Part shown: piece by piece, positions 1-64,000 of the stretch
Numbering within the stretch: position 1 is the first letter of the stretch
How the letters are laid out: each line of letters opens with the position of its first letter
Source of the DNA: Klebsormidium nitens
Lineage: Eukaryota; Plantae; Klebsormidiophyceae
DNA length: 64,000 bases
Assembly: GCA_000708835.1 (NCBI GenBank)
Contig: DF236995.1
Coordinates: 1 to 64,000 of the forward strand
Reading direction: 5' to 3'
The notes under the pieces: model-generated
What the model saw: the letters and a program-made list of their open reading frames with translations, nothing else
What the model was told of the DNA's origin: nothing
The model's database searches: none
Position numbers and translations under genes: made by a program

Positions 1-1181
1 GATGGATTATGGCATGACACATCATTGCAATATGGGTATGAGGCCCGCCGCGCCCGATTTATGATGCATGCATCATTGAGGTGCCTTGGGCCTTTGAATT
101 CAACTTATAGGCCCGAGTTGCCGGACAACAGGCCATGAGCCTGCATATCCAGGCTTATAACACAGAAGGGGACGTTGCATCATGCGGCCAGTACAACATC
201 ATTTATGTGGAACAGCGCCGCGCGTGTGGCGGCCCAAGCGGCCGCGCGCTGCGGGGGGATCCACGCTTGCCATCCTCTTGTCAGGCTCATCAAGCTCACA
301 TGGCATAAAATAGGTCCAAATCATATTATTTGTCAATGTTAATTTTTGAACATGTGCGCTGGAGTACGCCCCTCGCGTCAGTGACATGTACATAGGTTAG
401 TACGCCGACGTCCAGCCTGTCCAACGAGTACGGCCACCCGGCCGTGAACCGGAATTAATTGCGCTTACATACACATACGCAATGAATCATATCAATATGC
501 CCGGCCAGCATCAATGATGCCATGGGTGCATGCCTAAGAATGATCTGATCAAGTTGGCCCTATCATTGGCATCCTCTTTTCGATCCTGAAGAACCGTGCA
601 AAAGTCTGCGCGGTTGTTGCAGTGCAGTCCTCGAACCACCCCGACAGGCACTAAATCCAACAAAACCGCAGCAAGTCCCCCCAGACGGTCGGTCAAAAAC
701 TTGCGACCGATTTACCAGTGACGAGCAAGCTAGCCTGGGCCGCGATCACTGCGTCTGTCACGGTCAAGTGAATGCCGAGCGTTTGCCAGCAACCTCACTA
801 CTCCTCTCAGTACGCGCAGATTAATCTAGAACGACTGATCATAACGGCACATGCTATGGTTTTGTGGGTCATTGCCTTGTCTGCTAAAACGCGGACTAAC
901 CGAGGCCGCAATTGGCGGCTCTTTCGTGTCAGGTTTCCGGGTTTCGTAGAAAGGTAGCCCACAGGCTGCCTCGTTCGTACGTCCGGGATTAGGTTCGAAG
1001 CTTTGGGCTTGCTTCTACAAACCGCCTGATTACCCGGACTCGCTCCAAGAAACTAGCTCGAAGCGTTAGCTACGAATCTCACCCTGCTTTATAACAAGGC
1101 TGGTTTTCTTTCGGGTCAAACCGAAAATAGTGGGCCTTTCAGCAGCGAGGCACTGCAGCAGGCTCGAATATCGACGAGTCA

Positions 1182-4100
1182 TCATGCGGGCGTCAGCAGG
1201 TTGCGGAAGAAGCGGATGCCCTGGAGGAGAAACAATTGGTGGTCAGTCTTTAAAGCAACACTTAGCGTATATTGTCGAGAAGATCGAATCCGGCCAACTC
1301 GACTGACTCCAGCTTCTTTCGAATGGGACTGCCGCAGCGACACTGACGGTGGTACAGTTGAGCTCCTTAGCGAGTGTTCAGAGGAAGACAATGGTTAACC
1401 TTGAAACCAGATGAGCTTTAAGTCTCGGCGTTTGCTCGTGCTCCTGCTTATGCTTCGCGCTTCGTTCTTGCATCTTTCTCCGTTGACTTTTTGCTTTCCC
1501 TTTTGACTCTTGTTTTTGCTAACTTACTCAAGTTGCGGCAAGGCTCTCACCTGCAGCGCGAAGGTGACGTCATCGTCCGTGGCGCGCATCGTCACGCGGC
1601 GGTGCTTCTGTTCCTTGGCGGGACCGATCACTAGAAGCGCCTGGAAAGAAGAAAATGGCTTTGGAATTCCGAAACGTTAATGAAAGCGCTGAGAAGCACT
1701 TTTTAAAATGTTCGTTCCGCGCGATACTGGGAAAGGGAATCCAAGGCCGATCATCAGAAGCGCCTGGAAAGGAGAAAAATGGCTTTGGGAATTCAGAAAA
1801 CGTGGTTGAAACGGCTGAGAAGCACCGCTCATATGTTCGTTCTGCGCAATACTGGGAAAGGGAAGCGAAGGCCAACCATCAGAAGCGCCTGGAAAAGAAG
1901 GAAATGGCTTTGGGAATTCAGAAAACGTGGTTGAAACGGCTGAGAAGCACCGCTCATATGTTCGTTCCGTGCGATACCTGGAAAGGGAAGCGAAGGCCGA
2001 ACATCGGAAGTGTCAGGAAATGAAGCGTGGCTTTGGGGGTTCGGAAAACATTGTTGAGACCGCTGAAAAGCACTGTCATATGTTCGTTCCGGGCAGTTCT
2101 GGAGAAGGGAAGTGAAGGACGATCATCAGAAGCGCCATAAGATGAAGACCGACGTCTGCGGTTCAGAATCACTGAAAAGGCTGAGAAGCACTGTCGTCTC
2201 TTGTTGATCTAGAGAACCTGTTGTTTGGATCTGCCAAAGCCAGGATAAGCAAAAAGAATCTGCTTTCGGTCCGCCATCGGTTTGTTTGTTGGGCTATGAA
2301 TTGGAAGTCGCCGAAAACGCTGGAATTCCAGCAAGGGGAGAGAATCGAGAGCCGGATTGAGGGGTTCCGTCGAAGCAATGCCTCGAACTCAGTGGGTGCG
2401 AAAGGCTTCAGGAGAACGTACGTAACGCATCGACTCTTTAGAAACGAGAAGTTTGGAAAAGAAGTGCGGAACCTCTGTTCATGCCCTTCAGGTAGCTTCC
2501 GCACTCTGGACGTCGGACTTGCTAAACCAAATGATCGATTTCAGAAAGTGCACGGTCCTCCCGCTGAGTTTCCCGGCTCTCGGTCCCCAACTTTCTTAGC
2601 TCTGCAGATAATGCAGAGAGAGACAGCGCAATTGGATTTTTCCCTGCTAGAAACAAAAAAACCCGCAAAGCATTTAGTAGACCAGTTCCTTCGAACGCCC
2701 TAAGTGGACGCTGCTAACCGGCTACTTAACGTTCACCCAGAATCTTACCTGCGCCGCCAAGACGTCACAACTGTCGGTGAACTCTCGTGACGTCAGCGGG
2801 CGGAGGAGGGTCCTCTGGCACAACCGACCGTACTCTGCCTGGAGGCCTCCCAGCAGGGCGTCTTTCTTGTTTTTCCGGAAGAGGAGGACTGCCGCGCACA
2901 ACACCATCTGGGAAACATTAAGAAGTTGGTTAGAGAGTTGGTTAAGTTGACCCAATTCATCGTCTGCAATGGTTTCTTAGGGTTCTAGGTTGAAGAAGTT
3001 TGGGTTTCGATTCAAAGATAACAACAGGTCTGAAGCTTTCATTGGATTGACGAAGGGTGAAAATTCAAATTGACGTAAAGCATCTGAACGCCACACCGAT
3101 GAGAGGGATTTCCGTGAATGGTGTGCGATGCAGAACGTATCACACCGCACCAAATTTGGGGCCAATCCCACCTTTCAATTGGTAGTGCTGTGGAAGGCTT
3201 TTCCCTTGCAGAAACTTGGGTCAATGACGAAAATCCGATGAAAGGCAGGAAGAAAAGGGGAAAGAAGAGTGCGACGCAGGAGCGCATTCACACCAGCCCG
3301 CCTGTTCGGGCTGCAACAGGCTCTTGAGCGCATTGAGTTGGCTTATGGCTGGTACCTCATGGAGCGAGAAATAAGAGAAGGACGTAAAGAGGCCAGGAGA
3401 AAATGTGACCCAGGAGCGCGACCCACCTGATGGTGCTGCGGCAGGCTCTTGATCGCCTGCACCGCAGTGTCCGGAAACGTCTGCGCGAACGCCTCCGCCA
3501 TATGCCCAAAGCCGACCGTCCATTTTTCTACCGGAACTTCCCCCCCGCTCTCGTTCCTCAACCAACGCACTTCGCTCCCGCTCACTCCGCTTCCATCGTC
3601 AGACCTTTTCTCGCCGTCAAACACTTCTCCCAAGGTCTCCGGGCTTTCTGGTCCAAGCTTCTGCGGGGTTTTCCGTTGGCCTATTGGGCTGGGCGAATTC
3701 TGCGGCCTTGTGGGAGCGAGGGGCGGTCGTTTTGTGGGCGAGGGAGTGCTCGGGGGGACGATTACGGGGCCCCGGGGAGCTTGCTGCGCTTCGGCGATCG
3801 CGATCGAGAGCGCGAGGCGGCACACGCCGAGGGCCTTTCGCAGGTCGCCGGACGATGTCGCAAATTTCTGCGGATACGATTTTGTGAGAAGGTGTCTATA
3901 GATAGCGTTTCGCGATAATGAGGACGTCCGTGCGTGAGTTAGCGGGGCGAGGAAGCGGGCTTTCGAAACCCTAATGCGGAAAGCGTTTTCGAGTCTACTG
4001 TGAAGACCCTTGGATGCTCCACGTATGCCACCGAGAAAGTGCGGAAAGGGCAGAGGGCAGAATCGGGCAGAGCAGAGTCCACTTTCCGGCGGAGCCACGT

Positions 4101-7100
4101 TCCGAGCGTTGTGCATCCCTCTTGGGTGAAACCGATGGCCCCACAGGATGCAAGAGTGACAAGTTGGAAGCGGATTTCGCCTCGAGCTTTAGCGGGTTTC
4201 TCTATTCTGAGCTCAGAAACGTCATCTGCTCAGTTCCTTTCATTTAAGGTGAAAAACAGATCGTTTGAAGGAGAGAAAAGAGGACGAGGCTCCACGGTGA
4301 TGAGAGTGCAGACAGGAGCGCAAGTCAGCAATCAATATGTTGACAGCAGACAGGTGAGACGGTTTACGTGTCAAAGGATAGTCGAAAAAGCAGGGCAATG
4401 AACATGTCTCAAAAGAGATGTATGCGGAGCCCGACCAAACTTGGAAGTGATGAAACGAGGGCGTGTAAGAAGTCACTTACCCGGGCGCAAAGCTCGAGAG
4501 CGATCCCGTCGAAGACAGTGAAGGGGAGGTGCGACAGCCGTTGGATGAGAATCTCCTTGATCTGCTCCTTGTCGTATGACCGGAACGACAGTTGCTCGGG
4601 GAAACCTGGATCATGGACGTCGGGTCAGTTACTTTCATTTGGGTGCAACACCTTCTCAATTCAAAGCGAGGCTTTAGCGGGAGTCCCGTTCGTTGTTTTG
4701 GCGGTGAAGATTCATCGAAGCTAATCTGGATCTTGGGATACTTGTCGTCGAGAAGCAAAGCAGCAATAATCTTGCAGCGATGGCAACGGGGGTTTCTCAG
4801 CCATGCGGTCGCCGCGACGCTCATGTGGGTCTTTCGTATTCAGACGCCCGTCCATGGCGGACCTTGAGAAATAGAAACTCGATGCGATAAGAGTCAACTT
4901 CATTAGGTCTACCGTTGCTTCTCGACATTTGCGGATTTGACGAGGCGCTGGTAGTCCTCTATTTAGCATCAGGCTGTTGTCTCCCTGATCGCCTTCATTG
5001 GAGTGACGATGAAGTAGACTCACAGTTCATGAGGCGCAGATTGGGGAGGAAGCGTTCCATCAGGTCGATGGCGTTGGCGATGCCTGCAATCGTGAAAAGC
5101 CATTGGCTTTTAGCGTCACTTGAAATCCAAACGTCCTGCGACAAATCGGACTAAGAAGAACAGGCCATCCAACGTGCAGTCCATCGCAGAGGGGTGGAAG
5201 TATCTGCTGTCTGCTGTCTTCTTTTAAAGAAAAGAGAAGCAATGTCTCTCATTCCGCCTGGACAGCAAGTTGACCGAAGAATACCCATTCAGGTGAGACT
5301 TGACGAAAAGAATCGCACTCTGCTTGCGCACCAAGTCAGCAAGCGGTCTGAAACATCACACAGGCAGAAACTTTCTGGGCCGGACGTCTAAAACGATTCA
5401 ACCAGCAGACATGTTTTTCCGACGTCAACGAAAGAACTGGAGGCAAGACATTTTCTTACCGACGAGCAGACACCGCGAGCCAGGCGCCGTGGCCAGCTTG
5501 AACATCTCATACAGAACCGTCTGATCCCGCGAGACTAACCGGTCCATCTCGTCCAGAATAACGACCACCATGCCGCTTTCAGGGGGGCTTTTGGCCCCGC
5601 GGTTTGGCCCCCCGGAGAGGGCGCTTTGCAGCCGAGCGGAGGCGGCGGCCAGTTTAGAAGTGGGTTCCCACTTTGGGGCGCGGGCGGAGGGGGCAGGGGA
5701 CTCTTTCTCGGTCAGGACCTCGATCTCTTGCAGTACCTGTGATGGGTAGAAGAAACGAATCAGCCACAGATTGGCGTAAGGGCTGCACTGACTTGGTTTC
5801 ACGGCGAATCGGTTGACAATAGGTTGTCGAGTAGCTGCGTTTCGAAGCCTCGACGAACGAGGATGCATGCTGTATAAAAGTGGTTTTGAGCCTCCCAAAA
5901 TCCAGCGGCGAGGTGCGCCTTGATGGAAAGCCTCGGGGCAAAACGGATGCAGTCGGGTCTCGGAAGGGTTTCACATCGTCGAGAAATCAGTTGGAAAGGG
6001 ATGACGAAGGCTTCAGAAAGGTGGTCGGTAATAGCACAAAGACTGCCTCCTTGGAGATTGCACCCAAGGACGACCTTCGTAAAAGTGTGCATTGAACACT
6101 TATATAACCCTTGATTACAAGAGCCAAAGAATGAAACGACGTGAAATACTATCATGGACAGATGCTGCTCACCCTTTGGTAGACCTCCTTTGGGTCTCGC
6201 AGAGTCATGCAGTTGATAGCAACAACGTGCGGGATTGGGAGTCCTTCCTGCGGAGCAAGGAATTTGCCATGAGACCGATGATTGTGTAAAATGTCCTTAC
6301 ACTGGGTCTACCCAACCGCCCCTGACTCGCAGCCAGCATCGTGTTGTCGGGTCTTTGATGTCCTTTCAATGCAAGCTTCGACTGGCGGGCTCGTCTGAAT
6401 GCAGACGCAGCTGCGGTGGCTTTACTGTAACCTCCGAAGTGAACCCTCTGTAAGGATCATTTAAGATATGCTTACGTTGCAAAAGTTGCGGGACGAGAGT
6501 GCATCAATAACTCAACAGACAATACACCCGATGTGTTTCCCAACACCACACCTTGCGACCCCCAATTCTCGGTGACATTCATAAAGCCAGCCCCGCACTT
6601 AATCTTCGATCCCATAAACAAAGATAGAAGCAACTTCAGAAACTCATTACAGTGAAGACCCGGATCATTCTCTGCCTCACCTCCGCCGCCCACTTCTTGA
6701 GCATCCCCTGCGCCTCCGAGACTGCCAGCGACTTGCCAGTTCCCGGCTGCCCGGACACGTACATGCTTCCCGGCGTCCGATCTCGGACGCTCGTCGTCAG
6801 AAAGCTCAGAATCTGCGCCCGTTCCTTGTCTCGGCATTTGATCTGAGTGGGGGCCAGGGACGGGTGCATCGCAGAGCGGGCCGCTTCAATGCAGATTGGA
6901 TCTGCAAATGAGATGGGCTCGAGTTAACAGGTTAGAGAGATTGAAAGCGGGTTAATAACACTCCTTCAACGCAGATCGGATCTGCAAATGGGATCGGTTC
7001 GAAGTTAGCAGCTTAGAAAAAATGCAAGCGGGTTAGAAATTACGCACAAAGCAAGGATACACGGACGCCCAGACAAGTTTGGAGATCAAGAGAAGGCTTT

Positions 7101-8538
7101 GAGATCAAAGAGTTTTGTCCCAATGTCAGGGTACACGGTCCAGTTTGGGTGGTGCAAAATTGGCGGGGGTACAGCTAGAACCTGAGGTAAATTCTGACGG
7201 AGCGAAGACCACAAAGACCAGCCAGCTTCAGACATTATAACCGGTCAAACCGAGGTTGAGGCACTTTATTGCCCAAGGAAATTTTATTGAATACTACTTC
7301 AACAAGCAGCGCAAAATGGAAGCAAGAAGGTTTCTAGGAGCTGAAGGGCCTTCGTTCGAGCCCTTACCAAGTGGGCTCCACCGGTCTGGAATCGTTGGCC
7401 GCTGCATCTCAAGCTCCTCCTCTGATTGCATTGCTTCCGCTCCCATACCCGTCCCTGCTCCCGGCTCGCCCGCCTCTGCCACATTCCCACCCACTCTCCC
7501 CGCCGCTAAGTCCAAAACCTCAGACGTTGGGGAGCTTTCCGCAACCCCCAAACTCTCGCGCGCTGACACTACCTGGTCCAAGCGGGTCTGAAAGTCCTTC
7601 GCTGACTGTGGGGGGGTGCACATGACAGCGCCGTCCTCATCAGATCCCCCCCCGGTTGGAGGTGATTTGTTGGTCTTCTTCCCCCTGCTTTGAACTGGGG
7701 TCATGAAACCGGCGGGGCTGGTAGGGAGCTCGTTAACAGGGGAGCGTGACCGGACAGGAGAGGAAGGAACGCCACTTTCTCCGCGCCTAGTTCTCGTCTC
7801 TGCCAGGACTTCCAGGCTGGGCCCATCCACTAAAGCAACACTTGACCGCCGGGTTTTCCTAAGGGTTGGGGAAGGGTCTGGGTAGAGGTTAAGGGGCGGG
7901 TTTGGGGATGTATCCGGTGACCCCATAAGAGATCTGCCACGAGAAGCGCGCTCAGAGCCCGCCAGAGGTGAGGCGGTCGTCACGGTGCTAGCAGGCAATT
8001 GAATTGCTCGGCTCGATTCCCTGCCTCTGCTCATCCTCCCGGAGTCTGAGCCCCTGGCTTTGGGCGTCTCCAGACTCGGCACATCGGTTAGCCCTCCATT
8101 GGACAGCGCAAAAACTGGGCTCCCAAAAGACCGCTCCAGGTTGTCAGCCTGGTCAGCACTTTCGGCTCTGCCTCTGGTGGGCTTTGCTCGGCTCGGTTTC
8201 CGTTTGTGGCCCCTTTCTAGCTGCTCTGGGGGGGTCCTGATGTCGATCTCCGCTGCTGCAGCGGCCCCCCTGGTGCGCTTCGGGGAGGGGGTTCTGAGGT
8301 CCACTTCGAGCAGCCGCTTTACCCCCCTGGAAGGAGGGCTGCTGAGCAGGGGAGAGGGGTTCTGTGGAGGCGTGTGAAACACGTCGTCCCCACTTCCAGT
8401 GCTCAACCGGCGCACCGCACCCCGAGTGACTCTGGATTTGGATTCCGGGCTGTCTGCTGACGCAGGGAAGCTCTGGGCTGGTGTGCAGAACACCTCTTCG
8501 GGTTCGGCTTTCCGCCTAGTGGATTTACGTGGCTTCAT
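1182..8538 (-). CDS. CDC6: Cell division control protein 6 (AAA+ replication licensing ATPase), 10 coding exons
   Basis: Hand-spliced exons: 8538-7368, 6901-6681, 6247-6173, 5736-5460, 5083-5024, 4605-4481, 3867-3427, 2907-2749, 1640-1551 and 1220-1182. All junctions are GT-AG and phase-compatible. Motifs: Walker A YVSGQPGTGKS, INCMTLRDP, Walker B VVILDEMDRL, GIANAIDLMERFLP, sensor-2 region SSGDLRKALGVCR, and a winged-helix C-terminus ending GIRFFRNLL. Confidence 0.95.
1633..2140. repeat. About 5 degenerate tandem copies of a 123-125 bp unit in CDC6 intron 8, each carrying the 3' splice-site region
   Basis: AGAAGCGCCTGGAAA(A)G recurs at 1633, 1756 and 1881, with degenerate copies near 2006 and 2128. 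Shared internal blocks include ATGGCTTTGG, GCTGAGAAGCAC and ATGTTCGTTC. Confidence 0.9.
6884..7035. repeat. Two-copy 80 bp tandem duplication spanning the acceptor of CDC6 coding exon 2
   Basis: CTTCAA(T/C)GCAGAT(T/C)GGATCTGCAAATG...GCGGGTTA occurs at about 6884 and about 6964. Confidence 0.8.
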
Positions 8539-9667
8539 GGCTGGGTGTGAGGCTGGTGCACTTTAAATGAGACCCGCCAGAGAGCTCGGCACTAGCGTAG
8601 TGTTCGACGCAGAAGGAGGGAAAAACTTTGCGGGCGTGGCCTATTCTACATTGGCGGACTCTCTCTCAGGATTGATGTTTGGTTGGAGCCCACTTGGACC
8701 TGTGACACCTGCACACAAATAGAGCAGTCTTGTATCCAGTATGCCAAAGGTGATTCAATTTTTCCTTTGCATCGTGAGCGCATTGCTCATGTAGTGATGT
8801 GTGACTAGATCCGCCACAATGTGTGGAATCTGAGCGGATTGCTTGAGTGGTCTGCTTATGCTTTCAGAGAAAATTTCTCGGGTAGTAGGAAGTCCCAGGC
8901 AATCCATCGCAGCTTCTGTGTGAGTCTAATCAGATTGCTTTACTTCACGACAATCTACTTGTTCCTACTCCATGTGCATCCTGATCAATCCGGTTGAAAG
9001 CTTGAACAAAGTTATCAGTATTCCACCATTCACCCCTTAAGTTGATCAAATATGTATTGTGTGCATTCTGAAAGCGGTTGCAGCTGAAACCATTATCAAA
9101 GATTGTCTCACGAAGGCTTCAAGACAGTTCATGTTGCCTTCCAAGAACGAAACCATTGCTTTGTCTGCTTTCAAACTTGATGGCTGCAGAATTTCATATG
9201 ACTTTACAATGAAATTTCTATCATCCTCAAACACAATGCACATTCAGAAACGCTGCATAGAACCGGCTTGCTTCTACCGAAGCAAGCCGAGAAACAAGCT
9301 TCAGAAGTAAACCATCCACCTTACCTCCCACCCATTCAAGACACAGGCTCGTACCAATGCGCCGCTTGAACCAATTTGCGCTATGGAGTAGCCACTGAGG
9401 AAGAAAAACAACAGCCGCCTGCGCTACGTTCCAGTCAAAAGCGTCCCAACAAGCCTTCTTAGAAAGAGCTGGCACCCACATTTGCGAGTGGATGCGTGCG
9501 AGAGAGAGCCGCAATCCTAGAATTGAAAACGATTGACATCAGTGTTGGTAATACAGGTATTGGATTTGCAGTGGGCTAGCCTTTTGGTAGGTCCTAAGGA
9601 TGTTGTGAAATTGGAGAGGTGATGGACTGCTCCGTCTCCGAGTCGGACAGGCTACAGAGCTGCCCTC

Positions 9668-9696
9668 GCGCCAAATTTGCGCTTTGTGGCGCCAAA
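9668..9696 (-). promoter_or_regulatory. Pair of consensus E2F sites (TTTGGCGC) upstream of CDC6
   Basis: GCGCCAAA at 9668-9675 and 9689-9696 reads TTTGGCGC on the minus strand. CDC6 is an established E2F target. A putative 5'UTR intron at 9324-8553 would place the CDC6 transcription start close to these sites. Confidence 0.45.
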
Positions 9697-10079
9697 ACGA
9701 GGGGAACGATCAGACGGGCGCAATCGGTAGCGTCCATAATGCCAGCAAGGCCTACTTTGGCCGTCGGATGCTTTTTCTTACTTCACAATTCCTCGTGGCG
9801 CCCAACGTAAGGAGACAATCATTGGTCGGTGGCTGCCAGCTGGCACTGAATGAGTTTTCTCCAGCTGGCCCGTGGGACCAGTACTGTGAGTTGATTGGCC
9901 GGAGCTTGTTTCCCCCTTCTAATGAGTTCTAGCTGGCTAGGGCTACTGCTTCAAAGCATTCAGCACAGAAACCAAGGAAGCAAGCAACATGGAATGCTAG
10001 CACAACCAGCAACCGTCTGGTCCGATCTGCAACCTTTTTCAGTTACACTCTATTCCAAAGCAAAATCCTTTTGGCCGTT

Positions 10080-13000
10080 ATGGAAAGTCAGGCGGTACGC
10101 TGTGGCCAGGGAAGTTTCTTGCAACCTGGATCTGTCCCTGTCAGAACATGGGCTCCTGAGGAATCAACTTCAAGCACTTGTTCATACAGAGCACTCCCAG
10201 GCAGGCTGTTCACTAAAAAATGGGACCAACGTGGGCAGCAGAAAAGATTAGCTGGCGCGGTGCATGCATACAGCTGTCGTGCGCATAGATCTAAAGGGGC
10301 AGCTTCTGATGGGAATGTATTTGTAGCATTGGGTCGCCAATCCGGATCCGAAAAGAGGAATGCGGGGAAGATTGCAAAGAGTTCCAGGAGGATTTTGACA
10401 GGGAAGGCTGCCAAGAAGGATGCTGGGGCTGTTTTGGAGGATGTGAAGGAAGAAGCCAAAGGTGGGGATCTTATCTATTGCATGCTTCATTTCTCATGTG
10501 ATGAGACTTCGATCCTCGGTCACCTTCAAAGATGGCCATTCCCAGCCCAGCAAGATTCCTGAAAAGGAATTTCCAAGAGGAGGAACTTTTTCAACAGCTA
10601 GGCAGTTGCTTCCCTTCCGGGATGCTTCAATGTCAATGCGAAGCTGTCCATCTTGGGAAGAGCTGCACTCACTCTCCCCATGCTGTAGGTGCAAAACCTC
10701 TCAGAATGGCGAGTCTCTAGGTTTAGGCTTCTTCTGCATGTGCATTGCAGAGTCAAGTTGTCAGACTGCGGGCAGCCACAGATTCTTCCCCAAGCATGCA
10801 TAAGGTTCTCAACGTGGGAAATCCATCTTGATGGGGTGCTAAGTGTGCAAGCAGCTTCAGTTTGCAGTTATGGATCGAGCACAACATCAATGACTGCACA
10901 GCTCACTGCGAGAAAAGAGAACCAAACATTGAGGCACGCTAGCAAAAGCGCGAAAACCCTAAAGCCCCTAAGTGGTAATTGTCGCCCCTAAGTGGTACTT
11001 GTCTTCGCAACTTGAGTGGCTACCCACTTGAAGCCTTACCTAACTCATGAGAAACAGGTGCTCTATAAAGTCCCACAATGTAAGTCAAACCAAGATGTTA
11101 AGTCAAGCCCTTAACCACTGCTAGATTGCTGTAGTTGATGTAGGAAGTGAACGTGGTACATGCGCAGGTGCCGCTCAATCTGCAAAGGAGGAGCTGAGCA
11201 AAGCCACCAACGGAACAGTTCAGAACGGTGCGCCGCAAGATGAGGATGACAGTCCCGACTGGCGCCGCGTTTTGCCACATGTCATCACGGCGGCGTTTGC
11301 AAACTTTTGCTTTGGTTACCACATTGGGTGAGTATAACAGACAACAGATCTGGGGCGGGGGAACTTTCTTAGGAGGAATCAATGTGCGCCTGTGCAAGAA
11401 TGTTCTGGGAAAACATTTGTAAAGATGCCTTTTGAGAGTATCTCATGGAGTCAGAGATCGTTGAGTGACTTTCCGGATACGAAAGAATGTGCAAACTGGT
11501 TCAGTAAGGAATTACGAGAGTCCTACAGCATTTGGGGCCGAGAGTACCCCAATAGCAGACAATCCCCTCTCAAACCAAGTTTGGACAGAACCGACACAGT
11601 GGTGAGAGGATTTTCCAGTGCTTCGTGCAAACATTCTTTCACACGTGCTTTGTAACCTGTGCAGGGCATTGAACGGACCTTTGGAGCAAATTGCCGCAGA
11701 CTTGGGCTTCGCGGGCGACACCATCACGCAAGGTCAGACTTACTAAGTTCTGAATTCACGTCTCAAGTTCACTAAGTTTCGAAATCCTCGATTTTATGAT
11801 TTGGTTTCTTGCCAAGATTCTGAAGCCCCGGGTTTGGGTATATTGTTGCACCCAACAGTCTTCATGCGTTCCAGGTTTTTACACTCGATCCAGCTACCAT
11901 GTATCACTCAACCAGTCCCGAACTTTCAGGCTCATAGTTCCAAACACTGCATCACTGTCGCAGTTGGAGTTTTTCAATCTTCTTGACAAGTTCACAATGT
12001 CGAGTGTGAAAGTCAAAAACTCAAAACCCGGGTTACTGTCACAGAATTTGACCTCAGTCATCTGCCCTTCGCAGGGATCTACTTCAGTCTTGATAACTCT
12101 TGAGGGCTTCAACCAAAATGTATAAAGCCACATTGGTGTATCGTTTGGTGTTGTCCATGCTTGACGATAGCAATCCGCCCCCCCCTTTCCTCCCCAAGAA
12201 TAATACAGCGTCCCCACATTCATCAACCTTGACAATTTACTTGCTGTAAAACTCACTGAATTTCTTTGCTTGCCCGCCCAGGTGTGGTCGTCAGCACTTT
12301 CCTCATCGGCGCATTCATTGGGAGCGTCGTCGGAGGCCCTCTCTCCGACAGCCTCGGTCGGCGGCGCACGTTCCAGCTCGATGCGATTCCCCTCATTTTG
12401 GGACCGGCTTTGATGGCCCTTTCAAACGACGTGCCGTCCATTGTGCTGGGCAGGCTGCTCGTGGGTATTGGTGTTGGTGTGAATACGTCCCTAGTGCCAC
12501 TGTACATCTCAGAGGTGAGCCAGGACAGAAGTCGGTGTGAATTGGTGAAACTAAGAGGATTCTTTTTTGATAGTCAAGGCGGGTCGGAAGTGTTTGCACA
12601 GAGGAGCTTTGAAAAGGATACTTCAAGGAGGCTGCAAATGAAGATTGACTGCAGTATGTGGTCGAGAGTGCATCTTTTCAGATCAGAAAGAAAGTCGAAG
12701 GAAAGAAACATTTGTCAGGTTGTTGACTGATTAAATTGGAAGCAATCCGAACCCCTCAAGTACCAAAGTTAATGTTTTATAGAGTCAGCTGAAACCGAGT
12801 GTGAATCAGTCACGTCGAAGCTTGAAGCCAAAATAGCGTTCCGTCGTCTTCGCCATTGAGCAAAATATATCTAAAACGCCCGCTGCATTCCAGATTGCGC
12901 CGACCAAGTACCGCGGCACGCTGGGCAGTCTCTGCCAGATCGGCACATGCATTGGGATCATCACAGTGCTGCTCGTGGGTCTGCCCGCCAAGGAAGTGGA

Positions 13001-16000
13001 CGGCTGGTGGCGCACGATGTTCTGGCTGGGGACCATTCCAGGGTTCATCATCATGGGGGGAATGCAGTTTGCGGCGGAGAGCCCGCGCTGGCTCGGCAAG
13101 GTAAGCTCAGCTTTGAACTTTCGCATGGCGCAAACTGAAGGTCAACTTATGATCTTTCGTATGTTACAATCCGGGTATGATGGCGGACAATGTTTTGGCG
13201 TGGTACCATTCATCATTACGGCGGGATGCAGTTTGCGGCAGAGAGGTCCCGCTGGCTCGGAAAGGTGAGGATGATTCAGGAGCGTTGACATTTCATGTAT
13301 AAGCCTTATCAAGAGCACCGTTACAGGTGCGAGTTGTTTTTGAGTTCTGCCTTCCGGACTTGAGGGTCCAAGGCGCACGATGTTTTGGCCGGGCGCCGTT
13401 CCGAAGTTCACATTTGTTGGCAGATACAACTTGTGGCAAAGAGCCACGTTGGCTTGGAAAGGTGGATGTGATTCTGGATCTGTGAGGTTTTGGGATTCTT
13501 GACATTTGATTTCGAGTCTTCGTTTGCGATACACATATACTCTCCGTAAACTTTGCCTGGGGCAAAACGTGGAGCCACTCTTTCACCGCTGGCTGAACAT
13601 GTTCCTCTTTAGTCGTTGGAAGAACCGCCGTGCATAGAATCCGCCCATGAGCCGCAACTCGACGCAGTCGGCAAGTCTTACAATCGTGAGCTATTTGCCA
13701 AATATCACGGAGCCGCACGGGCTGTCAGCTAACACTTGCTCTTATTGAAGCGCTCAAGTCGTCGTCAATTGTCACGCTTCGTGGAGCGTGATCGAACGTT
13801 GCAAGCAAACCGGAAGCGCGCAACTTACATAATGTCGTTGTGCACAGGTTGGAAAGTGGGACGAAGCCCGGAAGACTTTAACCACTTTGTGGGGCGAGCG
13901 TTTCGTCGACGGCGCCATTGCTGATTTGGAGGCGGTTGCAGAGGCGGAGAAGCTGGAGAAGGACGAGGCCTCGTGGGCGGACATGTGGTCGCCGCGCTAC
14001 AGGAAAGGTGTGGCTCTTCGGGCTCCAACAAGGCCTCTTGAGAAAGGCCTCTTGAGAAAGGCCTCTTTAGAAAGGCCGCTCAAGATTCTTAGGTCCTAGA
14101 AAATGATTGGAATTCTGAACTGCGGTTGAATCATCGTAGTGCCCGGTTCCGTAAGTTTTGCGAAGCACGGTTTGGCAAGTCGGGTGTATTGAATGTTCAA
14201 TGTACATCAAGTGTTTGACGCAGTGAAGTATCAGGTAAGTTGTAAGTCGGCGTCCACATTCACGAGTGCACTTTAGTCGAAATGACAGAAATCACGTTTT
14301 GAACGTTTCGGGCGCCAATGGCTCGGTTTGCTCTGACGCTTCACCCTCAGAAGATGCGCCACTTTGTCCGCCAGGCCCATGGCAGCGTTTGCTTACCGCT
14401 CGTTGGTAAAAGTACAAGCTGTGCTGACGTCAGGAAAAGCACACCCAGACAAGCTCGGTAGTATGTCTTTCCCTATAAGTTGCCTTCCTGAAATAGACAG
14501 CCATTTTGGGAATAAGTTTCTGCTACATCGCGAGGCATTCTCCCTTTGGAAGCTGGACTGGCTCTTCTCCAACCTCTTCCGGCGGACTCACAAACGCGCA
14601 GAATCTGGCGTTCACCAACCGAGACCTGCCCTCCCTGCATTGCTTGCACTTCCCTCATCAATTTTTGTCTCCGTCAATCTTGCAAATCATCTGGTCAACG
14701 GTCGTCTTTTGAGGCTTGTCCGCTGATCATTCCACCTTCTCACTGCTTTTTTTTCACTTTTCTTCGCAGTCGTGGGAATTGGCTCCGTCTTGTTCATCTT
14801 GCAACAATTCGCGGGCATCAACGGCGTGCTCTACTTTTCCTCGACCACGTTTAAGGAGGCGGGGATTGGCTCCGACATGCTCGCGAGCGCGGCCGTCGCC
14901 GCCGCCAACCTCATAGGTAGGGGTTGATCTCCCTGCCATTTACCCCCCCCCCCCCTTTTTCTGTCTGGACTCTGTCATGCTCGCGAGCGCGCCCGTCGCC
15001 GTCGCCGCCGCCAACCTCATAGGTAGGGGTGGATCTTCCTGCGATTTACACCCCCCCCCTTTTTTGTATTGTTCAAGGAGGCGGGGACTGAGTCCAACAT
15101 GCTTTCGAGCGCGGCTGTTGCCTCCGCCAGTCTTACGGTTAGGGGATGCTCTCCCTGTCATTATCGCCCCCCCTTTCGAGTTTACGTTGTTCCCCTGCTT
15201 CGCGCCCATACCGTGGTTTGAGGACCTTCGATCCTCTCCATCGAACTGCTCTTCTCCATTGCCGGGTGTTTTCGACCGGCCACACTCGCGATCCGCGCCG
15301 ACTATTTTCCACTTCAGCCCCCTCCCAGTTTCCGAACCGGTCGATCCCTTCAATCCTACCGCTCTTTCCCTGCGTTTCTCATCCGATCGAAACCGTCGAT
15401 GCCGCTCATCTGACGGCTCTCTTTCCTTTCCAGGCGCTCTCGTTGCTCTGTACGTTATGGACAGAGCGGGCCGTCGGAACCTTTTGATGGGCAGTTACGG
15501 GGGCATGGCCGGCTCCATGCTTTTGCTCACTGCAGCCCTAGCGGTTCCGCAGCTGCACGACTCCGGCATCGGATCCGCTCTTTCCGTCGCCGGAACGCTG
15601 GCCTACGTGTTCACTTTCGCGCTGGGCGCTGGGCCTGTTACGGCGATTCTGCTGCCCGAGATTTTTAACACCAGGATACGCGCCAAGGGGATGGCGGTTA
15701 GCCTGTGCGTGCACTGGGTGAGTGTGACTAGCCTCCGCTTGCCGATCGAGTAGCCCCGCGTGTTATTCTTAACTTTCCTGGTTTCCGCTGACGTTTTTCT
15801 TAAGCCAACGATTCTTCCGGATGCCGAAATCCGGTCGTCAAGTCAAACCGTACTTGATGATCTAGCAACATCCAAATCCGTTGTCCTGAGAGGTTTCGAG
15901 CAAGTGTTGTTCCTTCCGTGCGTGGAACGAAAGCAATCATTGGATCAAGGTGGGTTTTAGAAACACCTTAGTTTGCCGGCTTGGCTGAGTTTTTTCGTCG

Positions 16001-16201
16001 CCGCTTCTGCAGGTTTGCAACTACTCCATCGGCCTGTTTTTCCTAGAGGCCGTGGAGAAGGTCGGAGTCGCTTCAATCTACGCTTTTTTTGCCGCGGTCT
16101 CCCTTGCGTCTGTCGCATATGCGAGCTCCCAGATCCCCGAAACAAAGGGGCGGTCACTCGAGGAAATCGAGAGGGAGCTCTATGGACCGGCGCCGGAATA
16201 G
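10080..16201 (+). CDS. MFS sugar-porter, plastidic glucose transporter (pGlcT/SGB1-like) family, with transit-peptide-like N-terminus; 9 exons
   Basis: Exons: 10080-10461, 11168-11327, 11665-11732, 12282-12514, 12894-13100, 13848-14007, 14770-14916, 15434-15717 and 16013-16201, all phase-compatible. Motifs: FGYHIGALNGPLEQIAADLGF, DSLGRRR, PLYISEIAPTKYRG, ESPRWL, QQFAGINGVLY, DRAGRR, LLPEIF and PETKGRSLEEIE. Confidence 0.92.
13190..13270 (+). repeat. Degenerate intronic copy of the 3' end of transporter exon 5 plus a donor site
   Basis: ATGTTTTGGC...ACCATTCATCATTACGGCGGGATGCAGTTTGCGGCAGAGAGGTCCCGCTGGCTCGGAAAG|GTGAGG mirrors the exon end ...GGAATGCAGTTTGCGGCGGAGAGCCCGCGCTGGCTCGGCAAG|GTAAGC at 13100. 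Confidence 0.8.
14030..14087. repeat. Short tandem repeat (AGGCCTCTTGAGAA-like unit, 3-4 copies) in a transporter intron
   Basis: The sequence reads AAGGCCTCTTGAGAAAGGCCTCTTGAGAAAGGCCTCTTTAGAAAGGCCGCT. Confidence 0.75.
14860..15145 (+). repeat. Three tandem copies of the 3' end of transporter exon 7 plus donor
   Basis: ATGCTCGCGAGCGCG...GCCGCCGCCAACCTCATAG|GTAGGGG occurs at the true donor (14917) and again at 15023. A third, more decayed copy lies at about 15075-15145. Confidence 0.85.
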
Positions 16202-18387
16202 GGACAGACTTTAGACTTCAATTCGTTTGGAGCAGCTTTCAAATGCCCTTCGGACATGTTGCTTGTCCGCACTTTTCCGTTTGGCCGGGCCAGGGGCTTT
16301 GTTCCGGTTGCGAAACGGAAGCCGGAAGTGGCGGGCGGAACGTGGCAGTGGTCGGCAGCGCGCTCGCGATCTGGACGGGGTTGGCTATTGCTAGCAAAGC
16401 TTTGTTGTTGTGAGTCGCTTGAAAGGAGATACCAATCTGCAGTGTACAAAACTGGTAAAGGGTTGATAGACACGCACGCGTAGGAATAAATGGCGCACCC
16501 AATAAGCTAGGTTTCTCCGATTGAACGGTTAGAAAGATTTTGGGCGGAACCCGGAGGCCCCGCCTCATGTGCAGCTTGGCATCGACCGGGCTTGATTGTT
16601 GTTCGTCACACGCGGCACGGGCGTATGTCTCTGCGAGCACCTTTTTAAAATACACAAGATGAGATTGAACAGGCGTGTGCTACGCATTTGCCAATTAAAC
16701 AGTTGGTTGACGCCCTGCGCAGCACCACTTCGGCGCCCGGCCGGCGGTCAGCTGGCATGTCGTGCGCGGCATGCTGTGGTTGATTGGAGAATTAGTTGAT
16801 CCTAAATCAAGCAAGGCAGCCGGAGTCGGACACACACTGAGTAAAGTACCTGGCTTCTGATATTCTGCGGAGTATGTTATCCTACACGTTCAAATATCGA
16901 GTACGGTCCAACAAACTTCAATGTGACCATCAGTGCCGATCTGCATATGTACTCGTGACTTAATATCTATATCGGAAAGCTATTCGAAAGAACCACTGAC
17001 TGATGAAACCATTTACGTTGCATAACTCAGTCATTGGCATGTTTCTCATGCATACCATGTTAATTTGCATGAATGCTTGTACGTTAGCTTACATGTAGGT
17101 TGAGTTAGGCCTTGCACACTAGCTGCTATAGAACAGACTAGCAGCCGCACGTAGCAAGCTAGCTGCGGGGTCAACAAACCATCCCGCCGGTATGGAGTCG
17201 GAGACCGTTTTCCATGCATGGCCATGGTGGCAAAGCCTGGCGTTAATAAATCAGAACTTACCATTGAAGAAACGAACTATAAATGCTGTATATTTCGCTC
17301 AGTGCCCATGTTCACGGTGGCGTGTGGTGCCTAGCCTGAGCAGGCTCACGCGGCAGTATGGAGAACACGCATCACTTGACAATAACCGTCCCCCTATCAA
17401 TCTGGCAATTGAGACAATAGATCATCAGTGCCAGGCCCCCGGCGCGGCCGGCCCGACATGCAGTGAGGCCGCCCCGCTTCGACTCGGAGACTGGCATGAA
17501 TATGATACAAATAGACGTGTCGAATCGACTCGGCAGCTACACTGGCCGCGCATTCAATGAAGCTCGTAGTTTATATATTGACAATCATCATCCAAGCTTG
17601 CAAGTTGTCAACATCTTCAACCCCTTCACATGCCATTGCGTTGCAATGATCGTCTTTTGCCAAGACTAGACTGATCAGTCTTGGTAGGGCCCCCACGATC
17701 TCAAGCAAGCAAGCTGCAGCGTCAACTCATTCACTGATTGTACCCCCGGCGGTCTCACCGGAGCATTGCCCCATGGCTCAGCGTGGCCCAGGGTTTATAA
17801 GAACATGTGACCATCTCAAGTTGCAGGACGGTAGCGGCGGGCTGGCAAGTCGCACACTGCACACCGCCGGCGAGTCGCGGGAGAGCCGGAGCGACGGGGG
17901 AGCTAGCGGGTGGCTAGCGGCGTAACTTGAACAACATGATTCCTACAGTAGTGTCCCCGTAGTGTCGTTGAGCATTGTGTAGCGGGCAATTCTAAATAAT
18001 CCTTACCGCGATGACATTGAATGATGTGTGAACTAGCATCAGGTACGTAGACCGATAGACCATCTGCATTCATGACATATGGAGTGACAGCGGGGAGCTG
18101 ACTCATCGACTCAGTACAGTGTTCAACTGTTCAATGCATCTGCTTCAATCATCTCAATCGTTGGCACTAGTATTGATGTCAAGATGTATATATGTCAGAG
18201 CCCTTGCGACATTGCGAAGCCAGGCTGGATGGCATGGCTGGATAACCTTTTCACATGAGCCGGGCATGAGCCTGGAAGAGTCGCACCTTGCCTGCCTCGC
18301 GGAGATGATATGCCGCCGCTCGAGGTGCACGCCATGCCGACATAATGATATACGGTACAGCCGGGGCCTATCATGCATCAGCTCATC

Positions 18388-18507
18388 GCTGTCGACCGGC
18401 ACGTGAAGGCGGGGCGGGGGGGCGAGACTGCCATTCTGTGGGAGGGGAACGACGTGGGGCGGGATTGTAAGCTGACGTTCCAGCAGCTACAGGACGAAGT
18501 CTGCCAG
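18388..18507 (+). pseudogene. Isolated exon fragment of an acetyl-CoA synthetase
   Basis: Translates without stops as AVDRHVKAGRGGETAILWEGNDVGRDCKLTFQQLQDEVCQ, followed by a GT donor (CAG|GTGTGC). This matches the DRH...AI.WEG....LT.....VCQ N-terminal segment of ACS enzymes. I found no other ACS exons in the window. Confidence 0.8.
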
Positions 18508-20034
18508 GTGTGCTTACCTCGCTTCTTGTAGAAAGACCTGGTGGCATGGCATGGCGGCAAGGCGGCCGCGCTAAACTGTCATGGGCGGCCGCGCTGCTTG
18601 CACGCCGCGCGCAGCTAGAGCTGTCACTGGCACGATCCGCGGCCGGCCGGCGACCGGCCGCGATTGCTGCATGCCGCGGCCGGCCGCAGTTGATTGCGAC
18701 GACGGTATCCTATACGTAGTAGTACGACCCGCAGGGTTTGCAGTGTGCACATGGGAGGGGTTTCAATTTTAATTGCAAATTCAGGATTCATTTCCGGCAA
18801 TCATGAAAGTCCTTACTGTGCCAGCCTGGCCCTTGTCAGTGCCCTTCTGATTGACACGTTTCGTAACATTAATTGTTGCAGGGTAACTTTTCGAGGCTTT
18901 TGACCACATTTCTCGGATCAGCTCGGAAATAGCTAAGTTTAGGAATACTATAAGCGGCAGGTATAATTGAAGCTCCACAGTCTGGGACGGGTGGGGTTAA
19001 AGTGGGGGTTAGGGTGGGTACGGGTGCGGAGCAGGTAGATTGTTGGGTTAGGGTTTTTGTGTTTGTTGGAGCTTATTAAATATGCCTGGCTCTTCATCAT
19101 AAAATTTAAAATATGCATGAATTCGATAATCTACCTAAATTACGGTAGTCCGTCATTTCGGATCGGTGTCGGACTCCGGAGCGGCGGCAATGTGCATTAT
19201 AGACGTCTGGGGTTCTTGCATTCATGACGTCTACGATGTAGTCATCAATCTGATGGAGGTGCAGTGCTCCCCAATGCAGCGGTTATGGAGCCTGAAGGCT
19301 GAAGTAGCATTGAAGCATACTTACGGCACATTGCCAGCTCGATTAGGCTAGCAGGAATCTGCTTCACAACGTATCCACCAGCTTGGTGGGGTCAGCCCCG
19401 TAGGCCCTGAGCGCAGGTCCAATGTGCGGTGCTTAGAACATCGTCAAATGGCCAATGATCGACATCCGGCAAAAACGCCGCCAATATAGCTTCTCTTATT
19501 GCACATGATCAAAGGTGGGATGAAAAACGCAACGGGCAGGAGATCTGCACCGCCAAAGTGCATTAATCCGTGGAAAGCAGGCGCTCACGCGCACTACGAG
19601 CTAACAGCTTTTTGGTTTGGGCCCTCGGGGCGCAAACAGTCCGCCGCGCCTGTTGAAAGCTCATCTGGTTGAGAAGTCTGGGGCCTGTCGCAGCTGAAGC
19701 CCGTGGGGATCTGGCAGCAAACAGCGCTTCCAGCGAGCTGGCTGATCCAAAGAGTGAAAGAGGCAGCTTTTCGTTGCGCCAGGTCCTTCCTGTCAACCGT
19801 GGCATTGATCTGAGTTTGCGTCATCCTTTGTGACTTGATAGATCTGCTTCCATGGGTATCTTCAGGGCTGCTTGTACGACTCCTAGGGAGCTCCATGAGG
19901 GGCGCACCTTCTGACTTTCACAACAGCCTCATTTGGAAAGAAAACACAGCTTGGCCTTGGTAGCAGCTGAGGAAAAACCCACACCAAGGCTCTTAGCTCT
20001 TTTATAAGACAAAGGCCTTCCGTTCCAGCAACAT

Positions 20035-23000
20035 ATGGCCTTCAGCTTCCAAACAAGTGGTATGTTGCTCCTTCCGCTAGCTGCATTTCTCGCCGCTTGT
20101 TTAGCAAACCCAGGGGCCGCAGTCAGCCCTAACCCAAGCATCCCATCCAACCAATGGATCCCCTCTAAGGGGGGGTGCAGCAAGTATTGCGCCGCTATGA
20201 TGCAAGTCTGCCCCCCATCCCTGTTTCCCCAGGATGGGTTCCAAGCTCTGGCTGACTGCGAGGAAGCATGCCCGCTTTATCTGGTGCGCGGAGACGACGC
20301 TGCCTTATGGGGGGACAGTTTTGAGTGCCGCTTTAACCATGTGGGTTACATCGTAAGTCAGCAGCTGCCAGCGGCGGCTTATTGCCCCCAAGCAGGTGCG
20401 AGCGGAGGTGACACGTGCGTCGGCGGAACAAAGCTGGAAGAGTGAGTGCCCACATATGACAACCTCCTCTTTTCTCATCCCTTCTTTCCAAACACAAATG
20501 GATGCGGTGCACATTTCTCTCTGTTTTTACTTCTGTAAGTTTCAATGCCTTCCTGTGACATCCTACGACGAACGCCTTCTGGTGATATGCTATATTTGCC
20601 TTCAACTGATCGTCTGCGTTGGCCCGTCTCCCGGACGTTTCACTTTAAAGTTTTTCTCATCTGTTTTCCCCCCCTTTCTTTTTTTCCTCCCCTCATCCCT
20701 TGCGGTACTCTGCGGTCAGGACTTCCCTGGTGTCTTAAACGCTGAACTTCTCTGAAACGTTTGTCCTCAAGGAACCTGCATGACATCCGTCGCATCTCCA
20801 AAAACAGACACTGTCAGTAAAAAGACGTTCACCACTGCTGAGTAGATGCACGATTGCTTTAGCTGTGGTGTTTAGAAAGCGAGAACCCCCTTTCACCAGA
20901 TTGTTCAAAGGGAAGACAGATTAGGCAGGAAGGCATGGTGCAGGGCTGTTCCTTTACAGACATGCATGGGGTACCTGATTGCGGGTCCACTTAGTGTTCT
21001 TCCGTGGTTAGCCTCCATTTTTGCTGCAAGTCGTACTTTCAGTCTAGGGTTTTTCTGGAAGGCAGCTGTCATCTCCGTGCCGATTCTTCTGATACGCCCA
21101 CAGTAGGTGATGATCATGTCACATCACAGTCGTTGTCCTTTTTTTGCTTCCCCTTTCCGTTTGAGTATGCCTATGCTCTACCTGCTTTACTGTGGTTATG
21201 CTTCCAACCTGGACTATCCATGCTTGTCACTTTCAAAAAGCAAGGTTTTCAGATACACTTGCCAGATACGCAATTTTTCTAGTCACAACATCCATATTGG
21301 TTGCTATAAGTCTTGTCTGCAAAGCGTTGTGCCTTAACTACCAGACAATCTGATGGTTTCACTTATCTGAGTGCAGTCAAAACAGACTGCCTCACTTTAA
21401 AACGTCCCTTCTCCAGGTTCTTCGAGCTAAAGTCGTTTGGGAAAGCTCAGCTGTGGAATGGAACTCGCTCGCCTCTTGGGAGCCTCCTTACCGGAACCAC
21501 CTACCTAGCAGAGGAGAGGCAGCAACTTCTGTTCAAGAATGTGTTCGACTCATACGAGTTGTATGACGACTTGGTATGTGCGCGGCTGAGCTTGCTACTT
21601 CCAGTGTAATCAAAACCTTCTAGTGCAGCCTCTTGGTAAAAGTCAATCTCTGGTTGAAGTTAAGTCTTGATTGAACGTGATCTATATGACGACGTCCCGG
21701 TACGTGCACAACTGAGCTTGCCACTTTTAAACCGTAATTAGACCTTGTAGTACAGCCTCTGGTGAAGAAGAACCTTGGTAAAAACTAGATTCTTGGTTCA
21801 AGCTATATCTTGGTTGAAAATAACTCTTGATTGATGTGAACCTTGGCTAAGCAGCCGGTGGCTGGTGTGTAGAAACGATGATCTGAGAATCAGAAAGAAT
21901 CAGGTTGTCACTCCTTTTCGGAGCTGCAGTGCCGCTCTTGCACGTCAATCCCGCAGGCGCCTCCACACGAGGCTTGGGTGACGTAAAGATTGAAAATCTG
22001 CATATGGAAAGAATAGAAGAGCGGTCAAAGATGCAGTTTTGGGAATATATTCAGGCCTTCGAGCAGGCACTCTTCGAAGTGATGGACAGAGTGTGGACAC
22101 CTGTCGATACCGTGTCCACTTGCGGATCATACAGACCGGCACGCTCTTCAGATCGTTCCAGGTTCTACAGTTCTGTGTGCCTTGGGTTGGAGCGGGCAGT
22201 CAAACCCCAGCCTCCTTGCCTCTTCGAACCAGCTGACACACTTCTAAATGTTCTCTCCTCTTGGCCTGCATTGCCCAATGACATAACCCGTCTTTCGTTT
22301 CCTTGCCTCAAGCATCCGAACATCAGCTGTTCTCCGTCCGACTTGCGTTACCGCACCGCCGACGGGCGGTGCAACAGCCCCTCCCTCCCGTCCATGGGCA
22401 TGGCCTCTACTCGATTTGGCAAGAACAACCCCCCCGCATTCACACCAGCCTCTTCCTCCGAGCTTCCCCCGGACCTGCTAAACCCCAACCCCTTCCTGGT
22501 CGCCGAGACGCTCCTGAGACGGAACGGCGGATTCCGGCCGGCGGAAGGGCTAAACCTGCTAATCCCGGCCTGGCTCCAGTTCAACAACCACGACTGGTTC
22601 AACCACGGGCGCGACGCGGCCGCGCCGCCGCTGTGCTTACCGATGGGGGCCCTGTCGGACGCGGATCCACTCGGTTCCGCAGCCCGGAACGGCAGCGGAA
22701 CATTGGAACAGGGGGCTGAATGTTTCAACCTTACGCGCACCCAGCAGTCGAGTCGGCCGGGGACTTTTGCCAATACTGTGACGCACTGGTGGGACGCTTC
22801 GCAGCTGTACGGTTCGGACAATCTGACGCAGGGGGGCCTTCGGACGTACGAGGGGGGGGAGATTTGCACAGTGAAGGGGCCGTTTGGAGAGGATCGGCTG
22901 CCGAGGGAGAGCGAAACCGGGTTACCGGTGACCGGGTTTAACGACGACTGGTGGATGGGGCTCAGTTTGATGCACACGCTGTTTGTGAAGGAGCACAACG

Positions 23001-26000
23001 CAGTGGCGCAGGCGATCCAAGTGAGTCCTCGAAGGGTCAAGTTTTCATTGTCTGGAGCAACAAGGAATCAGCAACTGAAAGGGGGGAAGAGCCCCTTTTC
23101 TATTCTCGCTTTCAACTCATCTTAGTTCTCCACGTGCTTGAGCTTTGAGGCGCTCTCAATAGAGGCGGGTCGATCAGCTAGGAAGGAAAGCGAGTAACGC
23201 TGGGGCTTTGTTGGCTCATGTCGGATGGACGTTTTCGTTGGCCTTCTTCCAGGGCCACCAAACCTCTTGCACTGATTGTTCCCAGCCTCCAAAACCTTTT
23301 TTTACGCAATTCAGCCCCAGACTCTGCTCTTCTGCTCTCAGGCGGCCGACCTGTCTCTCTCCGACGAAGAACTGTTCCAAAAGGCGCGGCTCGTCATTGC
23401 GGCGGAGATTGCCAAAATCCATACCCTCGAATGGATGCCCACAATTCTTGGATTCAACCCGGTGCTTTCCTCCGGGTTGGACATCATCTGGCACGGCCTT
23501 AGCGCAGACCTGCCCATCCCGTCGGGTTTTGACACCGGGATCCTGCAGGTAAGAAGGACAGGATTTGAAGAAGGAATCATCCGAAAAGGACTTGCGGGAG
23601 ACGATTTTACCTTTCTGATCGAGGATTAATGATCAGATTCTCATGTTTTGTGCCCGTTCCAGGGCTATTTTTAAGTTGGCGAGCTTTACGCGGCGTTTGA
23701 AGGATATTATGATCCAGGGGAGCGAGCATGCAAGTCTGTGCGACGGCTGTGACAAAGATCTCTCGGCTACCCTGCTCTGGGTATGCGAGCAACGGGCACG
23801 TAATCGTGTGCTTCAAAGCCAATGAAAAGTGATGAGGCTCTTCTGAGACTTTTTGATGTGCTGTCCACGTCTGCTCTTCGTTCCAGGTTCGTTGCACGTG
23901 TGTGCTCCGTCATGCGATTTTGGTTCGTAAACGGCCGAATCTTTCGTTTGCGAGTTTGAACGGTCTCGCTGACGTCAGCAACGCTCCCCTCCTTCTCTGA
24001 TCGCACCCGGCAATTCATGTGACCGTCTGTTGACGCTCCTCCCCCCCCTCTCAGTTTTCGGCGGCTCTGATCGTTGGTGCATCTTCTTCCCTGCTTGGCA
24101 GAGCCCAGCAGTTCGGGGCATCGCCGACAAGACCTACTACGCCGGGACGCCTTTCTCCATCACCGAGGAATTTGCGGCGGTCTCCCGAATGCACTCTCTG
24201 CTGCCGGAGACGATAACGCTCCTGCCAAACAGCACCGTTAACGGGGGCCCGGCAAATGTGACGGTGTATCCGGTCAGCAACACGTCGTTTGCGGGGGCGG
24301 AGGCGCTGCTCGACCGGCATAGCATCCAGGAATGGCTGACCGCTTTTGGAACCGGTAAGCTTTGCGGAGCCTTTGTTCACAAGAGCGCCTCGTATCGACT
24401 TTTATCTGTGTCGAGACGGCTGTGGTCGCAGCTATGCTCGGCATGAGCTCCTTCTAAAAGGACGAGCAAAGTTTGATCAGTTCAAGTGCGACTGCCCATT
24501 TTGGCAGTCTGAGAATGGCCACAACGGCCTGAGATCGTCGTTTCGATCTGACCTTTCTTGCCTCCGTGGAGAAGCACGGGCATTTGCGGCGAAGGTCATC
24601 GCAGGTGAAATATTGCGGCACTTGAGAAATTTGGGCTGCCCATAGAAGTCTGCTTGCTTCTCTGTACCCGCTGTGAACAGTCTCTCAGTCTAGCATTGAA
24701 AAGAAGCCGACCCATCGAGCCACGCGTCCACGCAGGCACCCCCGGCGCGCTGACGCTGAACAACTACCCTGACTTCCTCGCCACACTAGTTCACCCGACG
24801 AGGGGATCCCTCAACATGGCCGCCATCGACATCGTGCGCGACCGCGAGCGCGGCGTACTGCGCTACAACGCGCTCCGGCGCGCGCTGCGGCTCACCCCCA
24901 TCACGACCTTCGAAGACCTCACGCGTGAGGAGTACACCTTATCTTGTAGCGTTGCCAGATTTAAGTCTTTTTCTCACGGTTGAGTTGGAGAACGTTTGAT
25001 CCAAACGGTCGGTGAAAGGCTGAGGGTGCTGCTTCAACGTTTTGACCAGGTTCGACCGAATATGCTTAAGGAAAGGGCAGATCAGAATCTTCTTATCTAT
25101 GCCATTCAAAGGGAGGGGTCAGGACATTCTGCAAGAAACGCTGTGCTGGGAACTGACGTTAACTCTCTTGGAATAGGAACCACAACTCATTATGCTTCTC
25201 GCCGCCATAAAATCAATCGCGGTGCAGCTGTACACGTACATCCAGAATCTTGTCGACACACACTGCCTTGCTTCCTTCTTCTCCGTAGCCGACACGAGCG
25301 TTATGATCCTGCCCCGTCTCTTGTTCCTTGTTTCTCTCATGAACCGCTCCTTTATTTATTGCCGCGACTTCCCGAGCTTCCTAAACTGATGAAACGCCTC
25401 TTCATCGGTCCGTCATTCCCTATTCTCTCATCTGATGAACGCCTCTGCAATCCGATTCACTCCCCCTGTATCTCATCCGCAGTCTTTCTCTTCCGCAGCA
25501 AACGCGACGGTCGTGTCCCTGCTCCGCTCCGTCTACTCCAGCGCTGATGACGTGGACCTCCTCGTCGGCTGCCTCGCGGAGGAGCCGCGGCCGCGGGGTT
25601 TTTCGTTCGGCGAGACCGCATTCACACTCATCCTGCAAATGGCCTCTCGCCTCCTCAAGACCGACCGCTTCTTCCAGGAGGCCTTCACGCCCAACGTGTA
25701 CTCGCAGACGGGGATTGACTGGGTCAACAACGCAACGTTCAAAAACGTAAGTGCCTTGATTCGAGAGAAATGTTTCGGTAGCTAAGTCGGTTACCGCCGT
25801 GAGGCGCTCTGACCTGAGGTCGTTTGAAGTCTGTGACCGACGCTCTTGAAAGATAAGAATTGTCAAAGGCGAGCGAGAGAGTGAGGTCCGGTCCAAACTT
25901 TGAGCATAACTGTTGAGGCCCTTGAATTAACACGTTCAAGTGGACGGTTCTTTCCTCGGCTCGGATTTCGATGTCCGTCCAAAGCTCGCGCCGTTCTCGA

Positions 26001-28979
26001 AGACTATTTTCAAAGCTGCTGCCAAAGACTCCCGACCCCCGTGAAAGCCGACGCTAGGCCGGCAGTGCGAGAGCGTGTCAGATTCGCGCAACGGAATGAT
26101 TGTCGACGCCGAGACATTGTCCATCTCTCGTTGGCTCTCAACATGTGGCCTGATCGATGAGGGACAAGCAAGCCCATTCACCAGAGTCACGAAGAAGAGC
26201 TTTCAGATAAACTCAGGGCCGACAGTATATAAGCAATTAACAAACCGAAGTTGATCTTTGCCGCACAGGTGCTTCTGCGCCACTTCCCGGAGCTCGCCCC
26301 CGCCCTCGCCGGTCTCCCTAACCCGTTCGTAACCTGCAACCCTTTCGGCCAAACCAGCCAACCACCGACCGCCAACTCCTTCCTCCCGAGCGCCTACGAC
26401 GTGGCGACCGCAAAGCTCGCCGCCCGCGGAAAAGGTCGCCCGGGGCTTCAGAATCGAGCGCCCCAGCCACTTTCCGCGGCTGACATTTTCGAGCAGAACC
26501 TGGCAAACCAACCGGACATAAGCTTTGACGATCTGCCCGGTAACCCGGTGGTTGACTGCCGGGTTAGTAAGTTGTTAGCCCCCGTGAAAACCTGTCTCGG
26601 GGGGGTGTCTCAGCGGTGTTGCGAAGCGATCGACGCAGCGTTCGCGCCTGGCGCAAATGCGTCGACCAGAAACTGTTTGTGCTTGCCGACGGTCGCGGCC
26701 GCGGGGCGGCAGGTCGCGCGCGGGTTTGGGGTCGACTTCGAAACGGTGAGGCGGCGCGGAGGTGAACCGACCACCATTGTCAGGTTCTCTGTTGGTTCTA
26801 TATCTGAGACTGGTGCCTGGATCGGAGTAGCTTGCATCAATTCAAGTTGCTTTATGTGCACGGCAAGGTTTGGAAAAGAAACCGGGTTGGAGGCCGATGT
26901 GGATGCGGAGTCTAAGATCTAGACTGGGAGGTTCCGCTTTCTTGAGCCCTTCGAACGAAGGTCTTCAATCCGGCCGGCTGCAAAGCCCCACTTCGCTTCC
27001 TCCCGTCCCAAAGTCTATTCTTGCTGTTCTAACCGACTTACCTAAACGAAGTTTGAAGACCGATCAGGCGTACTTTGATCTCGTAACTTGTTAATGAAAC
27101 ATTTACCCGCTATATTTGACTCTACCCCAGGTTTTGTCCGACTGTTGGATGGACTACGGGCTGCAAACCAACTGGTTTGGCGAGATCAACGGCCACTGCC
27201 CGGCGTTCCCGTCGCAATCCGACCCGTACACGTGGCGCGCGCTCGCGCCCAACATGGTCGTTCTGCTCCTCATCTACTGGGCGTTATGTGCCGCCGCGGA
27301 TTCCGCGCTCCGCCGCTGGGCGCCGCCCTACCGGAACCTCTCGCCGCTCAAGCAGCGGAACGTCGCGACGTACTTCCTCGAGGTCCTGGTGACGTCAGCG
27401 GCGCTCGCGCTGACGCTGACGTACGGCTCGGACGTCCTCTTGTACGGCCGCACCGGATCGCCCAACGTGCGGATCGGCTTACTGCTGATAGCGACGCTCT
27501 ACGTGTTCGAGCTGATCTACCGGAACGAGACCGGAATTCCGCTCCTGCTGCACCATCTCATCACGGTCCTGCTGCTCGTGCTGCTCGTTTTTTCGAGCAA
27601 AGACAACGCGCCGTCGGCCGAGGCGCGTATCGTTCAGCGGTTTGGGCTGCTCATATCGCTCCACGCGTCCACGGAGCAGCTCACGTTCGTGGGGCTCGCC
27701 ATGTACCGGCTGGGCCACCCCTGGGCCGCGCGCGTCATGAAGGTGAGCGCGCGCGAGCCTTTACATTGCGCGCGAACGTTCGCCGAGCAAGGAAGGGGTG
27801 TGGCTCGTGAAATGTTGCGCTCACCTTCTTTTTTCCTGAGATTACTAACTCCGACTTGCTAATGTCTTCAATTCTCCGGCGCTGGTTTTGACCATTGGAG
27901 CAGGGTTGCCTGAAAACACTCATTTGGAAATCTCAGTTGAGGAAGCACCGCATCTGGACTTATTTCGGATCGAGGATGTCGCTTTGAAGCGCCGGTGCCT
28001 CCAATCGGTGGAGCCGCAATCCGGGGCGCATACTAGAGGTTTTCCAGATGCCGTATAAATTTCCTGAGGTCTTGACCAAAGCTAGTGCGAAGTCCTGTCC
28101 AGGCTAGCGGCCGTCCAGACACGAGGAAGTTATATATCAGAGATCACTGGCAGGCCCTTCGAAGCACTCCTGAAATGTTGAGCGACCAGACTCTGGCGTT
28201 CAAAATCCTATTATTGTAGGACTCAATAATAGGAGTGAAGTTACTGACAGCTCTCACTCGGGCACGGTCCACTTCAATGCGAGAGATCAGAATCAGGTCA
28301 GATGCCACTCCGCCTGCCTGGACTTTTTGTCATGCTCGGGTCTGGACCACATGTTTTTAGATACTCATCAACCGTTCCCAAAAAACGGTGCCCTCTCTGC
28401 AGATCTCCACGTGGCAGGTCCTCGTCTTCAAGCTCGTCATCAACGCGCTGACGTGGGTACTCATGATCGACTACTACGTCACCAAATACGACGACCCATC
28501 CGCATCGCGTACCAGCACCAACTGGCACATCGTATGGCCTTTCCTGATCCCCTTACGCAACACGGCTCTCTTCTTCGCCCAACTCTACTCCGTCTACATC
28601 ATCCACGTCATCGCGTCGCAGCACGAGGGGCGCGCGCGCGCGCTCCACTTGGGGCGCCGCGCTGGCGCCGCCAATCCCAGCGGTGGCGACACCTCGTCCG
28701 GTGATGACGTCAGCGAGCCCGGGGGGGGGAAGGTGACGTGGCAGCCGGAGGGCACGCCCAACGAGGAGAAGAAGATGCCTGCTTTTGAGCGGAGCCGGAG
28801 CGCGCCGGCGGCCGCGCGGTTTGCACGCCAGCCTACTTCGCACTGCGAGCACACGTTTGCGCGCCAGGCGGGCGAGCGACAGGATCCGCGACGCGTTCGA
28901 CCAAGACATGGAGATCGTGTGAGCGCGCGCGCGTGCATGGTTTCGAGCCGCTTGGCTCGCGCTCGCGCACAAGGTGGGC
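20035..28979 (+). CDS. Multidomain fusion: signal peptide, Cys-rich module, alpha-dioxygenase-like heme domain (peroxidase-cyclooxygenase superfamily), 8-Cys LTP/prolamin-like domain, and about 7-TM TLC-like domain; 3' end runs into the gap
   Basis: Exons: 20035-20441, 21417-21573, 22313-23020, 23342-23548, 24102-24354, 24736-24924, 25499-25746, 26269-26745, 27131-27742 and 28403-about 28930/28979. Every junction is GT-AG and phase-compatible. DOX-family motifs: YRTADGRCN, AWLQFNNHDWFNH, NTVTHWWDASQLYG, LFVKEHN, ARLVIAAEIAKIHTLEW, PFSITEEFAAVSRMHSLLP, IDIVRDRERGVLRYN, DLLVGCLAE, GETAF and DRFF. Confidence 0.85.
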
Positions 28980-28999
28980 NNNNNNNNNNNNNNNNNNNN
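28980..28999. other. Assembly gap (20 N)
   Basis: Run of N characters, preceded by very GC-rich (GC)n-like sequence. Confidence 1.
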
Positions 29000-31117
29000 T
29001 GATAAGAAGATCCTTCAAAGCGCGCGCAACTTCCTTCGCGTCTGAGGAAGAGAAGCGCATACAGTGTATTTTATCCAATTCTCGGATATAAAGTATCCAG
29101 CCGACTGGTAAAGTGTAGCATATATAATTATCACCACTTTGTAACGTAGGCACGCTCAGATCGGGCCGGAAACTTCACTTGGAAAGTCTATACTTGGACG
29201 TTAATAGTACCCGGATCAAATATACAGAGTCTTGTCACTCCTTGTTTGGGGTTTGTAGTCGTCTTCCCTTCCAGATGCAGGACTCTCTTCGCTTGCAGTC
29301 AATGCAGAAGTACGGTACGTCAAACAACTAGTAGGCAATCAACGTCCTTCACCGGGCGCCACGTCTGCGGCCATGTACAATTGTAGTTGATCATTGTAAA
29401 CAATAGCAAAAAGTATAGACGATCTTAAAGCTGCCCTTCACTGAATTTTTGTCTGCTCACACAAACTCACAACAGATATACAAAGGACTACCGTATAAGG
29501 GCAGAAGAAGAGGCCGTTCTTTTGGATCTTTGACAATGAACGGTAGGAAGGAGCCGGCACCCGCGAATGATTGATATGAACATGCATGTGAGGCGCTTGA
29601 CGATGAAGGATCCGACGAATTCTTAGTGCAGGAGCTAGCCTGCTAATTTCAAAATGTGACCAAGCTTTTCGTGATTTCGTGACCATTGAGTCTGACCGCG
29701 AAAACATGGTTTATGGATACGCATATCACTTTTGATCAGAAAATAGTAGTTCAATGTTCAAGAACCATCCTTCCATAGTGCACATGCCAAACTCGATTGA
29801 AATGCATTTCAATACGGCGGTCAGCGAGGGGGCATGGTCACAACCGGATAGCTTGTCATTGTTATGTTGATTAAAGATCTGGAGAATCTTCAATGTGACG
29901 TTGTGATTGATGTCGAATGCGTCATGCATCTGAAAATTGGTTTAAAACTCGAGCGCCTCTCTGCTATCCCTCAGTGCGATGGGAATCTAGACCCATGGCG
30001 TCTACTATTACCGGCCGCGCCCCTCGGGGCGCGGCTGGCATCGGGAGGACGAGTGCGCTTTTGACGGGGTTTCGCAGGGGTTCTGCGTCATCCTTGCGCG
30101 ATTAAGTTTACAATCATTTGGATAAATCCTTCCTGCATGGGGGCCGAGCCAAGTGACGCAGAATGAACGTCACATGTAATCCTTGCGTACTGACGCGTGT
30201 CAACCAGTTTCCCGGAAAGAGAGCACAAAGTTACTGCTGATTAGCTAACGGGACTGACGACCACATAATATAGGATATAGCGTTACTCACCACTGACCAG
30301 ACGGCTGAGCCTGAGCAGTGAGGTCCAATCCAGATTCCAGTGCCGTCAAGATGAGTCGACGAGAGGCGACGGGCATCACACGGGCATCGGGATCGTTCCC
30401 GGCCCCAGTTGACTCAGCCGAGGAGCGGAGTCGCCCGAAAACTCCGACGTGGTGTCAACTACCTATTAGAGGCTGCAGGCCTGATCTCCAAAAATCGCAA
30501 AGATAAAACACGGATAGTGGTGGCCTTGGGTAACACCAGACCGACCGGTTTGAGGACTGCCGCCGGGACGCTTCGAAAGTTCGTGTCGAACGCTGGTACT
30601 CCTTTTCCGTTCGCATAATGCAGTACAACCCAATAGACCAATACCCAGGAAAGCTCCCTATTTGTACGCTAGAACCTAATCATATGCTGCATGACTGAGT
30701 TGGATCAATCCAATCCAGCTCAGCCCAGCTGGATTGGTGTCCGCCAACTCCGGCGCGGGCGGTCACTAAAGTTGCGAATGCCCATCGTCAATCATGAGCA
30801 TTCCAAGACGTCTGCTCAGTGCTCAGAGTACTTGAGTACGGTACTTATCAGAGTGGGCTCAGATTCAGAGGTTCTCAAGCTCCCTTCTTCCCTAGCTTCG
30901 TCTTTCTGCCAGAGTCTGGTCTTTGCTACGAACCCCCTTGACGCAACGCTGATAATCTAGTATGACTTGAGCTTTGAGGAGTTGAGGGGGAAAGGGCGTA
31001 AGAAAGGTGTTAGTATCTGCGGTAATCGAAGAAAGCTGCCTAGAGAGGTAGACTTCACCTTCTAGTGGCCAGCTCCACATTCGTGCTCCTTCGTGGCCCC
31101 TTCACAGCGGCTCGACA

Positions 31118-34100
31118 TGGGCGGCGCAATGGGAAAGAAGACGCACTTTGTGGCTTTGCAAGTTCTCTTGCTGAGCTTTCTCGTCAGCGCGCAAGGCCAG
31201 AACTCCAGCTGCGCCTCTGGTCAACTCCGCGTTAGGGGTTTCGCCAAGACTCTCACCTATGTTGTAGCAGAGCAGCAGGGGTTCTTTGCCGGGGAGGGCC
31301 TCTCGCTGTGCTTTACCCAGGTAAGTCTTGGAAGTCGCCTTGTCCTTCGCTGAACAGAGTCAAGCGGAGAGGATGGGGTTGTCAGCATTTGTGGTGTTTT
31401 CAAGACAAGGTTCCACATACCCACCTACAGCTGTTGTTCGTACCCACAAGACAGTCATGAGACAGTCATGTACATATCGATGGAGCTCGCATATATCACA
31501 CCACAAATGCTGGTCACTGAACTCAGACAAGCACAGGCACAATGAAGAGACACAGTGGTGCGATACAGCAGCTTAGAAGCCCGGCCAGGTTAAGTAATCA
31601 GTTATAGAGCGCTAACATAACGGCTGCTCCTGAATTGGTACCATTAGCAAATCAAAGCCTTGATGGTTGGGTACGAGGCTGGCTAGCTGGATGTCAGGCG
31701 CCAACTGAACCATGCTTCTGGTCAAAGTAGCTTCTCTTCCAATGTCCATAACATGGGGACAGGAGAACAAGGCATCCGAATGATTTCAAGGAATCTGCAT
31801 ATCGCAGAAGCAGCACTGACTATCAGGCGCACAGGTCTCTTGCTTTCTGATAAGAGTAGAGTTGTCCTTCCAGCCACTTTGTCCTCCTGATAATGGACGC
31901 ACGTACTCCTGGAAACAGCCAGAACCTTTGTCATTACTCAACAGCGTTCATTTTGTTTTCTGGTCTCAGCATGAAGTAGTGCAAGCAATGCAGAAGTAAC
32001 ATCTCATGTATCAAGCCTGTATGTCACACCATAGCAAAATGTTGGCGCGCGACTCTTCTACGTGGCAGCTGCGCACTTGAGCCTCAAAATGTGCAGTAGG
32101 GACAATGCTTTTGTTGACAGTTGGTGTCTTCAACTTACTTGCTCTCAGCATTGTCCTCCAGCTCTGTCAAAAGCCCGACACAATGCACCCCAGCTAAATT
32201 TGCCTTTTAACACCATTGACCCTAAGACCTTATCCTGAAAGGCACTCAAACCCTACCGAGCAATCTAAGTGGCAGTCTTCCATTGTTGGAACGACCTACA
32301 TTCACGTGCTCAAAGGATAGCTGAAAGAGTCTCTTGCAAGCTGCATACGTTTTAACAGATTTTGGATTCTGACCGGAAGTTTATCGTCCACAAACAGTAC
32401 TCTTCATGCAAACTCTGATGGGTTTGTGTTGTCCCTGGTGCAGGTAACTGGCTCCATCGCTCAATTCAACGACTTCAAGGCCGGCAAGTATGACATCCTA
32501 TCATCAGCGCCCGACAACTATATCAACCGGTGCGTTTTCCTGAAGCCCGAAGTACTTTGTAATGCTTTAAATCCAACCTCAGGATCAATGTGAGCATTTA
32601 ACGTAGACTTGCAAGCTGACCTGGTGTCTTGATTTTCGGTGCAGGGCCTTGTGGCCTTCCGTGATCCGCAAAGTGCAGTTGCCACAACACTTCAAAACAT
32701 CTGATTTCAAAAACTAACAGTCCGCCATCGAAATCCTCCCCAGTTCTAGCTCTGGTCAATCCACTAACATGGCATGCTTGTTGTTTAGCAATGCTTTCAA
32801 AACCGAAAGCCAAAGTGAGCTGTTAGAGAAGCTCGATCCAAGGCCGGGGTATACTTCAAGGAGCCAGTGATAGAAAGTTCTTATGGTGCATCCGCATCCC
32901 TGCTGTCTCAGCATTTCCTACATAGTACCCGTTTTTTGCTGGCAAGCAACGAGCGCGTAGCAGCACGGAAGCCTGGCGACAAGTTGCGGTCCTTCTGTAC
33001 CGCTTGATCTCAAGGATTGGCAAGTCCGTCTCAAGCAGATGTGCATCCGACAATCACGCAGTATATTCTTCTCTGCTGCAAGTAGAAGCATTGGTTTCCT
33101 ACGTTTCCATGTCGTGTTGCTCCTTCAATGCGGTGCTCAGTATCGGACGGCGACTTGTAGAGCCCGGAATGTATTCTACGGGACTGTTTTGCAGAGGGAC
33201 GGGCTATAAGATGTAAGTGGCGAAGACGTTTACCGTCGTTTTGGCTGCGGCCAGAGACTCAAACTTTGACACCCTCGTGTCTTTTCCACCCAGCTCACAG
33301 GACTCTTATTGAATGCTACCTAAATTGATTACCAATTAATATCGAGTCCCAGTCAAGTTCTTGGACAAAGAAACGGGATTAACCCGGCTCGAAGGCTTGC
33401 TGTCGCGCCCCAAGTCTGGTCTTCGGATATACAGCCTACTCTACCTACAAGCCTCTAACCACCCACGTACAGTTAACGTTCAAAATATCTGTGCAGCTTT
33501 GTGAACGAGAACCTCCCGCTCCAGATCTTCGCGGAGTCGGGCGAGAGCGAGGGCATTACGATGGTCGGCCCTGGGCGCCGGTGGCATAACGAGCGTGCCG
33601 GATCTGCGGGGCAAGCCTTTCCTGGTGGACGCAGTGGACTCGGGCAACTCTTTCACAGCCCAGTAAATCTTCTCAGTGTTCAATTTGACCCTCGACCGGG
33701 ACTACTCGTTTGTGGTGCGACGGGCTAGTTCTTTCCTTCCCTTCTTCTTCTGAATACTTTGTTTGCAATAGACTATCACCGCGCAGGATATCTGCTCAGT
33801 CATCGACGGAACCTCGAACCGAGACTACATACCTGTGGTGCGCGCCGTTCTTACCTTCCTCTTCCCGTTGAACTTTTCCTTTTTTCTATTTGACTTGACG
33901 ATCATCGCGCAGATTATCTCCTTTTTCTTCGATCGGCATGAGACTCGACCCTTTGAGGACACGTTTGTGGTACGCCTCCTTCTGACTTCCTTTCTACTCT
34001 CAAGTTTTACCCTTTGTTTCTCTTGGGACTCTCCCAGCAGGAAGTTGCAATACGCTTTCAAGTAGACGTGACTTATGTGCACAATCTGCTTCCAAAGGCC

Positions 34101-36164
34101 GCCGCTCTCAGTCAAAAGACGAAAAGCGGGCTCCCACAGGCTTCTTCTTTTTGGAGCCTATCCGAAAGACTCGCAAGTCAACCACCAGATCCAACCGGCT
34201 GGTTATTGGTGGAAGGGAGCTCTTCTTCGGGGCGGTGATGGAACGGAGTTGCTTGCCTTTGATTCAACCACACATCCCCAACGCGGTGTTCAACTATTTT
34301 GCAATTGCGACCACTTCTGAAAAGTATTTGGATGTTGGCGACTAGTAGCCGGCAAATACGAGCCCAAACTCGCGAGCAGCGCTGACTTGTGCAGTATCCC
34401 CGCAACAAAAGTAAGTAACCCTTCTAAGTGTTCAAATCCGGTTTGGCACCGTTTTTTTAGCACACAATCAGACCGTTTACCTGTCGAGAAAACAAGCGCA
34501 GCAGATGTTTGCTTCTTCGCAGGTCGGCGAGAGGGACACGTGTCTGCAACCAGCTGACCTGTCAGGGACAGAACATTGCGCTACAAAAGGACAATTCTCT
34601 CATCTCGCTTCGAGAAGAAGATCATCCTGGTCCAAGGAATGATTGAAGATTCTCACGACGATTTCGCAACACTCTCCTTGTTGCTTATGCAACAGCCCGT
34701 CGGCGGAACAAGTTGATCGTGCTACAAAAGGCTGCTCTCTCATCGCTCTGACATATCCGAGATAACCTGGTCGAGGGAACAACCAAAGGAATGCACGATG
34801 ATTTCGCAACGCTCTCCTCGTCGTTTTTGAAACAGGCCGTCGGCGGAACGAGTTGAACGTGCTACAAAAGGCTGCTCTCTCATCGCTTCGAGAACGTCAA
34901 GATAATCTGGTCGAAGGAACAAACAAAGGAATCGACGAAACTGTCGCAACAACTCTCCTCCTCGTTTCTCAAACAGCCCGTTGGCGGAACCCCGGCGCGC
35001 GTCGCCGCACTCGTCGCGGGACAGACCCCCACCGGCACCCCCGGCTACGGCACGATGGTTACTCCCGCCGCTAGTTATGACGTCCCGCGCCTCACCAACG
35101 GCACGTGCCAGATCATCGCAGACTTTGATACGCTATGGGCGCCTCGCAAGTACTCGCAGACGGCGTGGGCCGCAGACCGGGGCTTGCTGGCTGCGAACCA
35201 AGACACCGTGCAGCGCTTCCTGAGGGCGTATATACGCGCGGGGCAGTTTATACTCGACTCCGCCAATAAGCAGGCGACGGTCGCCGGGCTGGCCCAGAGC
35301 AATGGGATCTCCCTTACGGTCTGTCGCCGTCTTTCTCCTTCCTTTAGTTTCCTCTTGCCGTTTGCCGTTCGGGTGTTGCTTGCTAATTCCCGACCCCGAT
35401 AAAACGTGTACTCAGTTCGGTTGTAAAGTTTTCAAGATTTCTCCTCGTTAATGTCTCGCACAAGCAGAACCTCAAGTCCGACGCTGCTCGAGCTCACGTC
35501 CTTCGAAGGCTTCAAAAAGAAAACGCAGTCTCGGTGCAGATTGTTGCCCTGATCAAACTCCTGAGATCTGGATGCGGGCGAATATTTCCCTCTCTGAGCC
35601 GAGTACGCTGACAAATCGTGGTACCCTAGTATGCACGAGATTCGTCCACAATGCAAATCCAAGCTGGACCTCATTCAAAAACCGTTTTGCTACCAGATGA
35701 GCAGAAACTATTCCAGTTGTCTACTCTCTGTTGATCTCGAGACCTGCTTCACTGCCCATCTTTTGAAGCCAAGGCCGCGCACAAGAAACTTTCCTGGCTT
35801 TGAAGCTCTGAATTCCGGTGCTTTCAGACCCGTTTATTCTGTGGTCCGGGGCCGACAGACCACAGCTGTTAAAAGGAACGACAAACCGTCTGTGCATGGC
35901 GCCCAGACTGTAATAACCGTTGCCTGTTCCCCGGTGCTGTCGCAGGCTGCGCAGCAGTACTTCGACGACAGCTTCGCGCGTTACGGCCAGACCATCTTGG
36001 GCAAGATCGACAAGAAGTCGATCCAGGGCGTCGTGGACCTGCGTAACATGTTCGGCGGGTTTCGAGTCCCGGTTGATAGCGCCGCACTAGTTAAGGAGTC
36101 GCTGCACCACGGGCTGATCACGTCCGAGTACTGGGGCGAGCCATACGCGGCGCTGCGTGCTTGA
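31118..36164 (+). CDS. Secreted NMT1/THI5/SsuA-like periplasmic-binding-fold protein; reading frame disrupted in exons 3-4 (assembly error or pseudogene)
   Basis: Exons: about 31118-31320, 32444-32529, 33497-33662, about 33787-33837, 34977-35318 and 35946-36164. There is a hydrophobic signal segment (FVALQVLLLSFLVSAQG). Family-like motifs: VAEQQGFFAGEGL, GKYDILSSAPDN, ITSVPDLRGKPFLVDAVDSG, DYIPVPVGGTPARVAALVAG and NQDTVQRFLRAYIRA. A +1 frameshift lies near 33565. Confidence 0.75.
34575..34991 (+). repeat. Three tandem copies of a 140-141 bp unit ending in the acceptor and first bases of the following exon
   Basis: CAG|(C/G)CCGT(C/T)GGCGGAAC starts at 34696, 34836 and 34977. GCTACAAAAGG...CTCTCATC and TCGCAAC..CTCTCCT are repeated in each unit. 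Confidence 0.9.
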
Positions 36165-37367
36165 GTCGAGTAGTACTTAGAAATGGGCTGTGTGCTCTCA
36201 GGGCTTTCGCGTTTGGGCTTGTAACGTCCTACTTTTCACCAGATTTTAGAGTCGCGCGTCAGAGTGTTGTGAATATGTGAAGTCACTGGCATGCAGGTTT
36301 AAAATCGGCTGCGGTTCAAAGCCAGTGAATGTCTATGTGAATTTAGTGGAGTCGTTGATCAAGGAACCATGCTTACCTTGGGCCGGCCATGCAAAGTGAT
36401 GAACCGGCCTGCATCAAGCCCCGAGTTCAAAGGAGTCACCAAGTGTGTTGCGTGCCTACTAGTAGCCTGAATCAGTGCACACGGCCCCACTGGGCCAGCG
36501 TTCGAAAGCTATACCAGCTGGCTGAATCTGTACTAACCGAACGTGTTGAAGTCAATGATGGCGGTGGGGGCGGCATGCATACCGGCCTGGCCAGGCAGGC
36601 ACAATCCGATGATGGGCTTAGAGCCGGCCATATATGCATGTTGGATCTTCAAGTTGGATCGAACGTGACCCGTATCATATGCGTGCTGCATGTGCCATGA
36701 ATGTACTATAGAGCAGAACTGGATTAATCCGCTTACAGAATGCAATGATGCCATCGAGTAGCTCGATCGAACGATCCGCATCATTTCAAAATTCAGACCT
36801 AGCTTCGCCGTCGACGGCGACGGCCCGGCCGTGCCGCGCCTATCGAGTCTCAGTCTTAGGCCCGGCTCCACATGCATCCGATCGCGACAATTGAATGAAT
36901 ACATTGAGCAATTCAATCATGTGATTGACGCCATGATCCGACAGTGTCGGAGTATATTATGGCAATCCAATGACCGTACCATCAGTGAGAGCTACACATA
37001 ACTATGATGCAGGACACTAAGGATAAACGTACCGCAATGCATTCCGGCCACAATATCATGCAAGTTTGGATCACCACGTGATTGGACTGTCACTCTGTTC
37101 TATATATTGATTTAAGTGCATAAAAAACTTTCAAGAACCTTCAAATACAACGATTGAGTGTCTGTCGTAATGGACGCGTCCTTTCAAGTCAGCAGCAAGC
37201 CCGCAGACCCGCGCTCATCCCCGTGTTTCAATGCTCTGCAAACCTTTCAAACGTTCGCTTTGATTACTGCTTTATTCAGCAGTCAGTAACAAAAGAATAT
37301 GATCTCTGCCCAAGAACTTACATGGTCATGGAACCTCGTCATTTTATGCCGAATGGCGACTGTGGGC

Positions 37368-40300
37368 TCAAAATGCAATCTGCTCTAACGCTGGCGTCGT
37401 AATTCCGCGGCACGTCTCCTTATGTCCTGCCCTCCAAGCCAGTTTTTGACACTGGGCCCCGCAATATCTGGCCTGCACGTCGGAAAAAAGGGCGATTGGT
37501 ATCACACCAGAACATTCTTGGTTTTGTGTGTAGACTGCTGCTGACTCAGGCAAACGGAGATCGAGGCAATCTCATAGCTATATGGCAGAATACGCGATCA
37601 TCGATGTGGGCGACTCTAAATTTCTTGTTTTGGACCCGTAAAGAATCACGTGGTGCGCTATGCAAGTAAAAACTCCGTCCTGCGTCAGACATGCCGGAGA
37701 ATGCGACGACGTTGCGCTTCTACATACAAGCGCCAACATAAGAAGTTCCGGCTCTGAATAGGAGAGGCTTTCCAGCCAGCAAACCAACGCATAATACAAG
37801 AGGGACCTTCCAGGGACCAGTACGGCCATGCCGACCCTCCTGCTGTTGTTGTGAGCCGCTTCGATTGAACACAGAGCCAAGCCAGAAGGCAGACAGAAAT
37901 GCTCGAGACTAATGCACAGTCCGTCAGTCCGCTTGACCAGACTCCTGAGCTGGAGACTCGAAACTCGGCCGTGCAGATTGCCACGCTTAGTCCCGAAACG
38001 GCCCAGGAGCTGAGATCAGCACACACTGTGCTTACTACCAGGTAAACGCAGGCAGTACGACATGACCTTTTCAGTCTCGCATCCAACATGCTAACAGAGT
38101 ACGGTAAGTAGAAAGCGACGAAGACAGTGTTCACATGACAAAAGCGTAAACGAGACGTCTTCCGGGGAGGCTCTCAGTGGACCAATGAATCAGAACTGTC
38201 GATTCCCGTACCTTGTTGCACTTGCTGCACTTCTTGAGCTTCGCCCCGTCTTTTGCCGGCTCTTGGCAGTGCTCGCAGACCCTTGCCGGCTTGTTCCTCG
38301 TTTCTAGCGGATTCGCCTCCTCAGTCGGTGGCGTTCCGTTTCCGGACGTCGAAGCTCCGGAACCGCTCGCTCCGGACTTCTTCTTTGGAGGTCTCGTCGG
38401 GCTGGATTGGCGAGCGTCTGCCAAGAATCAGGGCAAGACCAAGATGAATTATAATGGGCGTCGGGGTTGCCTGACGTGAGCCGCTATCTTGGACGACGTC
38501 ATAGATTGGACGGAAAGTTCTTGATGGCTTCCGCACCGGTCAATCGTCTTTGTCCGTGCATGGCCTACGCCCATGTTGATAAGGATCGGAGGCTTTTCGG
38601 CGCTCATAACATTCTTTCGCAAAACACCTCTGCTAGTAATAAGATTTTTCAATCAGCTCTAAGGTCAGAGTTTGAGTTAAGACTCTGCACGAGGAGGGCC
38701 TCTGCTGAAATCGTCTGCTTGTGGACACTGAAAGACCGTGATTACCCCCCAGTCTGAGGATTTTACTTGATCGGAAAGTATCCAATGATCGGGCGACCAT
38801 TAGGCAGGTCAGGCAAGACACTCAAAGTTGTTTAGAAAGGGCTCTCAAACACCGTAAACCGCAATCGGCCTGCGTGGATAGGCCGGTCGAGACCCCCAGC
38901 TTGAAAAGCTCTATCCGAGGCTTCAATTTGACGAAATGTAAGAGCTTTTTGAATATCCGAGGCTATTGTTCGACAAAATGTAAGAGCTTTCTGATGGTTC
39001 CTTCACTGCTCCCAGACTCCACCTTCATTTGCCGGAACCGCACACCATAGGAGAAAGCCAACGCAAGACTGCTACAGGCTAGTTCCTTTCTAGTCAATGC
39101 TGAAAACGAGTTTGGCAACCTACCCTCCAGCTCTTTGCACGCCTTTTGGTACTCCGCCAGGTGTTTCCTGACAGCTGCCGCCGTCACTTTCTGCATCCGG
39201 ACCAAGGCGTTCACAGCCTCGTCGAATGCTGCTCTGCGCCGCCCCACCAACACCTCTTTCGCGACTGCATCAGGGTCCGTCAAACACTCTGCAGACATGC
39301 GTCCAACCATCAGGATGAGGCGCTGAGAAGCATAGAACAACAAGTGTTCGACAGTCGACAGCTTCAAGAAACAAGTTGCAAAAGAAAAGCTGTGGAGCGA
39401 ATTGACGAATAGATTACGTGGAGAATGTATCTCGTTTCTGTCCCTTACATTCACTTCCGCTCCGCTGCATTTGAGCAGAATTGGCAGACAGGTCAACAAT
39501 CTTGTCTTGGAGAGAATTGTGCTTGAAACGGTAGCAAAACATCTAGTGTGCATCTTTTGATAGGAAGGAGGTCCCCGTAAAAGAGAGGGGGCCCGACCAT
39601 AAATGGTCTAAGGTCCAACGTGTTCCTGCAATACGGTCACTATCTATCAGGTTTGCTTGTCATGCTGTTTCCCAAGTTCGAAGAACTCATGGCAATCGAA
39701 TATACCTGCCGTGATGATCCCTGGCTTACAATCTGTCCTGACTCGCCTTATCGTAAGCTCCCACCTTCTTGTACAAAACTTCTGTCACGGACTGTTTACA
39801 GCCTTCTCGTTTCTGCCGTCAGAGCATGTCATGCAATCCAGGGATGGCCGCCTCGCATAAGGCCAATCGGATCGAGTCCTCTGATCGGAGCCAGACAAAG
39901 CAACGCAAAAGAGAACGGTGCCGGCGGATCTTTTGTAGACAGCGAACAGCGGAAAGAGTCTCGCAATTGGCGACCATCTCCAAAATCAGAACGACTTTTG
40001 AAAAGTTGGAGAGCAACTGACCCGTGTCTCGCAACCACGTCTCCACCTTCTCCCTCTGCTTCGGGATGATCTTGTGAGCATACTCTTGATCGTTCGTCAT
40101 CTCAGCACACGCCTTTGCGGTGTTGATCCGCTGTCGGTTTGAGGCCGGAAGCTTCAAGGCGGCAAGCCACTCTAAGTAGCCTCCCGCGGCGAACAGGTCT
40201 ATAACATCCATTTGACACGCCTGCGGAAACGAGCGATTGAATGAACGACAGCGCACAAAAGCAGCGAAGTCAGAATGGCCCGAGAAGGCAGTTAAGAATG

Positions 40301-43300
40301 ATCCGACTCGGAGTAGACAGCCTTGACCACACTCCGGTGCTGGTTTGTGCAGATACAGAGAGGCACAGGCACCCCTGCATCGAACGAGAACTACACTCGG
40401 TTCCTGTGACAAATCAAGTGGCCTTCTCCAAAGCGGTTCACTTCGTGATCGCCTGACGTAAAGTTGGGACCACCACCGGAAATTCCATATCTGGAACATA
40501 CAAAAAGCCGCTGGGATTCTTTTTCAATCACGAAAGAGACGCACAACGATCCGAAAAGCCTCTCTTCAATCTGGATAAACAAGTGACGCGTGTCGTTGAA
40601 AATCCGTTTCTGGTTCAAAAAAGAGTTGTGCTTTATGAAGGCTGAACGAATCCAGAAACAAAAGCCAGTCGATCGAACGCCTCACCTGTGCTTACGGTCT
40701 CCACTGTGATCGAAGCCAACACGCCGGCTTGCATCGACCAAGTTTTCGAGAGAAAGGGTCGACAAAAGCAAATCGGGTCCTCACCTTCATCACGATGTTG
40801 TCTGCATCTGCGGCTTGCAACCGCATCAGCTCGCAGAAGAGCGATCCATTGCTCCAGGCCCTAGTACCCTGGAGATCCTCGTCATCACTCCGCGTGTTTT
40901 CGGCTAGACACCTCGCCAGGCCGAAGTTGTCGAAGGCAAGCGCGGCTGCGCAAGCCAGCGCCTGCGGGTCAAGGATCGATCTCGTAAGCTCCGGTTATTA
41001 ACCCATGCTAAAGCAGGACTCTTAACCGAGCCTTTACAGGTTTGTATCGTGCGTCATTCACGCTCTGTACCGTTCAACCAGACATGAGAGAATCAGTAAC
41101 ATTCGAGAAACTTGCTGTTGAGAGAGGAAGATGCGCAGCGATCGGAGAAGTCCTCTTGAGCGACAAGATCAGCCAACTGTTGTACCAAGACCTTTCTTGG
41201 GTCCTGAAGGTCATATGCGTCCTAGATCTCTGTAGCAACTTATCAGTCTCATGATGCCTTTCTTGAAAGTAAGAAACAGGTGGACGCTTTGGAATAGTGA
41301 AGACCTAGCGCCACCATTCAAGCGGTTCTTCCGCAATGTGCCTGATGCACGCACAACTCATGAAGTACGCTTTCAGGGTGATTTTTTGGTCGGGATCGAA
41401 ACTTTCTGTGACTCAAATTTTTGAACCCCAGCGCTCCTGCTGTCTTGATTGGATGAGAGGTCAGCATTACAATAGCTGATTCTCCAGGAGGTAAGTGTAA
41501 GCTTCTCATCACGAGTGGTCAGGTTGAAGGCAGACCTTTTGATTCCGCTTGCGCCCTGAGTCAGACTCAACAATTGCCAAGAAAGAAAGGAGATACGGAC
41601 GGGCCTCAGTCCGATAATGCCACTTCATACTACACATGTAAGGAAAACACTAGTGGGCCAACTGTGCTGACCTGTTCGTCGTGCATTTGCCCTCCCCAGG
41701 GCTCGCACTGTTCCAGGATGGGAACCAGTCTTTCTATGACGTCGCCTTCCTTTCCCCGCGTACTGTTGGCGACGGTTTCCAGGAGGATGTCCCAAACCCA
41801 GGAGCACTCAAAGGAGTAGTCCCATGCTGAGAACATCTCTTGAGCGTAACCGGAGACATGCTCCACTGCAAATCAAGATAAACCTTTTCAGAATGTATGA
41901 GCATTATTCAAAAAGGATTTCTCGAAGGGCCCCGCAGTCCCAAGATGAAGCGAGCACCATCTTACAACTTGTCAGCAAGAAAAGATAGTAGCGCCCGACA
42001 AACAAAAGAGTAGCCCATGTTGCAAACACTCTGTCAACTAGCCCAGAGATATGACCTCACTGCAAATCAAGCAAAGGTCCCTCTGAGTACGTATCTGCAG
42101 TTATTTTCAAAAGGGCCGGCAGTCGTTGGAAAGATGGCGCAAGCGTCGTCTTGCAGATTTGCGCAAGCAAGCATGAAGGCGCCCACGCACTCCAAGGGTG
42201 ATTCGTGCAAATAGCCCGAGAAGCATAATCTCACTTCCTAGGGTCTGCATTTTTGGGGAACCTAGTCTTGTTGAGGTTGACCACGATGTTCAGAAAAGGC
42301 AGAACCGAAACCAGTGGCGGGAGCTTCTTGCTCTCATTGGCAGACACATAAGATCTACATAAAGCTTTTGATAGGTTCCACAATCCAGTCTGTATGGACT
42401 GATAGAGGGCACAAACGTTCGGGGCCCCTTCAGCCATGCCCAATCTCCTGAGACGAGGCCTAGCGAGACATTATAAAATGCACAGTAAGATCAAAGTTTT
42501 CTGAATCCATGTCTGCAAAACACAACCTTACCGCCGTCGCTGCTTCCTAGGAGTTTGGCGAGCCGCTCTAGTTGCTCATTGGAGCAGAGCGGCAGATACG
42601 GCGTCAGTGCTTTAGCGGCGTGCTGACATGTGTATGCAAGGTCATCAAACTCATCTCGCTCCTCATAAACCCTCGCAAGGTCAGGCCCGCAGCAGGCAAC
42701 CTCACCAGCTCATCCAACACCGCTTTCAACTTCTTCGCCGCCTCTAGTTCGCTGGGGCAGAGTGTCCCCCACATTCTCTTGTTGTCTTGTGGAGAATCTT
42801 GGCTCGCACTCGCTGCGTGTTTCAAAAAGTCGCTCCTCAGGTCCTTCGCTGCTCTGCCTGACAATTGGAACTCAAAGGGGAGCTCGTCAATCTCCAGAAC
42901 CTCCTTGTACTCTCCCACCAGTGCCTCCCTGTATCTGATTTTGGCCATGCCAGCCTCCACTGTTAGCTGCTTCCTCTCCCCGTCCCCCAGTTTCTTAAAA
43001 TTCTCTTCCAAATTCCCCGGCGGCCTCAACACTGTGGCTCCCATGCAACGCTCGTCCTTTTCCTCCAAGAATTCCATGTACGGGTCGTGCCCCGAGAGGT
43101 CGCTGTCAAAATCATCGCCCCTCCGGTCAAGCTCCCCTTTCGCGACCACCGACCAGCCCTTAAACTTCTGCAAGAGCTCCCGCCGAAGCTTGACGACACT
43201 GATCTTCTTGGCCATTGCTGCAATGCCAACACTAGCTGGACTGCCTTCAGGGACTGGCGTTCGATTCCTACAACAGAGCTGTGCGCCCAGAACCCCAATG

Positions 43301-43521
43301 GCAAGTGACAACCTTTCATGAGCCTGAGCTGGCGCCAAACATGCAGCCAGAATTGTGCATTCCGGTTTTCAGAGTAAAAGGTCGGGCGGAAGCCATTTTA
43401 CCGGAATCCGTTCGCTCAGAGCTTCCGAGCAGGCTGTCGTGACCGTCGCGCGTGCGAGCGCGTCGGACGGGATTCTGATCCCGCCGTGGTGGCTCCCAGT
43501 GTTCGATAGGGATATCTCCAT
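37368..43521 (-). CDS. Large uncharacterised protein with a C-terminal MYND-type zinc finger; internal exon structure only partly resolved
   Basis: The finger CEHC...CSKCNK|ARYCGAQCQKLAWRAGHKETC is split by a phase-0 intron (38211-37473). Supported exons include 43521-43402, 43323-about 42610, about 41860-41640, about 40975-40785, about 40220-40020, 39322-39124, 38417-38212 and 37472-37368. Confidence 0.62.
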
Positions 43522-44103
43522 GATATTTCAGACACTTGCAGACAAGTAGCGCAGATGATCCGATCGCCTTGAATCAGGAGGCATTATGCTCCGACCGCGG
43601 GCCGTGAATAGCACTGATCAATGGTGCAGCAATTGGCAGCACATGATTCGATAGCGGTTTAACTTTAAGCTACCCAGGTCTTGAGATGATGCACAACATC
43701 CGACTTTTGAGGTATGCCGTGGCGGTCCAATTCACGCCTATCATTACAACCTCGATCCTGATTAGTTCGAGATAGAAGACCGGCCGGTCATGTACGTGCA
43801 TTGCATCCGCCAACCTGGCAGCAACGGCATGAATCTTGGCTTAGCTCGTGCGGGGATCGGACTCTTGAGACGAAAATTTCAAGCGAGTCTTTACCTCATC
43901 ACCTCACCACCTCCTCACCTCAACAGCTTTTCATGAACAAAGTACGTCTTCAAACCGACGTTGTACTTGGTACCGGCTGCTCAAACCTTACCACGTCTCT
44001 CAAATTCAATATGCGAGAGAGACGTCATTGACGTTTGGGGGGAATCAAAAATGATACCGCATCATGCTCCAAGAAGCGGTCATGGCCCGCTTTGATGTGT
44101 CCG

Positions 44104-45385
44104 TTAATCGCCCGTGTCAGGCTTGAGCCACTTATTGCCCCCCTTTTCAGAGGCAACCCACTTGGAACCGAAACCAAAGCCGTATCCATAGCCCACCCCG
44201 ACCTGCAAAAACGGCCAGGTACAGGTCAATAAGCGCACCCTGCTGAAAACACGAAGGCCCCACGAAGGCAGCAACGAAAGTCGATGGAGATGGGCTGACG
44301 AGCAGTGAAAACTGCTTATCAGCGTACAAAAATGCAGTAGGAAGGATAAGAGCGATACATCTGCGAGAACATGTAAGCAGACATGGTCCTTTACACCCAC
44401 CACCTCCGGCCAAGCCAAACATCAGACCAGGGCGGAAATTGAAAGATCCTCAACCGAGAAACTGGTCTTTCAGAGAGGATGAAAGCCTGAATGCGCACTT
44501 CCGGCCAAATTTCACCCTGGAAATTGCCTGTTCCTGTTTAAACGGAACAGTCACTACGCTGGGATTATAGCTAAGGGGCCTCGCAAAAGATTGGTCGCAG
44601 GTCCATGCTTTTCCGCAGTCCGTCCTGTCAGGCTCAGCGCATGGCTGCGGCCATTGAATACTTCAGAGGCATACAAGCAGCTTCGTGAGCAGCGAAGTGT
44701 CTTACAAAGTTGCTTTTTAACGACAACTGAGAACCACCACAGATTAAGGCAATCTTTGGTGGTTACGAGGAACTCTCGTGATTGGAAGGGCAGCTCGGAT
44801 TGCCAAACCAAGCCTCTACGACAAGCTAAAACCCGCTCAACTCGAAATGCATCTGGAATGGAGCCGGAAAGTAACGAACGCCTTTGCAGAAAACAACCTC
44901 ATTCGGACTGAGTATTCTAGAACCTTGCGCAAGTAACTTGAGCGTGGAAAAAGAGATTGCACCGTGAAAGGCCTATAAAGCAGAGCGCGGTTCGTTGTTT
45001 CCAGGACCAAAGGCTGCTCACTTCTAAGCAACCGAAGTTTCAGGATGACATGGAAGAATATCACTGAAATGAAACCACTAGCTAATGACATATTCAGGGA
45101 GCGGGAGTCAGGGAGAAAGTCAGGCATACTCACTCCACACCCCACACCAACCCCCATCACGAACCGGAGCGAATTTCCGGAGCCTATCCCCAGCCCCCAA
45201 CCCCCTGTAATCCCAGCCCCAATGCCTACGCCGCAACCCATTCCGGCAGCCCCCCCAGGACCTAACACCTTCTTCCCCCGCTTTCCTTCTATTGCAACGA
45301 CTGGGGGATCCTTCAAGAACTGGCCCCATTGCTTCCCTACTCGGTCGATGCCCTCGCGAACGCGCTCCCCGGTTGGTCGGATCAC
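44104..45385 (-). CDS. Small glycine-rich membrane protein of the plant GxGxGCGxGxG type; start codon unresolved
   Basis: Exons about 45385-45134 and 44202-44104 join in phase 0 to give KVLGPGGAAGMGCGVGIGAGITGGWGLG...GVGVGCG|VGVGYGYGFGFG. This resembles conserved plant Gly-rich proteins of unknown function. Confidence 0.7.
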
Positions 45386-47973
45386 TGCAGGGGCAAAAGA
45401 GGGTGCTTGGGATCTTAAGAGTCATAAGAAACGAATCAATGGACGCCCAGGGTGAGAGTCACATCCTCATGTCGAGCCTTTGAAGGTTCAGAAGTCAGCC
45501 GACTTTTACGGAAAATCATGTAAGAATAAAGTATGGTCAACCTTCTAAAATCACGTGGTTGTACTCCGTCGCGACAGACGGGACAGTCTGGTTGATTAAA
45601 GGGTAAACTACTCGACTTGAAACGTTCTTTAGGGTGTGAACCTTGAGGTAATTCCCAACCATATCACCGGTGCAAGTGACTTGAGACACTGTCACCTTGT
45701 AACAGCTTTTCATGTTACTCTGCCCTCATCTCGTCTTGTGCCCCAGTTTGTCAGCTCCAAGACTCCAACTTCAATCTACAAGGGCAAGCCTCCAGAAGTG
45801 GGTGCCTTTACATAGACGGCACCGATTGCAACCTGGAAACTAAACGTGCCTGAACCTCATGGGACTTCAGTACAGGGCAATGCCACAAGGTCCCAGCTTG
45901 GCTTTTAAATTTGATGCAGAAAGATTCTGGGCTTGACCGAATGTGGTTGGGACTCAGCTTTCTTCACAGCAACGGAATTTGCGTCATATAAAGTGTTTGC
46001 CAGGGGACAGCGCTTGAAATACATTCTGCCTTTCTGACATGACGTCGAAAACCAAGATTTTGAACTGCTTCACTTTGTTCACCAGCCAGCAGAAAGGCAT
46101 TCCAATTGAGCTGATTGCACCAGCTGCCTCGCAACCACCATGTAGTAAAACTTCCTAGGAAGCACCACCACCAGACAGCTCAATGTGTCCTATTCACTTC
46201 ACGGAAACTGACCCGCCAACTGCATGCAAGCACCTAGCCACAGCAACTCAAGCTGTGCATCAGCTCACTTTCAGGGACTCTCTCTCGGAAACTCTTGGAA
46301 TGCTGATTCGCCGCCTCCAAGACTTCGTCATCCTCGTCTTCGACCCAATTGGCTGCAGGAATGACACCGCCCCTCTTTGAGAAATTTTGCTCGGACAGCC
46401 TGGTCTCAGCTGGCAAAAACAGCTGCCTTGTGACCCCCGGTGAATCCGTGAAGGCAGAGGGGTAATCCTGGATAGAAGCCATTGCGGTGCAGTAAATTCA
46501 GTGTTTCTATAAACGTGCTGAGAGAAGAACGCCCGACTCTCTTTCTCCTGCCATTTGCACTCTGGCAGTCCGAACTGACAGGTGGCAGTGGGCACCCGGC
46601 CTGATTCCTGACAAACTTCAAAGTGCAAAGTTCAAACTGCCACCTCAGCTTCAGGAGCCTGGTATCGAAAATGGCCACCGTCGATCTGGTTGGATCGGGA
46701 TATCACCTAGCTTCCATCCAAAGAATCTGAAAAGAATCCTTAATATTACAAGATACAGCGACTCAGGAGTCAGTAGTAAGTACACAGGTCCAGCTAGGCC
46801 GGCCGGGCCAGGGCCCTGGCAGGCTAGCTAGGCCCAGTGGGCCCTATGCTATAGTATCCATGGTCTATAAGGGTCCGTTCTCATGACATTTGAACGAGGC
46901 CAGTGGACATTTATGCGTTTCATGTGGCTCGATTTGCGCTAGAGCACACGACTTGGAGTAGAGGCTAAGAGGATCCGTTTACTGCCTAAAGCTAGCTGAG
47001 CAAATACCTACGCTGCCCCGTGTGCCCCGGCGTAGCCTGGGGGCCCACTATGGTTGGGAGCCACCTTAGAGGTTATATGGTGGGGACTTTCCAAAGCTCG
47101 CGGGCCCGAGCAGCCATAGTATCATGCTGGCCATGCACGATATATATCTTACAGACATGCAGCAACGCATAAGCCTGACTTCCGCACGATTCTAGCTGGG
47201 CTAGCCGCCGACCTAGCACAACACAATGTACCACGTGGCGGGGCCGTTGGACGAATTACAACATTTCCAAGGGTTAAGCATAATCCAATGGAGATGAGAC
47301 TAATATGGCACTCACACCGCTTAAGAAATATGAAAGTACGTTAGGACCATAGTGGTCCAAGATTTCAAGTGCTCGATGCAGGCCATACATGAAACACCTT
47401 GGGGTTTTTATGCGGAAGAGTAGCATGCTTCAGTGCCGCGCGCATGTATCTTAACAAGGGATTCAATCAATCTCTCCTGACTCTTTTGAGAATGCAGCAT
47501 GATAAAGACAGTCGCTTAGGCCAACAAGCTGGGATTTATGAAAGACACGAACACGATGCATGCCAACGCTTCAAATACTTGCGAGGGTCCATGGAAGATT
47601 GCGAAGAAGCACAAACCTGAGTGGTGCCAAAGGCCATGACAAAGGACCCGACAATCTGATGTTTGCTTTCAAGCAATGCTTTTATCGAGAAATCACCATC
47701 TATTGATTCGTCATATAGGCGCCTAGCAAGTCTCAATCAATTGACGGTTTAGCATACACGCATAATATTCGGCACGATGAGAATCCGTTCAGACATACGC
47801 CGGACAACCCTCGATTCTGCATAGAACTTGGAGGTGTGGCAAAAAGCACGGAGCACAAACCGCTAGAGATTGCATTGTTGCGACCTTGAATTCTCGTGCC
47901 AGACACTCTCTTCGCTCAACAGAGTGTCGAAAGTAAATGTCCTCAACACGTAATCACCAACTCACCTAGAGCC

Positions 47974-50055
47974 TTATGCATTAGCTGAAGCGTAATGCTT
48001 TTGGAGTTCTTCTCGCAGCTTGTCAACCTTCGCTCCAGTATGAGAGTGGATGAGCTCTTCGTTGCGATAGAATCTGAAGCTCGGGACGGACCTCACCTTC
48101 CAATCCCGCATAAGAGCCTGCAATATACCACCAATAACAAGAGCTTGAGGGGACTGCATGCAAGAGAACGCTTTGAGCAGAGTCTACAAACATGACAGAC
48201 AACATCGGTCTGACTTCCGAAGCACCTTCACCAGTGCCTTTTCAGCAAGTTGACAACCATGACGGCACAAGCAAACTTCAAGTGGGCACTCCAAAATAGA
48301 GGATTTGCTCCTTCTTCAGTCAGACGCAGCTTCGAAGCTTGAAAACAAGTTTCGCTGGCCCTGAAGGATCGAGGGGCAAGGAAGCTTGAGGTGTGCATCT
48401 GGATAGCAGTGAGGGGTCAAGATGATGTACAAACTTCGTACCCGGGTTCCAGCGTCATGATCGCCCTGGATCTTCAAGAAGACCGCGTCAGTGAACTCCT
48501 CGCTCATCTCTACGAATTTCGGGCTGCATCAAGGAATGAATGACGCAGTAAGGAAAAGCCTCACCCTTCATGCATCGAACAAAAAGTCGAAGCAGATGGC
48601 AATCTGGAGAAACTGCCTGCTCTTCATACTTCAAAATGATGCAGCGAGCAGATAGGCAAGTGAACACGGTTTGAAAGGGTCAATATGGAGAAGAAATGGA
48701 ACCTTTGCAGAAACACTCGGACTCCATTGCTACTTCCGGGAAAAGGGAACGACACAGTATAATGTTGAAGGGGGACAAGGCTATTGTAACGGGGACTCAC
48801 TATATCATTTTGCAGGGCCCGCAGGTTTTGGTGGAGATATCCACAACCACCTGTCAGTATCACGTACCCACACCGTCAGCGAGCTGTGACGAATTGTTTC
48901 AACAGATTTTCTGTTAGAATCAACGGCGGATGCTCTGACATTTTACCCTCCAAGATGGAATTTGAACCAGGCACCAATCAGTAGACAATCTAATCATGAG
49001 TATCGATCCTTGCAATTTTGGCCAGCTCTGGCAGCTTCATATGCAGCATTACGTGCTTTCGAATTGGTCCAAATTGGGGAGTGCTTGATCCAAGGCAGTG
49101 CTGGGGTGGCAGTGTACATCAATTGCAGGCGCCGCGATCGGTGCTGCTCTACTAACGTACTCACCAATTTGTCCCCAGCATCGTGCAGATGCTTCCTGAA
49201 CGTTTCCTCTACAAAGACGTAAACAAAGGATCAACGCGCAGTCTAATCAGTCAGGATAATCTACTGTAGACACCACAGTCCAATCACAAGCAGGCAGTCC
49301 TCAGAGAGTTGTTCAATGACGGCAAGCACGTTCACCTGCGCATTCCGAAATTGAGCATGGACCATCAAACAATCTAAATGGTCGTAAATCGTCGTGAAGT
49401 GTGACTCGCTGGACGATATGGAGTTCAAGTTTGCAAGGGTTTACGTGTTAAGGCCAAACCAGAGGCAATGGGCAACAACCAATGGCACGCGCATCCATTC
49501 TTGCATTAAAGGACCAGATTCTGTTCCAACCCACATTACTTCAGTTTCCAGAATTGCATCTGCCCTTTGTGGAAGCATAAGATTGTGTTTAATTTATAAG
49601 AACTAAAGCAAAAGGTCCACGCTTCTTGATGAAAACACTTCAAAATCTTCTAGACACCATCAACCAGCTTGGTGGAACGCCAAGGGTACAACCGGAATGC
49701 AGAGAATCACAAGCCGTGCTCTTCAATGCTTGTGTAGGTACTCACCATCAAAAAACTCAACCACGTTGCCGTCACTGTCGTCTTCACCCCCCAGCCCGCC
49801 AGCAGCACACACAGTCTGCCTAGTCTTAGAAATTTGTGATGCATGTCGGGACGCAACACTCCGGAGTGTTGTATGTGTGGCCAACTGTTGTTGCGGCATA
49901 ATCCTCGATTGCTTGTGCCGAGCCTCCACATTGAGGCACATTGGCTGCACACACGAGCATGCATCCCTGCTCAACTGCCTCCCCTCTAGAGCTTGCCCAT
50001 TGAAGAGTGGGACTCCCGCCCTCAAACTAATTGACGTGGCCGCCATGGACGCCAT
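47974..50055 (-). CDS. Plastid-targeted single-domain thioredoxin (Trx-f/CDSP32-like) with a TCGPC active site; 5 exons
   Basis: Exons 50055-49746, 49208-49165, 48850-48801, 48523-48442 and 48117-47974 are phase-compatible. An Ala/Ser/Arg-rich transit-like N-terminus precedes VVVDISTKTCGPCKMIYPKF, AVFLKI and VRSVPSFRFYRN...HTGAK. Confidence 0.92.
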
Positions 50056-52216
50056 CGTGCGGACCCTTCCAAGGGATGTGGAAGGACGCCGCTGCGCGCA
50101 ATGAGCTGGCTGGTGTTTGAAATTGGACTTCGAACTTGAAAGCGAAGGGGAACCTGTTTTCCATCTTTTGAATCTGTCTCGACATTGTGAACTGAATCTT
50201 TACGTTTGACACAGCAAACTCCGGTTTCCGAGGGAGATGACTCGGACAACAATTTCGAGGGGGTCGGCTGGATGAACGTACACCAAGTTATAGTAACCCG
50301 GATACGGTAACCCTCGATCTTGAATGTGTGTTACCCTAGTTGATGGTTGAAAGGTCTGTGGTGGTTACATAATGCTAAACTGCCGGTCAAGGTTGTGCCC
50401 GGGGGTCTTTGATTGAGCTGTTGCCACGTCGAAAAGACACAAACTATACAGTGTCAAAGCTGCTGCGAGAATGTGGCACGCGTTGCGCGAAAGTGACGCA
50501 CCCATGTTCTTTTTGCTGCTCCTCGGAGTCTTCTTTCCAGACCATTCTCTCTAGAGCCTCTCTTACGAGTCTTACTAGGTCTTAGTTAGGTCCCCAGGTG
50601 TTGAAACTATATCAACGTTGGGCCAGCTGCCAAGACCAGGTGCATTAAGAGTCTGAGAACTTAAACCCGTCTGAGGAGAAAAGCTTGAAAGTCTGCTCCG
50701 CTTTTCTACGTGGCACTCCCTGCGGCATGTGAATTGCCCCGGCTTCTCTCAGCTTGTCGATAGTCGGAGGACTCATAACTTTCTTGGATTTTGGTGTAAA
50801 AGCAGGTTGTTGTGGAGGTAGGGATTGGGTGACGTGCATGAACAAACCACTGCCGGAATAACCTGCTAGGGCACTGTCTCCACCATTTTGCAGGGCTTGC
50901 GGGCTTGCCAACCAGAGAGCCATTTCAGAGGGCACGGTATGGACATCTACGGTCACTGAATGCATGTTCTTTGCAGCATTCTTCCCAGGAGACTTTCAGC
51001 AGCATTTTGTTCAATGGAAGGGTCCATACTCATTGCTGCATCAGAACGAAAGGAAACACAGTCAAGCAGACATTTGCCCTTTCCAAGTGACTTTGTTTGG
51101 CAGAACGCAACTCGAAGCTTGTTCTGCATGAAGCTCCATTTAGGTTCTCAATTCAAGCCTGAGAGGTTTACTGGACGCACACTTTCAGTAGGGAACTGCT
51201 GTGCTTTTAGGTCGTTCTGTGCTTGCTGAGATAGGTCTTGCAAGCATGGCATGTCGTTTAAGCATCACACGCCACTTCGTTTAGATGCTACATTCTTTAG
51301 TAATCAAGGCAATAAGGCTGCGGCCTCCTCAGAATGAAGTGGCAGTCTTTTGTAATTCAGCCAATGCAGGAGTCTTTCTTTTCGCATGGTATTAGCCGGC
51401 GCCCTGACGTCTGGGAGCTTGGTTTATGGGTGTGTTAATTGAACGTTTTGTTTACTGTGTGTGCGGCATTGTTTAGGAAGTCAGAAGTGTCGCCTTGGAC
51501 TTGTGGAGCTTAATTCTACATGCCTGTCGGTCAAAGGTATGATATAGCTCCTTATCAGCAGCTGCTGTTGAAGTCAGTCCCTCATTCTTGTCCAGAATAG
51601 TGAACAAAGCTTGTAAGTAAGAATGTCAGACGCCATGACTGGAATATCTTTTCAGCCTGGCATTCAACCCCGACCAATGACATTCAATTCTTGTCCAGGC
51701 GTTTGTGTGGTCACCTCATTTTCTTTTTCTCCTCGTCTATCTTGTGAAAATGGTCATTGTACCTGCGCCAATGCAGGTACAATCACTGGGATGTAGGCAA
51801 CCTCACGGACCCCGCAGGCGGGAGGGTGCACTTGCGGGGAATAAGGGACGGGGCCATAGGCTCAGGGGAGGGGCACTCTGCTTGACACTGAAAACGATTG
51901 GAAGATTGCGAGCGCTTCCCCTGAGGAGTCTTCCGCTTGGAAACGCGACATTTCCTCTTCTTAGGTCTGCAAGTCCCCTCAAGGCAACAGAACAGCTGAG
52001 GCTGAAAGAAGGCAAGAGCGCGTAAGTGCCAGACGCTAGCTGAGCACTATCTGACGTTCAGACAAGACCTGCTCAAAGAGTGCTGCGCTTGTTCTGGGGA
52101 GGGCCAGCAGGAACAGGCAGTGTCTACTCGTTTGGCGGGAAGGGAGCCTTGACCCGCGGCAGCGCACTTAGACATAGCGGCTAGCATTCGCTCACACTGA
52201 AGGGGCTGTAGCCGCC

Positions 52217-55200
52217 ATGTCTATGCGGACCGACGCCAACTCTGGCTTGCCAGCGACTGGGGCGCCCAAGGGGCGCAGCGGACTCATCCAGAGTGCCATC
52301 CCGACCGCAATCTCGAGCTCCTGGAAGTACCTGAAGAACGTTGGAGGCGGTTCGGGGGTGCTCGGGGAGGACGCCGGCGCGGCGCCACTTGGCGCCCCTA
52401 GGATTGGTGTCTCTGTGGAGGATACTAAAAAGAAGGAGCAGGTGCGTGACTGGGGGCTTTATCTGTGGTCTTGTAAATACGCAGCTTAGCTGGCATTCGA
52501 TTGCACAGTGTTGACACACTGCAACTGAAGCAAAGGAGTAGGCAACACGCTGTGTGTCGATTGTATGTTTGTCGCTCGGACTGGTCGATTGATGTGCAGG
52601 GTCCTTTTGTTGGTTGAAGTTCCATCCTTGGTTTTAGATAATGAACCTGAACAAAAGTTCTGCTGATTCAGCAACCTTTCGACAATGGCTCAGGTATTTT
52701 GTCAGTTGCTTTTAACATCATCCTGGTTCATGTTGTCTAATCAGCTGCATTGACATCCATCATAGGAAACATCCCACTTTCTGCAGCTCCTATTTGGTCA
52801 CTCAACTCCTATGATTGCTTCCTGCCGTGTTTGTAAACATCCTTCTGGCAGCATATTGGCGTCCAACTCCAGGGCGTCACTCTCTGTAGCCATTTCCAGC
52901 ACAACATGGAGTCTTTGCAAGCTTATTCCGAAGGTTTCCATCTGTCCTTCTCAACCTAAAGCAGACCGGAAGAAGCACAATCCACCAACTCTCAACCCCA
53001 TCCCTCACAGGTCCTCTGGGCGAGCTTCGACTCCCTCGACATTGCCCCCGGCACCTCCCTCCGCGTCCTCCTCCTCACCTACTCCAACGGCTTCCAAGCA
53101 TGGGACGTCCACGAGGCCGGAGACGTGCGCGAGCTCGTCTCGCGCCGCGACGGCCCCGTCGCCTGCTTACGCGTCCTGCCGCACCCCCTCGCCCCCGAGC
53201 CCGAAGACAGCCCGCTCGCTGGGGCGCGCCCCTTGCTTGCTGTTGTGGCGGGGGGGGAGGGGTTTAGGGGTTTTGACCAGGCAGAGGAAGGGGAGAGCGA
53301 GGGGGGCGCGAGGTCGGCGGTGCGGATGTACTCGCTCCAGAGCCATGCGTATGTCCACGCGCTGCGGTTCCGGACGCCGGTGCTGGGAGTGCAGGCCAGC
53401 AGGAGGCTCGTGGCGGTGGCGCTGTCGGCACAGGTGAGAGACGGCGGTTTTAATGGCATCTGATTTTGTCTCGCAGGAAGAGTCTGCACCCGCATGTGAA
53501 GGCCTTTCCTTGCAGCAATTCTAGCGATCATCTGTGAGCACGAACTTTGAGTAGCGTGCTTGTTGAGCACACTGTCAGTTGAAGTTGCGGGTCAGAGATA
53601 GCACGGTTTGTTCAGAACGTCAGGGTAAAGAAAGGCCAGGGCCTGATTTGTATCCTCCTTCTTCTTAAGAAAGTGGCCAGCTCCGAGTGTTTCCGGGTGT
53701 GAAGGGAGGTCGAACTTGCTGAAAAGAGGTCGAATGTGCTGAAGAAATCAACGACTTCTTGCAACCATTGGTACTCGGTGAAGACGTAGTACATGCTTCA
53801 GCACCTCTTGTCTCCTTGAGCAAAATCCGGCCTTGGATAACTCAAGTTCCCGCACGCCTTTGTCCGCCATCTTTTTTCATGAACGCATTTGTTCCCAATT
53901 CTCCTTCATTCTTTGTTACTCTGTACTCACTGCAACATCCGACTTTCCCTTCTGATTGTAGAGGAGATGCAGATGACTTGAGTTCCTCATGTGCTGCGGA
54001 GACAGGTTTGTCCAAATTGCTTCAAGCAGACTGGCTGCCAAAGCTGCTGACATTGACGAGTTTATAGGCGACCTTACTTTTTGAAGTCGCTGCTGCACTT
54101 GGCCTCCTTTTGGTGATTGACAGCCTTCCTCGCATTCAGACAGCTCCCTTGTTACTGTTTAACTTCACCTCCCCTTTCCCTCTCTTGGGACTCAGGAAAC
54201 GATTACCTCAGAAGCCTTTCCAAAGTGAGGTGCTGCTTCGGATGCGAAGTCGTTCACGGTATGTGTTCTAAATATCTCCTCCAGACATCGTTCGAGTCCG
54301 AGGTCCCAATTGCCTATACACGTTTAGCTTCACGTTCCGCTTTGTCTCTCTCAAGCAATCAGCAAAGCTGAGATTTTCGGCGTTCTTCTCTCCCTGCAGA
54401 TCTACTGCTTCGATGCCGCGACCCTGGACAACACCTTCAGCGTCCTAACCTACCCCGCCCCTCAGCTGGCCCCCGGAATGACACAGCCTCAGCAAGGGGC
54501 GATGGCGCTTGGTCACCAGTGGCTGGGTTACGCCGCTAACCAACCCCTGATAACCCCAACCGGGCGCGTCTCCCCCCAGTGCCTCTCGACGCCTTCCCCA
54601 AGCCCGTCAAGCTCTCCAGCCACCCCCGGAAACGCCGTCCATCTAGTTGCCCACTACGCCAAGGAGTCTAGCAAACAACTAGCGGCGGGAGTGATCTCTC
54701 TGGGCGACATGAGCTACAAGACGCTCAACAACTACGTGCGCGAGCTGATGCAGCCCGAGAGCGGGGCGCAGTCTGCAAACGGGGGGCCTGCGATGCAGCC
54801 TGGGGCGGCCCCTGCCGGGGCCCCGAACGAGCAGGAGTATGCGGGGACAGTCATCATTCGAGATGTGGTGACGCGCAATGTCGTTGCACAATTTCGTGCG
54901 CACACGAGCCCACTTTCTGCTCTCGCTTTCGACCCCAGCGGAACCCTAGTTGTAACTGCCTCGGTTTGCGGGCACAGCCTGAATGTTTTCCGGATAACCC
55001 CTCAGTCGAAGGGCGTTAATCCGTCCAGCCTGGGAAGCAACGGGGAGACGCACTCCACCGCCCACTTGTACCGGTTACATCGAGGGTTAACCAACGCGGT
55101 TATCCAGGACATCCGTTTCAGCAGCGACTCTGAGTGGGTTGCCGTGAGCACGACACGTGGCACGACCCACATGTACGCCGTCTCGCGCTTTGGCGGCCAC

Positions 55201-58045
55201 GTCGGCCCCTCAACGCACGTGCGAACGCCCGACCGCTCTGGCCAACCGCCCACCGCCACCTGGCACTCTGCAAACGGTTCCCAAGGGGGATCCCCTCCTG
55301 GAGTGACCCTCTCCGTCGTCGCTAGGATACGGAATAGTAACGGGGGATGGCGAGGTTCTGTCACTGGGGCCGCGGCGGCGGCCACAGGCCGAGCGAACAT
55401 GATTGCGGGCGCCGTCGCGACGTGTTTCCACAGCGGGCGCGCGAAAATCGCACTGGAGGAGCGCGCGGCAGGATTTTTGGAAGAGCAGCTCTACGTACTC
55501 TCGCCGCAGGGGTACCTGCTGCGTTACTGGCTGCGGCCGTTCATCGGGTGCGACAGCAGCTCGGCGAACGCCCCCGAAGTTTTAAAGCTGGCCATTGAGC
55601 CAAGGGAACGGTGGGACGTTTGCCGGCGCGTCAGCTGGGTGGAGCGGGAGGAGCGCGTGACATACCGAGCGGACGGAGCTGACGGTTCCGTTCTGGGGGG
55701 GAGCGAGATTGGGCCGGTGGAAAGGGGGGTGCAAACGGGGGAAGACGGGTTTTTGGTCAAGGCGGAAACGGGGCCGGCAGTTAGCGGGATTGTGTCCGGG
55801 GTGAATGGGCCCGCTAAAGAGAATGGGCTCGTGCATGAAAACGGGCCGGGTGTGAATGGGCTCGTGAGTGTGAATGGGCTCAGTGCGATCGGCCTTGAGG
55901 GGCGGGGGGTGAACAGCCCACCAATGGGCTCTCAGAAGTTGTTTGATCAGCGCCCTCCGAGGCACGATTCCGCTGGTCGGGGGGGTGGGTTGAACGAGCT
56001 CTTGTTGGGTTCGGGTTCGTCGAACGGTTCGTTCTCACCTAAGAAGAAGAATAAGCAGACAGCTGGTGTGAATGGTCCGGCGAACGGGCCTTTCGGGGGC
56101 CCGTGGGGGAAGACGCCAAACGGAAAAGGGCCGTGGTTGTCAGCGGAAAAAATACCTGTAGAGAACGGACACGTGGCTGAGCCGGAGCGAGAGGTGGTGC
56201 GGCATCTGCTGGACGGGGATCCCTTCGACGACCAGAATAGTGAAGGTGAGGAAGCTGTTTCTTTGTACATCACTGTCGTGAGGAGGGTTGTGAGGATTTT
56301 TGACGCCCACCTCAGTTTCCGAATGCTGGCTGTTAAGCTTTCAGTTTTGCATGTCGATCATGTTTCGGCGAGTCCGCCTTCATCTGCTGTAAATATTTTA
56401 GGCCTAGCTCTGCCCGTCTGCCAACGTTGGAGGTAACGGCTGTAGAGACAAGGTCGTACCCGAACGGTCTTATCTCTTTCTTACAAGTAGTTTGCCCCCA
56501 GATTTCAAGCGTGCCTTACTTAGCAAGCAACGTATCGTGATGAGTTGAGTTTCGGGCAATGTCGCCCACAGCACTTGCAAGACCGTTCAGATGTCAAGTC
56601 CAATGCTCCAATCTCTTGCAGGTTCATTCGAGGTTTCCCAACCCAGCTCGCCTCCCTCCTCCTTCGAGTCCCCTCGGTACCTCCTACAAAAGCACTTCGC
56701 CAGCAGCCCAATTCCGGGGCCTTTTCTGACTCCCGCCATGCTCAACCAGCGCCCGGGGCGAGTTCCCCCGGTTCCCGTCCTAGACCTAGACAGCGAGGGA
56801 TCCCTCGCAACCAACCCCCCGAGCACGTCCGGGGACTCCGTCGAGTCGCCCAGCCCACCCTCCCCAAGCCCTCGTACTTCTCCGGTTTGTGCAAGTCCAA
56901 AGGATGCCCTAGAGGTAGGGTCGAAAGCGACTCGGGGGGGTGGTGATGCGGCGACAACGCCGCCCGCAAAGCCACGCACGGGCCTCCTTTTTGCGCTGTC
57001 GGAAGCGGAGAAGGGGGAGAAGAGCCCTCTGGAAGCAAGTAACGTCAGCCCAGACCGACCCCCCGGGAAGGGGCTGAACGGGTTGAATCTCAATGGGCTC
57101 TCGCTCGGGGGGGCTCCTTCGCTCTGGAAGGAACTAGACGGGGCTAGCGATCGCACCGAGGACGAGAGTGGTGATGTCGAAGACGGGGGTTTCTTGAGCC
57201 CTATAGTACAGAGCGGCTTGGATTCGTCGAAGAAGAAGGCCGGGGGCCAGTTTAAGGATGCAACGCCCGGAAGAGAAGACTCTTCGCCCAAGAGTCGGAG
57301 AGGGGTTGACGTCATGAGCCGTAGGGATGCTGACGTCAGCAGCGGGAAGGCCGGGAAAGGGAGCGGAAAAGCGGGGGACGACAAGGGCGGGCTGCTGGGC
57401 GGTTTGAGGGGCCTGATGAGCAGCGGGGCGCAGGGGCTAGCGGCGGCAGTGACCGCCGTGGGGGGGGCGCCTCCCAGGGAAAGTCTCCTGGACATGGGGA
57501 CCCCTGTGGCAGTGGAAAAGTCTGCGAAGGTCTACCAGCACCCAATTCCGGTGGGCGATAGGAAGAAGCCCGCGCCGCGCTCCGTGCGGCGCGTCCCTCG
57601 GGGGGGTGGCGAAGCAAAGACGAGTCCAGTCGTGACAGGTGGCAGCCGGGGGATGTCGCCAGCTGGCAGCCGGGGAGTGTCGCCGGTGGGCAGCCCGGGG
57701 GGTTTCGGGGGATCCCCTGTGGACCGTTGCACGACGCCAAATCTGATGGACAAGCGGGGGAAGCTTCTGGGGGGGCGCAATGGGGAGCGGAGTTACTCGT
57801 CGGAGAACCTGCATGCTGAGGAAGGGCCAATTTTCACGGGGGCGGTGGCAGAGGCCAAGGCGGGTGTGAACAGGGCCAAGAAGGGCTCGGGGGACGAGAA
57901 GGATCTTTTGGGGGGTGACTGGCAAGAGGAGTCAAAGCGGGGGGGGACGGGGGAGGTCAGCATGGACGGGTGGGAGCAGCAGGGGTTTCTAGAGGGGTTC
58001 TCGTTCAGCGAAGAGGGTGAGTCACTGTTCTCACAGCCGAAGTGA
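52217..58045 (+). CDS. ATG18: Autophagy-related protein 18, BCAS3-type (ATG18f/g/h-like) WD40 PROPPIN; 4 exons
   Basis: Exons: 52217-52441, 53011-53433, 54400-56245 and 56622-58045. Motifs: EQVLWASFD, VLLLTYSNGFQAWDV, ELVSRRDGPV, YCFDAATL, AHYAKESSKQLAAG, QFRAHTSPLSALAFDPSGTLVVTAS, HLYRLHRGLT and WDVCRR. Confidence 0.93.
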
Positions 58046-59079
58046 ACCAACGAAGAAGAGCAGAGGCAAAGTCCAAGGACGCTTAGAGAGCGGAGAGCAG
58101 AGCGGCATGCCGTTCCAAGCCCATTAGTTTCTCGATGAGATGCTTTGTCGAGTCACCCCAGCGCTTTATCAGGCCCTTCCTGACTCCCATATCGTATCTT
58201 TTGTCAGCAACCCACGCCTCTTAATTGCTCAGTCTGACACGCTTTTTGAAGAAGGTTGCCGTTCGAAATCACCGACCTGTTACAAGCGTGTCAAAGCCTG
58301 GTCGTTCGTCGATGGTGTAGATCTGTCTTGGTGTTTGACTCAATTGCTTTTGACTCGCAGATTGAAGAAGAGTGTAAAAGCAGACCGGCCACGAACCTGA
58401 TGGGCCGGCAAACTTGCCTACCTTTCTGACATGATGTGTACAATACGAAGCCTTTGGACGAGCCGCGGGCTTTCAGACGGCAGATGAGTTTCTGCACGTC
58501 GGTGGATCGAGGTTGAGAGGCGCCTGACTTGGGAGATTCCTTCGTGGCACGAACTTGCAGCGCATTCTTTCTTAGATTCGACGAGGCGATGGTATTTGTC
58601 GCCTTCTCTCTTCCAGCCAACCTTCAGAAAATTGGTTTCTTTAGCCCTTAGTCAATCTAGTGGTGGTTGTAATACGGCTGGTAGGTATAGTCTTCCTCTG
58701 GCGCCTCTTGGTCCGGAAAGACAGAGCAAAGGTTCATTGCGTACATATTTGCATGGTAGGAATGAGGACGAGATCGAATTGGGCCGAAGAGCTCGGATCG
58801 GACTTGGTAGGTTGTACATATTGGTACACTCATTAATTACACTCTTAAAAAGACGGAATTGAAACGACTTGATCTTGAAAACCCGTCTTAACCTTCCATG
58901 GGTTTGCTCAATTTGCGACGTTCTGGAGCAAGGAGCGGCTGCCAGGGCGACGCAGACTACTAACTGAACGACGCGCGGGACTGAGACATCAGTGCATGCA
59001 ATGCATGATTATGTGATATTTGTGCATGCCAGCCGCCGCGTCACGAGTGTGCATGATCGTCGGTGCGCACCCGGCGTTG

Positions 59080-59105
59080 CAGTGAATGATTCGAATCATT
59101 CACTG
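59080..59105. repeat. Perfect 26 bp palindrome
   Basis: CAGTGAATGATTCGAATCATTCACTG equals its own reverse complement. Confidence 0.9.
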
Positions 59106-59897
59106 ATCAATCATTTCAGTGATCAACGATGGCGCATCCATAATCTTGTATACCTAGTGACTCAGTGACTGTCGAATGCTGGCACATGTTCGAGTGAGTG
59201 CATGAGCAATTAATCAAGTATTGATTAGTATCCATGTGCGCTAGCCACTCATGCTGGCGGGGATCTTTCACTGAGTCGATCAGTGCTCAGAGATACTCAC
59301 ATGCTGGGTCTGACACTCGTACATGTGGCATGCGCAGCTAGAGCTCGCTGCATGGCAGCGAGGTGGCAGCTGCACTGCAGGCGCAGATATCGATATCAAC
59401 CTGGCATCCAATTGTTCGTACACTGACAGCACTGCATGGATTACTCAGTGGCGGCCCACTCGAGCGAGAACATTGCGGGACAGTGACGATCATTAAGAGA
59501 GCTGGCCGACGTACTATGATCCATTTACTGTAAGAGCAGACGATAATATTAGGCAAGTAAAGTGACACTCACTGGATTATACCTGGAATCTGCATGAGGA
59601 GCTATATTTGACCAGCCAGCTATCATTATGACAGTCTGACGCACGTCTGGTTTTCTCAACGCTTACAAAAAGGATGGGGAGTATGTGTCAGGGTCGAGCT
59701 CTGGGGGTTCGCATGCCAATCTGTTTTCCAGCTTCGAGCTGGCAACATGAGTCCGTTCATTTGTACAGCTCCCATGTCAAGCAATGCCAAACAGGTCTGC
59801 CTCCGTGCACAACCTTTTTGGCGCAGCAGGGTCTATATCACAACGACTTCTTACTGGGTTTTCAAGCTCAAGATCATTCAGTCTCTGTACGCAAACG

Positions 59898-62800
59898 TCA
59901 AACGAGGATGCACAAAACCATTGCTTCAGCGTACTCGTCCCACTGAGTACTTTTGGCCACCAAACGTGCCGCCGCCTCCAGCATCTTCTTCATCTCGCCC
60001 TGGAACGCGCCGGCGAGATTAACGACTGCCGCCTCGCCAACGTTTTCCTCCTGATCTCCCTCGTTTTGGTGCTCCGCTGTTCCGCCGGAAGCAGCCTCCT
60101 GTTCCGGCGGAGCTGCCTGATCGGCTTGGTCTGCGGCCTCTCCACTCGTCTCTTGGCGATTTGACACCTCCGTACCCGCCTCTGGCTCGTCGTTGTACCG
60201 GCTGTCGTCTGACGGCAGGGACGTCGTGTCAGCTCCCGCCTGCAGCACCGGCTTGTCCGACGTCTTGCCTCATCAAACTAACACATGACGGATATAAGTC
60301 AGGAGCTTTATTATTGCTGCTACTACTTATCAATGAGATCTCTCAGTTAGTGCTAGAACGTAGTCCTCTGCTGGATAAAACGGACGCCATAAAGCCATAT
60401 TTTGGACCGAAGCAGCCAGTGAATTTGTATTTTGCCAAGCCCTCAATCAGGCTCTTTGTAGATCAGACCCCGGTGACCAGAGTAAACGCCCGGTGAACGT
60501 CACAATGGCAAAAAGCGGCATAGAAACACGGGATGCGGAACGAAGCAAACAAGGACAAAGAAATGGATGGAGCGTCACCTTCCGAGTCCGCTTGGGCCCC
60601 TGACACTTATGGATCGCAAGAATTCTCTCGGTCATGCCTTTGCCGCACTTTGCTCGCACCGGACCATCGAGTATCCGGTTCCGCTCAATCCGGCGACGGA
60701 TCTGCGCTTCCGCTTCACTCCGCCGGATGCCGCGGGGTATTCGTGGCCCTGCATATCACCAAGCGGCAAAGAAGGTTCTAAGAATCCTAACACTGAGATT
60801 GACGTGCAGGCAATCAGCGAGTCTCGCGCTTTGCTCCAACCCGAATCCCACTTGTCAGCTACATGATCCCAAAATTACCTGCTGCCTCGCCTAAATTGAA
60901 TCTTGTATGAGCTCGCTAGTGACGCTCTGTCTCCGAGTGCAGCGAAATAACTGCGACAAGACTGATCGTACCTAGTGAACGGTGACGGGTTCATCAGAAC
61001 ACACATAAGATGCATCACCGATCGCAGGTTCAAGCTTTCCTTGATTACGAAAATGGGACGTAGAGCTTACGAAGGCCTGCTAATACGTCAGAAAAGTCAG
61101 GATCGAAGAATGGCTGCGAGGTAACGTCATATCATGTCTTACTGTGTTTGATCTCACCACCTAAATGCTGAATACCGCTACATTATCGAGGCGTTGTTCC
61201 TGCTGGCAGTGCAAAGAAAACACCGAAAGCGTCTGCATGACACGTTCATTAACCGTTCTTGAACGTCCTGATCAAATTTTGACGAAGATTGATTGATTGA
61301 GAGAGCTGTCAAGCCCCGGGAAGAATGCTGCACCTTCCGGTCTTGCTCTTGCTTCGCAGCTTGCTGAAGGGTGTCTCCCCACCCATCCGGCAGCGCGAAG
61401 CGCGATAAGGAGTCCACTAGCACGACGTCGCAGAGCTTCTCCCAACGGGGCTGCAATGATCAGCGCTCGAAAATTGAAAGGAACCAGTTTCGACATTTTT
61501 TTTAAGGTGCGAGTCGTTTGATCAATTCTATATGCTCACCCCTAGCAATAGAAGCTGATGAACACGGAAATGGAGTCGTGCTGGATCGAAATTTGGTGAT
61601 TGGGGGCACTAGCTTCTGCCACTAGCCCAGCCCACCCTAGTTTCCCGCACGCGCAACTATGGCGTGAGAAATCAGAACGAAGCTTCCTCAGTAACAAATC
61701 CCCTGATTTCTCAGATGAAACCCTCAGAACGGCGATCAAGTCCCTGATCCGTAAAGCAAAAAACGAGAATACTCGGATCACGAATTCCGTCATTCACATT
61801 CAGCTTGCACGGACGATAGAGCCAGCACATAGCCACAGTCACCCCTAGAAGACACTAAACAGAGTACCAAGATCCAAGAAGAAGCAATCTGACCAATCTC
61901 AAGACATTGAATTTTTGAAGGTGGTTTGCTGACCTCCAATCCAGACACACTGCTCGCTGCTGTATGCATATGCACTTGGATCGCATACATAGCGGTCAGG
62001 ACCTTCGTCAGCTTCATGCCGCTGGTGATCATCTTTGGACGGGCGCTGCACAATGGAATAGGTAGCCTGTTTCAGTTACTCCGATCGAGAAGCCACTGTT
62101 GAGTTTGAGTTTATGGAATCTTCTGCACCATTTCAGATAGTTCTGAGACTGAAATACTTGCAGGGCACATATGGTCTGTTAGAATTGCACTCTAAGCATA
62201 AAAAATGACGGTTTAGATAGTTTCTGTAGGAGATAACTTCTTCGAATGTACAGAATCCATAATACCAGCGGTACTGGCCGCATTCAGAGGAAGTTTCGTT
62301 TAATCATGGCAATCAGAATCTCATCTTCGAATTGAAGCTAGAACCGATCAGGAGAAACAAGAAAGGTCAGGGAAGCCAGGCAAACATTCTTGCCCTCCTC
62401 TTCAAACAGGACCAGAAGGTGATTTTCAATGATTATTTGCCAAGGCTGAACACGTCCTCAAAAAAGAGCAAACCAGTCTCCCGTCTACGTTCAATTGATC
62501 CAAAGCAACTTATCACTTGCAGTCGCACCAGGAACCAACAAGGAAGGCTGTTTCAAACAAGTTGTTGCACACCAGCCGGTTCTGTTACCTGCCAAGTACA
62601 CTGTCCGCAGCAAAAAAGAGCGTCGACTTGAACTCCTGCTGCAGCGCACTCAGAAGATCATCTGGAATCACGGAGACAGCTCCGTTCGAGGTCCAGCCGT
62701 CAAACATGGCATCAACCAGCTCCTCTTCATCTAGGCTCTGCTGAGCCTCTTCGCTCGTCCATTTTGTCATTAGGCTGCAGATGATGCTACAAAAGCCCCT

Positions 62801-63007
62801 GCCGGACCCTTTCTTTTCATATGTGGCTGCCAGCAGCTCAAGGAACTGCAAGAGGCCTTGGTCCTCATAGCCATCCAAGCCGTTGCAGAGGTCTGATTTC
62901 TGCAACTTCGCCTTGTTCAAGCCTTTCAGGGCTTCAAAGAAGCACTGAAGCTTCTCAGCGGTATTCAGCGTTTCAAGCCTCTTTTCGGACGCCTCTGATG
63001 GCTCCAT
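59898..63007 (-). CDS. Hypothetical protein (about 5 exons) with a KRKRR basic patch and acidic low-complexity C-terminal region
   Basis: Candidate exons 63007-62589, 62045-61934, 61450-61334, 60748-about 60650 and about 60265-59898. The first three introns are GT-AG and phase-compatible. I recognise no family motif. Confidence 0.55.
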
Positions 63008-64000
63008 GATCTTGCAGTTAAACCTGCTAGTTGCAAAGAGAGTTTTCGCGAAGAAGCGCTCTCGTAGTTATGCCCTGCTCTTTTGAGGCTGGGCAAAATT
63101 TTCCAAACAGAGGGAAAAAAAGTTGAAAGGATCTATCTGAAAGGGACCGGGAAGAGGCAGCATCTTCAATCTCTGCGCTGCTCGCCTGCAATTGCCGGGG
63201 ATGCCACGTACGTACAGGCTTGCAGAACGGCAGAACGTGGCTTTGGTCACAGGAACGTCTGCAGAGCTAGCTGGTTCTTCATATGTCACTGTTAATTGTG
63301 GTACCCGTTGAATCAGTCCAATGTCAACTTCGTGTCACGATGCCAAGGAGGAACTGCGCGAGACAACAAAAGACAAGATCAACACAGTACCAATCGTTGA
63401 CGAACATGCAGATATTCGGAGTTTCCAAGGACGGTCCTTGAGTACATGCACATGGCACCACTTGAGAGGAAGCTTCGGGCAGCTTCAGGATACCTTCCCC
63501 TTCGAATTCCATCCATATAAAGAAGCGCACACGCCAGATGTCTCGAACTTCACCACGAGTCGATCTGAGTTCATCAAGCGTTTGGACTGATCAGATTCAA
63601 GTTGCACAATGATTCACAAGCTCAATCAGCCTCTGACGTCGTTGCTAATCACGGTTGCAGGCGCCCCTAACTTATTTAAGCATGTGAAAACAGGTCGCGT
63701 ATTCCTAGCCTGAATCTTAAAACCACTAAACACACGCCCTTTCTGCCTACGCTCTGGCTACGCCTTTTACTGTCTCGCCTTAGCGGCACACGGATTGCTT
63801 TCCCACATTTCGTTGATTCGACGGTTGATCAGATTTGCTACGGTGAGTAGAGATGTCGAAGCCGTCCTACCCCGACCTCGCGCGCGCGCGCTGCGCCTGA
63901 CGCGGCCGCGGGGTTCCTTTGGAGCGCGCGGGCGCGCCGGGCTCGCGCTCCGCGCCCTTGTCCGTTGCTGAGCGCGCGCGTCTTCGCGGTCGCCGGGCTC

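What the first reader, a model, noticed from the sequence alone, without database searches (positions are those of the whole stretch)
20035..28979. Candidate new system: membrane-anchored heme-oxygenase-fold / lipid-carrier / TLC-like fusion protein
Seen in the sequence: ten exons splice in phase into one ORF ordered signal peptide, 8-Cys module, full alpha-dioxygenase-like domain, 8-cysteine motif, about 7 TM helices and a polar tail. The 8-Cys motif straddles the exon 8/9 junction, which argues the membrane part belongs to the same gene. Established: plant alpha-DOX enzymes are roughly 630-aa single-domain proteins with no signal peptide or TM domain. 8CM folds bind lipids, and TLC domains include ceramide synthases and other acyltransferases. 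I know of no described protein with this architecture. Inference: it is a one-polypeptide lipid assembly line (oxidise or bind, carry, transfer) facing the lumen or wall, perhaps building a hydrophobic surface layer. Alternatively it is a DUOX-like design with a catalytically altered ecto-peroxidase domain on a membrane module.
Basis: partly seen in the sequence, partly recalled or inferred. Interest (0 to 1): 0.9.

Follow-up and report, generated by a model that had tools for sequence, protein, structure and literature searches.

The report
Alpha-dioxygenase fused to ceramide-synthase-fold membrane domain
In the land-adapted green alga Klebsormidium nitens, one ten-exon gene joins a secreted fatty-acid-oxygenase-type haem domain, a small lipid-carrier-like cysteine domain and a seven-helix ceramide-synthase-fold membrane domain, a combination I found in no paper, although this copy has lost the oxygenase's key catalytic tyrosine.

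Summary
The window is Klebsormidium nitens NIES-2285 scaffold DF236995.1:1-64000.

**Gene model.** Ten GT-AG exons (20035-28922) splice in phase into one protein of about 1258 aa:
- signal peptide;
- Cys-rich module;
- alpha-dioxygenase-type animal-haem-peroxidase domain (not a "heme-oxygenase fold");
- 8-Cys LTP-like motif;
- seven TM helices and a tail.

**Evidence that it is one gene.**
- One spliced RNA contig from a ~91% identical homologue joins exons 4-10, including the 26745/27131 junction.
- Two other genomic loci carry all ten exons in the same order.
- A metagenome-project ORF runs from peroxidase into the TM domain without interruption.
- Exon 8 itself holds both the end of the haem domain and six of the eight Cys.

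**Domains.**
- The TM domain has the ceramide-synthase/TLC fold (Z 17.6 to CerS6) and an invariant His-His on TM4. It gets no Pfam TLC hit.

**Status.** Public gene predictions already contain most of the fusion (a 1351-aa model). I found no paper on it. Function is inferred: a lumen- or wall-facing lipid-binding or lipid-oxidising head on a CerS-like acyltransferase.

The parts
20035..20441 (+). Exon 1: start codon, signal peptide (aa 1-24) and an 8-Cys N-terminal module (aa 48-128; motif GDSFECRFNH...YCP.AGASGG.TC).
   Evidence: ORF and GTGAGT donor. It is 62% identical in L002 and L004. An HMM built from the Cys module of fungal members of the same TM family hits this ORF at E 2e-4 among 3445 ORFs; the next unrelated hit is at 0.24. 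No Pfam or NCBIfam hit. The AF2 model failed (pLDDT 46).
21417..21573 (+). Exon 2: N-terminal start of the alpha-DOX-like domain (aa 136-188).
   Evidence: CAG acceptor and GTATGT donor, conserved in L002 and L004. The alignment with bacterial full-length homologue P0171 starts at model aa 149.
22313..23020 (+). Exon 3: first half of the haem peroxidase domain, including the distal His281 (codon 22589-22591, motif QFNNHDWFNH).
   Evidence: Pfam PF03098, E 3.5e-37. PDB best hits are rice and Arabidopsis alpha-DOX, E 4e-26. Splice sites are shared with L002.
23342..23548 (+). Exon 4: haem domain (KIHTLEW helix).
   Evidence: Pfam PF03098. The donor is used in the X6 RNA contig.
24102..24354 (+). 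Exon 5: proximal haem ligand His524 (24192-24194). Ser521 (24183-24185) sits where alpha-DOX has the catalytic Tyr.
   Evidence: Aligned to rice alpha-DOX VYRMH and its Y379F mutant structure 4KVL. All 12 bacterial homologues that cover this site, plus L002 and L004, have YRMH. Both junctions are in the RNA contig.
24736..24924 (+). Exon 6: haem domain.
   Evidence: Pfam PF03098. RNA contig. 84% identical in L002.
25499..25746 (+). Exon 7: haem domain. Arg692-Leu693 (25651-25656) sits where alpha-DOX has Arg558-Arg559.
   Evidence: PDB alignment to 4HHR and 4KVJ. All homologues have SRRL; this copy has SRLL.
26269..26745 (+). Exon 8: last ~22 residues of the alpha-DOX-like domain, a Pro/Gln-rich linker, and Cys 1-6 of the 8-Cys motif.
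   Evidence: Bacterial homologues align up to model aa 743-748, which lies inside this exon. The Cys are conserved in L001, L002 and L004. The atlas feature search points to the Tryp_alpha_amyl / LTP_2 / Prolamin-like clan at a low score of 0.74. No Pfam hit.
27131..27742 (+). Exon 9: Cys 7-8 of the 8-Cys motif, then TM1-TM5 of the TLC/CerS-fold domain. The invariant His1023-His1024 (27551-27556) lie on TM4 and Glu-Gln (TEQ) on TM5.
   Evidence: The 26745/27131 junction (GT..AG) is in the X6 RNA contig. The family has 190 representatives. Fold match to CerS6 Z 17.6 and Lac1 Z 16. Swiss-Prot TLC proteins fill nearly all of the 30 listed hits. Invariant residues from alignment A1.
28403..28922 (+). 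Exon 10: TM6-TM7 and the cytosolic tail. The frame changes around 28868-28874 (G run). The conserved end ...DQDMEIV and its stop (28920-28922) are in the shifted frame.
   Evidence: The 27742/28403 junction appears in four RNA runs. The C-terminal motif is conserved in L001 and L004.
28980..28999 (.). A 20-N assembly gap into which the unshifted ORF runs. It is the artificial end of the finding.

Best explanation
**Shown.** This is one gene for a secretory-pathway membrane protein.
- Outside (lumen or wall): a signal peptide leads a large head made of a Cys-rich module, an alpha-dioxygenase-type haem domain and a small 8-Cys LTP-like domain.
- In the membrane: seven helices with the ceramide-synthase/TLC fold. 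They carry an invariant Tyr (TM3), His-His (TM4), Glu-Gln (TM5) and Lys (TM6). This is the same order of helices on which CerS6 carries Tyr189, His211/His212 and Asp239/Asp242.
- In the cytosol: a tail of about 100 aa.

**Inferred.**
- The membrane domain is a CerS-like acyl-CoA-dependent lipid acyltransferase, or at least a lipid-binding barrel.
- The LTP-like domain sits about 13 residues before TM1, on the outer mouth of that barrel. It would pass a lipid between the barrel or outer leaflet and the haem domain.
- In the relatives that keep Tyr and Arg-Arg (L002, L004, P0069), the haem domain would alpha-oxygenate a fatty acyl chain.
- In the K. nitens copy, with Ser521 and Leu693 but both haem His kept, canonical dioxygenation is probably lost. 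The head then more likely acts as a haem- or lipid-binding module, or as a peroxidase-type module, on the same membrane partner.
For: **One gene.**
- Ten in-phase GT-AG exons.
- One spliced 2029-nt RNA contig joins E4 to E10 in a ~91% identical homologue.
- All ten exons are collinear in L002 and L004.
- P0069 is an uninterrupted 1392-nt ORF running from An_peroxidase into the TM domain.
- The end of the haem domain and six of the eight Cys share exon 8.

**Haem domain.** Pfam PF03098. Alpha-DOX structures are the best PDB hits. It is 40% identical end to end with 560-580-aa bacterial homologues.

**Residue loss.**. Differences between the window and the RNA contig fall 25 of 40 at third codon positions, and the Ser codon is unchanged among the 40 differences listed.

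**TM fold.**. CerS6 residue roles are from PMC11919693. Family invariants.

**Topology.** 12 K+R in the predicted cytosolic loops against 5 outside, and 11 of 13 N-glycosylation sequons lie in the head.

**Recurring theme.** The same TM family is also fused to copper monooxygenase domains: P0125 carries DOMON plus both Cu2 monooxygenase domains, while P0103, P0105 and P0074 carry the C-terminal Cu2 monooxygenase domain only. It is also fused to the same Cys-rich module in basidiomycetes.
Against: - No activity, haem binding or lipid binding was tested.
- The RNA contig is not from this locus. No listed RNA run holds this copy beyond a few words.
- No member of the TM family reaches Pfam TLC even at E <= 1.
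- The His-His to CerS His211/212 equivalence rests on helix order, not on a residue-level superposition.
- The 8-Cys domain has no Pfam hit, and its AF2 confidence was under 50.
- By topology the TLC active site and the haem head lie on opposite faces of the membrane. A direct hand-over therefore needs the lipid to sit in or cross the bilayer.
- This copy has a frameshift before its conserved C-terminus.
Confidence: 0.55

Rival explanations
1. This copy is decaying. The architecture is real in the lineage, but this K. nitens locus is a non-functional or barely functional paralogue.
For: - The catalytic Tyr and Arg559 are lost only here.
- A frameshift precedes the conserved C-terminus.
- The listed RNA runs of the species hold almost none of its words, whereas a ~91% homologue is assembled at depth 67.
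- A second K. nitens locus (L001) is a truncated copy of E8-E10 only.
Against: - 3.8 kb of ORF across ten exons is intact, and every splice site is canonical.
- The Ser codon seems shared with the expressed homologue, and differences to it are biased to third positions, 19 synonymous against 16 non-synonymous codons.
- The frameshift is a single base in a G run about 110 nt from an assembly gap, so it may be an assembly error.
Confidence: 0.15
2. The head is an active oxygenase with different chemistry. The Ser521/Leu693 haem domain is not dead. It would work as a peroxidase or lipid-hydroperoxide-converting enzyme on a substrate without a free carboxylate, for example an acyl chain held by the TLC domain.
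For: - The distal His281, the proximal His524 and the KIHTLEW His are kept.
- The differences to the RNA contig suggest purifying selection.
- Loss of the carboxylate-anchoring Arg would fit a change of substrate.
Against: - The aligned Tyr is the one mutated in the rice Y379F structure 4KVL. From my own knowledge, this Tyr is essential in alpha-DOX, COX and LDS.
- There is no precedent in this clade and no test here.
Confidence: 0.15
3. DUOX-like redox machine. The membrane domain would carry electrons or make an oxidant for the ecto-peroxidase, as in dual oxidases or DOMON-cytochrome b561 proteins.
For: - There is an altered ecto-peroxidase on a multi-pass domain.
- The same TM family is also fused to ascorbate-dependent copper monooxygenase domains, which need an electron supply.
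Against: - The TM fold matches CerS/TLC, then TMEM120A and ELOVL7. No NOX, ferric reductase or b561 chain is among the top 50.
- The only invariant His are two adjacent residues, not two pairs on separate helices.
- The tail has no FAD, NADPH or EF-hand hit.
Confidence: 0.06
4. Annotation artefact. A peroxidase gene and a TLC gene are neighbours that were read together.
For: - The public annotation of this scaffold is inconsistent. It has a 178-aa chimeric "alpha-dioxygenase" and a 1351-aa model that starts inside exon 3 and runs past 31609.
- K. nitens L001 has the 8-Cys plus TLC part without a peroxidase.
Against: - The spliced RNA contig crosses 26745/27131.
- Exon 8 contains both the end of the haem domain and Cys 1-6.
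- A phase-0 intron splits the 8-Cys motif between Cys 6 and Cys 7 in all four loci; the GTGAG donor and CAG acceptor were read in the window, L001 and L004, while the L002 acceptor was not pinned down.
- P0069 is one continuous ORF.
- No start codon with a signal peptide precedes exon 9.
Confidence: 0.04

Closest known systems
Plant and bacterial fatty-acid alpha-dioxygenases (rice 4KVJ, Arabidopsis alpha-DOX1 4HHR; 560-580-aa bacterial 'peroxidase family proteins')
   Same: It has the same haem-peroxidase/cyclooxygenase domain from end to end: 40% identity to the bacterial proteins, and alpha-DOX is the best solved match. The distal and proximal His and the KIHTLEW helix are kept. Relatives L002, L004 and P0069 keep Arg-Arg, and L002 and L004 also keep the catalytic Tyr (the P0069 fragment does not cover that site).
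   Different: Here the domain is secreted (signal peptide, 11 N-glycosylation sequons), preceded by a Cys-rich module and followed by an 8-Cys domain and a 7-TM domain. This copy has Ser for the catalytic Tyr and Leu for Arg559.
Ceramide synthases and other TLC-domain proteins (CerS6 8QZ7, yeast Lac1/Lag1, TLCD4, CLN8)
   Same: Seven TM helices. The fold match is Z 16-17.6 over 223-253 residues. The topology is N-out/C-in. His-His lies at the start of TM4, with a Tyr on TM3 and an acidic residue on TM5.
   Different: No Pfam TLC hit for any of 65 family members, and no Hox-like insert. TM5 carries Glu-Gln (TEQ) instead of Asp-x-x-Asp. The N-terminus carries large ecto-domains. The substrate is unknown.
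Dual oxidases (DUOX)
   Same: An N-terminal ecto-peroxidase-homology domain with altered catalytic residues, joined to a multi-pass membrane domain in one chain.
   Different: The membrane domain here is TLC/CerS-fold, not a NOX ferric-reductase domain. There are no EF hands and no FAD or NADPH domain.
Plant non-specific lipid transfer proteins / 8CM (bifunctional inhibitor-LTP-seed storage clan)
   Same: The pattern C...C...CC...CXC...C...C is conserved in four loci. The language-model feature search puts exon 8 nearest to Tryp_alpha_amyl, LTP_2 and Prolamin-like clusters.
   Different: No HMM hit. The spacings are atypical by my recollection of nsLTP ranges (C2-C3 7 residues, C7-C8 17 residues). 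It is an internal domain directly before a TM helix, not a small secreted protein. The fold is not confirmed.
DOMON/copper monooxygenase proteins with a membrane partner (DBH-like; DOMON-cytochrome b561)
   Same: Members of the very same TM family carry copper monooxygenase heads: P0125 has DOMON plus both Cu2 monooxygenase domains; P0103, P0105 and P0074 have the C-terminal domain. This is a second case of an O2-using ecto-enzyme on this membrane domain.
   Different: It is a different catalytic head, and the membrane partner is not cytochrome b561.

Membership tests
Peroxidase-cyclooxygenase superfamily (Pfam An_peroxidase PF03098) | Profile match over the whole domain, above the gathering score | tested here: met
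   Exon ORFs match profile positions 1-242, 247-282, 368-430 and 419-514 of 530, with scores of 34-129 bits against a cut-off of 25.
Alpha-dioxygenase (alpha-DOX) | Closest solved relatives are alpha-DOX; distal and proximal haem His are present | tested here: met
   4KVJ and 4HHR are the best PDB hits for exons 3, 5 and 7. His281 (HDW motif) and His524 (RMH) are kept.
Alpha-dioxygenase (alpha-DOX) | Catalytic, radical-forming Tyr (rice Tyr379, motif YRMH) | tested here: not met
   The window has SRMH (Ser521, codon 24183-24185), aligned to the Tyr and to the Y379F mutant 4KVL. Twelve bacterial homologues, L002 and L004 all have Tyr.
Alpha-dioxygenase (alpha-DOX) | Arg-Arg pair that anchors the fatty-acid carboxylate (rice Arg558/Arg559) | tested here: not met
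   The window has Arg692-Leu693. All homologues have SRRL.
TLC / ceramide synthase superfamily | Sequence-profile match (Pfam TRAM_LAG1_CLN8 PF03798) | tested here: not met
   No hit for exons 9 and 10 at E <= 0.1, nor for any of 65 family members at E <= 1. An hmmsearch of the family profile against PDB finds no CerS. UniRef does label K. nitens, Seminavis and Capsaspora members 'TLC domain-containing protein'.
TLC / ceramide synthase superfamily | Seven-TM barrel fold of CerS/TLC proteins | tested here: met
   The AF2 model of the 78% identical paralogue has pLDDT above 90 over most of the TM domain. VIA Z is 17.6 (CerS6) and 15.6-16.2 (yeast CerS); TMEM120A and ELOVL7 follow at 13.2-10.7, and the remaining rows score under 9. 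Nearly all of the 30 listed Swiss-Prot AFDB hits are TLC proteins.
TLC / ceramide synthase superfamily | Catalytic His-His on TM4 with an acidic residue on TM5 (Lag1p motif) | tested here: inconclusive
   His-His is invariant in 65 members and lies at the start of the fourth helix; Glu-Gln lies on the fifth. In CerS6, His211/212 are on TM4 and Asp239/242 on TM5 (PMC11919693). No residue-level superposition was available.
TLC / ceramide synthase superfamily | Acyl-CoA-dependent N- or O-acyl transfer | not testable with these tools
   Needs biochemistry.
nsLTP / 8CM helical domain | Eight Cys in the order C-C-CC-CXC-C-C | tested here: met
   C820, C832, C840, C841, C859, C861, C887, C905. All eight are conserved in L001, L002 and L004.
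nsLTP / 8CM helical domain | Profile match or a confirmed four-helix lipid-binding fold | tested here: inconclusive
   No Pfam hit. That part of the AF2 model has pLDDT under 50. The atlas feature search points to the clan only at score 0.74.
Dual oxidase / NOX | Ferric-reductase TM domain with two His pairs, plus FAD and NADPH domains | tested here: not met
   The fold is CerS-like. Only two adjacent His are invariant. The tail has no cofactor-domain hit.

The most novel reading that the evidence does not exclude
The His-His/TEQ branch of the TLC superfamily is a general membrane partner for lumen- or wall-facing O2-dependent lipid oxygenases. These are alpha-dioxygenase heads in Klebsormidium-type algae and copper monooxygenase heads in other eukaryotes, with a shared Cys-rich module that is also present in basidiomycete members. 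If so, this is an undescribed class of single-chain machines that acylate and oxygenate a lipid at one site. It could, for example, make 2-oxygenated acyl lipids for an extracellular hydrophobic layer in early land-plant relatives.
Probability: 0.2. Interest if true: 0.8.

Novelty: new variant of a known kind. Interest (0 to 1): 0.6.

Why it matters
- **Alpha-dioxygenases.** To my knowledge they are known as soluble or lipid-droplet-associated single-domain enzymes, and TLC proteins as stand-alone membrane acyltransferases or lipid regulators, many still without a known substrate. A natural fusion places the two in one reaction space. That gives a concrete hypothesis for an orphan TLC branch that is widespread in eukaryotes (alga, diatom, slime mould, Capsaspora, basidiomycetes).
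- **Second head on the same domain.** The same membrane domain recurs with copper monooxygenase heads, which suggests a general design rather than a one-off.
- **Natural experiment.** The K. nitens copy keeps the haem ligands but has lost the radical Tyr. It can be compared directly with Tyr-bearing relatives.
- **Practical point.** The public K. nitens gene models at this locus are wrong at both ends.

Tried and rejected
- **Pfam and NCBIfam** on exons 1, 2, 8, 9 and 10 gave nothing.
- **Pfam TLC** on 65 family members at E <= 1 gave nothing.
- **Family profile against PDB sequences** found no CerS, so the TLC link rests on fold alone.
- **AF2 of the exon-1 module** with four sequences gave pLDDT 46, unusable for fold search.
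- **8-Cys part of the first AF2 model** was below pLDDT 50.
- **Atlas lead for exon 1** (BfoA_C, Myxococcota, score 0.85) could not be tested. A paper search for 'BfoA' returned only unrelated uses among the papers listed.
- **Two metagenome-contig scans** for the TM exon found no relative.
- **Search for annotated long fusion proteins** used a profile led by an 853-aa family member. It returned only diatom proteins, because that sequence's words dominated. This is not evidence of absence.
- **RNA runs of the species** hold almost none of this copy, so expression of this exact locus is not shown.
- **Exon 2 against PDB** gave no alpha-DOX hit. Its membership of the haem domain rests on the bacterial alignment.
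- **Two-gene artefact and NOX-type readings** were rejected; see the rival explanations.

Full report
**Source.** The window is identical, with 0 mismatches over 23,237 bases, to Klebsormidium nitens NIES-2285 assembly GCA_000708835.1, scaffold DF236995.1. Window coordinates equal scaffold coordinates. A 20-N gap lies at 28980-28999, so the finding's end coordinate is an assembly gap, not a gene end.

**Gene model.** Six-frame reading, splice-site inspection and RNA evidence give ten exons:
- E1 20035-20441
- E2 21417-21573
- E3 22313-23020
- E4 23342-23548
- E5 24102-24354
- E6 24736-24924
- E7 25499-25746
- E8 26269-26745
- E9 27131-27742
- E10 from 28403

All introns are GT..AG, and the exons join into one ORF without stops.

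- Run X6, which carries the same species label, holds a single 2029-nt contig at depth 67.5. It lies on 23519-23544, 24098-24353, 24735-24919, 25499-25748, 26275-26744, 27130-27740 and 28401-28619.
- It therefore crosses every intron from E4 to E10, including the peroxidase-to-membrane junction 26745/27131.
- The contig is only about 91% identical, so it comes from a paralogue or another strain, not from this locus.
- The E9/E10 junction is also seen in three further runs.
- No listed RNA run holds more than a few percent of this copy's own words. Transcription of this exact copy is not shown.
- Of the 40 differences listed between window and contig, 25 are at third codon positions, with 19 synonymous and 16 non-synonymous codons. 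Both copies therefore look constrained.

**Independent support for one gene.**
- *Other loci.* A Logan contig (L002, 11.9 kb) and an 87-kb metagenome contig (L004) each carry all ten exons in the same order and strand. Identity runs from 26% to 84%, lowest in the L002 membrane exons.
- *Continuous ORF.* A 1471-bp contig from a JGI metagenome-project sample (L006, protein P0069) is one uninterrupted ORF. It runs from the last 130 residues of an An_peroxidase domain into the same membrane domain.
- *Shared exon.* Full-length bacterial homologues of 560-580 aa align at 40% identity from model residue ~149 (exon 2) to ~748. The haem domain therefore ends about 22 residues inside exon 8, the exon that also encodes the first six Cys of the 8-Cys motif.
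- *Conserved intron.* The 8-Cys motif is split between Cys 6 and Cys 7 by a phase-0 intron in the window, L001, L002 and L004. Exon 9 holds Cys 7-8 and TM1-5 in one ORF.

**Haem domain.**
- Pfam An_peroxidase covers positions 1-514 of 530 across the exon ORFs.
- Among solved structures, the best hits for exons 3, 5 and 7 are rice fatty acid alpha-oxidase (4KVJ) and Arabidopsis alpha-dioxygenase (4HHR).
- "Alpha-dioxygenase-like" is therefore right, and "heme-oxygenase fold" in the title is a slip.
- The distal His (QFNNHDWFNH) and the proximal His (RMH) are kept.
- The catalytic Tyr is Ser521: SRMH, aligned to VYRMH and to the Y379F mutant 4KVL.
- The second Arg of the carboxylate-binding pair is Leu693.
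- Twelve bacterial homologues that cover the site, L002 and L004 all keep YRMH. Thirteen bacterial homologues, L002, L004 and P0069 all keep the Arg-Arg pair.
- In the X6 contig, the Ser codon is unchanged among the listed differences.

**Membrane domain.**
- Hydropathy gives seven helices at aa 919-1158. Counts are 12 K+R in the predicted cytosolic loops and tail against 5 outside, and 11 of 13 N-glycosylation sequons lie in the head. The topology is N-out/C-in.
- A full-library HMMER search with exon 9 found 190 cluster representatives. Most are stand-alone proteins of 300-350 aa, from K. nitens, Physarum, the diatom Seminavis, Capsaspora and basidiomycete yeasts.
- None has a Pfam TLC hit, even at E <= 1. 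The family profile finds no CerS in PDB sequences.
- An AF2 model of the 78% identical K. nitens paralogue P0001 has pLDDT above 90 over most of the TM domain.
- Foldseek ranks yeast and human ceramide synthases first in PDB. Nearly all of the 30 listed Swiss-Prot AFDB hits are TLC proteins such as TLCD4, TLCD1, TLCD5, CLN8 and CerS.
- VIA-align gives Z 17.6 to CerS6 and 15.6-16.2 to yeast CerS. TMEM120A and ELOVL7 follow at 13.2-10.7, and the remaining rows score under 9.
- Family invariants, in P0001 numbering, are Tyr188 and Glu191 (with nearly invariant Arg195) on the third helix, His205-His206 at the start of the fourth, and the nearly invariant Glu246-Gln247 on the fifth, Arg257 at the end of the fifth, and Lys278 on the sixth.
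- CerS6 has Tyr189 on TM3, the acyl-carrying His211 with His212 on TM4, and Asp239/Asp242 on TM5 (PMC11919693).
- The parallel suggests a CerS-like acyl-enzyme mechanism. It is inferred from helix order, not from a superposition.

**The two Cys-rich parts.**
- *8-Cys motif.* C820, C832, CC840/841, C859xC861, C887 and C905 are conserved in four loci. It has no HMM hit, and its AF2 confidence was low. A language-model feature search puts exon 8 nearest to Tryp_alpha_amyl, LTP_2 and Prolamin-like clusters, but only at score 0.74. I read it as LTP-like by pattern, with the fold unconfirmed.
- *Exon-1 module.* This gave an unexpected result. The same Cys pattern (...G-[DE]-[NS]-x-x-C-R-x-x-H ... 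C-x-[HQ]-x-G-x-[ST]-G-G-x-x-C) sits in the N-terminal ecto-domain of basidiomycete members of the same TM family (P0053, P0055, P0056, P0112, P0121).
- An HMM built from those five segments finds the exon-1 ORFs of the window, L004 and L002 as top hits. Their E-values are 2e-4 to 2e-3 among 3445 six-frame ORFs, and the next hit is at 0.24.
- The N-terminal module and the TM domain therefore travel together well beyond Klebsormidium.

**Other heads on the same TM family.**
- P0125 carries DOMON plus both copper type II monooxygenase domains.
- P0103, P0105 and P0074 carry the C-terminal copper monooxygenase domain.
- Two unrelated O2-using ecto-enzymes are thus found on this membrane domain.

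**C-terminus.**
- L001 and L004 end with a conserved motif (...TFA.QAS...DQD.E..*).
- In the window the same motif, ...SDRIRDAFDQDMEIV*, is in the neighbouring frame, with its stop at 28920-28922.
- The frame changes in a G run at about 28868-28874, roughly 110 nt before the assembly gap.
- The sequence after the paralogue's stop also matches the window's read-through.
The protein is about 1258 aa if the extra base is an error.

**Public annotation.**
- The scaffold carries a 178-aa "alpha-dioxygenase" (P0193). It joins an unrelated upstream piece (18373-18507) to part of exon 1 and to a read-through of exon 2.
- It also carries a 1351-aa An_peroxidase model that starts at a Met inside exon 3 (22394) and runs past 31609.
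- Most of the fusion is therefore already in public gene predictions, truncated at the 5' end and over-extended at the 3' end.
- Full-text searches found no paper describing an alpha-DOX or peroxidase fused to a TLC domain, or treating this K. nitens gene.

**A second K. nitens locus.** L001 (KFL_004000030, P0001) has only the homologues of late exon 8, exon 9 and exon 10. An MRS2-like gene lies upstream, and there is no peroxidase or signal peptide.

**Reading.**
- The architecture is real and lineage-conserved. It is a new arrangement of known domains, not a new kind of system.
- The most likely working model is a CerS-like acyltransferase or lipid barrel whose outer face carries an LTP-like adaptor and an alpha-DOX-type haem head.
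- In relatives that keep Tyr and Arg-Arg, the head probably oxygenates a fatty acyl chain.
- In this K. nitens copy that chemistry is probably lost.
- The assembly-line idea is plausible but untested. It has to account for the active sites lying on opposite faces of the membrane.

Noticed in passing
window 18373-18507 (+): A 45-aa ORF piece is used as the first exon of the public 178-aa 'alpha-dioxygenase' model P0193. It is unrelated to the ten-exon gene and has no Pfam hit. From memory it resembles the N-terminus of an acetyl-CoA synthetase; this was not tested.
   Followed up: partly
window 28868-28874 and 28980-28999: A single-base frame change in a G run lies about 110 nt upstream of a 20-N assembly gap. 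It is probably why the public 1351-aa model runs on into downstream sequence past 31609.
   Followed up: partly
L001:10154-13012 (K. nitens DF237349.1, KFL_004000030): A truncated paralogue with only the late-exon-8, exon-9 and exon-10 homologues (8-Cys motif, TLC-fold domain, tail). It is 78% identical in the TM part. It has no peroxidase exons and no signal peptide, and sits directly after an MRS2-like gene.
   Followed up: partly
proteins P0125, P0103, P0105, P0074: The same TM family is fused to copper type II monooxygenase domains, with P0125 also carrying DOMON. This is a second kind of O2-dependent ecto-enzyme on this membrane domain.
   Followed up: partly
proteins P0053, P0055, P0056, P0112, P0121 (basidiomycetes): Fungal members of the TM family carry a signal peptide, an unannotated ~190-aa domain and the same Cys-rich module as exon 1 of the window gene. 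None has a Pfam hit.
   Followed up: partly
window 31093-31353 (+): An ORF that starts with a signal-peptide-like hydrophobic stretch, probably the start of the next gene downstream. No Pfam hit.
   Followed up: no
run X6 contig laid on window 23519-28619: An expressed homologue, ~91% identical at the DNA level, of the whole E4-E10 region exists under the same species label. Whether it is a second copy in NIES-2285 or the orthologue of another strain could not be settled.
   Followed up: no

Follow-up and report, generated by a model that had tools for sequence, protein, structure and literature searches.

The window (the whole stretch of 64,000 nucleotides that was analysed) contains a gene for an alpha-dioxygenase (alpha-DOX)-type haem domain in which the residues used for oxygenation are replaced and those on the haem side are kept. 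Judging from these residues, and with somewhat better than an even chance of being right, we read it as a real, lineage-specific domain that has been catalytically disabled; the gene product would probably be a haem enzyme that is naturally "dead" or has been put to another use. The gene comprises 10 exons (Table 1) separated by nine introns, all GT-AG and all in phase, which together give 1258 codons without a stop. The frame of exon H runs on without a stop as far as the N gap (28981-29000), and 1258 amino acids is the minimum length of the protein. Its predicted order is a signal peptide with a Cys-rich N-domain, the alpha-DOX-like haem domain, an eight-cysteine module resembling lipid-transfer proteins (LTP-like) and a multi-pass membrane domain. 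No second copy of the gene was found within the 64-kb window.

Table 1. Exons of the gene, with their positions in the window, strand, predicted content and the evidence used to place them.
Exon	Position	Strand	Content	Evidence
S1	20035..20441	+	Start codon, signal-peptide-like N-terminus, Cys-rich domain	ORF listing
Z0	21417..21573	+	N-terminal helix of the alpha-DOX-like domain	tblastn to bacterial homologue P0002, residues 12-35
A	22313..23020	+	First half of the An_peroxidase domain	PF03098, E = 3.5e-37; rice alpha-DOX chain residues 81-286
B	23342..23548	+	HTLEWM helix	Pfam and PDB alignment
C	24102..24354	+	Proximal haem motif TEEFAAVSRMHS	PDB alpha-DOX alignment
D	24736..24924	+	Haem-side helix with RDRER	Pfam; At DOX1 chain residues 460-526
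E	25499..25746	+	Substrate-channel helix FTLILQMASRLLK	At DOX1 alignment
F	26269..26745	+	Final ~20 residues of DOX homology, then Cys-rich tail C..C..CC..CxC in one exon	
G	27131..27742	+	Last two Cys of the 8-Cys pattern, then multi-pass hydrophobic domain	
H	28403..28918	+	Remainder of the membrane domain and fast-evolving tail	

The gene model is backed by four related algal loci: L002 (Logan SRR23617307), L003 (JGI metagenome 3300060284), and L001 and L004 (SRR14092359 and SRR14092358, respectively). L002-L004 were found by a search with the exon E ORF; a word search for relatives with the exon C ORF returned 2 candidates, neither of them significant. All four loci have the exon order S1-Z0-A-H of the window and the same splice sites where these were checked, with amino acid identities to the window of 60-90% per exon. 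L002 is the syntenic orthologue, with synteny downstream of the gene, and is about 85% identical (90% at the amino acid level in exon D); the next relatives are 60-80% identical. Exon S1, whose donor GTGAGT was placed after codon base 2, occupies the same place upstream of the DOX exons in L003 and L001 (61% amino acid identity), and both loci keep its donor. Exon Z0, the counterpart of the substrate-entrance region of rice alpha-DOX, is 73-75% identical to these two loci in amino acid sequence, with acceptor and donor conserved. Further downstream, the donor of exon F (GTGAGG) joins the acceptor of exon G (CAG/GTT, conserved in L002) in phase 0, and exon G is internal, because the relatives lack a Met there.

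The haem domain belongs to the An_peroxidase family (PF03098), exons A, B, D and E scoring 128.6, 34.2, 41.9 and 65.3 bits, where the cut-off is 25. These matches cover model positions 1-514 of 530; exon C was matched only through the alpha-DOXs in the PDB. The best solved-structure matches for the DOX exons are the rice and Arabidopsis alpha-DOXs, and together the exons match residues 12-579 (of about 587) of bacterial homologues in collinear order, no segment being missing. By sequence the domain is nearest to alpha-DOX-like proteins of bacteria, cyanobacteria and protists (42-49% identity), those of full length being bacterial "peroxidase family proteins" of ~590 amino acids and cyanobacterial homologues, with 42-44% identity on exon A. 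In a FastTree reconstruction from exon A, sequences from euglenids, trebouxiophytes and diplonemids lie close to the algal clade, a placement with low support values (0.44-0.77). The protein annotated for this gene was not among the matches, which reached no more than 68% identity in the word search (length 223-710 amino acids) and about 50% among the representatives. Orthology to the plant-type alpha-DOXs was considered and rejected: exon A scores only ~95 bits to the plant enzymes versus 160-204 bits to the bacterial relatives, and the best 150 representatives include no plant enzyme.

In the rice, Arabidopsis and cyanobacterial enzymes, peroxide-activated haem generates a radical on Tyr379, which abstracts the C-alpha hydrogen of the fatty acid. 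Published work reports that His311 and Arg559 hold the substrate carboxylate, that Thr316 sets the position of C-alpha, and that Phe375 and Phe552 stack on Tyr379, a residue kept by all family sequences (PMC8720084). The strict conservation of the catalytic Tyr has also been described elsewhere, together with peroxidase activity in many alpha-DOXs (PMC9305512). In the window, positions 24180-24194 read V-S-R-M-H, with Ser (TCC, 24183-24185) at the Tyr379 equivalent. As the first-pass annotation of this DNA had proposed, this motif takes the place of VYRMH: phmmer against the PDB aligns it on VYRMH of both rice alpha-DOX (4kvj, chain Y382, native Tyr379) and Arabidopsis DOX1 (4hhr, native Tyr386). 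The two haem histidines that it had reported as intact are indeed encoded by CAC codons, the proximal one at 24192-24194 and the distal one at 22589-22591, within Q-F-N-N-H-D-W (22577-22597). It had further described the carboxylate-binding motifs as altered; of its three changes in all, two hold fully and one only in part. In H-T-L-E-W-M (23420-23437), Met (23435-23437) replaces Thr316, and in M-A-S-R-L-L, Leu (25651-25653) replaces Arg559, these residues aligning by phmmer on Thr323/Thr316 and Arg566/Arg559 of the PDB enzymes. The Glu of HTLEW, by contrast, is the family norm, this column holding E in 234 of 246 relatives and D in 11. The motif M-A-S-R-L-L itself is present at 25639-25656, whereas the span first given to it, 25648-25653, covers only its R-L pair. 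The carboxylate pair is half lost, with His311 kept at 23420-23422 and Arg559 changed to Leu.

Several neighbouring positions have changed as well. Phe552 is Ile (25630-25632), Asn260 is Asp (22946-22948, GAC in the window versus AAC in relatives), and residue 376 has gone from Val to Ala (24174-24176). Exon E additionally carries Leu for Ile551 (25627) and Lys for Met561 (25657-25659), and in exon B an Asn found in 91% of the family is Ile (23486-23488). Altogether, at least 11 window-specific amino acid changes lie in or near the active site, across four exons and 2.7 kb (at 22946, 23435, 23477, 23486, 24174, 24183, 24195, 25627, 25630, 25651 and 25657). The replaced residues Tyr379, Phe552, Thr316 and Arg559 are those of the oxygenase side; on the haem and peroxide side, Gln153, His157, His162, Trp262, Arg380, His382, Arg479 and Arg483 are all kept (the last two corresponding to the RDRER arginines of exon D). 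Phe375 and Arg558 are kept too. The division between the two sides suggests that the domain still folds and binds haem and that it would not perform tyrosyl-radical alpha-oxygenation, surviving as a pseudo-dioxygenase; the first-pass view of a haem-binding domain that is not a canonical alpha-dioxygenase is in line with this.

Residue columns were counted in an HMM alignment of 270 relatives, and the replaced positions are nearly invariant there, well beyond what chance would give: Y in 229 of 230 for the catalytic Tyr, R in 211 of 212 for Arg559, F in 210 of 212 for Phe552 and T or S in 242 of 245 for Thr316. The columns of the kept histidines are comparably uniform (H in 265 of 270 for the distal and in 230 of 231 for the proximal one). 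Conservation reaches 95% or more in 77 columns, and the window agrees with the family in 72 of them. Of its five departures, R to K and D to N are common to all algal relatives, which leaves Tyr, Phe552 and Arg559. A first search had given the same picture for 115 full-length members: [VCA]YR[LM]H is found in all 115, HT-x-[ED]-WT in 113, and ASR[RQ]L in 111, which is ASRRL in 110 of them.

The loss of active-site residues is specific to the lineage of this species. L003 and L004 carry VYRMH, reading TEEFVAVYRMHP, with TAC or TAT as the Tyr codon; L001 and L003 read HTLEWT with an ACG codon for Thr; and L002, L003 and L004 read FTIF[LV]Q[MQ]ASRRLM in exon E. Tyr, Thr316, Phe552, Arg559, Asn260, Val376 and Met561 are thus kept by the algal loci at every site covered, and the changes are therefore lineage-specific. 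The L002 contig covers Phe552 and Arg559, both kept, and lacks exons A-C, including the Tyr exon, so that the deeper split from L003 and L004 is the only limit on when Tyr, Thr316 and Asn260 changed. We also asked whether the Tyr codon could be a sequencing or assembly error in an otherwise normal alpha-DOX-like gene, with TAC read as TCC. The two codons differ by one base, but at least eight codons in or near the active site have each changed independently by a single base, a cluster that rules out a single error, and independent errors would not choose these codons, spread as the full set of changes is. We consider this explanation very improbable, and the first-pass argument for genuine divergence, which had rested on coordinated changes, is borne out by these codons and by the canonical state of the algal relatives.

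Outside the active site the gene is under constraint. The ratio of nonsynonymous to synonymous substitution (dN/dS) between the window and L002 is 0.22 for DOX exons D and E, 0.18 for exon F and 0.24 for exon G. For exons D-H, 22 polarised amino acid changes were assigned to the window branch versus 36 to that of L002, and departures from the family consensus found only in the window number 15, versus 14 for L003. At conserved columns off the active site, the window keeps 51 of 66 and 35 of 71, as against 53 of 67 and 37 of 71 in relatives. The departures of the window fall, however, on more conserved columns than those of L003 (Mann-Whitney p = 0.01), and window-specific substitutions occupy 6 of 29 active-site positions mapped from the literature versus 15 of 461 positions elsewhere (Fisher p = 7e-4). 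No stop, frameshift, lost splice site or neutral dN/dS was seen across the 1258 codons and nine introns. Decay of the whole gene is rejected on the strength of the intact frame, the dN/dS values, the columns kept off the active site and the lack of any excess of changes on the window branch.

The gene could be a young unitary pseudogene, silenced so lately that the active-site hits are its first damage, before any stop or frameshift. Several substitutions, each of which alone would be inactivating, have accumulated, and in exons D and E the polarised changes are 8 nonsynonymous to 1 synonymous on the window branch versus 4 to 5 on that of L002, although these are small numbers. Twenty-four runs of the same species guessed to be RNA each contained about none of the words of the stretch, and in four of them no contig fell on the gene, only two repeat matches of 33-50 nt at 21407-21593; as contigs, these data show neither silence nor expression. 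Against this reading, all 10 exons are open and correctly bordered, the window branch is no longer than that of L002 or the L003 lineage, and conserved columns off the active site are kept as in relatives. By our estimate, a neutral phase brief enough to cause no excess elsewhere would have hit these ~6 codons about 0.05 times, and the Fisher test speaks against a random spread. We regard a young pseudogene as unlikely.

We favour instead a loss of the oxygenase function within a gene that selection has otherwise maintained. The ancestral haem domain would have had the residues used by the rice, Arabidopsis and cyanobacterial enzymes, as the algal relatives do. After the split from the nearest sampled relative, single-base substitutions would have changed Tyr to Ser, Phe552 to Ile, Arg559 to Leu and Thr316 to Met, with two haem-pocket residues altered too. 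Purifying selection would meanwhile have held the haem histidines, the distal Gln and His, Arg380, Arg479 and Arg483, and the residues that define the fold. The domain may be left with no more than peroxidase-type chemistry, or may contribute structure or lipid binding to a larger, presumably secreted and membrane-anchored, multidomain protein.

Alternatively, the same substitutions could have built a new enzyme, in which a more hydrophobic pocket (Ser, Ile, Leu and Met, with Lys two residues on) supports new haem chemistry, such as that of a peroxidase or a peroxygenase, or the transformation of hydroperoxides on a non-carboxylate lipid. Four of the five firmly polarised window-branch changes in exons D and E lie in one substrate helix, and the change from RRLM to RLLK shifts the positive charge instead of only removing it. 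Moreover, the peroxide-side residues are intact, and the many N-x-S/T sequons read from the sequence, together with the signal peptide, point to a location outside the cell or in a lumen, with peroxide at hand. On the other hand, relaxation of ~14 oxygenase-site codons along the window branch would by itself give approximately the observed changes (an estimate from half of the window-L002 dS of 0.3-0.4), and therefore positive selection is not needed; nor is there a Tyr-less member of this clade with known activity. Such a neofunctionalised enzyme seems to us rather improbable. Equally doubtful in our judgement is a bolder proposition, that this is the first natural tyrosyl-radical fatty-acid dioxygenase (of the alpha-DOX, COX or LDS type) to have lost both its radical Tyr and its carboxylate clamp and been kept by selection with its haem domain repurposed. 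Were it true, the haem domain might be a peroxidase or peroxygenase, or a haem-based sensor of lipids or peroxides, cooperating at the streptophyte algal cell surface with the lipid-transfer-like and membrane domains joined to it.

The closest characterised systems are rice alpha-DOX/PIOX (4KVJ, 4KVK) and Arabidopsis DOX1 (4HHR, 4HHS), which have the An_peroxidase fold family in common with the window. They share with it the distal QFxxHDW His, the His of RMH, His311, Trp315, Phe375, Arg558 and the RDRER arginines, but differ in keeping Tyr379, Phe552, Arg559 and Thr316, all of which are replaced here. They are also stand-alone monotopic enzymes of ~620-640 amino acids, whereas the domain in the window is part of a fusion of at least 1258. 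The rice Y379F mutant (4KVL), with F at that column of the PDB alignment, resembles the window in being without the radical Tyr; its crystal structure was solved, which fits the view that loss of this Tyr does not necessarily destroy the fold. That mutant carries an engineered single change to Phe, whereas the window has a natural Ser and is also without Phe552, Arg559 and Thr316. The human peroxidasin-like protein likewise retains, among several domains, one of the haem-peroxidase fold from which key catalytic residues are missing; it is a conceptual precedent only, since it belongs to another branch (the peroxidasins) and has lost other residues. The cyanobacterial relatives use HT[VI]EWT, with Glu as in the window, and the key residues of the cyanobacterial matches are numbered within 0-4 of those published for CalDOX and LepDOX, a likeness seen through the numbering. 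CalDOX and LepDOX catalyse the alpha-oxygenation of C10-C14 acids (Kim et al. 2022, PMC8720084).

A natural protein without these Tyr, Phe, Arg and Thr residues, with its haem site and its constraint maintained, offers a ready comparison with canonical orthologues, and such pairs could reveal the role of the haem scaffold without radical chemistry. Annotators who reconstruct oxylipin pathways in early-diverging streptophytes should leave this gene out of their list of alpha-dioxygenases.

The modules that flank the haem domain are less familiar. The eight-cysteine pattern C..C..CC..CxC..C..C straddles the splice junction between exons F and G and is conserved in L002-L004; this module was without a Pfam match even at E = 1-5. 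In the window as in L003 and L004, the Cys-rich exon at the N-terminus, the tail at the C-terminus and the membrane exons had no Pfam match above threshold; the only one seen was to EXPERA, below it (E = 0.1). For the membrane domain, an atlas search gives "TLC domain" at 0.89, which serves as a lead only. We found no description of the combination of signal peptide, Cys-rich, DOX, LTP-like and membrane parts in the literature searched. The full architecture is kept in at least four algal sources and, for the relatives, points to a lipid-oxidising machine that is tethered to the membrane and probably faces outside the cell.

The alpha-dioxygenase (alpha-DOX)-like region of the window belongs to a eukaryotic gene of several exons, encoded on the plus strand. 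Four distinct ORFs of this gene match the Pfam An_peroxidase model, and for every DOX piece rice alpha-DOX (4KVJ, 4KVL) and Arabidopsis DOX1 (4HHR) give the top solved-structure matches. Splice sites, which were read off the sequence and then compared with relatives, give ten exons with GT-AG at all introns, every phase compatible and no stops in 1258 codons. The DOX exons are collinear with bacterial homologues of about 587 aa (residues 12-579), with no segment absent. The reading frame of the final exon is still open where it runs into an N gap at 28981-29000, and the C-terminus would lie beyond it. By descent, the domain belongs to the alpha-DOX type within the peroxidase-cyclooxygenase superfamily. 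Among full-length proteins, its nearest relatives are about 590 aa long and come from bacteria and cyanobacteria (42-44% identity); cyanobacterial proteins of this kind, CalDOX and LepDOX, are demonstrated alpha-dioxygenases (PMC8720084). Protist and algal sequences (Ploeotia, Botryococcus, Diplonema "Alpha-dioxygenase 2") come next, with weak tree support, and plant alpha-DOXs are more distant.

Exons of the alpha-DOX-like fusion gene (window coordinates)
Exon	Position	Strand	Basis
S1	20035-20441	+	splice reading
Z0	21417-21573	+	splice reading
A	22313-23020	+	splice reading
B	23342-23548	+	splice reading
C	24102-24354	+	splice reading
D	24736-24924	+	splice reading
E	25499-25746	+	splice reading
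F	26269-26745	+	splice reading
G	27131-27742	+	splice reading
H	28403 to at least 28918	+	splice reading

In the alpha-DOX cycle, peroxide oxidizes the haem, the ferryl haem oxidizes Tyr379 (rice numbering here and below), and the tyrosyl radical then takes the C-alpha hydrogen from a fatty acid that His311 and Arg559 anchor through its carboxylate, with Thr316 positioning its C-alpha (PMC8720084, PMC9305512, PMC13049297). The first-pass annotation had proposed that the window domain keeps its haem ligands while the Tyr is replaced and the carboxylate-binding set altered. Translation of the window places VSRMH at 24180-24194 (Ser encoded by TCC, 24183-24185), HTLEWM at 23420-23437, and the distal and proximal His at 22589-22591 and 24192-24194, all as that annotation had them; MASRLL spans 25639-25656, the interval 25648-25653 assigned to it being its internal R-L pair. 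With phmmer, the Ser of VSRMH aligns onto Tyr379 (Arabidopsis Tyr386), the Met of HTLEWM onto Thr316 (Arabidopsis Thr323) and the Leu of MASRLL onto Arg559 (Arabidopsis Arg566). A further replacement, absent from the original list, is Phe552 to Ile; this Phe stacks on the catalytic Tyr (PMC8720084).

We aligned the window exon peptides and all relatives (the 120 nearest by word search with exon A, and 150 cluster representatives from an exhaustive HMMER search) onto an HMM made from the full-length set. Tyr379 is Tyr in 229 of 230 relatives (Ser in the window), Arg559 is Arg in 211/212 (Leu), Thr316 is Thr or Ser in 242/245 (Met), and Phe552 is Phe in 210/212 (Ile). The earlier claim of three coordinated changes thus holds for Tyr379, Thr316 and Arg559, but not for the Glu of HTLEW, which is the family norm (234 of 246 relatives). 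The window keeps 72 of the 77 columns that are at least 95% conserved; the five departures are Tyr379, Phe552, Arg559 and two mild changes, R to K and D to N, common to the window and all algal relatives.

The active site is cleanly split. Gln153, His157, His162, Trp262, Arg380, His382, Arg479 and Arg483 are kept, as are His311, Trp315, Phe375, Phe549, Ala556 and Arg558; the residues changed, Tyr379, Phe552, Arg559 and Thr316, are those serving the oxygenase half-reaction, and N260D and V376A are two milder changes in the haem pocket. With the Tyr, the Phe that stacks on it, Arg559 and Thr316 all absent, tyrosyl-radical alpha-oxygenation should be lost, whereas the kept haem ligands and pocket, and the constraint seen elsewhere in the domain, imply that it would still fold and bind haem. 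The domain lacks the catalytic features that define the family and should not, in functional terms, be counted among the alpha-dioxygenases; the closest Tyr-less protein known is a rice laboratory mutant, Y379F (4KVL). We lean, by a modest degree, towards a haem-binding pseudo-dioxygenase, which with these corrections upholds the original interpretation.

Searches with the exon E ORF and with exon A reached four contigs carrying the same gene: L001 (SRR14092359), close to L003; L002 (Logan SRR23617307), without exons A-C; L003, an 87-kb contig of JGI metagenome 3300060284 with the entire gene; and L004 (SRR14092358). The ten exon types occur in the same order across these relatives, at 60-90% amino-acid identity (tblastn). 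L002 6925-10738 is collinear with window 37404-40985, a 4-kb stretch downstream of the gene, and L002 is therefore the orthologue in a related species; window-L002 dS is about 0.3-0.4. The distance from the gene to this syntenic block is about 8 kb in the window versus about 2.5 kb in L002. A single ORF of at least 150 aa lies wholly inside window 29000-37400 (35631-36164); the only other one listed is the last-exon ORF (28388-29002), which enters from the gene.

At every key site that these loci cover, they are canonical: L003 and L004 have VYRMH and Val376, L001 and L003 have HTLEWT and Asn260, and F..ASRRLM is present in L002, L003 and L004. It follows that the substitutions arose in the window's own lineage. 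They comprise N260D, T316M, V376A, Y379S, P383S, I551L, F552I, R559L and M561K, with two more at 23477 (M to L) and 23486 (N to I), and every one is a single base from a relative's codon. A one-base sequencing slip cannot, given this spread, explain so many independent changes in four exons over 2.7 kb; the earlier view that the divergence is real agrees with this, and we regard sequencing error as highly improbable.

A young pseudogene, in which the whole gene would have fallen silent recently, also appears unlikely, since several tests argue against general decay. The gene has no frameshifts or stops, and its splice sites are intact. Between window and L002, pairwise dN/dS stands at 0.22 (DOX exons D+E), 0.18 (exon F) and 0.24 (exon G), and only in exon H (window 28403-28918 versus L002 3808-4311) does it reach about 1.0; past the membrane helices, this exon probably encodes a cytosolic tail that is disordered. 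Taking L003 and L004 as outgroups, we counted 22 firmly polarized amino-acid changes in exons D-H on the window branch versus 36 on the L002 branch. Private departures from the family consensus number 15 in the window lineage and 14 in that of L003; below the top conservation class, consensus residues are kept at 51/66 and 35/71 positions in the window, and at 53/67 and 37/71 in L003. The window departures fall in more conserved columns (Mann-Whitney p = 0.01) and are enriched at the 29 positions that we mapped, by ungapped motif offsets, to the haem contacts and substrate-channel residues published for rice alpha-DOX (6/29 versus 15/461; Fisher one-sided p = 7e-4). In exons D+E, four of the five firmly polarized window-branch changes lie inside eleven residues of the substrate helix.

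The simplest account would have three steps. Early on the window branch the domain would have lost its oxygenase function; its oxygenase-site codons, about a dozen, would then have drifted; and the scaffold would have remained useful, either for peroxidase-type chemistry or by serving the larger protein as a structural or lipid-binding component. Taking the window branch as about half the window-L002 dS, neutral drift would change roughly 5-6 of about 14 such codons, close to what is observed. Gain of a new chemistry by a neofunctionalized enzyme would fit the more hydrophobic pocket and the change of RRLM to RLLK, which shifts charge two residues along the helix, but the data do not require it, and we consider it rather improbable.

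The alpha-DOX-like domain sits within a conserved fusion of at least 1258 aa (20035-28980), and four other contigs, algal or metagenomic, share its exon order. Exon S1, N-terminal to the DOX domain, encodes a signal-peptide-like start followed by a Cys-rich domain. Exon F carries a Cys-rich tail C-terminal to the DOX homology; joined to the opening residues of exon G, this tail forms the 8-Cys pattern of lipid-transfer proteins, and a multi-pass membrane domain (exons G and H) follows. Phase is maintained across the S1/Z0 and F/G junctions, with splice sites conserved in relatives, and exon G is internal because relatives have no Met at its start. The protein has many N-x-S/T sequons, consistent with a secretory route. 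Pfam recognized no domain in the exons beyond the DOX domain; an atlas search returned "TLC domain" for the membrane region at a high score, a lead only. Because their oxygenase site is canonical, the relatives' version may be a membrane-tethered fatty-acid oxygenase.

The N-terminal extension of a euglenid alpha-DOX-like protein (P0174, Ploeotia vitrea transcript, 865 aa) is weakly S1-like at residues 76-134 (27% over 59 aa, E = 0.002, 99 proteins searched), and because of this similarity the Cys-rich and DOX combination may predate streptophyte algae. Window 21565-21600, the Z0 donor end and intron start, is imperfectly duplicated 126 nt downstream at 21691-21726 (78% identity), followed by short 'TCTTGGT..TTGATTGA' repeats (repeat region 21631-21834). 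Contigs of one run, guessed to be RNA, match window 21407-21439 and 21544-21593 at only 90-95%, and similar sequence therefore exists elsewhere in the genome. In L004, the intron after exon E holds two extra degenerate copies of the exon E end (..VYSQTGIDWVNNATF..), at 2184-2231 and 2329-2376.
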